Positions 1 to 64,000 of a stretch of DNA of 64,000 nt are shown here, one piece after another. Every line of letters begins with the position of its first letter. The first letter of the stretch is position 1. The position numbers and the translations under genes were made by a program. The notes beneath the pieces are model-generated. The model had not been told where the DNA came from. It searched no databases and saw only the letters and a list, made by a program, of their open reading frames with translations. The stretch is from Azolla caroliniana (taxonomy: Eukaryota > Plantae > Polypodiophyta), in contig JBHGNT010000002.1 of assembly GCA_043228905.1 (NCBI GenBank), positions 16,926,001-16,990,000 on the forward strand, in the 5' to 3' direction.

Positions 1-22
1 TGGATATGGATCAGACGGCGAA

Positions 23-1960
23 ATGGGATACCGACTCTGGGACCCCGAACGCAGACAAATCGTTCGAAGTTCGGACGTTGTGTTCAACGAGTCGGCTATG
101 AATCCATCAGTCGCAACACCGACCGAAGTCCGAAGGGTAACATTTTCCGATGTGCCGACCCTTCAAGAAGGCCCCGCTCTTAACACACGGTCAGCTTCAC
201 GGGTAGCTAAACCTTACACTACCGACTCGGACAACTCTGACTCGGCACAGCAGAATAATTCGCTTTCGGACCATCCGACCTCGATACCCGATACGACCAG
301 TCCAATCATACCTCGACGATCCGAGAGACTGTCGCAACCTCCGGAGAGGTATTCTCCTGGAATTTTCTTCACCGACGCCGGCGAACTGACGTCTTACGAA
401 GAAGCATCGACATCTGTCGATTCAGCCACCTGGCATCTGGCGATGGAGTCGGAAATGCACTCCATTCGGGCAAACAAGACTTGGGATCTGGTCGAATTAC
501 CTAAGAATCGACGTGCTCTTCCTTGCAAGTGGGTTTATCGACTAAAAGAGACGTCTGATTCGACCACCCCAAAGTACAAGGCCAGATTAGTTGCGAAGGG
601 CTTCCGACAAGAATATGGCGTCGACTTCGACGAGATTTTTTCACCAGTGGTGAAAATGACAACCCTTCGTTTTCTACTCGGCGTAGTGGCAGCCGACAAC
701 TTGGAGCTGATTCAGCTAGATGTCAAAACAGCCTTCCTCCATGGTGATCTTGAAGAGGAAATTTATATGGAGCAGCCAAAAGGCTTCGTGGCAACTGGCC
801 AAGAACATCTAGTCTGTCGACTCAGGAAGAGTCTATACGGCCTCAAACAGGCACCGCGACAATGGTACAAGAAGTTCGATGACTTCATCCAATCGATCGG
901 CTTCTCAAAAAGCGATGAGGACCATTGTCTTTTTACCAACACAGCTCAAGATGGATCACCCATCTTCCTCATCATTTACGTGGACGACATGCTAATTTCT
1001 GGACGCCACGCGGGCGAACTTGCCGATCTCATTCGGCAATTGCGGTTGAAGTTTGCCATGAAGGACCTCGGTCCGGCACGACACATACTTGGAATGAAGA
1101 TTAGTCGGCATCGCGATAAACGACATCTTTTTTTGTCTCAGACCGACTATATCGGACGTGTCTTGGAACGCTTCAACATGCAATCAGCCAAATCTGCTTC
1201 AACCCCGCTCCCCATGAATCTTCGGCTCTCTCAGCGAGACTGCCCGACATCCGGTCCGGAGGGGGAAGATATGAAGTCGGTACCGTATGCACCGGCAGTC
1301 GGCTCCCTTATGTACCTGATGGTCGCGACACGGCCTGATATTTCTCATGTCGTAGGAGTCGTTAGCAGATTTATGCACAATCCTGGCCGATCGCATTGGA
1401 ACGCAGTCAAGCATGTGTTCAAATATCTGGCTGGCACAAAAGACCACGGCATTCTTTTCGGTCCGAACTCAACCTCAGGCGTAGTCGGTTACACCGACTC
1501 GGACTTCGCCGGCTGTATAGACAGTCGGAAATCAACAACTGGATACTGCTTCAAATTCGGCAATGGAGCAATTTCGTGGAAGTCGAAACTTCAGGAGTGC
1601 ACAGCGACCTCAACGACCGAAGCAGAATATGTAGCTGCGTCCGACGCTGCAAAAGAAGCTTTGTGGCTCGGCCGGCTAGCGCACACGTTTCGACAAGTCG
1701 ACCATGACTCGGCCCCAGTTGTCTATAGCGACAGTCAAGGTGCTGTTGCCTTGTCGAAAAATCCGGTTCACCACAACGCCTCCAAACATATCGACGTTCG
1801 ATATCACTTCGTTCGGGACTGCGTCATTTCAGGGAAAATCGGTCTAGAGAAAATATCCACAACCGACAATGTCGCAGATGGAATGACCAAGTGTCTCTCG
1901 GCAGACCGCTTTCGGTCCCTTCGGCATCAGATGGGCGTGACGACAAACCAGTCCGGTTAG
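23..1960 (+). CDS. Copia polyprotein C-terminal part (end of integrase, RT, RNase H)
   Basis: KARLVAKGF, QLDVKTAFLHG, LYGLKQAPRQW, YVDD, GYTDSDFAG, SKHIDVRYHF motifs; uninterrupted ORF. Confidence 0.95.
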   Translation: MGYRLWDPERRQIVRSSDVVFNESAMNPSVATPTEVRRVTFSDVPTLQEGPALNTRSASRVAKPYTTDSDNSDSAQQNNSLSDHPTSIPDTTSPIIPRRSERLSQPPERYSPGIFFTDAGELTSYEEASTSVDSATWHLAMESEMHSIRANKTWDLVELPKNRRALPCKWVYRLKETSDSTTPKYKARLVAKGFRQEYGVDFDEIFSPVVKMTTLRFLLGVVAADNLELIQLDVKTAFLHGDLEEEIYMEQPKGFVATGQEHLVCRLRKSLYGLKQAPRQWYKKFDDFIQSIGFSKSDEDHCLFTNTAQDGSPIFLIIYVDDMLISGRHAGELADLIRQLRLKFAMKDLGPARHILGMKISRHRDKRHLFLSQTDYIGRVLERFNMQSAKSASTPLPMNLRLSQRDCPTSGPEGEDMKSVPYAPAVGSLMYLMVATRPDISHVVGVVSRFMHNPGRSHWNAVKHVFKYLAGTKDHGILFGPNSTSGVVGYTDSDFAGCIDSRKSTTGYCFKFGNGAISWKSKLQECTATSTTEAEYVAASDAAKEALWLGRLAHTFRQVDHDSAPVVYSDSQGAVALSKNPVHHNASKHIDVRYHFVRDCVISGKIGLEKISTTDNVADGMTKCLSADRFRSLRHQMGVTTNQSG

Positions 1961-2154
1961 AGCCGGACACAGCGCAAGATGGTTTCAGACAACCGACATC
2001 AGTTCCTTAATGATCGGCTTCAACTCTTCCGACCCGACCAGTCCGGTCTTCTGCCTTCGGACCCTGCCGACCCGAACAAAAACTGATATGTCCGAGAACC
2101 TAGGTTTATACCTGTAATCTTAGATAACCCATGTATACGCCCATTACGGGGGAG

Positions 2155-2340
2155 TGTCGAATACAAGTGTATAATGGACGTATTCACACTATCCCTTTGT
2201 ATAGCTCAATTTTGGGCCATTTGTGTAATTAGCATAAATGGTAGTTGCCCTAAGTTTGTCACTATATAAAGTGACCTAGTAACCTTTTTGTAAGGTTGGT
2301 TGTATTATTGTTTTCTATGAAATAGAAAGAGTCTTTTGTG

Positions 2341-2400
<60 letters not shown>

Positions 2401-2487
2401 ACGATCTTGGAGACTGTCATACGCAGGTACTCAACCCTAATCGAATGCTGCTTGATCTTCCGCATCGACACGGCCTTGTCTCCAACA
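2155..2487 (+). repeat. 3' LTR of Copia A, containing a (CT)n microsatellite
   Basis: TGTCGAATAC...CTCCAACA directly after the PPT; TATA-like motif near 2263; related to LTRs at 11696-12064 and 29043-29311. Confidence 0.85.
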
Positions 2488-5400
2488 CATAACTCAAATT
2501 AGGTCTTGTCATGGTCAAATATATGAGGTTGTCCACCATAGACTTGTACATGTTTACATCTTCTATTTTGCTCCCAAATCAGCCCTCAATTTGCAGTTCT
2601 TATCTAGTGCTACACCAATAGGTTTGCATCCAAGCATACCATACTTCTTCAACATAGTTGTTGCATACTATTTTTGCAACATATATATACCACTTTCAGA
2701 TCTGATCATCTCGATGCCAAGAAAGTATCTCAACTCTCCCAAGTCTTTCATATGAAATTGCATTTCCAGATTTTTTTTAGTTTTCTTATTTCATCCATAG
2801 AATCACCTCTGATGATTAAATCATCAACATAAATCAAGATAACAACAATGCAATCATTTATCTTCTTTACATATAGTGATGGATCAACTTTTGACATTTT
2901 CAAAGCAATTTTTTTCAAAGATTCTGAATGTTCTTTATGTCGTGCCCTTGGTGCTTGTTTCAGTCCATAGAGAGCCTTTTTCAGCCTACATACATATTTT
3001 GGATGCTTCTTATCTTCAAAACTTGGTGGTTGACACATATACACTTCTTCTTCTAAGTTACCATTTAAAAAAACATTTTTTACATCCATATGGTGTAGAA
3101 CCCATCTTTTGGCTACACTCACAACAAGTAGTGTTCTCAAGGTTGCCATTTTTGCAACCGGTGCAAAATGTTTCATCATAATCAATACCTTGCATCTAGA
3201 CATATCCCTTTGCCACAAGTCTTGCTTTATGTCTACTAGCATTTCCATTGGAATCATGCTTTGTCTTGTAGACCCATTTGCAACCTACAACATTTTTTCC
3301 TTTCGGTAACTTTACCAAATCCCATGTTCTGTTTTCAGCCAATACATCTATTTCTTCTTGCATTGCATTCACCCATTTCTTTTCAGATTTTGCTTCATCA
3401 AAACTATTTGGATTAGGGATTTGTACCACTGTATGCGTAACATAACCAAATCTTTCAATGGTCTTTTTCTCTGTATCTGATCTTCTCAGTTTTTTATTTG
3501 CATCCTTCATTGCTTTTTCCATACCAGGGATTTTCAAGGCTCGTATACCAAGCTCATCATCCAATGATGTATTTGAATCTACATCTTCCATGTTTCTAGA
3601 TCCATCATCAAGCATTTCATATTCTGGCATCTTCTGTTTTCCCTTTTTATCATCATATTTTTTGTGTCTTGCATTTTTTCCACTCCATGCATTAGATTCA
3701 GATTTACTACCTGAGCTTCCAGATGGTCCTGTACATTCCATTGATGTGGAACTTTGTTGTCCAACAATGTTTCCATCTCCATGGCAATCTCTTCCATTTT
3801 CAAATTTTTCTCTATCTTCATTTTCACAGTCTTCATCAGTTTCTACATTTTGTTTTGGATTGTACCAGCTGCCCAACTCCTCAAATATTACATCATGGCT
3901 TACCACAATGTTTTTTGTTAATGGGTTATAGCATCTATACCCTTTTTGCTCCTCTGAATATCCAACAAGAACACATTTTTCAGCTTTTGGATCAAGCTTA
4001 CTTCTTACTTTAGCAGGTACATGAACATAGGCAAGGCATCCAAACACTTTTAAGTGTCCTAAACTAGGTTTCCTTCCATAGAAACATTCTTCAGGAGTTA
4101 CTTCATGTACTCCAGATGTTATACATCTATTTAAGATATAGTTTGCTGTGTTTACAACTTCTTCCCAATAATACAATGACATATTTTTTTCTGTCATTAA
4201 TGCCCTTGCTATGTTCACAAGAGTTCTGTTTTTCCTCTCAGCAACTCCATTTTGTTGTGGAGTATATCTACATGTGAATTGTCTCCTTATTCCTTGATTG
4301 CATAGAAAATCAGATCTTAAACATTTTATTCTAGTTCTAGCCTGCTTTTCTACCATGCATTTGAACTTACGAAAGCAATCAAATACTTCACTTTTTTCTT
4401 TCATGAAGTAAACCCATGTTTTCCTTGAGCAATCATCAATAAATGTTACATAAAACTTACATCCACTAATTGATGCATTTTTTGTTGGTCCCCATACATA
4501 TGTATGTACCAAATCCAACAAATTTTTGCTTACATGTCTTTCATGAGGGAAAGGCAACCTGTTTTGCTTTCCATATTGACATGGTTCACATATTTTGCTC
4601 ATCTCACAGTCTTTGAGCTTAGGCAGTCCAGCCACTGCATTTTTCCTCAACATATTTTTCAAGGTTTGCATACTTATGTGACCGATTCTTTTATGCCACA
4701 TTTCTACATCTGAGATTACACTCATTCCTTCTACAAACATGGTTGTAATCTTTATAGGCATATCAACATCTAACACAAACATCCTTCCTTGTCGTTTTCC
4801 TTTTGCAATAAGTTTTCCTTGTTTCTCTATAAAGCATCCACTTTGCTTGAACTTAACTTGCATTCCTTGCTCTACTATCTGTCCAATAGAAATCAGATTT
4901 TTTGCAAGGTTTGGAACATGCATCACATTCAACATATACTTTGTTTTTCCTTTTTCTTCCCACAATGGGATATCTCCAACATGCTCTATTTGGTGAGTAG
5001 TATTATCACATGTTTGTACATAACTAGGAATCTCTGGTTCCCTTAAACTTTCAAACCAATTTGCATGTCCTGTCATATGATTAGATGCCCGAGAATCTAC
5101 ATACCACATATTAAACTCTTCATTGCATCTCTGTGAACATTCAACCATTGTTGTTTCATGTTGCACCACCAATGCATCATCTTTATCACAATCTTCACTA
5201 GTTGAAGCATAGTTATTTTGTTATCTCTTCCCTCTTTTTTCATCATTTTTCTTTTTATAGCATTCAGCCTGTGTATGGCCTGGTTTTCCACAATACCAAC
5301 AACCATCATCATTCAAATAATTTTGTTTACCTCTACCTTGATTGCTCCCCCTACCTCTGATGTTGTTTCTTCCACTTACAACCTGTTGTCCTCTTCCTTG

Positions 5401-6657
5401 ATAATTGTTGTTGGTTCTAGCTGAACCAAATCTTCCATGGCCTCTTCCTCAGCCTCTTCCAACACTATTGTAGAGGGCTTGCCCCTGAGTCTTAGGGTTT
5501 CCTTTGTTTACATCATCCATTTGATTTCTTTCTTCCACTACAAGCATTGAAATCAGATCTAGAAAACTTGGGATGTTATCCTTAGTGAGGATAGATGTTT
5601 TGAAGCTTTTATATTGAGGTCCTAAACCTCTTAAGCATATTTCCACCTTATCATCATCTTCTACCTTCACATTGATAGAAGCAAGTGATTCACATATGCT
5701 CTTTATTTTCAGAGCATACTCATTCACTGACATCTTACATTTTTCCAAGGTATTTAGCTCAGTCTTCAACTGAATCTTTCTAGCCTTTGTGTTCACTGCA
5801 AACAGTTTTACTAAATTGTCCCAAGCTTCTTTTGGAAGCATAACATCTTGTATGTGTCCAAGCATCGAATCTGAGATGATAAGTGAGAGCCAATGCAATA
5901 CCTTTCTTGCCCCTTGATTCCATTCCTTAAATGCTTTAATTTGTGCAGTAGTTGCATTTTCGTCCGAGATCTTTGGAGCCTCTAGGTCTCCTTCAATGTA
6001 ATCCCAGTATCCTTTTCCCATTAGGAAATTTGGCATTCTGAATTTCCACGCCGGGAAATTGTTTTTATCTAGCTTTTCTATGACTATTTGGCTTCCATTC
6101 TCAGCCGTCATTCTCTCTTTCAATTAGGTCTTTTGTTATGATTAACTTCACAGACAACTCTCTTATTCAAATCAGCAACCAGAACCAAACCTCTCAGATC
6201 TGTACTGTTCTAATCTTCTTTATGAGCAACTCTACTCTGATATCATGTTACGAAGGCGCCCCGACTCTTCTTTGTGCACAACGGATCGTGATGTGCTGGA
6301 TCGTTTAGTTCTTAAGACAGAAAGGAAGGGGATGGAGACTTACCTCTGTGTAGCAAACCAAAAAACTTCGTCTATTTCATTACACGCAGAGCTCAACTCG
6401 CTCTCATCAGTTTTCTGTTTTTTTTGTTCTTTTTCTTCCCTCTACTCTCTTTTTTACTTACTACACTTACTTTTTACCTAAGTACATAAGTGACTTATAT
6501 ATGCAACTAATCAACTGTCAAGAGCTAAATAGTTGTTGTTGTGCATAGCTAAATAACTGTTTCACCTTTATGTCCACTAATAGCTGATTAGCTAATAGCT
6601 ACTATAGCTTATTTCTCAATAAGCATTGCATACCTTTGTTGAGCTTGCTTCTCAATA
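2488..6657 (-). mobile_element. Degenerate Ty1/Copia element B, same family as Copia E (30663-45345)
   Basis: gag 5449-6123; protease-integrase 3196-5172 (WYVDSRASNHM, TPQQNGVAERKNR); frameshifted RT 2748-3257; 5' LTR 6246-6657 matching the 30663-31084 LTR in reverse; mutated Met PBS at 6235-6245. Confidence 0.92.
6246..6657 (-). repeat. 5' LTR of Copia B
   Basis: Reverse-complement match to LTRs 30663-31084 and 44942-45345; adjacent to the PBS. Confidence 0.88.
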
Positions 6658-7895
6658 GTATCTACCCCTCTAATCATCGTAGTAATAAGTAGTTGGTAAT
6701 CAGTAGTCGGTACCAACTTCATATCTTCCCCCTACAGACCAGATGTCGAACAGTCTTGCTAAGACAACCGAACGCTAATGGGGAGGGGGGTCGAAGTTAA
6801 TTTTGTCGATTGCATGTGGAATCATTCTAAGACACATCCAATATAGTTATCTTGGGACAAAAACAATTGTCATCGATTTCGAATTTGACTTATCTTCATT
6901 CCCAAAATGTGTCTTACTGGACTAAGGTCCTTCATGGCAAACTTCAACCACAGTGGTCGAACGAGTTCGGTGAGCTCTCTAGCATGCCGATTGGAAAGTA
7001 GCATGTCGTCCACATAGATGATGAGGAAGATGGGTGACCCATCTCGAGGTGTTTTAGTGAAGAGGCATTGGTCCTTATCGCTCTTGGAGAAACCGACCGA
7101 GTGTATGAAATCGTCAAACTTCTTATACCACTTTCAGGGTGCCTGTTTGAGGCCGTATAGACTCTTCTTGAGTCTCCAGACTAGATGTTCCTGGCTGGAT
7201 GCCATGAAGCCTTTTGGTTGCTCCATATAGATCTCCTCCTCTAGGTCTTCATGAAGGAATGTTGTTTTGACATCTAGTTGGATTAGCTCTAAATCCTCGA
7301 CTGCCATGATGTCGAGCATAAAGCAAAGGGTTTTCATTTTCACCATTGGTGAAAAGATTTCGTCGAAGTTGATGCCATATTCCCATCGAAAGCCTTTCGT
7401 TACTAATATGGCCTTGAATTTTGGGGTGGTCGAATTAGATGTCTCTTTTAATCTATAGACCCACTTGCATGGAAGAGCACGTCGATTTTTTGGTAATTCA
7501 TTGTACCCATTGTTTGACACAATAGGTGTGGTAATGAATTAGTAATGAATCAGCAGTCTCGATAGCTTAGATACGTGTCAAACATTGTGTAGTACTAGCG
7601 TAGAGCCACCCAGAAGGTTAAGCGCAGTGCTACGAGTTTCCGACTCAAATTAAGTCAGAATGTTAGGCCGAATATTGCCGAAATTGGGATTGATGAGGGG
7701 TCACATGGTAGGATCCACCTGAATCCTTGAGCCATGTGCTCGATTCTTCAGTCGTAAGCAGAACTTCTGATTCAACTAACTATTCTATGAATAGAATGTT
7801 CAAGTCGTCCGTCAAATCTTCGACTGAAGAGCCGATGTAGTTGACCTCCTCATGCCGGCGAACCTACTTATGAACTCACTGAGCTTTGCCATTCT

Positions 7896-8327
7896 TGGTG
7901 TAGATTTTAGGGTTAGGGTTAATATATTATTATGATGATGATTGATGATGAAGATAGACATGGTGTAATAGTGAAGATGATGAACGACATGATGGTGAGA
8001 GAGATCATGAAGGTGTTGACAAGCATTGATTGGTGGGGGGTTCAACGTTAAGGGGGAGAGAGAGAGAAAAAGAGATGACAAAGAGAGAGAGATTGAGAGA
8101 AAATGTTCCTTGTATTCATTCATTCCGCATAAGGGGTTAAATAGGTATAAAGGGGTAGATACACAAGGGTGCAACCCCCCTTGGCATTCACACCTAGTCA
8201 CTCACTCACACCTCTTTGTATCAACCACACTCACACTTACATTCACACTCATAATCATATAACATTACACATACACTACATCTTTCACCCTCACTTATCA
8301 ATCACCCGTACATCTCGTACGGTAACA
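7896..8327. repeat. Left LTR of the non-autonomous element
   Basis: Direct repeat of 10382-10813 with scattered substitutions. Confidence 0.9.
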
Positions 8328-10381
8328 CAATATGGCACGCCCGTGGGAGAGTGCCTTACACGTCGATCCCACATGCCTTGATCATAATCTTTCTTCGACC
8401 AAAACTTCCATTGGTCCTCTCAACGATCAACTCCCTCGATCGGAGCACTTGACTCGAACATCTCCTTCGGTCAGCGACTTCATCGACACGAACATTGTCG
8501 TTCTGTCGGCTCACAAACTTTAGTAACATCATTCGGGTCGTCAAAAAGACGTTGTGTGTATGTGTGTTCTTCTTTGTATCTTGTGAGTTGTGTGTGGATC
8601 GTGTCCATTTCTTTTAGGTTCATGAGTTTTTGAAATTCCGTAGGTGCCCTTTGATTTTTTAAAATTTTGACAATGCCATCACATTTTTCAAAATTCTTCG
8701 GATGCCCTCAGATTTTCAAAACTCCTCGAATGCCCCTTATCATTCTCTTTTTCCCTCTATTTTCTTTTCTTGTTTTCTTCTTTTTCTCTTGCTTCTATTG
8801 TTTCCCTCCTTTCTATCTATCTGTCTCCTCTGATTCCTTCCTTCTTCTTCTTCTTGTTTTCTTCTTCTTCAACGTCTCTTTCTCTTCTTTTGTTTTGGTG
8901 GTAGCTTTGGGTCATCTTCCTGTCTTTCTTTTCCTTTTCTTTGTTCTTCCACTACTAATGGTGCTTTTCCTTCCTCTTCCTTCTCTGCTTCTTCTCTTTC
9001 TCCTTCTCCTTCTCCTTCTGCCTCTGTCTCTTCTCTGTCTATACATGTTTCTTTTGTCTTTCTCTTCTTGATCTATTTCTTCTTGTTTCTTATTCTCTAT
9101 TTCTCACTGTCTTTTGCTTCCTTCCTCTTTATCCTTTCCTTGTATGGCGTCGTTTTCCGTTCTTCGTCGTTGTCCATCTGGGTCGACGTCTCTATCTCCA
9201 TCACTGGTTGTTGATCCGTCGAAGTCGGTGTCGCCTCCTCTCAGCCGTTTGGCCCTGTCCGGTCGGTCTCTTTCTAGTTTTCGACCCTCGGTTTGGCCGC
9301 CACTTTCTGGCCTCTCCGGCCTTTTCCGTCTATGTCTTGGTCGTTGTCCCGTTGGACTTCGTAACCATCTCTGTTGGTTTCCGTCCGTTTGAGTCCGCGT
9401 TTGTCTGTCTGTATCTCCGACTCCGTCCGGTCCATCTGTCTGATCCGGCCGTTATTGTCTTTCCGGCCCGCCAGCAACTGTTCAGCTGTCCAGCCCGTCG
9501 TTTTAGCATCATCGTCATTCCGGTCGTCGGTTGTCTGGCCATTCCTGTCACTTTTCGGCGTGGTGTAGTCGTTCCAGTTGCAGTCTAGCCGCTTCTTGGG
9601 CCGCTTCGGCTGTCTAACTAGTCACTAATTTTTGCCGCCGCCAGTTGTAGGTGTCCGACCCTATCTTTCCGGTTCTCTGTTTGTTTGTTTGGCCTGTCTG
9701 GTTTGACAACCTTCGTTTTCGCACCGTTCGGCCACTCCGACCGTTATGTGTCTTTGCACATTCCAGAAATCGATCCAACCGCTATCCGGCGACTGTCGCT
9801 CTGTCGTTGCCACTGTACGACCGCCACTCCATACGGTCATTGTCTCTGTCCGACCGGACCGTTGTTGATTGGCCACCACTCTAGCCATTGGTATGTGGCC
9901 ACCGCCGTCCTATCGTCGTCCCAGCTCCATCACCGTTCCGACTGTTCGGCCCATTTCGGTCGTCGTTTGGCAGTGCTCTGTCCAACCCATCTGGCCACTC
10001 CAGCCACTATTCGGCTATTCCGGCCGCCTCGGCTGCTCATCGACCACTATTTGGCCGCTCGTCCGTCGTTCTGGCTCCATCTCCGACCGCAACTTTCGTC
10101 CTTGTCTTCTTGGTTGTCTCTCACACCAGACTTTCTTGCACACACACATTGTCATTAACCGCACGCTTGAACATGCGTCTGTTGCGTATCCTTTTGCGAC
10201 GTCCTCTCGCACAACATCACCGTGTTGCATTCCTCAACCTAGACGGCTTCCAATCAACATCACCATTTCCCGCACATCTTCCATTTGATTTCTCACACAT
10301 TTCGTCGTTGCCATGTCTTTGCCGCGTAGTAGTCTTCGACCTTGTCTCCAAAAGGGGGATCCCATCGTGGTCGCCAAAAAG

Positions 10382-10813
10382 TGTTGTAGATTTTAGGGTT
10401 ACGGTTAATATATTATTATGATGATGATTGATTATGACGATAGACATGGTGTAATAGTGAAGATGATGAATGACATGATGGTGAGAGAGATCATGAAGAT
10501 GTTGACAAGAATTGAGGGGTGGGGGGTCAACGTTAAGGGGAGGAGAGAGAGAGAAAGAGGATGACAAAGAGAGAGAGATTGAGAGAAAATGTTCATTGTA
10601 TTCATTCATTCCCCATAAGGGGTTAAATAGGTACAAAGGGGTCGATACACAAGGGTGGAAGCCCCCTTGGCATTCACACCTAGTCACTCACTCACACCTC
10701 TTTGTATCAACCACACTCACACTTACATTCACACTCATAATTGTATAACATTACACATACATTACATCTTTCACCCTCACTTATCAATCACCCGTACATC
10801 TCGTACGGTAACA
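10382..10813. repeat. Right LTR of the non-autonomous element
   Basis: Direct repeat of 7896-8327; TGTT...AACA termini. Confidence 0.9.
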
Positions 10814-12064
10814 ATTCTTGGCTTTGAGGGTGCGGCAATTGTCTTTGATATGTGGGTTTCTTGCAATAGTTGCAAGTTCGATTATCCCAAGACTTGCTCT
10901 AGGTTTGCGTATTAGTCAACGGTCGGGAAGAACTTCTTCCTCGATTGTTCGTAAGAATGATTTCCTCTGAACTACTTCAGTCAGGATTGAGCTTGTGACT
11001 TCGGAGTAGTTTATTGCAGCAGTCGATGTATTGCACACAGTTGTGACGAAAGTTTCCTATGAAGGAGGGAGACTACTCATTAGGAACATTGTTTTTAGTT
11101 CGTCTTCAATTGTCGTCCCCTGAGCCAAATTTTGGAATCGGCTACGAACCGTGGTAGGGTGCAGCTGACTAGCTCACTCGAATTTGTTCTAACCGAATTT
11201 GAACACAAGCCGAATCGACTTCGACTATCGGTATGTTCTGTCTAGAGTGACTACAACCGATTGGCCTAGTCGAATTGAACTCGAGTTGTGCAGATTAATT
11301 AACCGATTGGATTTCGAAGAGCAGCTGGGTACTAAACTTGCTCAATGTGGCTAGAGTATGTGGAGGGACAGAGCCAACTGGTCTTCCCGAATATCACCTA
11401 GCCGGATTGCGCATAGTTAACTACTAGTCTTATTTTGATTCCCGATATCAAGGAACGATCACAAATTATGTGCCGTTTGTGCCGATTTTCTAGGCCAATC
11501 CTACCTCGATTGACTACGATGATTAGAGGGGTAGATCCGACTAGTCTTCCCCCGAATATCTAACAATTGGCAACGGTTCAGTTTTATCAAGCAAAGATAG
11601 TCAAAAGACCTTCAGAGGTTGCCAAAAAGAGATGTTGATGAAGATAAGAAGACGGTCGTTAACGAAATACAAAAGCACCAAGCTCTGATACCAAATGTTG
11701 TAGGCGATCGTCATGAAGCAGAACAAAACCAGCCCTCTTCAGATGAGGATCAACAAGTTGATAATAAAAACGAAGATGTATTAACAGATTGAAGACAATG
11801 AAAGCAACATAGACAAGATCAAGGAGAGCATCAAGGAGAAAGAAAGACACCAATAGGCACAAAACAGTGTAATTGTATTATTACTCTCCAAGTTATAATG
11901 GCACAATGTACAAAGTGAACCACATTACAACTAGGTTACAAGAGTCAGTTTAAATACCAACTAACTTAGGGCAATTGCCCTTTCTACTATTTACATAAAT
12001 AGCCTCGACCTAGTGTGTCCAATGAAGCAGTGTGAATATGTCCATTATACACCCGTATTCGATA

Positions 12065-12373
12065 GTGGAGAGAGAGACAAAGAGACAGACATACGTGTGA
12101 GAGAGAGAGACGTGAGAGAGGAAGTTTATGGTTATTATCCATGCATGCCCCATATGGGGTTAAATAGTACAATGAGGGTTACATATGAACGTGATACATA
12201 GGGGTGTATACCATTCACTGATACCCTTTCATATCTATCCACATGCACACACATGTGCATGTGGTCATATAAATATGTATATACTCACACTCACTCTCGC
12301 ACACATTTTCACATACACAACAACAAAACTATAAACTTGTACCCTTATCTATCCTCGTACCTCTCATATTACA
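12065..12373. repeat. LTR fragment distantly related to the 7896/10382 LTRs
   Basis: Shares the GA-rich block, CCCCATA..GGGGTTAAATAG, a CA-rich block and CTTATC..CTCGTAC..ACA end. Confidence 0.5.
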
Positions 12374-13131
12374 GTCCAATTCATTAATGCATAAACCAAA
12401 TAGTGTTGGTGAGAGTGAGCATCCTTGCTTAACACTAAGAGAGAGAGAGAGAGATCTTCTCACTAACAATATTTTAGTACACCTCTATCTTGGGATATGC
12501 ACTAAAAACCTTAGATGCACTTGATTAGGCAAGGAGGGAGATGTGGACACAGACAAAAGAGGGGAAGGATGTGTGTATTTTTATTTGACAAAAACAATCA
12601 TTAAATTTCACTTTTATTTTTAGGAGAAGTGATGATCAACTTTTTAGTGCCAAATCTTGGACTAATTTGAAATTTTTATGCTTTTTAGAATCAAGAAATT
12701 AGTACTAGAATTTTGGCACAAAAGTTGGTACAATGTAGCTTGCTTTCACCCGAAGGCAAATTATCTTTTGGGCAAAAATATCAAGGGCTCGGGATACCAC
12801 ATAGATGCTTCATTAATCTTGTCCTTAGATTCCTCATCTTTGAATTTTGATGAGAGTTTGAATATGGTGAAGTTTCATTGATTTCAAATCATCTTCAAAT
12901 ATCCAATCTTCCTCTTCCTCAAAATAAACATCAATCCTATGTTTTTGTGTTGAGCCACCTGATTAAGACATGATAATAATTTACTTACAAAATAGAAAGA
13001 TTTAGATAGGAGGAGTTTGCATAATGGAGAGTTGTTTTTAGCACTCCAAGATTATTTTCATAATTTTCAAATCAATATTCAAATTTTTTGCTAGGTTAAT
13101 GTAGACAGTAGGTTTAGTGCATTATATTTGG

Positions 13132-13300
13132 GTTAGAATCATAGTACATACTTGAATGCATTTGCAAACATTCTTTTTCATAGGTTTGCAAATGAATGCG
13201 TACTATGTTGATAACCGAGTTAGAATCATAGTACATAACATACTCAAATGCATTTGCAAACATTCTTTTTATAGGTTTGCAAACGAATGCGTACTATGTT
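13132..13300. repeat. Two-copy tandem repeat (~87 bp unit)
   Basis: GTTAGAATCATAGTACATA...GCATTTGCAAACATTCTTTTT..ATAGGTTTGCAAA.GAATGCGTACTATGTT occurs twice. Confidence 0.75.
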
Positions 13301-15487
13301 ATTGAAACATACTTATGTTTATTGACGTTTTTTACCTAACTTTCTTACCTTAAAAAAACATTTTACCTTACAGTAAATGAGTACAAAACTATGGTATTTA
13401 CCATACTTCGAGGGTGTTTACCATACTCGAATGCAAATGCGCGTATGATACATATGGTTCATACAATGGTTAGAGTATTATAATAGGTTAATGTAGATGG
13501 CCATGTTACAATATGATACCTCGGATTAGTGTAGATGGTTGGCTTTTACCTCCACGAGCACACAAATGTCTATTTACCCTTAGTCATACATAGTTATTCT
13601 ACTTGTACACATATCACGTGTATATCCACGCGAATTTATACATTTATATACAAACATTCTACCCACCCTCTTTGTGCATGTCCATAAGAACTCGTATATC
13701 GGTTCAAGAAGGCCATCTTGAAGTGCCATCACAACTATCATCTCTTGTGACTCTTCATTAACAAATCATGTTTGTCAATTCAAATCCCCAGTGGATCCAC
13801 TCAATTTGACATGCACATGCAAAATTTCACGATAACTAGGCTCAAGTGAGTCATGCACATTCTAGCAAAGACCTAGCACACATTCCCTATATGGTCTAGC
13901 AAAGATTATGTTCACTCAATATTTTCGATCCAACAAAGATCCAAGGTTCCCTAATTGGATTAGCTTGAGCATTCTTACCAAAACAAATTATTCCTCAAAA
14001 AAATCTCCTTTTTTCTCTGCATGTCATTCTGCTACAAGCCTTCCCTTGTATTGACTCAAAAATCAATCAATTATGCACTTAGCTTTCCAAACCAATCAAG
14101 TTCCTATTACCTTCTTGTGTGGTCTATCTAAGTCTCTTGTTTGGTTCTCAAAATATACACTCGAACTTAGAATCCAAATATATTTTACACTGAGGATCGT
14201 CCATTTCCTCCTTGACAAAGTTTGAAACCTTGACATCTTTAAGAATTACCACCATAAGTGTTAAGTAGAGAATCTAATTTCTTCCTGATTTCCATCGTGC
14301 TTGATCCTACATTCTACTTCACTACATTAACCAACCATCCAATTCACAATCCATACAATTTTTTTACTAGAAATTATAATTATTAAGGTTGTGAGGTTGC
14401 ATCTAAGGAAATGGATGGTCCGTTCTACAAAACATTGATATCTTTACATTGTGATAATTATACGAAAAAATTGTTTTCTCTTGAAAGTTTGATTTGTAAA
14501 TTCATTTTCCAAAAACTAAAGATTCATATAATAATGCTAACAAATTATTCAACCAACTAAGTACACAAGTATGTTAGATTAGTACTTGCTTGTCCAAGTT
14601 TGCTATGCAACATAATTTCTATGGTCAAACATATCAAAGGCCAAGTTCAAGGACCAGATTTTTAGATTTTTACACAAATAACTATATTGATGTTGTAGGA
14701 TAAGAAACCCTCATAATAGTTTTTGTTAGAGACACCATTGGAAATGTAGTGTAACATGAATGCACACCCTCCCAACTTTTTGCCTTACTACAAAGTGTGC
14801 ATTGTTAAGTGCATAGATTTATGTCTTTATGTGATCATTAGGGATTTGTTACAAGGTTAGGTTTCGTCTAGCTAAAAGAGGGTGGTCGCACATGCAACCT
14901 TTTCTATGTGCTTTTCAAGTTGCCTTGGGTATGCTCATGTCTGCATTGTGAAGACTCGGTCTAAATACTTCATCGGTCAAGAGTGTCCTATGTTTTCATC
15001 CAAAATAATACATTGGTCACCATCGTCCGCAATATTATTTATAAAATAGCCACAAACAATATGATCGTATTGCCATTGGGGAACCTACTCCATATGATAA
15101 CTTCTAGTTACCTTGCAGTTATGATAAGATTTATGAATTGATGTGTAAGAACTTATATATAAGCAGTTTGAACGTGTACACAATCTCTTGTTCATAACAA
15201 AGTCTTTTGGTTTCTTGCAACCGCCATAACATTACTGAATGATGCTATATCTATGATGTAAATAAGGAATTCCATGATCAGGTTTCTTGTTAACTACCAA
15301 TAGTTAATGAAGATCAGGTGAATATACAGGCATTAGGTACCTTCACTTCTGATTTATGATTGATATGGACATCATAGTTAGCAACATAAATTAACAGCAC
15401 AAGAACCTTACAGTATGTAGGTCCATAGTTTTTCATATGTATGAAGATGACTCCTAGAGTAAAGAAGAGTTAAAAACTCAATTCTTT

Positions 15488-15647
15488 CAAGCACCTTAGA
15501 ATACCCTACTCATTCACCTGTGTCAGTTTCAGTTGCAGTTGGTTCCAGTGAGATATAAACAAGATACAAGCACCTTAGTATACCCTACTCGTTCACCTGT
15601 GTCAGTTTCAGTTGCAGTTGGTGTCAGTGAGATATAAACGAGATACA
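15488..15647. repeat. Two-copy tandem repeat (~79 bp unit) downstream of the ArfGAP gene
   Basis: CAAGCACCTTAG.ATACCCTACTC.TTCACCTGTGTCAGTTTCAGTTGCAGTTGG...CAGTGAGATATAAAC occurs twice. Confidence 0.8.
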
Positions 15648-16158
15648 TGCAGTTGGTTCCGATCAATGGACAGATTGAATCACCTATCCAAAATTTACTT
15701 CAGTGATTATATATTTAACAGAAGAAAAAGCTTCTGTAACAGTCAGACGATAATAAGAAGTCGCAGCAAAAAAGAAATATTAACCTTATTGTTCAAATAC
15801 TTACCACAAGATCTTTTGTGTACATGTGATATAAATCACCAGGCTAGAATAAACAAGCTCAAGTATGTGAATGAGCAAAAGACCATCAAAAAGTTTACAA
15901 TCTGTTTCAGTTTTCATTGATTTGTGACTCTCTTTGGACTTCAGCTTATTTGATGCCCCTTATGGTTCACACATGTATCCTTACATATGACAGGAAGTAC
16001 TCCCATGTAAATATATATCCAGCTAACAATAACCATATAGTCATTTGACATATCCTAATCTGCATATTATTTGCTCTTTGTAGAAAGGGATTTACAATTG
16101 GGGTGCAAATTTTGTGGACATTTTTTCATGTCGATTTATAACCATATGCGTGTGGCAA

Positions 16159-16266
16159 TCATCTGATGCGATCTTGCAGATCCGAAATCAGGTTTGTAGC
16201 AAGTGTTGTAAGCTTTCTTCCAGTCTGCCCAGCTAAAGTCTTCAAGGAGGACATGTCCTGGGAGGC
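16159..16266 (-). CDS. AGD8: ArfGAP exon 7 (terminal)
   Basis: [35 protein letters not shown] then TGA. Confidence 0.9.
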   Translation of the reverse strand, partial: ASQDMSSLKTLAGQTGRKLTTLATNLISDLQDRIR

Positions 16267-19200
16267 CTTTAGAATTGCAAAAACAAAATGTGAAGTTGTA
16301 AGACATAAAATACTGAAAGTGATACTTTTGAGTAAATTATTAAGAGAAACGTAATTTTAACTCCCTAATATTTGGCATATATTTGTTTTCAAAAAATACT
16401 GCAGCACTCCTCAGGTTCTTGTACAAAACCAAAATGCTATACAAGTAATAACCAATTTTGCTTCTGATTAGCAAAACTATACACTGATCAATTAATTATT
16501 AGCCAAACTAATTAATCAGATTATTACTCAGTAATGAGGGGCAAACTGATTTTTATAAATATCAGCACATTCTCTGATAATTACTTAAACTAATTAGCCA
16601 GATTTTAGAATAGATTAGATAATGCATTATTCTAAACAAGGTTTTTTGTGATCATTTTTGGAAATGAGGGGTATTGTCATGAACATTTAGAATGTACCTG
16701 AAAACTAATCCGTGTAATCAATTCGCTAGCGGTTAAATCAACGGATGAATTGGATGCTCCCTCCTTGCGCTCAAAAAAGTCTGCACTTGATATGGAGGAT
16801 GAATTCTACAAGAGAAGAAAAAATCATTCTTGAAATGGACAAATAATGAAAATGGAGGATGAGTTCTACAAGAAGAAGAAAAAACCAGAAACAAAATATA
16901 GCATTGCTTGAAATGGACAAATAATGAAAATAGATAATGTGAAAATATACCGCAAACTTTTGCAACCGCACTTGACTGTCAGCATCTACTGCCTTATCCT
17001 CCCCGAAAAACTGAGAAGATGATATCGATTTCGCATTTGCAAATTTCTTCTGAGCTTCGTCACTTTCTTCGATCTGATGGAATTTTATATGACCAAAATT
17101 TAGTTCAGGCAATACAGAGCAAGTCAAAATACATATGGGGTCTTCCAAAACACATGAGGATTTGGTTTTACTCACATTAATTGCCAGTACTGGCATGTAT
17201 CTTTCATATCAAAGAAAGATCCATGAATCCCATTAAGGTTTAAAAGCAATATGAAAGAAAAGTACTGAATTTCAGGCATATAATTAGGATGTAAATGAGA
17301 ATGGAAAAATAAAACAGACATTCCACTTCATAAGTAAAAAAGAGAGAATTTTGATTATCGTTATTGCCCTGAAAAGTTCTTTAGAACGAGAAAAATGTAC
17401 GGGAATATTCAAACATAGTTTTTACAATTTTAAGAGTACACATAAAGCTATGAAAATGCATTGAAGGTGGTTCATACAGCTATGAAAATGTACGGGAATA
17501 TTCAAACATAGTTTTTAAAATTTTAAGAGTACACATAAAGCTATGAAAATGCATTGAGAGGTGGTTCAAACAGCTGTGAAAACGTACAGGAATATTCAAA
17601 CATAGTTTTTACAATTTTAAGAGTACACATAAAGCTATGAAAATGCATTGAGAGGTGGTTCATACAAATAGATTATATATGCTAACCATCTAAACATTTT
17701 AAAACAATGAACATCCACAAGGAAGATCCATTAGTTGGAATTAATAGTTGTGCATTCTAAACGCAAATTCATCTGATGATCTATCACATTGGACAATCCA
17801 GGAAAACTTACATACATGTTAAAATTGCAACTTCTCTTACCTGCAACTTAGATCGGCTAGAACTGTTCGTTTTACGGGAAACTGCAGAACTGCTGAAATC
17901 TGTGAAGAAATCTCCTCCTGCTGGCGGAGCTAAAACATGTCCAGAAGTAACATCATTCTTGCTCTCTGTATCAGGATCTAATTCCAAATAAGCAAATCTG
18001 GATACATGAGATGCTGGCTGCATCACTGAAGAAGGTGGAGGCGGCACAGGCTCAGGAGGAAGTTCAGCAGGTTTCTGGTCATATATGTTTTCATTTCCCT
18101 ACATATGAACCAGTTTCAAGTGATGATCTAAAAAACTATAGAAAGACAAATCAATTAACCAGTATAGTTATGAAGAGTCTAGTAGACATGTTTACTTTAG
18201 ATGTTAACTTCCTGACACCTAAACCACCACCTAATTTTGCCCCAGTCTTCTTGACCCCAATAGATGTGGGTTTCCGTATGGTATGCTGAGCTTGAGTGAT
18301 AGGAGTGGTTGTGGTTTTAGGCACATCTACCATTAAATAATCTGAATCCACAGTATCTACAGCAGAATCTGCCTCTGAACTCTTCTCAACTGGAATCTCT
18401 TTGAAATTGAAACCTGTTGGAGAGTCAGGCATCGAAGCAGAAAATGAAGGGGACTCTACAGCACTTTTTGCGACATCCTTAGCAAGTAGCTGCCTGTAAA
18501 GTACAGCTGCACGAGAGGTATATTTGGACTCAATTTTCCCACCCTCAGTCCATCCATGTTGCTTAAAAAAAGCCCCTGCTCTGGCATTGCCACCAATAGA
18601 CATCAGTTTCAACTGGTCTTGATTCCAAGAATCAAGATTTGTGGACCTGCAGTTAAACCCAACCATTAAGCAACATACCATTGAGCATGGTTGAAACAGT
18701 TTGCAATGTTGCCAATGGATTAAAATTTGAAGATCAATTACCGCACAAATGTAATATGAACACCAAGACTCCGGTGAAGTGCTGAACAATCAAGACAAAT
18801 GAGAACGCCATATGTTACAGATGCCCATGATGGGTTCTTTGCATTACAATCAAAGCAAACCTGTAAAATATCACACATCATAATTGGAGTTTAATAATGA
18901 AAAAGTGAATGCATCTATTCATACATAAATATGGGTATATGCCCATGTACACGTGCACTTTTTGCATGTATCTGTATTATCATATATGCAAATGTGAAAT
19001 GAAATTGTGTTATCTATCTCCTTAGGACATGATTGAATTTGATCATGTGGATACCAAATCAAATGAACTGAGCCAACATTTCACAAAATATTTTGGAACA
19101 ATTATGAAATGAACATTTTTGAAAGAGGATAAATACAAAACATGAGCACTAGTCTCTCTCTCTTTGTTGAAACTGGTTCCTGAATATGAATCAAGGCTCT

Positions 19201-22200
19201 TATCAATTGTTCACGTGCTAGTTGAGGCCTATTTCCAATCCTCTCATACAGTAGTGTTTGTTGCTCTGTTCATTGCTTGTATTGGCATCTCTTTCTTAGT
19301 TTTAAAGTTTCTCATATCAATATTATTATCATGTTTTGATGCCCAAAGTGACCATCCTAGTATTTGAACTGATGGCCCAGTTTTAAGGTCTTATATTTTT
19401 GTGTTTGGTACACCATAAAAGAACTGGCTACCTAATAAAATGGCAAGATAAATATGCACGTCCTCCACTTTATATAAACCTTTCTACTCTTATTCTTACA
19501 TTGAAATTATCATATCATAATCATTAAAGAATTTGTCAGCAATTTTAGCTCCTTATACATTTTTCTCTTGTTCAGCTAGCTTTTATCTATCACCCTCCTG
19601 AAAATTTTGGTTTCAAGGCTTCAAAGACTATGATGTGACACAAAAATAAGATGAAGCTTCCAAATGTTGAGCAAAGACATTACTAATTAGAGGCAAAGAC
19701 TATGATGTAAAGCTCCCTGATGTTGAGCAGGGATGGGACTCTTCATCATAGATAATCAGATTATGAGATGAGGATGAGGATATGGAACTCCCATCGGGAG
19801 AGTGATGATGATGATCCATTTCTCTTCTGATTGTTCACATTATATATTTGCATAAATGGTGCACCATCAACATACATTTTTTTGAGTTGTTTTCATTTTC
19901 ATTTTCTAGTTGAGATGCGCTCCTCCACTGACATACACTCACTGCTAGAAGGACACTTAACTTTTGGTTGGATCATATTCCACCAGGACACATATCCAGA
20001 TTGGCTTTTAACTTTTGCCCCATGAAACATGTACACAGTTTGCAAATATAATGTAGGCTTTTGAAATTTACTCTGTTCGAATCCATTCTCTCCAAATGAG
20101 CTATTGTGCCTCAAACTCAGACAGTGCAGATCATAAAATCAGATTTTGTTACAGATTTGCATGTTGGAGCACATGGCAGTTTACAGCTAAATTTGGATAA
20201 GATGCACTTCTCCACTGACTTACACTCACTGCTAGAAAGGTAATTACCTTTTGGCTGTCATATTCCACCAGGACGCATATCCAGATCGGATTTCAACTCA
20301 TACCTCATGAAACATGTAGAGTTCCCATTTGCGGAATAATAAAATGCTGGGCCAGTAGGGCTCCCGGTAATAGTTATGCTCTCCTTCAACTGATTTTATG
20401 CTTCAATAAAATGAGCAATAAAATGTGCTACTGCTTGCCTCTGATAATCAGCCATCTGTTAGGAAGCATCAGATGGGTTACATTACCATAGGAGTCCAAA
20501 GGTTTTCAAGATAATGATTTATTACAAAGTTTAAGGTGCTAAGAACTTTAGAGAGTGCTATCTATCTGGTGACTACATGAAAAAAAAAAGTCATAAATCA
20601 ATATCAATGATCCAATATTAACCTTTAGCCCGTCTCCCAGAACTCTACCCCTTTTCCAGCCACAAGAGGGTAACAATTTTGGTGGTTGTTGGTTCTCAGC
20701 ATATTTTGTCACCAATGTGAATATCAATGTGATGGTCTAACCTAAGGGAATAAACCAGCTGATTGAGTCTGCCATCAATATCATATCGACAATTCACCCA
20801 ATTATGTAAGAGGATACCAGCTAGTGGATGTCATTGCTGCCATCAATAAGCTCCACCAGCTAAATTGTTATGAATGCTAAAATTCAGAGTTTCCTTTCTT
20901 GTCTGACTTCTGCTTATGTCCACATCCAAATTTGACTATCATTTATACTCCCATGTACTCCTCCAGGGTCCATTCGCCCTTTGTGCTAAATTTGGAACGG
21001 CGGCCAACAACCAAAGCACATTTTGCAGCACCAAGTCGTTAAATAATTATTCAAAGTGACTCAAAATGACCATGGGTTGAGATTTGGAACAATATCTTTT
21101 CCCGAGGTACAATTTCACAATTGGAAATTACCAAGCTTTTGAAGCATGTGCAATACCTCTAAAACTAAAAATGTATTGTAATTAAAGAGCTACTAGATAA
21201 TTCCATATCTCTTTCATCTTCCGTAAACCCACCACATGGAGATATTATCATATTGAGTTTATAAGCTCCAACTCTATCCCTATGATAATTCAAATTATTT
21301 ATCATCAAATATTCGTGATTCTTCTCCATTGAAGAATGGTAATGTTCATACTCATACGTACTTAATTACTAAATAGTTTGACCAAACAAGGTGAGAAAGA
21401 AAAAACAGAGATTTAAATATACTTTGCATGATTATATTAACATCAATACAATTATTAGCACTGATGTCCTTAATAAACCAAGACCAAGACTTCTAAATGA
21501 TAAGTTTACAATGTTATAGACGCTCATACAAATGAAAGAATTCTAAAGAAGAGGGCATCAATACTTGTAGTAGCATTCTTATATCAAGAAGCCAAGATCC
21601 CTGTAGATAACCTAATCCAAGAATCTACTCGGCTTAAAACAAATGTACAGTTTATCTATGCCCATGAGATCTTGCTCCCATTGCTCGCACACATTTTTAA
21701 TACATATAGCTATGTGTGAAGGCTTCCCAACTAGATGGACAGAACATACCATTGTGCCAATCCTCAAGAGTAGAGACCCCATGATGCCGAGCAGCTATAC
21801 GACAATCATGATTGGGCATTACTTGGCTAAACTATATGGTTCGATCCTAGAGTCAGAATCGAGTATATGGGCAGAACAAAATGGCTGCCATTCAGCTGGA
21901 CAGGCAGGCTTTCGAAAGGGGTTCACAACTTTGGATCACATATTGACCCGCCAAGCCCTTAAGCAGGAGGGCAAAGCCAATAATACGAGGATTTATTGTT
22001 GCTTTGTGGACTTCCAAAAAGTCTTTGACACTGTGCAGTGCGCTCAGCTTATGCAACACCTAAAAGCCCTTGGTGTCCCTACAGATATGCAATTGGGAAT
22101 ATATGCACCATATGAATCTGTGTCAGGAAAAGTGCCGTCTCTTACTAATGCTACAAGTCAATCAAGGGCTACACAAATGGGCTCCCGACCAGGACATAAC

Positions 22201-24324
22201 AAAGGGTATTACAATAGATCGGGCAATAGCAATTTGTTGTGCATGTAAGCCCCGCCCCATGGACTACGATCTCACCACCCTTGTCATCGACAAATAAAGG
22301 CCATTATTCTTTCTCCTCCACATTTATTCCACAATCTCGCCTCTCCATATTTCTATTTTGAATCTTTAAGGCAATTTGCACCTTATGCTTTGGCATATAC
22401 CTGCATATTGTTTTGTAATTTATAAATTTGTACACTTTATTGACTAGAATAAATTGAGAATGACATTAACGAAGTAGCTACAAATGAATTTATAATGTTT
22501 GAATGTGAATCGTACAGTATAAATAAATATGGGTCGAATTCGCCATTTCCTATGGGTCATGAAATGGTTTGTTCCTCCATTTTTTCACCATTTTCATTTC
22601 TACAATGGTGGAAAACTTGGACAATGAGTACAGGTGCAGTTCTAAGAACGACAAACATAATTGTGTAGTCTGACACTCCTGTAAATTTGACTTTGCTCTA
22701 TGGGTGGGAACTTGGCGACAATTTGGGAAGGACTTCAGGCATGATGATTGCCCACATGTTACAGAGCAAAGGCACTATTATGACCAGTGACTTTTATCCA
22801 ACAAATTTGTAGCTCCCAAAACAAAGGTACCCCATAGTTGCACTTGCGCCATCCAAATTGTTGACAATAATAGAGAGATGCTCATTGTTAGCATTCTTAA
22901 GCACCCCATGATATAATCTGGCTTGAGGTAGAATAGAAGGAATCATTCAGACCAGTGACTTGTATCCAACAAATTTGTAGCTCTCAAAACAAAGATACTC
23001 AAGATTTGCGCTTATGCCATCCAAATTGTTGACAAAATAGGGAGATACTCATTTCAATATAGCTGGGAGTGTCCACAATTGAGACATGACCATGGTTAAG
23101 AAAAGATCAATCCAGGCTTATAGTATTAAATTGATTATGACAGAACAAGGACCACCACCACACTGCAGCTCGGTAGGAAGATGGTCTTCTATGAGAATTT
23201 TGGCATGATGAATTTATCTGCAGGCCCTCTTATATGGATACACATCAATGACAAGCATTCCATAGTGTACAGGCTAGATTAGCACCTCTTCACATCAATT
23301 CAACACATGCAGATATACACACAAAGCTATGAAGGAACAGCACTACCAACTGTTACATCCAGACATGAAGTCAGACAAAACTATGTTTGCAATTATAATG
23401 GTTTTTTATGAAATAACTAGCAGATGCTAGTTGCATCTTCACATAAGTCTTTGGCCCAATCTGCAAGGTAATTTAATACAAGACTAACAATGCTTGGGAT
23501 TGATCTTGCAGGAAATCAAGAGACATAGAGAGAAGTTGACGGACAACTTTTCAGCCCATTAACCACATGAGAAAGGAACTCTCACAACCATCTTTGGCAG
23601 CAGCATCCCTCCCTCAACTATTTAGTGCTACACAAGTAGGTCCTCAACAACATAATTTTGAAGGGGCTACATTCAGTAGGGCTGACATTTTCTGTGCAAG
23701 TAGGCCACATACCCAGCACCCTTGTTACCAGCGGATCAAATTCATAATGATCCAACACCAAAGTTGCTCTCCTTCCATCTTGAATTAGAAAATGTTAAAA
23801 ATACATTGTGATGCCGAGGTTTTTGAGCTCTATACAACTTGGACCGATATCCGATCTAAATAACTGCACTGATCATGCCCGAACCAAATTAACTAGAATC
23901 ATGACTAAGCTCAAACAAATTCATCCAAACAAACAAGAAAAAATTCAGGGAAATTCATGTATAAGACGTCAAAAACTCTGGTTCCACATACTTGCTTACA
24001 CACATAAATACGTGAAGTCACCACCTCTTTTCCTTGAAGCGGATAAATGTTTGTATTAGGAAATAACCAGTCTTGTTCGCTGCATCATTCCTTTGTTCTA
24101 GGAGGACCAAACGTATCTTTGATCCGTTTAGCAGCGACATCAGTTCATGAAGGGGGAGAGGAAACAGAGGTACATGAAAACGACAAACTTTTGGAGATCT
24201 AAGGAAGAAGAACAAGAAAGAGAAGAGAAAGCGCGAAACAGATGAGGAAAAATACCTTGTTTTCAGGCTTAGACTTGATCTTTCGAAAGAGCGAGTCGCG
24301 ATCGAAGACATCTTCTGTACCCAT
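16159..24324 (-). CDS. AGD8: ADP-ribosylation factor GTPase-activating protein, AGD8/9/10 (ArfGAP2/3, Glo3) family; 7 exons, ~411 aa
   Basis: Exons 24256-24324 ([23 protein letters not shown]), 18742-18860 ([40 protein letters not shown] zinc finger), 18196-18646, 17841-18098, 16951-17073 ([18 protein letters not shown]), 16698-16805, 16159-16266 (..DLQDRIR*). All introns are GT-AG and phases join in frame. The symbol names the family only; AGD8/9/10 cannot be told apart here. Confidence 0.93.
16698..16805 (-). CDS. AGD8: ArfGAP exon 6
   Basis: [25 protein letters not shown] (second ISS motif). Confidence 0.9.
16951..17073 (-). CDS. AGD8: ArfGAP exon 5
   Basis: [24 protein letters not shown] (Glo3 motif). 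Confidence 0.92.
17392..17667. repeat. Three-copy ~93 bp tandem repeat in ArfGAP intron 4
   Basis: GTACGGGAATATTCAAACATAGTTTTTA..TAAGAGTACACATAAAGCTATGAAAATGCATTGA..GGTGGTTCA occurs three times. Confidence 0.9.
17841..18098 (-). CDS. AGD8: ArfGAP exon 4
   Basis: [24 protein letters not shown]; AG/GT borders; 86 codons. Confidence 0.88.
18196..18646 (-). CDS. AGD8: ArfGAP exon 3
   Basis: [41 protein letters not shown]. Confidence 0.93.
18742..18860 (-). CDS. AGD8: ArfGAP exon 2 (CxxC-x16-CxxC-like zinc finger, catalytic Arg)
   Basis: CFDC...CLDCSALHR; CAG acceptor, GTAAT donor. Confidence 0.93.
21643..22250 (+). mobile_element. Degenerate non-LTR (LINE) RT fragment in ArfGAP intron 1
   Basis: IVPILK..DP...[41 protein letters not shown] (RT domains 1-3). 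Confidence 0.85.
24256..24324 (-). CDS. AGD8: ArfGAP exon 1
   Basis: ATG at 24324; ends KPENK followed by donor GTATT; GA/CT-rich 5' region upstream. Confidence 0.85.
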
Positions 24325-24433
24325 TGCACAGACACACGAGAAAGAGAGAGAGAGAGAGAGAAAGAAAGAAAGACTTAGTTTTAAAAAAACAAAAAGAATG
24401 TCTCAATAAGAAGACGAAGATGAAGATGAAGAT

Positions 24434-24467
<34 letters not shown>

Positions 24468-25025
24468 AAGATAGATTATATTATCGTCTTCGGAGATCAA
24501 ATATCACCTACGAAACCAAAAATATTACATTTCATGTAATACGTGTGAAAGTGAGTAGCGACTCTCAATGTTCAAGAACTTTACTAACAATCATCGAGAG
24601 TGCACATCGTGGTTGTGAGAGAAATTCATGCACAGATTGGGCTTTGATCGAATATGTGTGGAAAGCATGGTCGAATATGATCAAAGTTAGAGCATTGTAT
24701 CAAAGTGTGATACTCGAACTTGTTTGGGGGCAAAGTGTGCATAGTCGACCACTCTCATCACTTGTGCCTCAATGCCCCATCTCACATCGCAATGCATGGA
24801 AGCAATGGTTCCAATGGAAGACAACAGAATGGACTCTAACATGTATCAATGTGTACGGTTTCCCTGTTCCGTTTTGTAGTTAGGTGCAACATGTGCAATA
24901 TAAAGTGTGAAGCGTGAGCCTCCACATTTTTCCCATGTCATGATACATTGGTGTTGCAAAAAGGTTGCATTTACATAGAGAGAGAGAGAGAGAGAGTCTC
25001 ATACCTTTATTTGCTCACATAACAT

Positions 25026-25413
25026 CATAGTTCCTAATATTCGCGTACGTCCAATTTACTGGACGTACGCGAACGTTTGCAAACGTACGCGTATGATACG
25101 CGATATTCGTTTGGCTTCTTTTTTTTTTTTGACTTTTTTTGGGTTTTTTTTATTTTTGATATTCATAATATTTTGTGAATAGAAGTGACATCTGACACAC
25201 ATACACTCTCTCTCTCTCTCTCTCACACGAGAACTGACAGATTTTCTCTCTCTACAAAATCTAGATATCTAATATACATATTACATACTCCCTCACACAG
25301 ACAAAACCCATAGCTCCTCTCTCTCTCTCTCTCTAGAGTCTAGATATACACTCAATCACTGTCTCCTCACACATGCAAAACAGGGCTTCTCTCTCTAGAG
25401 TCTAGACCACACA

Positions 25414-25446
<33 letters not shown>

Positions 25447-25613
25447 CCTCTCACACACACACACTATGTACACCATATACACCATATGTATATATAATAT
25501 ATCTATGTACCACGTATGGATTTCAATCATACTTGGAGCCTTTTCACGTATGAGTATGATACGAATATTGGCGTTTGAGTATGACACGAATGGGACGTAT
25601 GGCTAGAACTATG
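25026..25613. mobile_element. Non-autonomous hAT-type element (MITE)
   Basis: TIR CATAGTTC/GAACTATG; 8-bp TSD CATAACAT at 25018-25025 and 25614-25621; subterminal CGTACG repeats. Confidence 0.85.
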
Positions 25614-26296
25614 CATAACATATCTCTCTCACTCAAAAACAACACATGTTTTACACTCATTCATTCATTCTTACTCTTTCCTCCTCCTTAACACGAACCA
25701 TTCTTTTGGGCAGGTGAGTAGGGCTGCTACAATCATGTATGTAACACCTCCTCTCGATTCATTACCTTTGGAGAATTTTCATTAGCATGTGCTCGTGTTG
25801 TGAGAACTTACATGTCTCCATGGAAGGTTGGCCATGGCGCCACAAATTCTTGTGCATCATTATTGCAAACTGAACTCGCATTGGACAACAATCCAAATTG
25901 TGCATGTGTACACAATGAAGTCCAAGAGCTCCATACAAAACACAACATGCTTGTCACCAACCTCAAAGTCATACAAGAAGAAAGAAAGAATCCAAACATC
26001 ATAGCAACAGAAATTGAGCATAGAGAAGCCATCTACCTCCAGGCCAAGCTAACCGAGCTAGGGCCATGTTTGGGAAATTGTCTACCATCTTGGGGAGTAC
26101 CAAGAGACAACACAACAATATACAACCATGTCTTTTGAAGGATCATATATGAGTGTCATACAACTCACAATACCCCAATTGCCCCTTATAGCTTATTCCA
26201 ACACAAATGACCTAGAGGATCACCATGAAGACTACAATGATTAGTGACTGCCTCCCCCTCCACCCTTCCTCACCCCCGAGTCCACAATCATTTCCA

Positions 26297-26977
26297 TCAC
26301 CAATCCACACAGTGTTTGATACCAATTGGCTAGTTTAATGTGAAATGGACACCTCAACTCTATTTCCATCCCCGATGGTCACACCACCACATCACTTCCC
26401 TCTACACCTCAATGTCTTGTTGCAGCTCCAACACCTATATTAAACCTCCCCCACTCACAACCTTAGGCAATCCTTTTGGTAGCTCTAAAATGACAATGAA
26501 AATCGGCAATTCATGCTCCGTTGACTACTCAAAATTAAATGATGGTTTTTTAAAATTATGTAATTTGTACTTAAACTATTATTGCTTTGATGACTTGTGG
26601 GAATGCTGATTTGTTAAAAGATAACTTGTGACTTTCACCAATCCACACAGTGTTTGATACCAATTGGCTAGTTTAATGTGAAATGGACACCTCAACTCTA
26701 TTTCCATCCCCGATGGTCACACCACCACATCACTTCCCTCTACACCTCAATGTCTTGTTGCAGCTCCAACACCTATATTAAACCTCCCCCACTCACAACC
26801 TTAGGCAATCCTTTTGGTAGCTCTAAAATGACAATGAAAATCGGCAATTCATGCTCCGTTGACTACTCAAAATTAAATGATGGTTTTTTAAAATTATGTA
26901 ATTTGTACTTAAACTATTATTGCTTTGATGACTTGTGGGAATGCTGATTTGTTAAAAGATAACTTGTGACTTTCACC
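26297..26977. repeat. Apparently perfect 338-bp tandem duplication
   Basis: Identical ORFs at 26340 and 26678; TCACC microhomology at 26297, 26635 and 26973. Confidence 0.95.
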
Positions 26978-29900
26978 TATTTGTATAAAGCAACATTGCA
27001 TCGTGAAGTAAGGCTTTAAGAATGCAAATCCACAAAAAGATAAATGCATATGACTTGCATGTTACTAAGATAGTATTCATTCAAATAGTATTAGTGAATT
27101 ATATAATTATAAAGGACATATATGTAATAAATGTAAAGGTAATATTAATGATTTAACATGAAGTATCATGAAAGTTATAGTGCTGACCTTGCAACAAAAG
27201 GGCAAGGGCTCAAAACTACTTTGGCATGACGCTATTGCCACTATGTTTTATTCCAATGAGTTTAAGTATCGCTTGAACTATGTTGAAAGTATCCAAGATT
27301 GTAATAAAGTTCGACCTTAATAAAAGAAAGGTTCTACATACTTCATTACGGATATCTCTTATTTGTGTTCCATTACATTAATCGTAATCTTCGCGACATT
27401 GTACGATTGAAGTCTAGCAATTAGAATTGTGATATAGGTGGTGTTGGCTGTTAAGAAAATATGTTCAATATACTTATGTTTATGTCTGACAATATTAAGT
27501 CCTCTCATTTTTAGTCATTGTTAGATTATATTTGATTGTTTATCATCAAGGAATAGGGCAATTTTGACTTATGTGACCAAATAATCGTATCATATTGTAT
27601 GTGATTCCTTCATAAGAAAGGGGGTTTTGTTTTTTTGGAAAAAAAAGAAAAAAAGAAAAAGAAAGAAAGGGGGTTTTGAATATGTATTAAACACTCTCTA
27701 CATGAAAATAATGCATGGACATGTGTTCTCACCCTTATTGATGAAGATTTCAATATGACTCTTAAATGATCATATTCTTATAATAAGTCATCATACTTCT
27801 TCATCTTGTTGTTATTGAGGTTCAAATGCAGTAACATCCCCTTGACGGTGAGTCGTCTGAGTGAGGGTGTCAATCTCTCTTGGATGTACCAATGAATTAA
27901 TTAATTAGTCCACTTAAGTAGATCAATTACTATGTTCATTCTTTCTCTCAACATAAACCATTTTAAAAGAAGTGAAATTTTACTTCATTATAGTTAATCA
28001 CTTAATTAAGTAATCCCATATTAGCCAACAAGTGAAGGATGCATATACCTATACTATTAAATAAATAGGCAAGCCTACCACTCTCTTACAATGGAGCGGA
28101 GCTTAAGCACTTAAGGTAAAAGCTTAATGCTTAAACTTAGATTAAGGAAGAGAATCAAAGTTTAAGATGAGAGAGAGAAAGAAGACAAAAGCTTTAGATC
28201 CAAAATAAAAAAGTGAAAAAGAATTAAAAGGTTTATAATTTCATATTATACTACTTATACATTTACAATAATTAAATTTATGTCCCTTTTGTATAAGGGC
28301 TATTTGCTCAGTTTTCTCTTGTTTGTCTCCCTTTTGTGAAAATTTCCCCACAAAACACTTTATATGGGTGTCAATGTGAACGACCATGACAATCAAAGGT
28401 ATAAGCAGGTAGTGTATGGCAAATACTTACCATTTGTTAGGGAAATGAAGATTGTGATAACATCTAGGAAGACGTCGTTGACCCTTGTGTCATTTTCCAC
28501 TAAATTCAAGGCAAAAGAGATAGTTGGTGACAATGTGTTGGGAGTTACCCATATGGAAGATTTCAAGAAAAAGAATATTATGAATGATTGAGTATTCATG
28601 AAGCTTTCGCTTTCCCAAGTAGTGCCACCTTGGCGATGGGATCAAGTGGAGCAGAGTGATCAACATGAAACATGAATTTCAAGCCTAGAAAACCATCATA
28701 AAACTTGGTCATGATAATATCATCCCCAACACCTCATACTCCATAATGGAGTGGTGATTTTCTGCCTTTTAGAGAGTCAAAAACTCCAATAGAACACTAG
28801 ATGATACTTTTTGGGTTCATACAACTACATATGCTTGTTGTCAATTGTGATGTTGGGGTATCAAGAAAAATGTCGAGCTCCTAATTCTCTATCAATGGAT
28901 AGTATGACTGGGGTCTTGGAAAGGTGGACCTTGAGTGCTTGAAATGTTTTTTCCTCCATGGCCTTTCAGTGATCGAGGTGTGATGAACCACAATATGAGG
29001 TTTGTCACAATGTAAGCGAGGGATCAATCATATGACTATGCTTGTGGACATTGTCCAAAAAACAAGATCAAGAAAGGCAGACTGAGAGAGTGAGACAGAG
29101 ATCTATAGAGGCACACAACACACTATAACTGTATTATTCAAGAAGTTACAATACAAAGAATGGCGGTTGTCACTTACAAACTAGTTACAAGATCGGTTAT
29201 ATACTAACTTATCTAGGCCAAGTTCCCTTTGAATATATTACAAATATGTCATGTTCTAGTTTGTCCAAATGGGACAATGTGAATACGGCCATTATATCCC
29301 CTTATTTGACACTCCCCCTATAATGAGTATTGTATACATCAAAGAATATGTAACAAAGAACCAAGTACAGATTATACAAAGAGATACTTACCCTAGTCGG
29401 CACCGGTCGAAATTGCTGAATCGACGTGGACCAAATAACTAGAGTCGAGTCGGTTGGTCCAAAAAACAAAAGTTGAATCAACTTCTCAAATGATGAATGC
29501 CGAATGCCGAAGTCATCTCTGTGTCCGAATCTCTCGGGCCAAAATCTCAATGCCCAAGCCAACTAGACCAGTTCCCCTTACGCCCATATGGTGCCTTAAT
29601 GATTAGAATCGGTTAGTCGAAAGACACTTGGTCATCCTGTCCACAACATTGTCAACCGTAAAGATCTTCTCTAAGTCAAGCTTTCCTTTGGTTACACAAT
29701 CCCAAACAAAGTGATATTGAACTTCGATATGCTTCGGGGCGTTGTGTGGTGTTGCAGATTCTTTGACAACACAATGACTCCTGAACTGTCGCTATAGACA
29801 ATTGGAGCTGAATTGGGATCGGCTTGCCGAAACTTACAAGCCAACCGATTGAGCGATAAAGCTTCTTTCGTCGCTTCGGACGCGGCTACATATTTGGCCT

Positions 29901-30662
29901 TGGTCATTGAGGTGGTTGTGCACTCCTGAAGTTTTGATTTCCATGATATTGCTCTATTGCCGAATCGGAATAGATATCTGGTTGTAAACTTTCAGTTGTC
30001 TAGACAACCAACAAAGTCTGAGTCGATGTAGCTGACGACACCTGAGATCTTGTTCGGGCCGAATAGGATTCCAAGGTCTTGTGTGCTCACCAGGTATTTG
30101 AATATATGCTTGATTGTGTTCCAATGTTGTTGGCTAGGATTGTGCATAAATTTGTTGACGACTCCTACTACATGAGCTATATTTGGCCTTGTCATGACCA
30201 TTGTGTACATCAAGGAGCCGACTACTGGTGCATACGGTACCGACTTCATGATTCCCCCCTCCGGAACGGATGTTGGATAGTCTCACTAAGATAGTCAAAG
30301 GCTAATGGGGAGCGGGGTCGAAGCAGATTTGGTCGACTACATGTTGAAGCGCTCTAAGACACTTCTGATGTAGTCAGTTTAAGACAAGAACAATTGTCAT
30401 TGACTATGGAGCCGACCAATCTTCATTCCAAGGATGTGTTGAGCTGAACCTAAGTCCTTCATTGAGAACTTCAATTACAGTTGCCGAACAAGTTTGGCAA
30501 GTTCTTTGGCATGCCAACTGGAGAGAGCATATCATCCACATATAGGATGTGGAAGATGGGTGATCCATCTTGAGCCGTTTTCATAAAAAGGTAGTGGTTC
30601 TCATCGCTCTTAAAGAAGCCGATCAACTATATGAAGTCATTGAATTTCTTGTACCACTGACT

Positions 30663-31084
30663 TGTTGAGAAGCAAGCTCAACAAAGGTATGTGATGCTTA
30701 TTGAGAAATAAGCTATAGTAGTTATTAGCTAATTAGCTACTAGTGGACATAAAGGTGAAACAACTATTTAGCTACTGACAACTATTTAGCTATAGACAAC
30801 TAATTAGCTATTGACAGCTAATTAGCTGCATATATAAGTCACTTATGTACTTAGGTAAAAAGTAAGTTGTAGTAAGTAGAAGAGTGAGAGTAGTGTAGAG
30901 AGTAAGAACAGACAAACAGAAAACAAACGAGAGCAAGTTGAGCTCTGCGTGTAATGAAGTAGAAGTTTTTTGGACTGTGCAAAGGTAATTCTCCTTCCCC
31001 TTCCCCTTTCTGTCTTGAGGACTAAACGATCCAACACATCACGATCCGTTGTGCATACAGAAGAGTTGTAGCGCCTTCGTAACA
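30663..31084 (+). repeat. 5' LTR of Copia E
   Basis: TGTTGAGAAG...CGTAACA followed by a Met PBS. Confidence 0.93.
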
Positions 31085-34000
31085 TGGTATCAGAGCAGAG
31101 TTGCTCGTAAAGAAGATTAGAACAGTACAGAGATTTGAGAAGTCTGTTTCTGGTTGCTGATCTGAATCAGAGAGAGCTTTTTGTGAAGTTAACCCTAATT
31201 GAAAGAGAAAATGGTTGCAGAGAATGCAAGCCAAATAGTCACAGAAAAATTAGATAAAAACAATTTCCCGGCGTGGAAATTCAAAATGACAAACTTCCTT
31301 ATGGGGAAAGGATACTAGGATTATATTGAAGGAGACCTAGAAGAGGCTCCAGAGATCCCTGAAGAAAATGCATCTGCTGTACAGATAAAAGCATTTAAGG
31401 AATGGAACCAAGGGGCAAGAAACGTATTGCATTGGTTGTCACTTAGCATCTCGGATTTGATGCTTGGACACATATAGGATGCTATGCTTCCAAAAGAAGC
31501 TTAGGACAGTTTAGTAAAACTGTTTGCAGTGAATACAAAGGCAAGAAAGCTTCAGTTGAAGATTGAGCTAAATACCTTGGAAAAAGGTAAGATGTCAGTA
31601 AATGAGTATGCTCTAAAAATAAAGAGCATATGTGAATCACTTGCTTCTATTAATGTGAAGATAGAAGATGATGATAAGGTGAAAATATGCTTAAGAGGCT
31701 TAGGACATCAATACAAGAGTTTCAAAACATCTATTCTCACAAGGGATAATATCCCAAGTTTTCCAGATCTGGTTTCAATGCTTGTAGTAGAAGAAAGAAA
31801 TCAAATGGATGATGTAAACAAAGGAAATCCAGATAATGAGGGGCAAGCCCTCCACAATAGTGCTGGAAGAGGCCGAGGAAGAGGCCATGGAAGATTTGGT
31901 TCAGCTAGAACCAACAATAATTATCAAGGAAGAGGACAACAAGCCATTAGTGGAAGAAACAACATCAAAGGCAGGGGGAGCAATCAAGGAAGCGGTAAGC
32001 AAACCTATTTGAATGATGATGGTTGTTGGTCTTGTGGAAAACCAGGCCACACACAGGCTGAATGCTCTAAAAAGCAAAATGATGAGAAAAGAGGGAAGAG
32101 ACAACAAAATAATTATGCCTCAACTAGTGAAGACTGTGATAAAGATGGTGCATTTGTGATGCAAGATGAAACAACAGTAGTGGCTGAATGTTCACAGAGA
32201 TGTAATGAAGAGTTTATGTGGTATGTAGATTATGGGGCATCTAATCATATGACAGGACATAAAAACTGGTTTGAAAGTCTAAGAGAACCAAATATTCCTG
32301 GTTATGAACAAACAGGTGATAATACTACTCACCAAATAGAGCATGTTGGAGATATCCCATTGTGGGAAGAAAAAGGAAAAACAAAGTATATGTTGAATGT
32401 TATGCATGTTCCAAACCTTGCAAAAAATCTTATTTCTGTTGGAAAGATAGTAGAGCAAGGAATGCAGGTTAAGTTTAAGCAAAGTGGATGCTTCATAGAG
32501 AAAAATGAAAGCTCATTGCAAAAGGAAAACGAGAAGGAAGGATGTTTGTGTTAGATGTGGATATGCCTAAGAAGATTACAGTCATGTTTGCAGAAGGAAT
32601 GAGTGTAATCTCAGATGTGGAAATGTGGCATAAAAGAATCGGTCACATAAGCATGCAAACTTTGAAAAATATGTTGAGGAAAGATGTAGTGGCTGGACTG
32701 CCTAAGTTGAAAGACTGTGAGATGGGAGAAATATGTGAAGCATGTCAATATGGAAAGCAAAACAGGTGGCCTTTCCCTCATGAAAGACATGTAAGCCAAA
32801 ATTTGTTGGATTTGGTACATACAGATGTATGGGGACCAACAAAAAATGCATCAATTAGTGGATGTAAGTTTTATGTAACTTTCATTGATGATTGCTCAAG
32901 GAAAACATGGGTTTACTTCATGAAAGAAAAAAATGAAGTATTTGATTGTTTTTGTACGTTTAAATGCATGGTAGAAAAGCATGTTGGAACTAGAATAAAA
33001 TGCCTAAGATCTGATTGAGGAGGAGAATACTTCTCAAATGAGTTTTCTAAGATTCTATGTAATCAAGGGATAAGGAGACAGTTTACATGTAGATATACTC
33101 CACAACAAAATGGAGTTACTGAGAGAAAAAACAAAACTCTGGTGAACATAGCAAGAGCCATGATGACAGAAAAAATATGCCATTGTATTATTGGGCAGAA
33201 GCTGTAAACACAGCAAACTATATCCTAAATAGATGTATAACATCTGGAGTACATGAAGTAACTCCTGAAGAATGTTTCTATGGCAGAAAGCTGAGTTTAG
33301 GACACTTAAAAGTGTTTGGATGCCTTGCCTATGTCCATGTACCTGCTGAAGTGAGAAGTAAGCTTGATCCAAAAGCCGAAAAATGTAATTTTGTTGGATA
33401 TTCACAGGAGCAAAAAGGGTATAAATGCTATAACCCTTTGACAAAAAAGATTGTGGTAAGTCGGGATGTAATATTTGATGACTTGGGCAGCTGGTACAAC
33501 CCAAAACAAAATGTAGAAACTGATGAAGTCTATGAAAATGAAGATAGGGATAAATCTGAAAATGTAAGAGATAACCATAGAGATGGAAACAATGTTGGAC
33601 AACAAAGTTCCACATCAATGGAATGTACTGGACCATCTAGAAGCTCAGGTAGTAAATCTGAATCTAATGCATGGAGTGGAAAACATGCAAGACACAAAAA
33701 ATATGATGATAAAAAGGGAAAAGAGAAGATGCTAGAATATGAAATGCTTGATGATGGGTCTAGAAACATGGAAGATGAGCTTGGTATAGGAGCCTTGAAA
33801 ATCCCTAGTATGGAAAAAGCAACGAAGGATGCAAATCAGAAACTGAGAAGATCAGATAGAGAGAAAAAGACTGTTGAAAGATTTGGCTATGACACATATA
33901 TGGCTATGCATTATGCATACATGTCTAAAGTGGTACAAATCCCTGATCCATAGAACTTTGATGAAGCAAAAGCTGAGAAAAAATGGGTGAATGCAATGCA

Positions 34001-35426
34001 AGAAGAAATAGATGCATTGGCTAAAAACAGAACATGGGATTTGGTAAAGTTACCAAAAGGAAAAAATGTGGTAGGTTGCAAATGGGTGTACAAAACAAAG
34101 CATGATTCCAATGGAAATGTCAGTAGACATAAAGTAGGACTTGTGGCAAAGGGATATGCCCAAATGCACGGAATTGATTATGATGAAACATTTGCATCGG
34201 TTGCAAAGATGGCAACCTTGAGAACACTACTTGTTGTGAGTGCAGCCAAAAGATGGGTTCTGCACCATATGGATGTAAAAAATGTTTTTTTACATGGTAA
34301 CTTAGAAGAAGAAGTGTACATGTGTCAACCACCAGGTTTGGAAGATAGGAAGCATCCTGAATATGTTTGTAAGCTGAAAAAGGCTCTCTATGGACTGAAA
34401 CAAGCATCGAGAGCATGGCACAGAGAACTTTCAGAATCTCTGAAAAAATTTGCTTTCAAAATGTCAAAGGCTGATCCATCATTATATGTAAAGAAGATAA
34501 ATGATTGCATTGTTGTGATCTTGATATATGTTGATGATCTAATCATTGGAGGTGATTTTATGGAAGAGATAAGTAAGTTGAAGAAAAGTCTGGAAATGCA
34601 ATTTCAGATGAAGGATTTGGGAGATCTGAGATACTTTCTTGGCATTGAGATTATCAGATCTGAGAGTGGTATATATATGTTGCAAAGTGGCTAAGACTAA
34701 AGTGGCAAATAAATCAACCTAGCACGCCATCGTCTCGAAATCCATGACGATGGGCAAAGAAAAAACAATAAATACTCTAATAGATGATGGGCTAAAAAAG
34801 ATCAAGAATTAAGTAGACAATTACCTTAAACCGTTCCTAGAGAAAATTAATAAGGAAAACCCCAACACACATCCCAAAAACGGGGGCACAAGGACACACA
34901 AAACATCAAATTCATCCTCCATTGCCCCCACCTCCTTCTTAAGGACCCAGTCCTTTATCCCAAGTTATGGACAAAGCTATGCTTATCCCGTACCACCCAC
35001 ACAACCCATACCCCCCACGTACCCTATATTTGTCCTGATGAATGTACCACCACCTACCTCCCTACCCCCACCTATGAAACAATCAATGTCTCACTTTGAG
35101 ACCATCAAATCCACCACACGGTCCTATCCTCGACTCTCAATCCCTCGACCCCCAGTTCCACGACCCACGACCCACGACCCACGCCTTACCCCCGGCCCCC
35201 AGTCAAACAACCTACTCCTCATCCCCGGCCCCCGGGCCCCAGTCCCGCAACCCGCACCCAACACACGCACCACGGGACCGAAACTAAATCCTCTACTAGG
35301 AAAATATGTAGGGGTAGACTTAGAAAATTACATTGGTTCCCACTTCTTCAATCATTAACCTACCTCCACATTTTACTAGGAAGGCAAACACCCTCCCAGG
35401 TCAAGAATAGGATCACTAATCACTCA

Positions 35427-35691
35427 TTGCACAACCTTTCCTCTTTCCACCTTCCTCCACCCCAACTCAAACTTCTAAGCTTAGGTCTAGACTTTATTCC
35501 CCCACCCCAACCTATTAGAAAACAACAATTGATAGACGTCGTTGTATCCTTGGATAGAACTTACCGCCTCAGATATTTCTTTAGAAATTCTACTAACATT
35601 ATCTCTCCATTTAGAATATTGAACCCCAGTTGGAATCCCCCAACCGTGCCAAAAATCACACAAACCATCATATCTATCACCTCTGCCTTCT
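35427..35691 (+). pseudogene. PLE ORF N-terminal conserved region, truncated by the inverted pseudo-LTR
   Basis: NLS..L...LLSLGLDFIP...RLRYFF...SWNPP, typical of the region upstream of PLE RTs. Confidence 0.8.
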
Positions 35692-36715
35692 TAAGATTGC
35701 TTAAAGTGTGCGGCACTTCATCGGGGGTTGTTTGGGGTGGACTCAAGTTTAGATCTTATTTGTATGTCTAAACATAAGTAGTGATATAGTTTTAGAAGAA
35801 TAGAAAAGTGAGGGCGTGGGTGGGGTTAGGGGAGTGTAGCTTGTTGAAGATATCAAAAGTATTTAAACCTAATCAAAGTTTTTAGAACATATTAAAGATC
35901 ATTGGGACAACTTAAGTTATTAGACACCAATAAAGTATTATTAAAACACCAATATAGAGTATTATTACAACGGGACCACACGCTTAGATGAAAGGGAGTT
36001 GTTTAAACACATGCTTAAGCAAACACTTAAAAGAAAGATTGTTATAAAAATAAATAAAAATAAAAATAGAAAAGAGAGATTGAGATTAAAAAATGATTAT
36101 GGTTAAGAAGGGATTATGATTAAGGGGGAAGGGGTTGCTAAAACAAAGTACTTAAATGAATGTTTAAACAAATACTTAGATAAGAAAACACTTGGGCAAA
36201 CACTTAACGCAAGGTTATGATTAAAAGAGAAGGGAGGGATTATGGTTAAAGAAAAGGGGTCATGGCTAAGAAGAGAATGATTATGATTAAGAGAGGAGAA
36301 TACTTAAACAAATGTTTAAACAAAAAGTTAAACCTAAAAATGATTGAACAAGTACTTCAAAAAAAAGGGGTTAAACAAGTACGTAATAAAAATGATTATT
36401 AAACAAGTACTTAATAGAAAATGATTAAATAAATACTTAAGAACTTAAGACAAAAAAAAATTGATAAAAAAGTGATTAAACAAGTACTTAATAAAAATTG
36501 ATTAAATAAGTACTTAAGAACTTAAGACAAAAAATTAGATAAGAGCAACACATAGAAGGAAAGAAAGTTTTACTATCATAAGGCAACGAAGGCAAATGCA
36601 TTTCGCCTCGATGGAGGCTCTTCAGTGCCTGATGTACAAATGATCAATGGGTCTATGATATTGTTATAAGCCTACTAGGTTGCTCTTTTTATAGGGAGAG
36701 GGAGGAGAGTCCTTT
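35692..36715 (-). repeat. PLE pseudo-LTR, inverted copy
   Basis: Reverse complement of 43168-44103 with substitutions and indels. Confidence 0.92.
36590..36630 (-). ncRNA. Minimal type I hammerhead ribozyme with intact core
   Basis: AGGCA-CUGAAGA-GCCUC(CAUC)GAGGC-GAAA-UGCA-UU-UGCCU: 5-bp stem I, 5-bp stem II, palindromic minimal stem III. Confidence 0.85.
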
Positions 36716-37327
36716 CCAAACACCGCAACTACTCTACTACAAACGCCACATCGATGATGCCATAGGAGTTTGGGAAGGCTCCCCCGATATGCTTCACACC
36801 TTCTTACACCAATACGGCGTGCCTCTACAACAACACATCCGTATTGAATCAACAACCTCCCCTAAAGAGATCACCATCTTGGACGTCATCTTCTTCAAAG
36901 GCCCATACTTTAAAGAATTTGGCATCCTCGACACCGCATGCCACCAAAAACCTCTCAATGCCTACATGTAACTCCCGTGGAAATCCTCGCACCCCATAGC
37001 ACACAAAAAGGCTTCATCACGGGAGAACTAAAACGGTATGCTATCCGAGAGAGCTCGGAAAATGGCTACATGGAACTACGCAAAAAGTTCTACGACCACC
37101 TAAGAGCTAGGGGCTACCCGTCAAAGTTCCTACTCAAGTGTTTTTCGACTGTCCCCTACTCCATACGAAACCAACTACTCTCTAACCAACCCAACAACAA
37201 AAAACCTCCACCCATTGTTTTTAAGTTTTGTTACTCCCCATGTATCAAAAAACTCCAAATCGGAGCGCTCGTGAGAAACAAACTTAAACCCCTTCTAGGA
37301 CAACCACAATACAGTTCCCTTACACCC
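36716..37327 (+). pseudogene. PLE RT C-terminal half and thumb (continues at 43000-43071 after the Gypsy insertion)
   Basis: HIDD at the YxDD position; stop and frameshift near 36970-36995; frame restored across the CACCC TSD. Confidence 0.88.
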
Positions 37328-37757
37328 TGTCAGGAATAGTACTAAAACAGAGATGGAATTAGTACTAAGAAGAGTAGTACTATTAGTACTAAGAGGACGG
37401 GACTGCGTAAGATTCCCGAGAGAGAGGAAGTGAGAAGAGGAGAGAGAGAGAGAAAATAGGATGATGACAGCAGCTCTTATATTATATGAAAGATAAGTAC
37501 AAATCGACTAAGAGGCTTAAGACTGGTGTTGAACCAATTTGGTTCAACATAATGCTTAGTGCCTTCTTTTATAGTGTTCTCAGGAATAATCCTGAAGCTT
37601 CTAGAATGTTCCAGAGAAATCTGGAATATACATTACTTTCTTATAATAAAACATAAATGAAAATAATATTCTATGAATTACAATAGATGGTGAGATGGTT
37701 AAGAGCTCGACCCATATACCATAAGGTCATGGGTTCGAGTCTTGCCATCTCATGACA
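37328..37757 (-). repeat. 3' LTR of the chromovirus
   Basis: TGTCAGG...ATGACA; matches 42565-42994. Confidence 0.95.
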
Positions 37758-37768
37758 CTATCTCCCCC

Positions 37769-40700
37769 TTAAAGACGACGAGTGGAACGAGTCAGCGCTA
37801 CTTGCGGACCGGGTTTGTCCGGATACTTTCGGTGGAAATCAGCAAGAAGATCTTGTGCATTGGCAACATTTTCGACGGGTTCCCAAGTACGTTCGCTCGG
37901 ACTATAACCGAGCCAATCGACCAAGTAATAGAGTTTGTTGCGAACAAGTTTGGAATCGAGGATGGCAGCAACTTCATACTCTGGGCCGGCGTCCAACTCC
38001 AGTGGGGGCGGCGGTGGTGTCACACGATCGGGAATGGTGTTTGCTTTATAAGGTTCAAGAAGAGAACAATGGAAAACCGGATGTATCTGAAGCTGCGGAG
38101 GGAGATCAAGGCGGAAGGTGACATCATTAATCTTCCCCGTAATACGGAAAGGACCGAGTCGTCGATAATCCAACTTGTCGCACGGTCGAGTCGTCTTGAT
38201 GTGACGACGTAAGAGCCATACTCGATCTCCGATGGCAAAAGAGGAGGGAATCCGATGACGATCCGCATAAGTCTTCTGTGTGTGTTGAGCATGACGAAGG
38301 TGAGTAGAGAGATCCATCTGGATCTTGCGTAGCCTCTCCAAATGATCCTCGGCACGAGGGTTGGTAGGTAGCTCCGGAGTGTCGATCACCGACCAGCGAG
38401 GATGGAAACCGGTATAAGCGAAAAATGGGGAGACCCGAGTCGAGGAGTGAATAGCATTATTATACGCAAACTCCGCAAAGTGGAGAATCTCGGCCCAATC
38501 GTCCTGTTGATAACTCAGGAAACACCGGAGATATTGCTCCAGCGTTTGGTTTGTTCGTTCCGCCTGTCCGTCGGTCTGAGGATGGTAGCCGGAGGAGAGG
38601 TTGCAGGAGACCTTGAGCATCTTGAAGAGATGCTGCCAAAATTTGGAGACAAATTGCGGGCCTCGGTCACTGATAATACTGTCTGGGAGGCCATGATGCC
38701 GAAAAACCTCACGCATAACAAGAGCGGCGGTTTCCTCGCTAGTGATGGCTTTAGTACATGGCACAAAATGTGCCATCTTCGTATATCGATCGACGACGGT
38801 TAGGATAGCATCGAACCCTTTCGAGACCGGCAGATCTGTGATAAAATCAAGACAAATAGACTGCCATGGCTTACTTGGAATTGGTAAAGGTTCCAACAAG
38901 CCATATGGACGGTGTCGTGGCATCTTTGCTCGGCAGCAAGCATCACAGGTCCGAACGTAGTCGTCGACAAAACGGCGCATGTGGGGCCACCAAAAAGATC
39001 GCTGCACTAGCTCCAACGTCTTAGTACTACCGAAATGTCCCGCCGTATGGGTGTCGTGACAATGTTGGACAATTTGAAGGCGACAGGAGCAATCGGGGAC
39101 ATATACGCGCTTTTTAAAGAATAACAAACCATCATGATATTCGAATTGTCGGTAGTCAATACCTGGTTGTTGAGACTGAGAACAGGATGCCCGAGAAGTA
39201 TCAATGTGCGCCAGGATGTCTTGAGCAAAACTATCCGTCTTCAAGGTTGCACGTATGTCATCGGTAATCCGTGAATCCATCGGGGTGTGAAAAATCCGCG
39301 TCGTGTGCAATCGTGTTGGTCCCAAGATTACTTGCTTTTGATTATCAAATGTTGCTTCACCAGGACGAGGTGCAAGATATGAACGTCGTGATAGTGCATC
39401 TGCTTTTCCTTGCTGCTTCCCCGGTCGATATGTGATTTTGAAGTCGAAACGCGTGAGGAATTGCGCCCACCGAGCTTGCCGTCGATTTAGTACACGAGCG
39501 TTCTGAAAATAAGCAAGATTTTTATGATCGCTGAAGACAATGACCTGATGTGGAGAGCCCTCTAAGAAATGCCGCCATTGTACAAATGAATCCACGATGG
39601 CTAATAACTCCTTGTCATGTATTTCGTAGTTGATTTCTGCGACATCGAATTTGCGCGAATGGAAAGCCACCGGATGCAACTCTTCTTTATCACCTTGTTG
39701 AGAAAGGATGCTACCGAGGGCGAAATCTGATGCGTCGGCCTCCATGATGAATGGTTTGCTTGTATCCACATGAGCTAGAATCGGTGCTGATGTAAAGGCT
39801 TTCTTAAGATGCCGAAAAGCCATATCTGCTTCAATGGACCAAAGAAATGCTTGGCCCTTCTTTGTAAGTTGTGTGAGAGGTAAAATAATCTTCGAGTAAT
39901 CCTGTATAAACTTACGGTAGAAGTTAGCAAAACCTAGAAAACATTGTACATCTCGTACCGACCGTGGAATTTGCCACTCTAGTACAGTTTGGATCTTAGC
40001 TGGATCCATGGCGATGCCCTTTGAGGAGATGACGTAGCCTAGAAATTCCACTTGCTTGCAGTCAAAGCTACATTTTTCTAGCTTGGCATAAAGACCATTC
40101 TCGCGGAGTCGCTTTAGTACTAATAGTACATGAGAGTCGTGCTCTTCCTGGGTCTTCGAATAAATCAACAGATCATCCAGATAAATGATCAAACAGATAT
40201 CCAAGAGGTCTCTGAATATATCATTTGCCATGTGTTGGAAGACTGCGGGTGCATTGGTTAGGCCAAACGGCATAACAGTATACTCAAAATGCCCATACCG
40301 CGTGCGAAAAGCGGTCTTCCACTCATCTCCCGGTCGGATCCGCACGAGATTATACGCTCCGCGTAGGTCGATTTTAGTAAAAAACTTGGCACCATTAACT
40401 CGCTCTAAAAGACTTGATATAAGAGGAAGTGCATACCTATTCCGGATGGTGACTTTATTTAATCCGCGGTAATCAACGACAAGACGAAGTGAGCCATCTT
40501 TCTTCTTGACAAAGAAGATGGGTGCACCGGCCGGAGATTTCGAATGACGGATGAACCCGCTTGCCAAGTTCTCCTCTATGTAGGCTCGAAGGACTTCTAA
40601 CTCGGTGGGTGACAGGTTGTAAATTGGTCCCCATGGTGGCTCGGTTCCTGGTTGTAAATCGATGGGACAGTCATAGGGACGGTGATGAGGAAGGGTACCG

Positions 40701-41341
40701 GCTTTTACCTTGTCAAATACATCGGCATAAGGATGATATTTTGCCGGAAGTTGTACTGAGGAGTCCTTCTTAGTAGTGCTGGAAGGATGTACTGATATGG
40801 AAAATAGGAACATTGCCTCCTTGGGTCCTTCTTCGCGTAGTTGATGGAGTGAAATGGTCGAAACTCGGCGAGTTGATTCTTGGGGTGGTCGATATCGGAC
40901 TTCTCTTGTTCTCCAATCTATGGCTGGATTATGTAACTCAAGCCAAGGTAATCCTAGGACAATGGGATGCTCTGGACTACTAATTATATTAAATGATATT
41001 ATACACACAAAACTACCTAGGACAACTTGAATGGGTTCTGATTCTTCTACAATATTCCCGGAAGCAATGGGACGACCATCAATGACCACTACAGATGCGA
41101 GACAAGGAAGTTTTCTTAAGGATATCTGAGAAGCTTGGGCAAAATTTCGATCCATGAAACAGGAATTAGCTCCGGAATCTAAAAGTGCTAGGACGGGTAC
41201 TGGGGGAGTACTTTTAGTACTAACAATGACTTGGGCTAGGAACACATTGCTAACTTGCTTGGAAGGAATGGAACCACTAATGGGCTGTACAGATCTAGGG
41301 CTGCTGTCCAACCAAATGGCTCCTATTTTGGCTGGACTCAA
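37769..41341 (-). CDS. Chromovirus Pol (PR-RT-RNaseH-IN-chromodomain), probably made as Gag-Pol by -1 frameshift
   Basis: LLDSGA, YLDD, ADASDFALG, HCH...CDAC, DFITDLP, GQAERTNQ, GPF, EYEVAAILDSK..YYLVDWLGY..TWEP. Confidence 0.96.
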   Translation of the reverse strand: MSPAKIGAIWLDSSPRSVQPISGSIPSKQVSNVFLAQVIVSTKSTPPVPVLALLDSGANSCFMDRNFAQASQISLRKLPCLASVVVIDGRPIASGNIVEESEPIQVVLGSFVCIISFNIISSPEHPIVLGLPWLELHNPAIDWRTREVRYRPPQESTRRVSTISLHQLREEGPKEAMFLFSISVHPSSTTKKDSSVQLPAKYHPYADVFDKVKAGTLPHHRPYDCPIDLQPGTEPPWGPIYNLSPTELEVLRAYIEENLASGFIRHSKSPAGAPIFFVKKKDGSLRLVVDYRGLNKVTIRNRYALPLISSLLERVNGAKFFTKIDLRGAYNLVRIRPGDEWKTAFRTRYGHFEYTVMPFGLTNAPAVFQHMANDIFRDLLDICLIIYLDDLLIYSKTQEEHDSHVLLVLKRLRENGLYAKLEKCSFDCKQVEFLGYVISSKGIAMDPAKIQTVLEWQIPRSVRDVQCFLGFANFYRKFIQDYSKIILPLTQLTKKGQAFLWSIEADMAFRHLKKAFTSAPILAHVDTSKPFIMEADASDFALGSILSQQGDKEELHPVAFHSRKFDVAEINYEIHDKELLAIVDSFVQWRHFLEGSPHQVIVFSDHKNLAYFQNARVLNRRQARWAQFLTRFDFKITYRPGKQQGKADALSRRSYLAPRPGEATFDNQKQVILGPTRLHTTRIFHTPMDSRITDDIRATLKTDSFAQDILAHIDTSRASCSQSQQPGIDYRQFEYHDGLLFFKKRVYVPDCSCRLQIVQHCHDTHTAGHFGSTKTLELVQRSFWWPHMRRFVDDYVRTCDACCRAKMPRHRPYGLLEPLPIPSKPWQSICLDFITDLPVSKGFDAILTVVDRYTKMAHFVPCTKAITSEETAALVMREVFRHHGLPDSIISDRGPQFVSKFWQHLFKMLKVSCNLSSGYHPQTDGQAERTNQTLEQYLRCFLSYQQDDWAEILHFAEFAYNNAIHSSTRVSPFFAYTGFHPRWSVIDTPELPTNPRAEDHLERLRKIQMDLSTHLRHAQHTQKTYADRHRIPSSFAIGDRVWLLRRHIKTTRPCDKLDYRRLGPFRITGKINDVTFRLDLPPQLQIHPVFHCSLLEPYKANTIPDRVTPPPPPLELDAGPEYEVAAILDSKLVRNKLYYLVDWLGYSPSERTWEPVENVANAQDLLADFHRKYPDKPGPQVALTRSTRRL

Positions 41342-42495
41342 TCGTTTAACTCTTCATCTAATTGACTAAGGATTTCAAATTTATTTGAGATACTTGGGCT
41401 ATTAGTACTATGAATACTATCTGACACTCTATTAGTACTATTACTACTATCAGACACTCCGAAGGGAAGAATTGACTCAGGTTTAGTACAGGCGACAATT
41501 TGATTTACCTGTCTTCTTGGCCTATGGGGACAATTGATGGCGATATGTCCTGGTCCACCGCAATAAAGGCATAATCGATTGGCACATCGTCGTTGCTTTT
41601 CTTCTTCCGATAACGGGCCGCGTCGACGCATGGTATCGATCTCCATCGGTGTTGAAGTATTTGCTTGAGGTATGTCTCGTGCAAACGGTTTAGCCGCGAC
41701 TGCGGCGTAAGTGGGCTCTGGCCTAGAGCGTGGTATCTGTAATTGACGTTCTGAACGCCGTTCAAAAAGGCGGTTGTCACATCGAACTGCTCGACTGATT
41801 GCCTCCGTAAGAGACTTTGGTTCTTCGGGGAAAGTTAGAAGTAGATCTTTGACATCGTTTCGCAAGCCATAGCGAAACTGCTCCATTAGTGCTTGATCAT
41901 CCCAGGGTATATCTGAAGCAAGTAGGCGGAAATCCGCCGCGTAGGCAGAGGCTGGACGATCGCCTTGACGCAATCGCCGGATCTTGTTGATCGCCGTCCT
42001 GATGCTGTCGGTGTCTCCAAAGCAGGCTTTAAACTCACCAATAAAATCTTCAAAGTTATTAAGCAAGGGCGATTGTTTTTCTAGAAGCGGAGCGAACCAT
42101 GCCAAGGCTGAGCCGCTAAGTAGCGTGCCTATTAGGCCGACTCGAGATGCATCAGTGGGATATCGGGAAGGATGCATCTGGATGACTAAGCGTACCTGAT
42201 TAAGGAATCCCCGAAATTGCGAACGCGTTCCATCAAATTTCACAGGAAGTCCAATCTTGGGCTCTTTATGAAATCCTTGGGGACTGGATCCTTGTTGTTG
42301 CAACGCTGCTTCGAGTTGTTGTACCCGTAACGCTAACTCCCCATGTTGTTGTTGCGTTTGTTGTTTTTCTAGAGCGATTTGTTGCAGATCCCCTATCAGC
42401 CGTTGGTTTTCTTGTTCCAAGGCAACAAACTTTTCTTTTAGGCACTGTAGCTCGGAGAAAACGGATTGGTATTCTTGGGCGCTAACAGTAGCCAT
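41338..42495 (-). CDS. Chromovirus Gag
   Basis: PVKFDGTRSQFRGF, LRQG..AYAADFR, PMEID, and CLYCGGPGHIAINC zinc knuckle. Confidence 0.95.
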   Translation of the reverse strand: MATVSAQEYQSVFSELQCLKEKFVALEQENQRLIGDLQQIALEKQQTQQQHGELALRVQQLEAALQQQGSSPQGFHKEPKIGLPVKFDGTRSQFRGFLNQVRLVIQMHPSRYPTDASRVGLIGTLLSGSALAWFAPLLEKQSPLLNNFEDFIGEFKACFGDTDSIRTAINKIRRLRQGDRPASAYAADFRLLASDIPWDDQALMEQFRYGLRNDVKDLLLTFPEEPKSLTEAISRAVRCDNRLFERRSERQLQIPRSRPEPTYAAVAAKPFARDIPQANTSTPMEIDTMRRRGPLSEEEKQRRCANRLCLYCGGPGHIAINCPHRPRRQVNQIVACTKPESILPFGVSDSSNSTNRVSDSIHSTNSPSISNKFEILSQLDEELND

Positions 42496-42564
42496 AGTAT
42501 AGGGGAAAGGGTAGGAGGATGAGGGAGAGTGACAAGTAGGCTAGAGGAAGAAATTGGTTCAAAC

Positions 42565-42994
42565 TGTCAGGAATAGTACTAAAACAGAGATGGAATTAGT
42601 ACTAAGAAGAGTAGTACTATTAGTACTAAGAGGACGGGACTGCGTAAGATTCCCGAGAGAGAGGAAGTGAGAAGAGGAGAGAGAGAGAGAAAATAGGATG
42701 ATGACAGCAGCTCTTATATTATATGAAAGATAAGTACAAATCGACTAAGAGGCTTAAGACTGGTGTTGAACCAATTTGGTTCAACATAATGCTTAGTGCC
42801 TTCTTTTATAGTGTTCTCAGGAATAATCCTGAAGCTTCTAGAATGTTCCAGAGAAATCTGGAATATACATTACTTTCTTATAATAAAACATAAATGAAAA
42901 TAATATTCTATGAATTACAATAGATGGTGAGATGGTTAAGAGCTCGACCCATATACCATAAGGTCATGGGTTCGAGTCTTGCCATCTCATGACA
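42565..42994 (-). repeat. 5' LTR of the chromovirus
   Basis: Matches 37328-37757; TATAAAA on the minus strand at 42804-42810. Confidence 0.95.
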
Positions 42995-43167
42995 CACCCC
43001 CTCTCACGTGTTGGCTAAATGGTAAACAACTAAGAAACCACCTAGTACACTCATCCTTTCCCCCCACCTAATGTTTTGTGTACTCTCACCCCTCTTAACC
43101 CCCACCTAAAGTCTTGTGTACACTCTTTTACCTTTCCTTTGTACACACTTTTGTATGTCCCACATAC

Positions 43168-44103
43168 AAAGGACTCTCCTCCCTCTCCCGATATAAAGAG
43201 CAACCTAGTAGACTTAATTTTCATCATGTGTACATCGGGCACTAAAGAGCCTCCATCGAGGCGAAATGCATTTGTCAATCGTTGCCTTATGATAGTAAAA
43301 CTTTCTTTCCTTCTATGTGTTGCTCTTATCTAATTTTTTGTCTTAAGTTCTTAAGTACTTATTTAATCAATTTTTATTAAGTACTTGTTTAATCACTTTT
43401 TTGTCAAATTTTTTTGTCTTAAGTTTTTAAATATTTATTTAATCATTTTTTATTAAGTACTTGTTTAACCCCTTTTTTTAAGTACTTGTTCAATCATTTT
43501 TTTATCTAACTTTTTGTTTAAACATTTGTTCAAGTATTCTCCTCTCTTAATCATAATCATTCTCTTCTTAGCCATGACCCCTTTTCTTTAATCATAATCC
43601 CTCCCTTCTCTTTTAATCATAACCTTGCTTTAAGTGTTTTCCCAAGTGTTTTCTTATCTAAGTATTTGTTTAAACATTCATTTAAGTACTTTGTTTTAGC
43701 AACCCCTTCTCCCTTAATCATAATCCCTTCTTAACCATAATCATTTTTTAATCTCAATCTTTTTTTTAAAAAATAATAATCTTTCTTTTAAGTGTTTGTT
43801 TAAGTGTGTATTTAAGCAACTCCCTTTCATCTAAGCGTGTGGTCCCATTTTAATAATACTCTATTGGTGTCTAATAACTTAAGTTATCCCAATGATCTTT
43901 AATATGTTCTAAAAACTTTGATTAGGTTTAAATACTTTTGATATCTTCAACAAGCTACACTCCCCTAACCCCCACCCATGCCCTCACTTTTCTATTCCCC
44001 TAGAACTATATCACTACTTAGGTTTAGACATACAAATAAGATCTAAACTTGAGTCCACCCCAAACAACCCCCGATGAAGTGCCGCTCACTTTAAGCAATC
44101 TTA
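43168..44103 (+). repeat. PLE pseudo-LTR / 3' UTR, sense copy
   Basis: Starts ~100 bp after the RT stop; T-rich with AAGTACTT and TTAATCATAA subrepeats; inverted match to 35692-36715. Confidence 0.92.
43238..43276 (+). ncRNA. Hammerhead ribozyme copy with G5A core mutation, probably inactive
   Basis: GGCA-CUAAAGA-GCCUC(CAUC)GAGGC-GAAA-UGCA-UU-UGUC. Confidence 0.75.
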
Positions 44104-44941
44104 TAAAAGTATGGTATGCTTGGATGCAAACCTATTGGTATACCACTAGATAAGAATTGCAAATTGAGGGTTGATTTGGGAGCCAAAATAGAAGATGTAA
44201 ACATGTAGAGGTTTATGGTGAGCAGCCTCGTATATTTGACCATAACAAAACCTGAATTGAGTTATCTTGTTGGATTAGTCAGCCAGTTTATGCAACAACC
44301 AACAAAGCCGCATTTGGACTGCATAAGAAGAATTATGAGGTATGTAAAAGCTACCCAAAACTATGGGCTGTTTTACAGGGCTGATCTGGACATAAAGCTA
44401 GAAGGATATACAAATGTTGATTGGGCTGGAAGCCAAACTGACAGAAGATCCACAAGTGGATATATGTTTACATTGGGAAGTGCAACTATTTCATGGAGTA
44501 GCAAGAAACAAGCTACTATTGCATTGTCAAGTACTGAAGCTGAGTATAGAGGAGCTGCAATAGCTACATGTGAAGAGGTATGGATCAGAAGATTGCTTTT
44601 TGATTTGGGAGAATATATAGATGGTGCTGTCACAATTTGATGTGACAATATGAGCAACATTCAGCTGGCAAAAAACCCTGTGTTCCACGCAAGAACAAAG
44701 CACATTGAAGTGCATTATCACTTTGTTAGAGAAAAAGTGATTGATGGAGAAGTGGATCTATTATATGTAAGTACAAATTAGCAAGTTGTTGATATTCTTA
44801 CGAAGGGATTGAGCATGGAAAAACATACACAGTTTAGAGACATGATGGGAGTTATAACCATCGGCATGGTAGTTGAAAAGCATGAAGAAAAGAAGATTGA
44901 AGATGACCTCAAGGAAGGATAAGTTGAGCTTGAGGGGGGAG

Positions 44942-45345
44942 TGTTGAGAAGCAAGCTCAACAAAGGTATGTGATGCTTATTGAGAAATAAGCTATAGTAG
45001 CTATTAGCTAATTAGGTACTAGTGGACATAAAGGTGAAACAACTATTTAGCTACTGACAGCTAATTAACTATTGGCAACTAATTAGCTGCATATATAAGT
45101 CACTTATGTACTTAGGTAAAAAGTAAGTTGTAGTAAGTAGAAGAGTGAGAGTAGTGTAGAGAGTAAGAACAGACAAACAAAAAACAGACGAGAGCGAGTT
45201 GAGCTCTGCGTGTAATGAAGTAGAAGTTTTTTGGATTGTGCAAAGGTAAGTCTCCTTCCCCTTCCTGTTTCTGTCTTGAGCACTAAACGATCCAGCACAT
45301 CACAATCCGTTCTGCACACAGAAGAGTCGTAGCGCCTTCGTAACA
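44942..45345 (+). repeat. 3' LTR of Copia E
   Basis: Follows the PPT; followed by TSD TGACT. Confidence 0.93.
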
Positions 45346-46189
45346 TGACTTGGGGCATGCATCAAGCCGTAAGATTCTTCTTGACTCAACAAACTAGACG
45401 TTCTTGGCTGGGTATCACGAAGCCTTTCAACTATTCCATATAAATTTCCTCCTCTAGATCACCATGGAGGAAGGCCATCTTGACATCTAAATCTTTAGCG
45501 ACTACAACGTTGAGCAAAAGTCGACGCCATATTCTGGTCCGAAACCCTTTGCAACCAATCTGGGCTTTGAATTTAGGACTTGCCGAATTAGATGTCTCTT
45601 TTAGGCGCTAGACCCACTTGCACAGAAGAGCACGTGAGTTTTCTGGCAATTCGACGAAGTCCCATGTCTAATTATGCCAAATGGAGTTCATTTCGGACTC
45701 CATAGCTAGATGCCAATTGGCCGAATAGACACATGCTGACGATTCTTCATACGACGTCGGCTCATCGACATCCATGAAAAAGAGTCCAAAAGAGTATCTC
45801 TCTGGAGGCCAAGACAATCGTTCGGATCTGCGTGGGATGACTAAGCTCACTAGATCATCACTGATGATCATTTCCTCGGTTATTGTACCCGATTCACCAT
45901 GTGGAGAGCTCCTTAACATTCTCTCTAAGATAACTTGTTTAGGAGTATTGACAACTACCATATTGTGTTCCATGCAGGCCACTTGCCAGGTGGCCACTCT
46001 CGTGTTTTAGATTGGGCCATCGAGAAGAGTTGGAACATTCGGAAAGGATACTCTTCTAACTTCAGTTGGCCTTTTCGGGTGCCTTGTGCATTGTTGACTC
46101 ATTGAAAACAACGTTTAGACGACTTGTCTGTTTTTAGGATCCCAGAGTCGGGAGCCAAAGTTGTCATCTGGTTCGTAACCAAGGAAAAT

Positions 46190-46297
46190 GCATTTCCAAA
46201 AGTCATACAAGGCATTAACGTACCCTTGTAGCTCATATTCTGACTTTGAGAGTAAAACTCCATCGTTTGCATGGAGCAAGAGAGTACCCCTTAGGAC
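46190..46297 (-). mobile_element. LINE RT fragment (downstream half), split by Copia F
   Basis: LLLHANDGVLLSKSEYELQGYVNAL, a degenerate LLYADD domain; joins 59583-59770 across the AGGAC TSD. Confidence 0.65.
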
Positions 46298-48517
46298 TGT
46301 TGGCATAAAAGGCTGATTCCTTCCAACTTGTATCCGTCCGAGTGTGAACTTGTCCACATAGTTAGGGCTTAGTATATAAGCAATAACCTAACGTTGTAAA
46401 GGCGAACAAAAACACTTTGTATCAAGTCTCTGAGTGAGAGAGAGAGAGAACATAATAAAGCTTTCCATTAAAGCTCGTTTTTGTGTAAGTCTCTGCCTTC
46501 CTCCCTTTCTGTGTTGTTTTCGGAGTCAGCAAATAGGTTGTCATACGCTTCCGCATACGCACACACCTACCAACTTTCCACAACTGGTATCAAAGCAACC
46601 TTGCTATTCGGCGGCAACAGACAACAGAAGAAGCTCAAAAGAAAAAGACGAGGTTAGTAAAAATCTCACTTTTCATAGAAGAATATGGCTTCAACATCCG
46701 AAACAGGAGTTGAAATCAAAAAGTTCGATGGCAAAAAATTTGCACTTTGGAAGGAGATGATGTAGGATGTTTTGATCATCAGAAGACAAGTCGAAGCTAT
46801 TCGACACAGCGAAAAACCTGCTTCGATGACAGCCGAAGAGTGGAAATCGATGGACGAAATTGCATGCTCCACCATCTGAATGCATCTGGCCGAAAACATC
46901 TACTTCAGCATGGCAAAAGAGACGACAATGTTCTCACTGTGGGAAAAGTTACAAGCCATGCACGAGAAGTCATCATCTTCGAAACTGATTTTGATGAAAC
47001 AACTTTTCAATATAAAGATGAGAGAAACCAATCCGGCTACCTCCCACATCAACACCTTCAGCTGGGTGTTGTCAGAACTCTCTTCACAAGGGATGAACTT
47101 CAAAGAAGAAGTGAAAGCCCTTGCCCTCTTATCGAACTTGCCGGCGAGTTGTGAGGTTTTGTGCACGACATACGCCAATAGTCGACCGATCCTAAATTTG
47201 GATGAGATGATCGGCCAAGTCCTCACCGAGGACATTCGGAGAAAATCGATGGGACTTACCATCGATGAATTGGCAGAAGCCCATCACTCGACCGAGTCGT
47301 TCGACCGACCAAGTCGTACAAGAGAACAAGCCGATAGAACTAGTAGGAATACCAACCGATCAAAAACGAGGGGAGACTAACAGCTGTTGAAGTCAAGAAC
47401 GGGCCGATCAAGCGAATTCTACACACACTACAGAAAAATTGGCCACAATGTTTTCAACTGTTGGTCAATTAAGAGGAAAGAGAGTGGTCGGCAATCCGAG
47501 CGGAATCGAGGACAACCCGACTCGGACCACTCTCCAGTCGGCAACCAAATCAACGTTGTTGAGTCCCGATCAGGAGAAGTTCTGTCCTTAGAGCATTCAG
47601 TGATCGGTGAAGTCCTCTACAGTGCACAGGATGCACACACGTGGCTACTGGATTCCGGTGCCACATTCCATGTGACCCCCAAAATTGAATGGTTTTCAGA
47701 CTATTCAACCGATGCCAGCGGCATAGTTCGTCTAGGCAACAGGCAAGAGTGCAGAATTGCAGGGACCAGAGAGGTTCCCATATGATTGCCAAATGGCAAC
47801 ACAATAACCCTGCACCGAGTTCGGCATGTACTTGATCTGAAAAGGAGTTTGGTCTTCATCGGCATGCTAGCCGAAGACGGGTACAAAACGACTCTAAGTG
47901 AGTCAGTATGGATGATCAACCGAGGAAACCTGAAGATAGGAAGTGGGCACAAGTACAACAACCTGTATCCATTAATGGCGATCAATCCAGAATGGGCCGT
48001 GAACTTAGCCGAAAAGACCGACCCAAACTTATGGCATGGCTGACTCATTCACATGTCTCAAGCCGGACTTGATCTGCTGATGGCGGTAGGCTACATCCCG
48101 AAACTCCAAGCAAAGACGAACTTCTGTGAGCATTGTCAATATGGGAAACAGACCCGAAGTCCACACACTCTCCAGTACGGGATGGTACGACAACCCCTAG
48201 AGCTCGTGCACACATATATATGTGGGCCCATTCCAGAGCGATCACTAGGAGGCTCCCGGTACTTCATCACCTTTGTAGATGACTGTACATGGAAGGTCTG
48301 GGCCTACTCGATCAGGTCCAAAGACGACGCGCTCGAGGTCTTCACTTGGTGGATATCTGAAGTGGAGAACTAGTCGGGACACAAAGTGAAGACACTGACA
48401 TCCGACAATGGAGGTGAGTACACCTCCAGAGCCTTCAAACAGTACCTGTCCAACAAAGGGATCTGACATCAAAAGACCGTTCCCTACACACCCATGCAAA
48501 ATGGAGTGGCAGAACGG

Positions 48518-49224
48518 TGTCGTGCCCTTCGGCTCCGGATCGTTGCATGAGTCGGGTGGGAACCGCCGAGGTTTTGGACTAGGAGGAAGAGGAATACAAC
48601 TTAAGGCTAGTTATGAATAATAGGAAGAGAAGTAAGATAGTAATCTCGTGAATCCCACGAGTTTAGTGTATTTTAAAACAATATTTAGATTTTAAGAGTA
48701 ATTTAGATGGCAAAATTCGTGAATCCCACGAATATATTAGATTGATCAAAAACTTGTATATTAATCAACAACCATATACATATTTTTCTCCTCCTTATAT
48801 AAAGATGGAAGAGGCTAAGCATGGCTTCATGCTTTTTCACCTAAAGTGTCCATGCACACTAAATGTGCATGTGATGCTTTGTCATTTTCTAAATATAGGG
48901 CTCGTGCACGCTAGATGTGCGTGAGTCACTTTTAATGTCACGTGTAAATAAAATATTCACACTCTAAAGAAGACATGATTTTTACCTTTTAATAAAGGTA
49001 TGTGTAAATAAAGGTCTTATATGTATTAAATCTATATTTATAACACTAAAGATAAGTTATTACAATGGTAAAGTTGGGGTTTATCTATGTGGAGGTGCAT
49101 GGTTTGAATCCTGCCCTATGCATGTGATAAATTCTTTTGATATATTATTTATTTATTTATATGTATCTAAATTCGGATATATTATTTTATGGTTTTCACG
49201 TAGTGTGTGGAATACACTACGACA
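48518..49224 (-). repeat. 3' LTR of the Trp-primed Gypsy
   Basis: TGTCGTG...ACGACA; direct repeat of 54895-55601. Confidence 0.95.
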
Positions 49225-52200
49225 CTCGCCCCCTCCGAACCCGCACATCCTCCGGTATGTGCCAAAGTTCTCGATTCCCCATATCCGTCTTCACCCAAAG
49301 CTTCCTCCGATTCTCCCCTTATGTCGACTATGAGTTGTAATTCACGTTCTTCGCTTCCCGCATCCCCGTGGTCTTCGTCTGATTGCTCCTCGTAGTCGGC
49401 CTTGGCTTGGATCACATAGGGTTTGTCGTCGGTCCGCTTCTTGAAAATCTTCACCCGCTTCCCGGCTATAGGCACTCGTAGTATTGTTCCATCCAACTCG
49501 GACAGTCGGTACGTTCCGTTGTCAAAGACTTTCCGAACCTCGTATGGCCCGAACCACCTTTTCGCGAATTTCCGCATCGTTGTATGTTGATGGTCCAAAC
49601 TACTGTCATAGACGATCACCCAGTCTCCTTCTTCGATCCTCCTCGGTCGTAGTCGGTGCTTTGTGTCGAACCGGCTTTTGTTCCTTAATCGTGCTTCTTG
49701 TTGTCGGCGTATTGCTTCCGCTATGTCTGCCGGTCTTCCCTCTAGTTGTCGTATCCGGACCGCTAGTAGTTCTTCCCAGCTCATCTCTTCCTTCCACGGT
49801 AGCACTGTCCATGTCGCGATCGCGGTTTCCGTCGGCATTACCGGTGCTTGTCCGGTCATGAGTTCTGCCGGCATGTAACCGGTTATGGAGCTATGTGTCG
49901 TCCGATCCGCCCATAGTGCATACGGAAGCATCTGCGGCCAGTCCTTCACCTTTCCATCGCATGCCTTCGCAAGTGCTTTTACGATCGGACTATGTCCTCG
50001 TTCGATTTTCCCGTTGGCCTCCGGATTGTATGCCGTTGTCAGCGATAACCGAACTCCGTGTTTGGCGAAGAATCCCCTAGCTTTGTCCGAGTCGAGTTCT
50101 CCTCGGTCTGCAATCACTTGTCCTACGCACCCGTACCTGCAAAATACTTCCTCCAAAAGAAATTGGCATACCGCGGAACACGTTTTCCTCTGAAGCGCTC
50201 GACCTTCTACTTGATTCGTGAGATCTTCCCGAGCTAATACCAAGTATTTCTTTTGTCCGATCCCGGTCGGCATGGCCACTATGTCGACCATCCACTTGAA
50301 GTTGATTGTCGGTGAGAATGTCGGATGTAACTCATCTCGATGTCGAACCCCGGAGTAGACTTGACATTTCTCGCAGCTTTCGGTAAACTCCGCGATATCT
50401 TTGTACATTTTCTTCCACCAATATTTTTGCTTGATCTTCACAAATGTTGCCCATGTTCCTCGGTGTTCAGCCCAATCGGATTCGTGAAACTCGGACATTA
50501 TCCGGTTTCGTTGCTCTTTTGTCCCGACTACTCGAAGTGGTATACCATCCGGTCTTTTCGGCGCCCTCCATATTAATCCGTTTTCCAAGAAGAACTTTTG
50601 GACTTGCCTCTTCTTCCTTCGGATCTCGGCTCTTCTTCCTTTATCGTTTGTCGAGTCCTCGGCCTCTTGTAACATCTTTCCGATCATCAAACTTTCTCCC
50701 TCATATTCTTCTTCCCGAAATTCTCGGATTACGTTCACTCGGCATATGTGCTCCGACGCGAAGTAGTCTTCGGAAACTTCTTCATTATCCGATTCGGTTA
50801 TGTTGTCTCCGAACCGAGCCCTTGATAACATATCCGCTACCGCGTTTTCCTTCCCCGAGATGTGTCGAACCTCCGGATTAAGCGACTTGACATATGCAAC
50901 CCACCTTAGCATAGCTACATCTGGTATCGTACAACACCGCATCATCCCGAGTATCGGAAGACAATCCGTCTCGATCACCACTTCGGCTCCGATCAAATAA
51001 TCCCGATCCGATTTTATCGCCGACACGACTCCCCACAGTTCTCTTTTGACTTGTGCATATCCACATTGCCTTTCGTTGAGAACCTTTGCTCCGAATCGGA
51101 TCGGATACCGCGAACCATCCGAGTCGGCTTGATTGATGACCCACCCGATACCGGTTGGACTTGTATCAACCGTTACTATGATCGGTCGGTCGTAGCTCGG
51201 CTTCTTAAGTGCTTCCGCCCTCCGAAGTGTCTTCTTCAATTTCTTCATGGCTTTGGTGTGTTCCGGTTTCCATTCGAATTTCTTACCTTTCCGCAACAAG
51301 TGGTAGAGCGGGTCCGCTATATGTGCATAGTGCGGAATCCATATGTGATAGAATGCACATGCACCGAGAAACCTTCGGACTTCGGATGTTGACTCGTATA
51401 CTTCCTCCATAGCTTGAATCGCATCGATCTTTGTTGGTGACGGTCTTCGGCCGTAGGGCCCACATAGATGTCCGACCACCAATATTTCTTCTTGCCCGAA
51501 TGCCGATTTCTCCCCGGAAAGTGTTAGGTGCACATCTTCTAGCTTTCGCAACACTTTCTCGCAAGCATGAATATGGTCGACCACGAACTTTCGGCATCCC
51601 CGATCATCCATAGTCTCATCTTTTTCTTCGACCGCGCATCCTTTCATCGGAATGTCATCGAGGAACGGCATCGTTATCTCCGGAATGCAGTCTCGAAGCA
51701 CCTTGTTCATCGCGTTCATCATATGAGCAACCGAGTTTGTCGCTCCTTGTGGTAGTGTGCACATTCGGACTAATCCTATCGGTGTTCGCATGGTTGTGAT
51801 GTCTCGGCTCTCCACGGCTAGTTGGAATTGGTCATACCCCGAGTATAGGTCTCCGATGGAGTATATCGCACGACCGGCAAAAGCTTCCGCAAATTCGTCC
51901 ACTATCGGACCGACTCCCGAGTTCCGGATCGTGACCTTATTCACCGGTTGCAAGTCTTGGATAAATCGGAGTGACCCATTCTTCTTCGGAACCGTAAACC
52001 ATCGATTTGAGTACGGAGCAGTTGATGGCTCTAGAATCCCCATCGCCACCTTCTCCTTGAGCAAGTCAATGACTTTCGGAATATGCGCTCGTGGCACCGG
52101 AATCGGCTTCAGATTCCACGGTACATGGTCAATCGTAAAGATCACCATCGGCTCCACTATTCTTGGATCGACGCACCCTATCTCCCTTGATGTAAATGCA

Positions 52201-52679
52201 AACGCTTTGCCGTGTTGCTCCAACATCTCGCGAAACCGTTCTTCTTCTTTCTGAAATAGGAACCCACCTCCACCGATCCGAAGTTTCTTCCGGGTCTCAT
52301 TCGTGAAGGCATGTCCGATATCCACGGACTTCCGAAGTGTCGGATCTCCTGAGACTTCTTTCCTCTTTTGTTCGCTATCGGCGGGTAGTGGTCCCGCGGC
52401 CGGTTTCACCTTCTTCTCCACGGTCTTGTATTTCGTACTTACCATTGCTTCTTCTTTACGGAGCGTATCCGGCTCCATTTTCGCAATGATCTCGTACATC
52501 TCGACCGATTCCACCGGGACTACCCGGTTCCCTTGGCTTTTATCTTCCGCAAGCTCTTCAAGTCGTTGTAGCGTGCTCCCATAGAACACTTCCTCGACTA
52601 TCCCCACGATTTCTTCATCTTCTTTTATTATTGATGCCGACCGCAACTTATCCTCCACTTGTCGGTATCCTTTCTTCAA
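49182..52679 (-). CDS. Gypsy Pol (RT-RNaseH-IN)
   Basis: DLYSGYDQ, LPQGATNS, FLDD, VDTSPTGIG, CEKC, NPEANGKIERGH, GPY motifs; the frame stays open upstream to the slippery site at 52817-52823. Confidence 0.93.
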   Translation of the reverse strand: MKKGYRQVEDKLRSASIIKEDEEIVGIVEEVFYGSTLQRLEELAEDKSQGNRVVPVESVEMYEIIAKMEPDTLRKEEAMVSTKYKTVEKKVKPAAGPLPADSEQKRKEVSGDPTLRKSVDIGHAFTNETRKKLRIGGGGFLFQKEEERFREMLEQHGKAFAFTSREIGCVDPRIVEPMVIFTIDHVPWNLKPIPVPRAHIPKVIDLLKEKVAMGILEPSTAPYSNRWFTVPKKNGSLRFIQDLQPVNKVTIRNSGVGPIVDEFAEAFAGRAIYSIGDLYSGYDQFQLAVESRDITTMRTPIGLVRMCTLPQGATNSVAHMMNAMNKVLRDCIPEITMPFLDDIPMKGCAVEEKDETMDDRGCRKFVVDHIHACEKVLRKLEDVHLTLSGEKSAFGQEEILVVGHLCGPYGRRPSPTKIDAIQAMEEVYESTSEVRRFLGACAFYHIWIPHYAHIADPLYHLLRKGKKFEWKPEHTKAMKKLKKTLRRAEALKKPSYDRPIIVTVDTSPTGIGWVINQADSDGSRYPIRFGAKVLNERQCGYAQVKRELWGVVSAIKSDRDYLIGAEVVIETDCLPILGMMRCCTIPDVAMLRWVAYVKSLNPEVRHISGKENAVADMLSRARFGDNITESDNEEVSEDYFASEHICRVNVIREFREEEYEGESLMIGKMLQEAEDSTNDKGRRAEIRRKKRQVQKFFLENGLIWRAPKRPDGIPLRVVGTKEQRNRIMSEFHESDWAEHRGTWATFVKIKQKYWWKKMYKDIAEFTESCEKCQVYSGVRHRDELHPTFSPTINFKWMVDIVAMPTGIGQKKYLVLAREDLTNQVEGRALQRKTCSAVCQFLLEEVFCRYGCVGQVIADRGELDSDKARGFFAKHGVRLSLTTAYNPEANGKIERGHSPIVKALAKACDGKVKDWPQMLPYALWADRTTHSSITGYMPAELMTGQAPVMPTETAIATWTVLPWKEEMSWEELLAVRIRQLEGRPADIAEAIRRQQEARLRNKSRFDTKHRLRPRRIEEGDWVIVYDSSLDHQHTTMRKFAKRWFGPYEVRKVFDNGTYRLSELDGTILRVPIAGKRVKIFKKRTDDKPYVIQAKADYEEQSDEDHGDAGSEERELQLIVDIRGESEEALGEDGYGESRTLAHTGGCAGSEGASVVVYSTHYVKTIK

Positions 52680-52813
52680 TCCTCCGGTTACGGTCGTGTA
52701 CGTAGATGCCCCATCCGGACCGATTCGTACATGTTTTGCTCTGAGAGTTTTCTTCCTGTGTGGGGTATCAGGGCTTCTCGGACTATCACTTCCCCACTCC
52801 GCAACAGTCCGCT

Positions 52814-54877
52814 TTAAAAATCCATTCTCACTTGGGACAAGAGTTCCCTCTTGTTCCTTTCGTGATTTGCCGGCACCGTTAGGAATTGGACGGATTTCCC
52901 ACCGTTTTGGCTCCGAATTCGTGCAAAAGCCGCACCGCTATCGAGCACCTTCGTCTCCATCCGTGATGCCGTGATAAAGGGTTGGCCGAGGATGACGGAA
53001 TGTGAAACCTCATCTTGCACGAAGAAATTTTGGTCGATCTCGACATCCCCGATCTTCACCGTCACATCCGGACAAGCCGCAAATAGATCTTCCGTTGCTT
53101 TGGTGGCCGCCCGAATCTTCCATCCATGGTTGGTGTTAATAGGCCACTTCCCCTTCCGGTAGAACTCCTTGGACATCAAGTTGATCTCCGATCCGTGATC
53201 AATCAATGCTAGCACGGGTTCTTTGATGTTGCCGATTCGGACCGGAGTCTCCGTAGTCGCACGTGCCCAATGTGGCCTTGTATAGTGGGAGTTCGGAATT
53301 TCGTCCTCCGCTTCGGTGTCGTTCATTAAAACGGTGTTCGCATTCACCCTTGGAGCATTTTCCTCCGTACTTTGTCTTTTTCGCTTCACGAGATCCACGA
53401 GAAGATCGTGGAACTCCTTCTTTGCTATTCCGAGTAGCTCCCGAAGCGAGAAATCTACCCGGCTATCCAAGATTCTTTCCTCGAACACTCTTTTCAAGTC
53501 GGTTTGTTGTTCTATGTCCGAGGCGAGCTTGAATGCCGGAGTCGCCTTTTCTTTTCCCTTACCTCCAGAGTTCCAACTTTCCGGTATCTTCGATGGCCCG
53601 ACCGCATCCTCCGTGCGTCATCGTTTCTCGTCCACATACACCTTATGCAATTGACACAGGGCATATACGCTATTCTTGTCGACAGGGCACTCCCATCCCG
53701 TAGCTTCCCGAACGCCTTCCGCGGTGCTTCGGATCTCGTTGGAGTCGGTTTTCTCGGTGTTTTCTAGAACTTCCGGCCAAAAAGACGTCTTTGCTCTCGA
53801 TGACTCCCCGACACATATTCCCGCGGTTGTCGCATAGTTGCTTCTTGCCGCCAATTCCTCCTCGAGCACCTTCTTCATGCCGCCTTTCCGGAAGTTCGGT
53901 CGGAGTGGCTTCCGAGAGTCCATCGAATGAATCCGGTTTCCCTCGTAGTAGATGAGATCCCGTCGTAGCGCCTCCTTATGCTCGTCGCAATCCCTCCGAT
54001 CGTGTTCGGCGCTATCGCACCATATGCACCGTCGGTCCGTATACTTGGAGCTTGTGGGGCGGTCATCCGACTTCTTCACCATCGCGATCTTCAGATTCTC
54101 CATCTCCTTCAATAGTTGCTCCACCGTAGATGCATCAATCCCCTTCTCGGTTCTAGTCTCTCGAGCCCTCAGTTGATGGTCTTCCAATCCGGTTCTCGGT
54201 TTCGGAATCGGTTCCGAAACCCTCTTTTCCTCGTCGGCAAGCCATTGCCCCCTCTTCGTGTATCGCGCGACGATATCCCGCACGCTTTCCCATGTTTCGG
54301 TGAGGCCGCTCTCCGTGGTCGTGTCCTCCAAGAGCACTTCGAGATCTTTCCGGTCCCGGACGTCCACGGCTCGCAAGAACATAATCACCTTGTCCGGTAC
54401 GAGGATAGCTTGATCTCTCGCGGACAACCTCCCGAACCGGCTTTCGAATGCCGAAAACACATCAATGACCTTCAATCCCTTGTCCGGCGTCTCCACCCAA
54501 TCTTCGAATCCCCTTCACGTCGCCTTGGAGGAATCCTCGATGGCGAACGTCCTCTTTAGCTCTACTTCAAACGCCTCCCATGTCTGATTTTGCTGTCGTA
54601 GCCCATGGATGCTTGCTTGAAGCCTGTCGGTCGCCACCCGGTTGAAGGACGTCACTTGCAGTCCTTCCGATATTCCGCACCGTAGCATCTCCGCCTTGTA
54701 GTCCCGAAGATACCGCGACACGTCTTTCCCGTTGAATTGCCCGTTTCGTTGCACGAGCCGCTCCACTGATGCCGCTATCTCCGACATCGCACGTTGTTCT
54801 TGTAGCATGCGCTCGAACATCATCATCATGTTGCTAGCCTCCGGTTGATTTTCCATCTCCTTGCCACCCGTTTTCAC
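52814..54877 (-). pseudogene. Gypsy Gag-protease ORF with two in-frame TGA stops
   Basis: ORFs 54515-54877, 53618-54496 and 52814-53497 are all in one frame; CIWCDSAEHDRRDC knuckle; ALIDHGSEINLM protease. Confidence 0.88.
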
Positions 54878-54894
54878 GTCGGGTTCACCAACTG

Positions 54895-55601
54895 TGTCGT
54901 GCCCTTCGGCTCCGAATCGTTGCGTGAGTCGGGTGGGAACCGCCGAGGTTTTGGACTAGGAGGAAGAGGAATACAACTTAAGGCTAGTTATGAATAATAG
55001 GAAGAGAAGTAAGATAGTAATCTCGTGAATCCCACGAGTTTAGTGTATTTTAAAACAATATTTAGATTTTAAGAGTAATTTAGATGGCAAAATTCGTGAA
55101 TCCCACGAATATATTAGATTGATCAAAAACTTGTATATTAATCAACAACCATATACATATTTTTCTCCTCCTTATATAAAGATGGAAGAGGCTAAGCATG
55201 GCTTCATGCTTTTTCACCTAAAGTGTCCATGCACACTAAATGTGCATGTGATGCTTTGTCATTTTCTAAATATAGGGCTCGTGCACGCTAGATGTGCATG
55301 AGTCACTTTTAATGTCACGTGTAAATAAAATATTCACACTCTAAAGAATACATGATTTTTACCTTTTAATAAAGGTATGTGTAAATAAAGGTCTTATACG
55401 TATTAAATCTATATTTATAACACTAAAGATAAGTTATTACAATGGTAAAGTTGGGGTTTATCTACGTGGAGGTGCATGGTTCGAATCCTGCCCTATGCAC
55501 GTGATAAATTGTTTTGATATATTATTTATTTATTTATATGTATCTAAATTCGGATATATTATTTTATGGTTTTCACGTAGTGTGTGGAATACACTACGAC
55601 A
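54895..55601 (-). repeat. 5' LTR of the Trp-primed Gypsy
   Basis: Adjacent to the Trp PBS. Confidence 0.95.
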
Positions 55602-56393
55602 ACGGATCAACAAAATGATCCAGGAGAGGGTGACGGTAATGCTTCAGCAAGCCGGACTGAAGCTGGAATTCTACGCAGAAGCATTGCAGACGGTAGTATA
55701 CCTAATAAATCTGGTGCCGTCAAGAGCAATTAGGCTCGAAGTGCCACAGGCACTATGGTCAGGCAAACAACCAACCTACGATAGGATCTATATATTCGGA
55801 TGTGAAGCCTATGCGCTCATCCCCAGGTATAAAAGGACAAAATTGACACCCCATGCAACGAAATGCATATTTCTCGGTTATGGAATCGATGGGGAATTCG
55901 GATACAAGCTATGGGACCATTAGAACCGGAAACTGATCCAGAGCAATGACATAGTCTTCAATGAAGACTCTATCTTCTCTCAGTGGAACAAACAAAAAAC
56001 AGTTGGTAAAAAGGTATCCTTCCAAGATGACAAAGTTGTCGTAGAAGGACCTACTCACTGGGCCAACTCAGAGATTTGACAAACAGTCGAACTTGAACAA
56101 GCTGACAACATACCTGCTAACTCTGAATCGGTAGGAAGTCCATTAGTTGAACTCGAAGACAAATCCATCAATGACAGAGCCAATTCGACAAGAGTCGAAG
56201 CAGGCAAAGTCAACAAGATGCAAGTAGGAAACAGAACCTAGGGGAGGACAACGTGACACCACCGAAATACCGACTTGGGGGCGGGTCACCTAACAAGACT
56301 CCTGACACAAATGGTTCAACAAATACCGATCGCCCAACCGAGTTGATCGAACAATCCGAACCACTTATCTTGGCACCTAGTCTCATAGACATA

Positions 56394-58128
56394 TGCCACA
56401 GAGGAAGGTAGGGATTGAACCCAAGACCTCATGGTCTCTATTAGGCAAACCCTTTGTATTTAATTCAACTTCATATAGTGTAGATTGAACATTGGAAGTT
56501 CCTAGCTTACATGCATTCTCATTCTCTAGCTTGCATGCATCCTCATGCATTCTCTATTGCATGCATCCTCATGCGTACTCTATTGCATGCATCCTCATGC
56601 ACTCTATTTCTAGCTGGCTTACATAGCCCTACCCTCTTGTATAAATACTCATGTGCACCTTGATTCTAATCAAGGTGAACAAACTGTCATGGACACGCTT
56701 CTCTCTGGGCCAGCGCAAGCATGGTTTGCACCCTTGATCGAGACCTCATCCCCTCTCTTGGAGGACTTCACCGCTTTCATGGAGGAGCTCGAAGCGACAT
56801 TTGGCGAGATAGATCGGCGACGAACGGCACTCACAAAGCTTTATTCTGTCCAATAAGGTTCATGTCCTGCCTCGATCTATGCCTCAGAGTTCCGCCAGAT
56901 TGCCTGTGATGTTAGTTGGGATGACCAAGCCCTATGCGACCATTTCCGTCGTGGTCTCCGAAATGACGTCAAGACTCTTCTCTTAAACTTCCCGAAGCCC
57001 ACATCGTTGTCTCAGGTAATCTCCCAAGCTGTCCAGTGTGGCAATCGTCTTTTCGAACTTCGTCAAGAAGAACGGGGGACTCGCGGGTCTCAGGCTTCAT
57101 CTCAGAACGCAACAATCACCAGGCCCTACTTGTCGCCCACGCCAACCTTACCATCAGCCAGTGAAAACCATACCACAATGGAGGTCGATTCCCATACCCC
57201 GATGGAGATCGACCATGCTCGGTTCCAACCACTAACTAAAGCCCAACGCCAACATTGTCGGGACGATGGACTCTGTCTCTATTGTGGCAACCCCGGCCAT
57301 GTCATCCGCCACTGCTTTGTGCGAGGCCCTCGACACCAATTCCATCATGCACGTCTTGTGGAGGTTCCTCGACAACAGGAAAACGACCAAGACTGGTTGT
57401 AGTAGGAGCCATGCCGCTGGACGCTTCCCGTTACTCACCTTCTCCATGCTCCTACAAGTCCGAACTGCCATTAGGAGGGTTTTCTTTGCAAGTAAGTCTT
57501 TGTTTTAGTTCGACTTCAATACATTCTCATGCCTTGCTCGACTCCAGAGCATCTACTTGCTTTATCGATAAATCGTTTGTATGCGCACATAATATCCCCA
57601 CCATCCACACATCACAACCCATATCCGTTGAAGCGATTGATAGTCGGGTTCTCTCATCGGAGGCGGTTACCGAAGCCACTATCCCGTTGGTACTTCAAAT
57701 CGGGGCACACTAGGAGGAACTGACGTTCTACCTCATCGCGACCCCTCGACATCCGATTGTGTTGGGGCTATCTTGGTTGGAGACACACAATCCAACGGTG
57801 GATTGGTGTAGCCGCTCCATCACTTTTCCAACAACGCCAATTCCTGCTCGGTCACGACACTCTCTTGATTCTGTTGCGGTCGAGTCCGGTTTGGTCGCTA
57901 CATTGGCCATTGTGTCGGGGAACGTCACCGTTCCTGTCTCCAATTTACCCATCCAATATAGCGACTTCTCCGACATCTTCAAAAAGAGGAATGCCGATTG
58001 ATTACTGGCTCATCGCCCCTACGATTGCCCAATAGAACTCCAAGCTGGCGAGCATCCCCCATTCGGTCCTATCTATGGGTTATCCAACCCCAAACTTGAG
58101 GCTCTCTGCACGTATTTGGCTGAGAATC
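56394..58128 (+). mobile_element. Truncated chromovirus related to 37328-42994 (partial LTR, gag, protease, start of RT)
   Basis: LLSGPAQAWFAPL, PMEID, CLYCGNPGHVIRHC, ALLDSRAS, HRPYDCPIEL; ends abruptly in Copia F RYLRGT sequence. Confidence 0.85.
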
Positions 58129-58271
58129 AGGTACCTAAGAGGGACCGAAGATACACAACTGACTTTCAGTTTGACAACCTCAACCGAAGTTGAAGGCTAC
58201 ACCAATTCCGACTATGCTAGAAATACAGATAATCGGAAATCGACATCAGGCTATATCTTCACCTATGGTGG

Positions 58272-58683
58272 TGTCACGGACAAGTAGATGAGGCTCAATA
58301 CTAAGAGAGTGAGAGAGAGATCATAGACAAGATAATAAGAAAGAGAGAGAGAAAGTAATCAAGAGAATAAGAACTGAATTATGATTCCGTAACTAGTGTT
58401 GTTCCCCTTGACGAAGGCCAAGGTGAACCCATGTATCTATACATGTTTATGGGCTCTAAATGTAGCCCCATGCAAATACTCATTTTCATGCACAAGCTTC
58501 TAGAATGTTCTAGTTTCTAGAGCTTTCTGGAAGCTTCTAAAATCCTACATGTAGAATAGATAATCTACAATAATCTAGTAAGGTAACATGATTATGTATT
58601 GGATGTATTGGTTAAAACATATCAATTAAATATAGTAGTTCAAGAGTTCGAATCATGAGATGACTGTTGTCATGTCCATGATA
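58272..58683 (-). mobile_element. Solo LTR (Gypsy-type) in the RNase H region of Copia F
   Basis: Termini TGTCACGGAC/GTCCATGATA; TSD GGTGG/AGTGG; removing it restores TYGGGAISW; shares AAGCTTCTAGAATGTTC with the chromovirus LTR, which also gives the orientation. Confidence 0.8.
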
Positions 58684-59582
58684 AGTGGTGGTGCAATATC
58701 ATGGAGGTCGAAACTTCAAGAGTTTACGACTTTGTCTACCACAAAAGCCAAGTACATAGCGACATCGGAAGCAACAAAGGAAGCGATTTGGTTGCATCGA
58801 CTGTCTACTGACTTCTCAGATACAAGCAGAAATGACCGGTTATTGCCAACCATCCATTGCGACTCCTAGAGCGCAATACACCTCATCAACAATTCCGTCT
58901 ACCATGCAAAGACGAAGCACATTGAGGTGCGGTATCATCACATCCGGGAGCTCGTAACCGAGAAGAAGCTCTAAGTTCGGAAAATCGACACTAAGGTGAA
59001 CATCGTTGATTGCTTGACGAAGCCACTCCTAGATCTATGCTTCGGAGCACTAAGGACGAAGATGGGACTACGACAAGCGACCAAGTAGAAGAAAGCCGAA
59101 TGAGGGATAGTAGGTAAGACCTAATCGGAACAACTATATCTACACTTACTATACCTCTGCCGACTCGGCCGCATGCCGGCTGACTTGTAATGTAAATTTA
59201 GGATAATCTTGTAATCTAGATTTACGGGGGAGATAACCCCAAACATTTGTATACGAAAGAAAGAGTAGTCCTTTTACGGGGGAGTTTGTTGGCTGGCATA
59301 AAAGGCCGACTCCTTCCAACTTGTATCTGTCTGAGTGTGAACTCGTCCACATAGTTAGGGATTAGTATATAAGCAATAACCTAACGTTGTAAAGGCGAAC
59401 AAAAACACATTGTATCAAGTCTCTGTGTGTGTGTGAGAGAGAGAATGTAATAAAGCTTTCCATTAAAGCTCATTTCTGTGTAAGTCTCTGCCTTCCTCCC
59501 TTTCTGTGTTGTTTTCGGAGTCAGCAAATAGGTTCTCATACGCTTCTGCATATGCACACACCTACCAACTTTCCACAAGGAC

Positions 59583-59770
59583 TACTCCATTGCCTCCCTT
59601 AGGAGCAATAAAATCAAGAATCTCATCAATGTAGATCCCAAAAAGAGTCGGTGATGATAGGGGACAACCTTGTTTTACATAAATGGTGCTAGTGAAGCAG
59701 TTGGATAGGCGAGTGCAAACATCGTACAAGTCTCATATAATTTAGTGTAGATGGCCCAAAATCATGTCAT
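59583..59770 (-). mobile_element. LINE RT fragment (upstream half), split by Copia F
   Basis: Minus strand reads VKQGCPLSSPTLFGIYIDEI. Confidence 0.7.
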
Positions 59771-59995
59771 CTGGTATCTTCGAACTTTTAAGCCTATCAA
59801 ACAAGCGCTCTCTAGGGACGGACGGATTGTGTTCAGAGCTATGCAGAAGTCTTGCGAGCCTTGGTCTGGTCAATTAAGCATCCCAAGTCAGAAGAGAGAC
59901 AATAATAATAATAAGAGAAGCCCCCCCCCCCCCCCCCAAGAGCAAGAAAAAGGAGCAGGGTTTAAAAAGAGTGAAGAAAGAACCATAACTAAATA

Positions 59996-60004
59996 AAACC
60001 CTAA
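59996..60004 (+). promoter_or_regulatory. Telo-box (AAACCCTAA) upstream of the RRM gene
   Basis: Exact motif about 125 bp before the ATG, followed by a (CAGA)n leader; short enough to occur by chance. Confidence 0.4.
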
Positions 60005-60127
60005 ATAAAACCCTCAAACTCTTCTCTACACACAGACATACTCAGACAGACAGACAGACAGACAGAGACATACTCAGTACTCAGAGACAGAAAGGAAGAA
60101 CCACAGACAGACAGACAGACGGACGCC

Positions 60128-61630
60128 ATGGCTCGTCATCAAGCTTCCTCTCTCCTCAAGGGCCTCACCCTCCTCTCCCCGTCTTATTCCTCCTCCTCCT
60201 CCTCCTCTCCTTCTTCTCCTTCCTTATTGCCTTCTTTCTACTCCTTGATCTCTTCCAGAGCCATGTCCCGCCTCTTCGTCGGTGGCCTCTCCTTCACAAC
60301 CGAAGAGGAAGGCCTGCGCACTGCCTTCAGCAAATTCGGAGAGGTGATCGACGCGAAGGTAGTGAAAGATCGAGAAACCGGAAGATCCAGAGGCTTCGGA
60401 TTCGTGACGTTCATGGAGGACAAAGAGGCGGAGGAGGCGATGAACAAGATGAGTGGCCAATTCTTGGACGGGCGGGTTGTGCGCGTAGACAAGGCGGCGG
60501 CCCGCCCGCCCCCGCCGCCCCGTCCCCCCATGAATCTATCAGTCGATAACATGAACAGCAGTATGGGCGAACCCCCTGTGGCAGAAGATTGGGGAAGTAT
60601 ACCTTCCACCATGGCTGCAGTCCCACAAAACCTCGGTTTGTACGCATCCACAACATCCTCACCCTCACCCTCTGGGCCTGGACATGATGCTGCCTCAGCT
60701 TTGCCAGACTTGAGCACCTTAACATCGTCAGGTTTTCCAAGTAATGGCACTGGCGGCGGAGGAGTAGGAGGATCCGCCATCTCTAATAGCGGGATTAGTC
60801 TCAATGATTCTTCGTCTTTCCCCAATAGTAGCACTAGTAACAATAGTCTGGGGTTTTCAAGTAATGACACTAGTAGAGGTAATCTTCCTTTCTCAACTAC
60901 TAATGTTAACAGCAGTGGTTCATCCCCTTCTACGTTTAGTTTTGATTCTTCACCTCCCACAAAAGCTTCTACTAAGGACACTGGTCCAAGCTTTGGATTC
61001 ATTGATTTGGACTTGAGCAACTTGCCGCCGCCAGATCCAAACCATGTCCCCAGGCGCCGCCCCCCTCGCATTCGGCCCAGTAGTATGGGTGACTATGAGT
61101 TTGGTTACTATATGTCCGAAACCTCAAAGTTCCCTTTCAATACTAATTTTGAGACTGGCATTCCGAGATCGTCGAGTTCCATGTTTGATTTCGAGTTTGC
61201 TGATATTAAGGAAGCAAATGCGATCAAGAAGGCAGAGTGGTTGGCAATAAAGCAAGCCAGAGAGGCTGAGGAAGCGGCAAAGAAAGCCGAGGAAGAAGCC
61301 ATTAAGAAGGCGAAGGAAGATGAAGAAGAAGCCATTAAGAAGGCAAAGGAAGATGAAGAAGCAGCAATTAAAATCGCCAATGACGAAGCTATCAAGCAAT
61401 CGAAAGAAGAAACCAATGAATCGGTAACGGATCCAGTGAGTGTCGAACAGCAGATGGTATCAGATGGAGGTATAGGTGTGAAAGAGAAGAGTGAGGAAGA
61501 AGATGATAAGAAACCCCAAGAGAGCTCTCTACCTTCACAAAATGCTACAACCATAGGATTGTCTCAAGAATCACCTCAAACAAAGGTGTCAGAGGAAGCA
61601 AAACCTGAAGCCCAACAATGTGCTTGTTAA
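60128..61630 (+). CDS. Single-RRM RNA-binding protein (GR-RBP/ORRM-like) with probable organellar transit peptide and long low-complexity tail
   Basis: Ser/Leu/Arg-rich N-terminus without acidic residues; RNP2 LFVGGL; RNP1 RGFGFVTF; Pro/Ser-rich linker; EEEAIKKAKED repeats; single 500-aa ORF. Confidence 0.88.
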   Translation: MARHQASSLLKGLTLLSPSYSSSSSSSPSSPSLLPSFYSLISSRAMSRLFVGGLSFTTEEEGLRTAFSKFGEVIDAKVVKDRETGRSRGFGFVTFMEDKEAEEAMNKMSGQFLDGRVVRVDKAAARPPPPPRPPMNLSVDNMNSSMGEPPVAEDWGSIPSTMAAVPQNLGLYASTTSSPSPSGPGHDAASALPDLSTLTSSGFPSNGTGGGGVGGSAISNSGISLNDSSSFPNSSTSNNSLGFSSNDTSRGNLPFSTTNVNSSGSSPSTFSFDSSPPTKASTKDTGPSFGFIDLDLSNLPPPDPNHVPRRRPPRIRPSSMGDYEFGYYMSETSKFPFNTNFETGIPRSSSSMFDFEFADIKEANAIKKAEWLAIKQAREAEEAAKKAEEEAIKKAKEDEEEAIKKAKEDEEAAIKIANDEAIKQSKEETNESVTDPVSVEQQMVSDGGIGVKEKSEEEDDKKPQESSLPSQNATTIGLSQESPQTKVSEEAKPEAQQCAC

Positions 61631-62524
61631 TCTTTATCTTTCTTTTGATGCTATGATAACTTATCCTTACCTTTAGGGTAACCTTCCGGATTTGCTTTGC
61701 GAGTGTGTTTTATATTCATTACTATATAGATTAAACAATCTCCTATAAGCAACACAATCATTAATGATGATATCTATGTTCAATGTTGGGAAGGTTTTCC
61801 TGTGACCTGATTGAATATGTTGGTTTTTGGCATTTTGATGTCGCTTAAGCCATGTTTTATGGTTTACAATTTTGCACTCAGGCCCTTAGTTTTTGTTTGA
61901 TTTATATCACATAATGAAGTGAATCCTTTTTGATGATTACTGTCAGAAATAGTTCTCTATCTGATGTTCACTTACTATTATAAATCATTGAAGAAGAAGA
62001 AATATGAAACAGGAATTTTCTCTTCATGATTTTTCTTTGCTTTATTGAAGACTTACATTGATTTCATAATCACATGCATATTGGTTTATCTGAGGACTAC
62101 CATCACAAGATGTCAAGCCTTTCTTGATATGTCACAGTAAGTAGCCCATCATCCATTTGACAAAACCTTGGCTACACTTGTAACAGTCCCTGATTTTTTG
62201 ATATGTGTCGTGATGTATGGTTGCCATTGAACTTCAGTACCCGTGTAAATGCCAAACCCATCACCTACACACACTATAATGCATGGATCTCTATGTATCC
62301 TTGCCATTATAGAAGCTTCATGGTATACAAAGACTTTCACTTTATGTTGATGTAGTAGTTTCATAGCATACATTAGCTTTCACTTTCTCTTAATTCGGTT
62401 TTAAATTGATGACATATGAAGCTTTATATGAATTTAGTGTGTTGATATAATACGCTTCTTTCAGCCCAACAAATGGGTGACAGTCCAAATGCATGGCATT
62501 TGAAGACTGAACATATACTACATG

Positions 62525-62760
62525 AGGAGTTGTCATTTGTCAAAGGTAAAGACTTGAAGATATAACAAAATTATGGGAAGATGTGTCATGTCTTATACAA
62601 TATTTGAAATATACAGGAGTTGTCAAAGGTGGAGACTTAATGAAACAAAATTATGAGACGAGGTTATGATGTCTTATGCAAAACATTTGAAGCCTATACA
62701 TAGACTACAAGAGGAGTTGTCAAAGGTAGAGACTTGATGAAACAAAATTATGAGACAAGA
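62525..62760. repeat. Degenerate three-copy repeat
   Basis: GGAGTTGTCAAAGGT.GAGACTT.ATGAAACAAAATTATGAGAC recurs. Confidence 0.6.
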
Positions 62761-63523
62761 TGAGTGGCCAATCATTTTAGAATTAACCCGCACATACTCA
62801 TCATAAGATTAGGAAAAACTACTGAAAACCTATCTCATGATTAGTTATGGTTATGCATGTAACAACTAGTGTATTATTACATTGGAAAAATGTGGAGGCT
62901 CACGATTAACATATCATACGACGTTTGTCGCACTTAACCACAAAACCATATTCTTCATCTAACGAGGAAATTGTACACATCAATACATGTTAGAGTCTGT
63001 CTCTTTGTTTGCCATCATAACCATTGCTTCCATGCGACTTAGCTCACATGCACTACGATGTGAGACCGGGCATTGGGGACAAGTGATGAGAGTAGTTGGG
63101 TATGCAAACTTCACTAGAAACAAGTTCGAGTGTTTGAGTACCACACTTTGATGCAATGCTCTACATTTAATTACATTTGACTATACTTTCTGGACAAATT
63201 TTTGACAAACCCCAATCCTTAACACAAATTTCTCTTACAATTATAAAATGCACTCTCGATTGCAACATTCGTTGGTAAAGTTCTTGAACATGGAGAGTCG
63301 CTACTCACTTCCACATATCTTATGTGCAATGTAAGGTTTTTGGTCTCATAGGTCATATTTGACCTCCGAAGACATAATAAAACCTATCTATCTCCGTGTG
63401 TATAGTTATATATACTTTCTTGGAATAAACAAACACTTTCTGAAAATCAAAAGCAACTCTTTGTTGATTTAGATAAGAAAGTAGAGAAATATGTAATTGT
63501 TGAATGAGAGTTGTCTTGCTCAC

Positions 63524-63810
63524 AACAACAATCAATCAAGAAGAAAATGATATATGTCCAATCACAAATTGTTAAAACATGCTTGGAATATAGGCTGCAA
63601 GGTAAAAAAATAAAATGAGAAAATCCCTCTTATCTACCATAACAACAATCAAGAAGAGAAAGATATATATGCCCGATCATAGATTGTCAAAACATGCGTG
63701 GAATGTAGGATGTATTGTGCAAAAAACAATCAAGAAGAGAATGTTATGTATGCGATCGTAGACAACCAATAATGATCATGCTTGGAATGTATGATGCAAG
63801 GTACAAAAAA
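63524..63810. repeat. Degenerate three-copy repeat
   Basis: AACAATCAAGAAGA..ATATATG...CATGC.TGGAAT.TA.G.TG recurs. Confidence 0.55.
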
Positions 63811-64000
63811 CTAATACGACCAATGACATCATGAAATGGTTTAAAAGATGGGGAGTAGTAAATGATCTCGTGGAACTCTCAGGTGATGCTATGAACTATG
63901 TGATAACTAAGGATAGATTACTTATTGCAACCATTATGTTATGTATCCATTATTTTCACATAGAGAGTTTTTACTAAAACGTAGTAATTCCCCATCTTAG

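What the first reader, a model, noticed from the sequence alone, without database searches (positions are those of the whole stretch)
36590..36630. Minimal hammerhead ribozyme in the pseudo-LTR of a land-plant Penelope-like element
Seen: the minus strand reads AGGCA CUGAAGA GCCUC-CAUC-GAGGC GAAA UGCA UU UGCCU. This gives a complete CUGANGA/GAAA core, perfect 5-bp stems I and II, and a 2-bp stem III around the palindrome UGCA, with predicted cleavage after AUU. It lies near the 5' edge of the pseudo-LTR. Established: PLE pseudo-LTRs carry such minimal type I hammerheads, which are thought to cleave as dimers through the palindromic stem III. Inference: this family processes its RNA by self-cleavage. 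I know of few described cases in vascular plants.
Basis: partly seen in the sequence, partly recalled or inferred. Interest (0 to 1): 0.85.

Follow-up and report, generated by a model that had tools for sequence, protein, structure and literature searches.

The report
Hammerhead ribozyme in fern endonuclease-less retrotransposon
This is a real, conserved hammerhead RNA motif, predicted to cut itself only in pairs, lying just after a likely promoter in a fern jumping gene that has no DNA-cutting enzyme; the kind is known from spikemoss, but here the element sits inside another transposon rather than at a chromosome tip.

Summary
Confirmed. The minus strand 36630-36590 has a complete type I hammerhead core, 5-bp stems I and II and the palindrome AUGCAU; none of 300 shuffled windows matched as well. 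It lies in an inverted, 5'-truncated 3' end of a Penelope-like element (PLE) in a fern. An intact family member (L001) has ORF1 plus a telomerase-like RT and no GIY-YIG endonuclease; its RT groups with Selaginella, conifer and Ginkgo proteins, so it is probably Coprina-type. Of 20 close relatives, 16 carry the motif on the RT's sense strand, always with a palindromic stem III, an NUU triplet and a TATA-like box 37-52 nt upstream. Corrections: the fifth stem I pair is private to this copy; in Cervera 2014's terms the motif is canonical, not minimal; the only partner here (43237-43277) is on the other strand and has G5A, so this copy is likely a fossil. Best model: paired cleavage releases a unit-length RNA; no cleavage was tested. 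New member of a known kind. The notable twist is non-telomeric, TSD-less insertion without an endonuclease, with the ribozyme about 0.85-0.9 kb from the 3' end.

The parts
36590..36630 (-). Type I hammerhead motif with intact core, AUGCAU palindrome (36601-36596) and AUU triplet
36687..36693 (-). TATA box, 68 nt upstream of C3 here (52 nt in L001; this copy has a net 16-nt insertion at about 36648-36667)
35688..36715 (-). Inverted, 5'-truncated 3' arm of the PLE (L001 4234 to the 3' end, 96% identical); joined head-to-head to the RT piece through 4 nt of microhomology at 36712-36715
35692..35776 (-). Conserved 3'-terminal motif (long hairpin, AC-rich spacer, short hairpin with CGCAC.C.TT); copies end just after it
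34690..35687 (+). PLE piece: end of ORF1 and start of the RT ORF (L001 1634-2664), broken by stops and frameshifts
36712..37327 (+). PLE piece: RT motif 5 to thumb (L001 3449-4065), broken; L001 2665-3448 is absent from the window
37328..42994 (-). Young Gypsy LTR retrotransposon inserted in the PLE; LTRs 100% identical over 432 nt, 5-bp TSD
42995..44104 (+). PLE 3' part: RT ORF end (stop 43069-43071, no C-terminal endonuclease) and 3' repeat to the terminal motif
43237..43277 (+). Second hammerhead copy, degenerate: G5A in the core, two transitions in stem I, altered TATA box
30663..45347 (+). Host Copia element (LTRs 30663-31086 and 44942-45347, K2P 0.049), interrupted in its RT at about 34687/44105 with no TSD

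Best explanation
The motif is the family-conserved type I hammerhead of an endonuclease-less, probably Coprina-type Penelope-like element of a fern, and it likely cuts only when two copies pair through the stem III palindrome, which would release a unit-length RNA from a transcript that is predicted to start just upstream of the first copy. Shown: the motif; its place about 170 nt after the RT stop on the sense strand; a TATA box upstream; a defined 3' terminus about 0.85-0.9 kb downstream; no endonuclease in the intact element. Inferred: in a pLTR-ORF1-RT-pLTR copy, transcription starts some 5-20 nt before the core, so the RNA holds two hammerheads; each one's stem I 5' strand pairs with the other's 3' strand and the palindromes form a 6-bp stem III; cutting at both AUU sites gives an uncapped unit RNA, which may be ligated to a circle; the RT primes at a free DNA 3' end, starts at the terminal motif and copies through an uncut or religated hammerhead, so genomic copies keep it intact. 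This particular copy is likely a fossil: a probably later 5'-truncated insertion in reverse orientation into an older PLE copy, with no same-strand partner.
For: Chance control. 16 of 20 loci with RT identity >=40% hold the motif; the 4 without have under 280 nt of 3' flank or a truncated RT. All 41 scanner hits and all 44 model hits in 78 loci are on the RT's sense strand. In those 16 loci stem III is always a 6-nt palindrome, of four different sequences, with an NUU triplet. On 19 chosen rows 92% of cells pair against 60% shuffled, and 12 of 13 pairs change on both sides. The TATA-to-hammerhead block is the identity peak between L001 and L003 (0.88-0.93 against 0.48-0.70 downstream); low-depth contigs match only 36591-36629 and diverge on both sides. 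TATA-like box 37-52 nt upstream in 14 of 14 loci scanned, 12 with TATAWAW, background 1.8%; L012 and L013 show it too. Closing A15.1-U16.1 in a monomer costs 5.7 kcal/mol; the double hammerhead scores -30.3 against -27.2 for two monomers. The dimer and circle models are from Cervera 2014.
Against: No cleavage or RNA evidence here. The cofold MFE (-33.3) is an over-paired inactive dimer, lower than the active one. In the anole PLE the ribozyme cut only with the PLE protein, mutants still inserted in vitro, and no RNA-seq reads ended at the cut site. Only 1 of 9 Xenopus dimers cleaved. The two repeats of L003 are only 80% identical, so that tandem is not one rolling-circle product. The covariation rows were picked by a scanner that requires stems, so one search is partly circular. 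The 20 close loci come from one series of assemblies and include near-duplicates, so they stand for fewer than ten independent families. The start site is predicted only.
Confidence: 0.6

Rival explanations
1. The hammerhead is a protein-assisted switch rather than the maker of the template: binding of the element's own protein lets it cut near the 5' end, removing the cap and ending translation, while uncut RNA serves as template.
For: Anole PLE: cleavage needs the PLE protein and is dispensable for insertion in vitro. The motif lies within about 20 nt of the predicted start. Both window arms and the loci keep the hammerhead upstream of the 3' terminus, so the template is not left cut there.
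Against: The palindrome is kept through four different sequences, which points to RNA-RNA pairing; the two models are not exclusive.
Confidence: 0.25
2. As in Terminons, the ribozyme fold forms the 3' end and exposes a telomere-complementary stretch, and the family lives at chromosome tips; internal copies are strays or relics of old chromosome ends.
For: Relatives have CCCTAAA repeats at the 3' junction: L017 runs into 9 units where L011 goes on into ORF1; L003 has single units; one low-depth contig in each of two runs continues into such repeats. This is the described behaviour of EN- PLEs.
Against: Those repeats follow the CGCAC motif, 170-910 nt downstream of the hammerhead, not the ribozyme. 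The window has no run of 2 or more telomeric units and holds host genes. Both window 3' junctions are non-telomeric, L002 lacks the stretch, and the other 3 listed loose ends at the terminus are non-telomeric (7 rows not shown).
Confidence: 0.1
3. The motif is a relic or passenger with no cutting role; it is conserved as part of the promoter and 5' UTR.
For: It sits in the promoter block; Naiad and most Chlamys PLEs spread without canonical hammerheads; the second window copy is dead.
Against: Compensatory changes in all three stems and an invariant core across RTs about 30-45% identical are not expected of a DNA promoter.
Confidence: 0.05

Closest known systems
EN-minus PLEs of Selaginella moellendorffii (Coprina Sm1/Sm2) with canonical type I hammerheads (Cervera and de la Pena 2014, PMC4209133, parts 1-2 of 4 read; Sm1/Sm2 named as Coprina in PMC13159263, passages)
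   Same: No endonuclease; type I hammerhead in the terminal repeat; the RT shares the GTAMGSNFAVVYAC stretch with row 'Selagine1' of Craig 2021 Fig. S1 (compared by eye) and groups with a Selaginella protein at SH-aLRT 99.
   Different: Fern host; internal insertion without telomeric repeats; hammerhead far from the 3' end; two ORFs. The Selaginella motif itself is in a figure I could not see, so whether its stem III is palindromic is unchecked.
Metazoan PLE hammerheads with a short palindromic helix III, and min-HHRs (Cervera 2014)
   Same: Type I topology, unstable palindromic helix III, proposed dimer cleavage.
   Different: Min-HHRs have no helix III, a 7-8 bp helix II and an extra base after A9; none of these applies here. 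Most of those hosts have a C-terminal GIY-YIG domain.
Athena/Terminon elements (PMC6431247, passages)
   Same: EN-minus PLE RT, separate upstream ORF, hammerhead; 7 of 13 loci examined show a slippery site before the ORF1 stop.
   Different: There the telomere-complementary stretch lies immediately downstream of the ribozyme; here it is 170-910 nt away or absent.
Conifer EN(-)PLEs and Dryads (listed in PMC9033089, passages; Lin 2016 itself not held)
   Same: Cryptomeria and Ginkgo proteins fall in the same RT clade.
   Different: Dryads are EN+ Penelope/Poseidon; I saw no description of hammerheads or insertion sites for the conifer EN- elements.
PLE-X of Chara and Selaginella (Craig 2021, PMC8557442, section 9, passages and supplement parts read)
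   Same: EN-minus, hammerhead-bearing, non-telomeric PLEs in streptophytes: the precedent for internal spread without an endonuclease.
   Different: PLE-X are Chlamys-clade with a CxC motif and an insertion in fingers, and target 28S rDNA in Selaginella; the RT here shows neither feature and the listed PLE-X hammerheads differ.

Membership tests
Type I hammerhead ribozyme | Core CUGANGA, GAAA, NUH with stem I open | tested here: met
Type I hammerhead ribozyme | Stems I and II supported by covariation | tested here: met
   (rows pre-selected for stems); core-only search agrees
Type I hammerhead ribozyme | Match to an Rfam hammerhead model | tested here: not met
   none at E<=5 in 34600-45000
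Type I hammerhead ribozyme | Self-cleavage after NUH | not testable with these tools
   needs in vitro transcription
min-HHR (Cervera 2014) | No helix III or loop 3; long helix II; extra base after A9 | tested here: not met
   4-nt insert in a 6-nt palindrome, 5-bp helix II, no extra base
Dimer-type (palindromic stem III) hammerhead | Palindrome kept across relatives; stem III unstable in a monomer | tested here: met
   16 of 16 close loci with a motif; energies
Dimer-type (palindromic stem III) hammerhead | Second intact copy on the same transcript at this locus | tested here: not met
   only partner is on the other strand with G5A; L003 has two same-strand copies
Penelope-like element | PLE-type RT with DK(G/N) motif, core motifs and thumb | tested here: met
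   P0001 and alignment A1; PF00078 on many homologues; Pfam scan of P0001 itself gave no hit
Penelope-like element | 5' truncation, partial tandems, inverted 5'-truncated copy | tested here: met
   described in Craig 2021
EN+ PLE (Penelope/Poseidon/Dryad, Neptune, Nematis, Naiad, Chlamys, Hydra) | GIY-YIG endonuclease at either end | tested here: not met
   RT ORF ends after the thumb; 0 of 227 homologues match a GIY-YIG-like pattern; no such Pfam hit in 5 upstream ORFs
Coprina (EN-minus PLE) | RT falls in the Coprina clade | tested here: inconclusive
   groups with a Selaginella protein in a quick tree and shares a motif with 'Selagine1' by eye; no named Coprina, Athena or Penelope sequence was in my tree
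Coprina (EN-minus PLE) | Attachment to telomeric repeats | tested here: inconclusive
   not met at this locus; met in relatives L017 and two low-depth contigs; no genome map
Coprina (EN-minus PLE) | Telomere-complementary stretch adjacent to the hammerhead | tested here: not met
   170-910 nt apart or absent
Coprina (EN-minus PLE) | Optional ORF1 with frameshift and pseudoknot | tested here: inconclusive
   overlapping ORF1 in the same frame relation in 13 of 13 loci; slippery heptamer plus stem in 7 of 13, none in frame in L001-L003

The most novel reading that the evidence does not exclude
A fern lineage of telomerase-like, endonuclease-free PLEs has left the telomeres and spread to high copy number inside chromosomes by priming at ordinary DNA breaks (no TSD, target deletions, microhomology joins). 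It splits the jobs that Terminons join: a TATA-hammerhead cassette at the very start of the transcript makes a unit-length circle by paired cleavage, and a separate 3' hairpin motif up to 0.9 kb away sets where reverse transcription starts. The clade reaches lycophytes, ferns, Ginkgo and conifers and could be the source of plant hammerhead circles.
Probability: 0.3. Interest if true: 0.65.

Novelty: new member of a known kind. Interest (0 to 1): 0.35.

Why it matters
Hammerheads in PLE repeats, including a vascular plant, have been known since 2014, so the motif alone is ordinary. What this family adds is a compact test system: intact two-ORF copies exist (L001-L003), the palindrome covaries across the clade, and the ribozyme is separated from the 3' priming end. 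It makes two open questions testable: what PLE hammerheads do in vivo, and how an element with no endonuclease inserts away from telomeres. My searches found no paper on fern PLE hammerheads, but the library lacks Gladyshev 2007, Lin 2016 and Repbase.

Tried and rejected
No whole genome is held, so copies could not be counted or mapped. Rfam gave only two irrelevant weak matches. Pfam found nothing in the four broken PLE pieces or in P0001-P0003. No RNA holder was listed; this is no evidence on expression. ORF1 gave no usable Atlas hit and only sub-threshold Pfam hits. PDB sequence search gave only weak RT matches, E>=0.002. A second UGCCU 10 nt downstream can sequester the core in this copy but is absent from L003 and L004, so I rejected it as a conserved switch. 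The 3' motif resembles a hammerhead start (CCGAUGA) but has no GAAA and showed no compensatory pairs in 6 rows: not called a ribozyme. Its possible pairing with the hammerhead 5' strand did not carry over to distant families (by eye). The 16 extra bases in the arm had no 14-nt match elsewhere in the window, L001 or L002. The careful tree did not finish; the quick tree is cited. Run X1 laid nothing on L002 230-470. Contig depth (about 370-1700 at the hammerhead against 4-70 for minor variants) suggests many copies but is not a copy number. Lin 2016 is not held; one Cervera supplement file was not searchable and figures are not held; bioRxiv supplements are closed. No earlier finding matched P0001 by sequence.

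Full report
Observation. The bare core pattern is common (12 matches, shuffled mean 7.3), but my descriptor with stems finds this site alone in the window, and 300 dinucleotide shuffles gave no hit with stems I and II of 5 bp and a palindrome, and one with a 4-bp stem I. Stems I and II are in the predicted fold, z -2.3. Rfam does not recognise it. The '2-bp stem III' would close a 2-nt loop; what is there is the hexamer palindrome AUGCAU, with predicted cleavage after AUU between 36595 and 36594.

Host and setting. An ArfGAP exon in the window is closest to Ceratopteris and Adiantum proteins (61-65% identity, 182-198 bits; the next named plant has 136 bits), so the host is a fern. The window has host genes and no run of two or more telomeric units. 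A Copia element (LTR K2P 0.049) is interrupted in its RT at about 34687 and resumes at about 44105; against a paralogue 89% identical, some 22-26 bp are missing and there is no TSD. Between lie four PLE pieces, mapped on the intact contig L001: 34690-35687 (+, L001 1634-2664), 35688-36715 (-, L001 4234 to the 3' end, with the finding), 36712-37327 (+, RT motif 5 to thumb) and 42995-44104 (+, ORF end and 3' repeat). A Gypsy element with identical LTRs and a 5-bp TSD splits the last two. Both arms end at the same family position; the inverted arm joins the RT piece head-to-head by 4 nt of microhomology, and 784 bp of the RT gene are absent. The second hammerhead (43237-43277, +) has G5A and two transitions in stem I. 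The inverted arm has fewer private changes than the other pieces (9 of 841 columns against 69 of 2589, Fisher p 0.005; against the right arm alone 9/841 and 19/815, p 0.056; C>T or G>A 2 against 11, p 0.012). I read it, at about 65%, as a later insertion into an older copy; one complex event is the alternative, and inverted 5'-truncated neighbours are a described PLE structure (Craig 2021, passages).

The element. The RT piece found P0001, 577 aa and 97% identical. Its 655 homologues at E<=0.001 (best 120 listed) are mostly about 600 aa; named ones are from Cryptomeria, Selaginella, Ginkgo and Closterium. In 32 aligned proteins the DK(N) motif, RT core and thumb are conserved and all but one truncated row end shortly after the thumb. 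None of 227 homologues matches a GIY-YIG-like pattern, and five upstream ORFs have no such Pfam hit. L001 holds a 654-aa ORF1 overlapping the RT ORF; 7 of 13 loci have a slippery heptamer and a stem at that junction, but not L001-L003. In a quick 68-row tree the family sits in a 32-row clade (SH-aLRT 99) with the Selaginella, Ginkgo and Cryptomeria proteins. By eye it shares GTAMGSNFAVVYAC with row 'Selagine1' of Craig 2021 Fig. S1 and with no other row there. No named Coprina sequence was in the tree, so membership is probable, not shown.

Conservation of the ribozyme. One search kept the best 80 of 409 confirmed stretches, as 78 loci. My scanner found 41 motifs and a covariance model built on 19 rows found 44 in 39 loci, every one on the RT's sense strand (18 loci were training rows). 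Among the 20 loci with RT identity of 40% or more, 16 have the motif; the other four have under 280 nt of 3' flank or a truncated RT. All 16 have a hexamer palindrome (AUGCAU, ACUAGU, ACCGGU or ACAUGU) and an NUU triplet. On the 19 rows 92% of cells pair (shuffled 60%), 12 of 13 pairs change on both sides and all 57 palindrome cells pair; I chose these rows from scanner hits with a 4-nt insert and left out long-stem-III, 2-nt-insert and duplicate hits, so the count is partly circular. The close loci come from one series of assemblies and include near-duplicates. Contigs of four runs from three organism labels list one core-region change, in one contig of depth 11; the deepest contigs have G, not A, at the first stem I base, so the fifth pair is private to this copy; several minor contigs match only 36591-36629. 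Stem I continues past a bulge in relatives. In Cervera 2014 (parts 1-2 of 4 read) this shape is the canonical type I, and Selaginella PLE motifs are called canonical; min-HHRs lack helix III.

Position. The core lies about 170 nt after the RT stop. A TATA-like box stands 37-52 nt upstream in 14 of 14 loci scanned (12 TATAWAW, 2 variants that my pattern admitted; background 1.8%), 68 nt in this copy because of a 16-nt insertion. From the usual plant spacing of about 30 nt (recalled) the start would be 5-20 nt before the core. The 3' terminus is separate: a hairpin and a CGCAC.C.TT motif, found at 14 places in 13 of the 21 loci searched, 170-910 nt downstream of the hammerhead. Contig cover falls away just after it and both window arms end there. 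CCCTAAA repeats follow it in L017 (9 units), L003 and one low-depth contig in each of two runs, but not in L002, in the window junctions or in the other three listed loose ends. In Terminons the telomeric stretch is immediately downstream of the ribozyme (PMC6431247, passages); that is not met here.

Mechanism. In one molecule the A15.1-U16.1 pair costs 5.7 kcal/mol; the double hammerhead is 3.1 kcal/mol below two monomers, although an over-paired inactive dimer is 3.0 lower still. A transcript from an upstream repeat would carry two copies, one at its very start. Paired cleavage would give an uncapped unit RNA, possibly a circle, and the RT would start at the 3' motif and pass through the hammerhead, as Cervera 2014 proposed and as fits the internal initiation shown for the anole PLE (Frangieh 2024, parts 1-2 of 4 read). 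That paper also gives the main counter-evidence: cleavage needed the protein, was dispensable for insertion in vitro, and left no read ends in RNA-seq. One of nine Xenopus dimers cleaved (bioRxiv 10.64898/2026.07.22.740005, passages). I put 0.6 on paired cleavage as the family's mechanism, 0.25 on a protein-assisted cap-removal switch, 0.1 on the Terminon model and 0.05 on a relic. This copy has an intact core and TATA box but no same-strand partner and points into antisense of ORF fragments; it could act only in trans, and I give that about 0.15.

Prior work and verdict. EN-minus PLEs are listed for Selaginella, pine and spruce (PMC9033089, passages); Coprina are described as near-telomeric and low in number (PMC13159263, passages); EN-minus, hammerhead-bearing, non-telomeric PLE-X are known from Chara and Selaginella. 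Searches gave no paper on fern PLE hammerheads; Lin 2016 was not held, Gladyshev 2007 and Arkhipova 2017 were seen only as cited, and figures and one supplement were not visible, so the Selaginella motif could not be compared. Two unchecked AI notes on this genome agree and are not counted as evidence. Verdict: a real motif, a new member of a known kind, interest 0.35. The part worth following is insertion away from telomeres without an endonuclease, and the split between a promoter-proximal ribozyme and a distant 3' priming motif.

Noticed in passing
window 35692-35776 (-) and about 44020-44104 (+); L002 248-337; L003, L004, L007-L009, L011-L015, L017, L020: Conserved 3'-terminal motif CGCAC.C.TT with hairpins; copies end just after it and telomere-like repeats follow it in some relatives. 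Candidate start site for reverse transcription.
   Followed up: partly
L007-L009, L011, L013, L016, L018, L020, ORF1/RT junction: Slippery heptamer A AAA AAC 10 nt before the ORF1 stop, followed by a conserved GC-rich stem in these loci: a likely -1 frameshift signal, not seen in frame in the window's own family.
   Followed up: partly
L001 368-2332: 654-aa ORF1 with a helical middle and a proline-rich tail; no family hit in Pfam or the Atlas.
   Followed up: partly
window 37328-42994: Gypsy element with 100% identical LTRs, long gag (400 aa) and pol (1194 aa) frames and a 5-bp TSD: very recent insertion.
   Followed up: partly
L039, L044, L046, L047, L050, L053, L054, L056, L069: Distant RT relatives from other metagenomes carry type I hammerheads with a long, stable stem III (monomer type), as described for protist and fungal PLEs.
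   Followed up: no
L016 5497-5803; L075 920-1146: Two hammerhead copies 257 and 176 nt apart on one strand; in L016 the second has a changed core.
   Followed up: no
L009, L011-L015, L017: Runs of CCCTAA/CCCTAAA inside the upstream ORFs of related families.
   Followed up: no
window 36648-36667: Net 16-nt insertion between the TATA box and the hammerhead, private to this copy, source not found.
   Followed up: partly
window 60128-61630 (+): Single long ORF with an RRM domain followed by a serine-rich region and a charged tail; looks like an intronless RNA-binding protein gene.
   Followed up: no
window 21616-22296: LINE-like RT fragment; 22165-22296 also matches the flank of L003.
   Followed up: no

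Follow-up and report, generated by a model that had tools for sequence, protein, structure and literature searches.

The question raised by this locus is why a retrotransposon should carry, at the outer edge of its long terminal repeats (LTRs) and facing away from its own genes, a segment that resembles part of a tRNA gene. The segment lies in a 64-kb stretch of DNA, likely from a fern (hereafter the window), and belongs to an intact Gypsy retrotransposon of the chromovirus type (element A) encoded on the minus strand. Element A is 5.67 kb in length and is bounded by a 3' LTR (37328-37757) and a 5' LTR (42565-42994) of 430 bp each, which are 100% identical, and by a 5-bp target site duplication (TSD; CACCC, at 37323-37327 and 42995-42999). 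The gag (41338-42540, 400 codons) and pol (37769-41353, 1194 codons) are both open and overlap in different frames. Pol includes reverse transcriptase (RT), RNase H, integrase, SH3 and chromodomain regions, with the chromodomain at the integrase C-terminus (Pfam PF00385, E=1.3e-13). The polypurine tract (PPT; 37758-37769, minus strand) directly precedes the end of the 3' LTR at which the tRNA-like segment resides. Element A is enclosed by inverted repeat arms of ~1 kb (window 35692-36715 and 43168-44103) that are 87% alike and are probably those of a terminal inverted repeat (TIR) DNA transposon or foldback element. Among named sequences, those closest to an ArfGAP host exon of the window are from Adiantum ferns (60-63% identity), which makes a fern the likely host.

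The tRNA-derived module of element A (37681-37757, plus strand) occupies, antisense to the element, the outer edge of U3 in the 3' LTR and is present in identical form at 42918-42994 (plus strand) in the 5' LTR, where it faces the flanking DNA. A preliminary description of this DNA had placed A- and B-box motifs in the module, and both are found: an A-box-like word (37688-37698, plus strand) and a variable loop plus B box (37724-37742, plus strand) that corresponds to tRNA positions 44-62, with G53 at 37733. The geometry also agrees, as T8 (37688) and T54 (37734) are 46 nt apart and tRNA position 72 (37752) is 5 bp from the LTR terminus (37757). The duplicate at 42918-42994 and the outward-facing, antisense orientation are likewise borne out, the former by the identity of the two LTRs and the latter by the minus-strand location of gag and pol. 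The A box of this copy is, by contrast, not a good box: the invariant A14 is replaced by G, the word contributes ~0 bits, and the two-box score of the module (12.1 bits) is within chance expectation (0.75 sites of at least 12 bits per window). Of the family contigs that align at 37694, about half by depth have an A there. Just inside the A box, element A and a relative (L008, below) have a TG-starting word, missing from the relative L005, that was considered as a relic of an older LTR start.

A true tRNA gene is rejected. ARAGORN identifies no tRNA genes by default and none at thresholds of 80-100% (matches at thresholds of 70% or less occur on both strands and were not used), Rfam gives no tRNA match to the module, and the acceptor stem retains 2/7 pairs. 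Infernal with a sequence-only tRNA model finds the module at 37719-37747 (E=0.0018), covering model positions 39-67 only, and the match is weaker (E=0.26) with the cloverleaf-structured model. The module is derived from a tRNA and its cloverleaf is lost. The 'anticodon-like' segment of the preliminary description is present, whereas its tRNA-like setting is not, as the segment is located in a long hairpin rather than a cloverleaf. Elsewhere in the window, an AT-rich segment (21107-21174, minus strand) reaches 18.6 bits with the cloverleaf-structured model and has no B box; this match is perhaps due to chance.

The module is not a solitary occurrence. A profile of tRNA positions 44-62 was built from 21 non-redundant short tRNAs out of 36 (fetched loci); these are a mix of bacterial-type and eukaryotic-type tRNAs with no plant set, and the 44-62 zone was picked after the modules had been seen. 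The 5 top profile sites of the window are all antisense at Gypsy LTR starts. Sites of at least 18 bits number 4 in the window against 0.11 expected (200 shuffles), a clear excess over shuffled sequence, and the element A module has the best score of the window (23.4 bits; 0.02 sites of at least 20 bits are expected per shuffled window). The LTR heads of the module-bearing families score 10.7-23.4 bits antisense in 8/8 cases and at most 0.7 bits sense (p<=0.001, each head shuffled). With the sequence-only tRNA model, these modules account for 11 of the top 12 matches across the window and three related loci (L005, L007 and L008). The profile scan and sequence-only Infernal thus support the proposal of the preliminary description that tRNA- or SINE-derived sequence was captured into Gypsy LTRs on a fixed side and in a fixed orientation. 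Signs of a tRNA-derived SINE were sought: no tail or TSD is evident, and no free copy is found among the top sites of the 64 kb.

Modules in three other LTRs of the window had been listed as comparable. All three (elements B, C and D) are antisense; C and D, by contrast, are without a consensus A box, D alone is not significant window-wide, and B is no chromovirus and has its B box 123 nt from the LTR end. The module of the B 5' LTR (54895-55601) is at 55428-55515 (plus strand, 18.6 bits) and has an A-box-like word, a B box with G53 at 55479 and a T4 run 33 nt later; its two-box score (18.3 bits) is the best of the window (0.03 expected). The counterpart in the B 3' LTR (48518-49224) is at 49051-49138 (plus strand, 12.7 bits) and has a C56T change. 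Element C, a decayed chromovirus with a gag 45% identical to that of A, has its module at the LTR start (56394-56475, minus strand; G53 at 56420; 19.1 bits). Element D is a solo LTR (58272-58683) that is 79% identical to the LTR of the chromovirus L007. Its decayed module is at the U3 end (58593-58683, plus strand; G53 at 58646; 10.7 bits) and ranks 11th in the window, where 4.9 sites of at least 10 bits are expected. The distance from the LTR start is 27 nt for the C module and 40 nt for that of D. These elements are part of a nested stack (44942-59578) in which a Copia LTR pair (46301-46583 and 59294-59578) encloses B, C and the solo LTR D. Beyond the stack, a long open frame (60005-61630, plus strand) encodes an RRM protein whose middle is rich in glycine and serine and whose tail is acidic and charged.

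Elements A and B represent separate lineages. The pol of B is 23% identical to that of A and lacks a chromodomain (Pfam), and its named relatives are from Riccia and Adiantum. Element B has a 4-bp TSD (ACGG, NCGN type) and a TGG-type tRNA primer binding site (PBS), for which tRNA-Trp is a putative primer isotype. Element B is like Phygy in its NCGN TSD of 4 bp, tRNA-type PBS and missing chromodomain, while element A is like the Tcn1 chromoviruses in its chromodomain, predicted self-priming, 5-bp TSD and non-seed-plant host (PMC6317226, PMC2864245). A and B are placed by these features, and the parts of the Tcn1 and Phygy descriptions consulted have no tRNA-like LTR module (PMC6317226, PMC2864245).

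Further carriers come from a protein-only metagenome scan, in which L005, L007 and L008 are close relatives of A (72, 59 and 75% identity). Each carries it at the edge and on the strand seen in A (scores of 19.1, 18.1 and 14.0 bits, respectively). Of the 96 protein-fetched loci, 74 are distant and served as controls, while 19 were left out for little downstream DNA or a partial match. The controls divide into 46 with a recognizable PPT-TG start (a few doubtful), 25 with none and 3 that are too short, and 0/46 of the first group reach 10 bits antisense. A tRNA model search (R1) of the same 46 loci gave no match, with default filters that make it not strictly comparable to the sequence-only scan. 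Four other repeats of the window (two Copia LTR types, the LTR of element E and repeat G) are likewise free of the module (0/4). In element E (7896-10813), the 3' LTR is preceded not by a purine tract but by a tRNA-3'-end-like word ending in CCA. Searches of viral contigs gave no usable relatives (in turn, 1 weak, 3 distant, 0/120 loci with related gag or pol, 0 and 0). In a quick tree that includes unnamed relatives only, the four module-bearing chromoviruses form one group with a support of 80, a value that neither shows nor rejects a single origin of the module in chromoviruses.

The surroundings of the module are those of a likely promoter. From the outer edge inward, the U3 order is antisense B box, antisense A box, AT-rich spacer, heat-shock-like array (in A, D, L005 and L007), TATA and self-priming site. 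In element A, the array of GAA/TTC repeats is at 42831-42848 (minus strand), inward of the module, and again at 37594-37611 in the other LTR; L005 has 5 overlapping matches, and no such arrays are found in the LTRs of B, C, E or Copia. The arrays resemble heat-shock elements and suggest that the chromovirus elements may be heat-inducible. A TATA box (42805-42810, minus strand) belongs to the likely Pol II promoter of element A. The likely 5' end of the element A RNA (42766-42777, minus strand) is complementary to the element's own PBS (42551-42562, minus strand), which is of the self-priming type and has no TGG start. The 12-nt complement of the PBS is 32-33 nt after the TATA in the LTRs of A and L005, and the PBS and its LTR partner are both altered, matchingly, between the two (L005:4488-4499 and 4649-4660). 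Thus, A and L005 are likely self-priming, as is reported for Tcn1 chromoviruses (PMC6317226).

The orientation of the module places an anti-tRNA sequence directly after the PPT in the genomic RNA, and a role at the RNA level was considered in which this sequence, or a hairpin formed by it, binds a host tRNA or folds and aids strand transfer, circularization, plus-strand priming or packaging. A tRNA(Lys3)-like sequence in the U3-R of HIV-1 was reportedly described in 2010 by Piekna-Przybylska. The orientation and genome end of the fern modules are as in the Ty3 3' PBS and this HIV-1 sequence, which likewise are anti-tRNA sequences at the genomic RNA 3' end of autonomous LTR elements (PMC11381356, PMC6468702). 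Those sequences, however, match the primer tRNA of their own element (PMC11381356, PMC6468702). A and L005 are likely self-priming and would have no tRNA primer to capture, and positions 60-76 of the B module differ from the primer 3' end read off the PBS of B. That the module copies the primer tRNA of its own element is, thus, rejected for B by the mismatch at positions 60-76 and does not apply to self-priming A. The sequence past the B box, which would be the pairing partner of a tRNA 3' end, is not conserved.

The hairpin that could serve such an RNA is long and imperfect and overlaps the module (37690-37753). In element A it has a predicted energy of -36.4 kcal/mol (z -6.64) and is strong on both strands (z -6.6 and -5.8), with both arms near-invariant in the family while the upper stem and loop vary. 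It relies partly on letters at 37693 and 37749 that are absent from most family members. L008 has a weaker version (z -1.9). Outside of the A/L008 clade the fold is not apparent: other families have z values of -0.1 to -1.9 on the module strand, and the L005, C and D modules fold no better than shuffled sequence. A miRNA- or MITE-type hairpin is rejected as the common feature, since the fold is confined to this clade, and Rfam miRNA matches to the module region are far under gathering scores. The feature common to the families is the B-box primary sequence, not a fold. The hairpin is missing from L005, C and D, and the RNA-level role is quite unlikely overall.

The B box is also the best preserved part of the module. 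Residues G53, T54, T55, A58 and C61 are unchanged in 8/8 LTR modules while the T stems are partly broken, a pattern that agrees better with recognition by a protein than with the folding of an RNA. The consensus B box (GTTCRANYC) is found in 6/8 LTR modules and C56T in the other 2/8 (L008 and the B 3' LTR). As for the A box, L008 matches the consensus, B and L005 come near it (T10), and A, C, D and L007 have no consensus box. Synonymous sites of the module-bearing chromoviruses are near saturation, as only 45/118 (A-L005) and 28/94 (A-L007) fourfold-degenerate pol sites are identical. In ungapped comparison, tRNA positions 44-62 are identical at 15/19 and 14/19 sites in the same two pairs, versus 6/17 and 4/17 in the anticodon arm and 3/15 and 6/15 on the 3' side. 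No box-specific conservation is seen between A and L008 (17/19 in the box, 14/15 on the 3' side).

Variation within the family of element A was assessed from contigs aligned to 37600-37770 (171 bp; 1,894 and 2,231 pieces in two runs), with differences counted from 4% in the 1,894-piece run. Positions 44-62 vary at 1/19 sites versus 18/55 in the adjoining spacer (p=0.03), where the compared zones were chosen after inspection and the AT-rich spacer is a poor neutral yardstick; the whole module versus spacer (9/55 versus 18/55, p=0.075) is not significant. Segment 37704-37715, which has no promoter motif and pairs with the B box in the hairpin, is as invariant as the box (0/12 variable), and no variation is listed at 37600-37632 either, at the edge of the aligned stretch. 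Depth in contigs is an approximate measure and is subject to edge effects, such that a variant at 37749 appears in one listing and not the other. Depth over the A box is ~1/10 of that over the B box; thus, most family members differ from the element A copy at the A box, and the loose contig ends shown keep the A-box consensus positions when judged by eye. C56T accounts for ~6% of the family depth. The preliminary description had held that its proposal would fall if enrichment were missing or if the boxes decayed like neighboring U3 sequence; as far as the data allow, neither outcome is seen.

A second tRNA-like insertion extends this pattern to coding sequence. In L005, the pol of both chromoviruses has an antisense insertion with A/B boxes in its variable protease-RT linker, which keeps the reading frame (L005:998-1070 and L005:6322-6391, minus strand); its B box is kept and its anticodon arm has diverged. 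The insertion is absent from element A, and the peptide it encodes is found in 3 of the 120 homologs listed (P0004, P0019 and P0055). Between these orthologous insertions, positions 46-65 are identical at 17/20 sites versus 24/42 in the flanks (p=0.044) and 254/411 fourfold sites (p=0.023). One of the copies holds an internal T5 run. The two L005 chromoviruses (87% amino-acid identity) flank a single LTR and represent either a tandem pair or an assembly join.

One account of such inserts is that they are passengers: tRNA or SINE heads would enter by a biased mechanism and hitchhike, and the boxes would look conserved since the donors had them. Consistent with this reading, degenerate A boxes and C56T copies exist, the brand-new insertion of element A (identical LTRs) has a non-consensus A box, and the A-L008 comparison is without a box-specific signal. 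The likeness of families at universal tRNA positions could also reflect separate captures of SINE heads with boxes already under selection. Whether or not the box has a function, at least three captures are envisaged from lineage and position (chromovirus U3, Phygy-like U3 and pol linker), each antisense. Capture may have occurred by insertion of a tRNA or SINE head or by plus-strand synthesis that runs into a mis-annealed tRNA primer; the read-through route alone would yield the antisense orientation and could do so without selection. Contrasts within lineages, however, favor the box (p=0.03 in the family of A and p=0.02-0.04 in the L005 linker), and the module persists across chromoviruses that group in the tree and are near synonymous saturation. 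The other LTR parts that can be aligned between A and L005 (heat-shock array, TATA and self-priming site) are, moreover, likely functional. As the main rival to a retained function, the passenger reading is fairly unlikely. The module is real and recurrent, and it is probably under some constraint.

The function that is favored, tentatively and as somewhat short of an even bet, is that the module is a worn antisense tRNA-derived segment of which the B box is retained as a candidate TFIIIC site, back-to-back with the heat-shock/TATA promoter, where it may help to keep the promoter free of silent chromatin. This site is favored because TFIIIC has a high affinity for B boxes and a low one for A boxes, and because extra TFIIIC (ETC) sites with a B box only are barriers in yeast (PMC12409998). 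The modules resemble ETC sites and tRNA-gene barriers in that the B box is conserved and the A box is weak or absent; they differ in that ETC sites are fixed loci of yeast and mammals with TFIIIC binding shown, whereas the modules are mobile, of plants and predicted to bind TFIIIC (PMC12409998). TFIIIC barrier activity is not established for plants in the portions of the literature examined. TFIIIC would bind the B box as at ETC sites, and, where the A box is good, TFIIIB would be positioned on the AT-rich spacer that separates the module from the heat-shock array. The outward orientation would keep Pol III traffic away from the Pol II promoter, and the benefit would be a barrier or nucleosome-free anchor that is carried to each new insertion. 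A tRNA-like element that serves a neighboring gene from outside, with conserved A/B boxes, is described upstream of the Leishmania U2 snRNA gene; this trypanosomatid element, by contrast, is at a fixed locus and works for a Pol III snRNA gene rather than for the Pol II promoter of an LTR (PMC4950102). Counted against the TFIIIC site are the poor A boxes, the C56T copies, in which TFIIIC binding would be expected to be weaker, the invariant non-promoter hairpin arm and the A-L008 result, and the internal pol copy cannot serve as an edge barrier.

The same boxes could instead be an outward Pol III promoter for a functional RNA that tunes silencing of the element. From the 3' LTR this RNA would be antisense across the PPT and the end of pol, from the 5' LTR it would run into the flank, or it would be a small RNA of the hairpin. 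Element B comes closest, as a self-contained unit in which an A-like box and a B box are followed 33 nt later by a T4 run, and the A box of L008 is of consensus. AT-rich DNA and a CAA are found upstream, as in plant tRNA genes (PMC11700998); the CAA is, however, at tRNA position +1 rather than -1 to -10, and neither L005 nor L007 has it. A defined outward transcript from the chromoviruses is disfavored because there is no conserved terminator: none is found inside their LTRs, and the first T4 is at +136/+104 (A), +61 (L008) or +79 (L007), with none within ~640 nt in L005. The internal T5 run of one pol-linker copy also argues against transcription, and an outward promoter is very unlikely overall. 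A further suggestion is that the boxes are a mobile landing pad that attracts Pol III-targeting retroelements (Ty3/DGLT-A type) and steers insertions into existing elements. Such targeting is known (PMC5006619, PMC5391098). No insertion, however, is found just upstream of the A box in 6 LTR modules of the window plus 3 in L005, L007 and L008, and loose contig ends do not cluster there among the ends listed, which makes this the least probable of the readings and highly improbable.

The preliminary description knew of no account of such modules, which is correct in part. Sequence derived from tRNA is published for the LTRs of Helenus/TRIMp3 (Kojima 2024, PMC10886601), which like the elements here have it in both LTRs, with sequence conserved around the A and B boxes; as here, a working tRNA is unlikely, and in that case the sequence inflates tRNA pseudogene counts (PMC10886601). 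Helenus members are non-autonomous (311-1263 bp), whereas the carriers here are autonomous, 5.7-7.1 kb in length and equipped with a TATA promoter (PMC10886601). In Helenus the tRNA part is sense-oriented (in the plant member Helenus-1_SMo and other LTRs examined) and proposed to be the element's own promoter, whereas here it is antisense in 8/8 modules and at the U3 edge (PMC10886601). Helenus is defined as short and without coding capacity, while element A is 5.67 kb with open gag and pol. Because Helenus is non-autonomous and sense-oriented, element A is not a member. 'Not a few' Repbase LTRs are noted to resemble part of a tRNA, with analysis in that paper given to TRIMs (terminal-repeat retrotransposons in miniature) only, as far as its sections consulted go (PMC10886601). 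Cassandra TRIMs similarly have Pol III gene-derived sequence in plant LTRs, ferns included, and differ from the modules in that this sequence is 5S-derived (A/IE/C boxes), non-autonomous in its carrier and the driver of the element's own transcript (described in PMC10886601). The sections consulted of a fern genome paper (PMC6786969) contain nothing on tRNA-like modules in LTRs. Antisense modules in autonomous plant elements were not found described in the open-access literature; thus, what appears new is an antisense tRNA module at the U3 edge of autonomous plant elements, and what was already known is tRNA-derived LTR sequence as such.

PlantRNA 2.0 records >10,000 tRNA-like sequences in Azolla filiculoides, with genome expansion suggested as a possible cause in the part of that account consulted. 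Since the family of element A is of very high abundance, with 1,894 and 2,231 contig pieces on 171 bp, its modules are a testable candidate source of excess fern tRNA-like sequences and, if the host is Azolla filiculoides or a relative, a testable alternative to genome expansion. The broadest form of the proposal is doubtful, if far from negligible: that autonomous Gypsy elements of ferns have, on repeated and independent occasions, domesticated tRNA boxes, each time in reverse, both at the edge of the LTR and in frame in pol, with TFIIIC as a portable anti-silencing barrier beside a heat-shock promoter, and that the thousands of TFIIIC sites so seeded could explain the >10,000 Azolla tRNA-like sequences. 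Even if the modules are relics, repeated antisense tRNA captures, one of them in frame in pol, would suggest that capture during reverse transcription follows a biased route. If TFIIIC binds the boxes, a selfish element would carry a host chromatin-barrier signal to every site of insertion, a cis-acting anti-silencing device of a kind not found described for plant LTR elements, and the modules would offer a direct test of TFIIIC barriers in plants.
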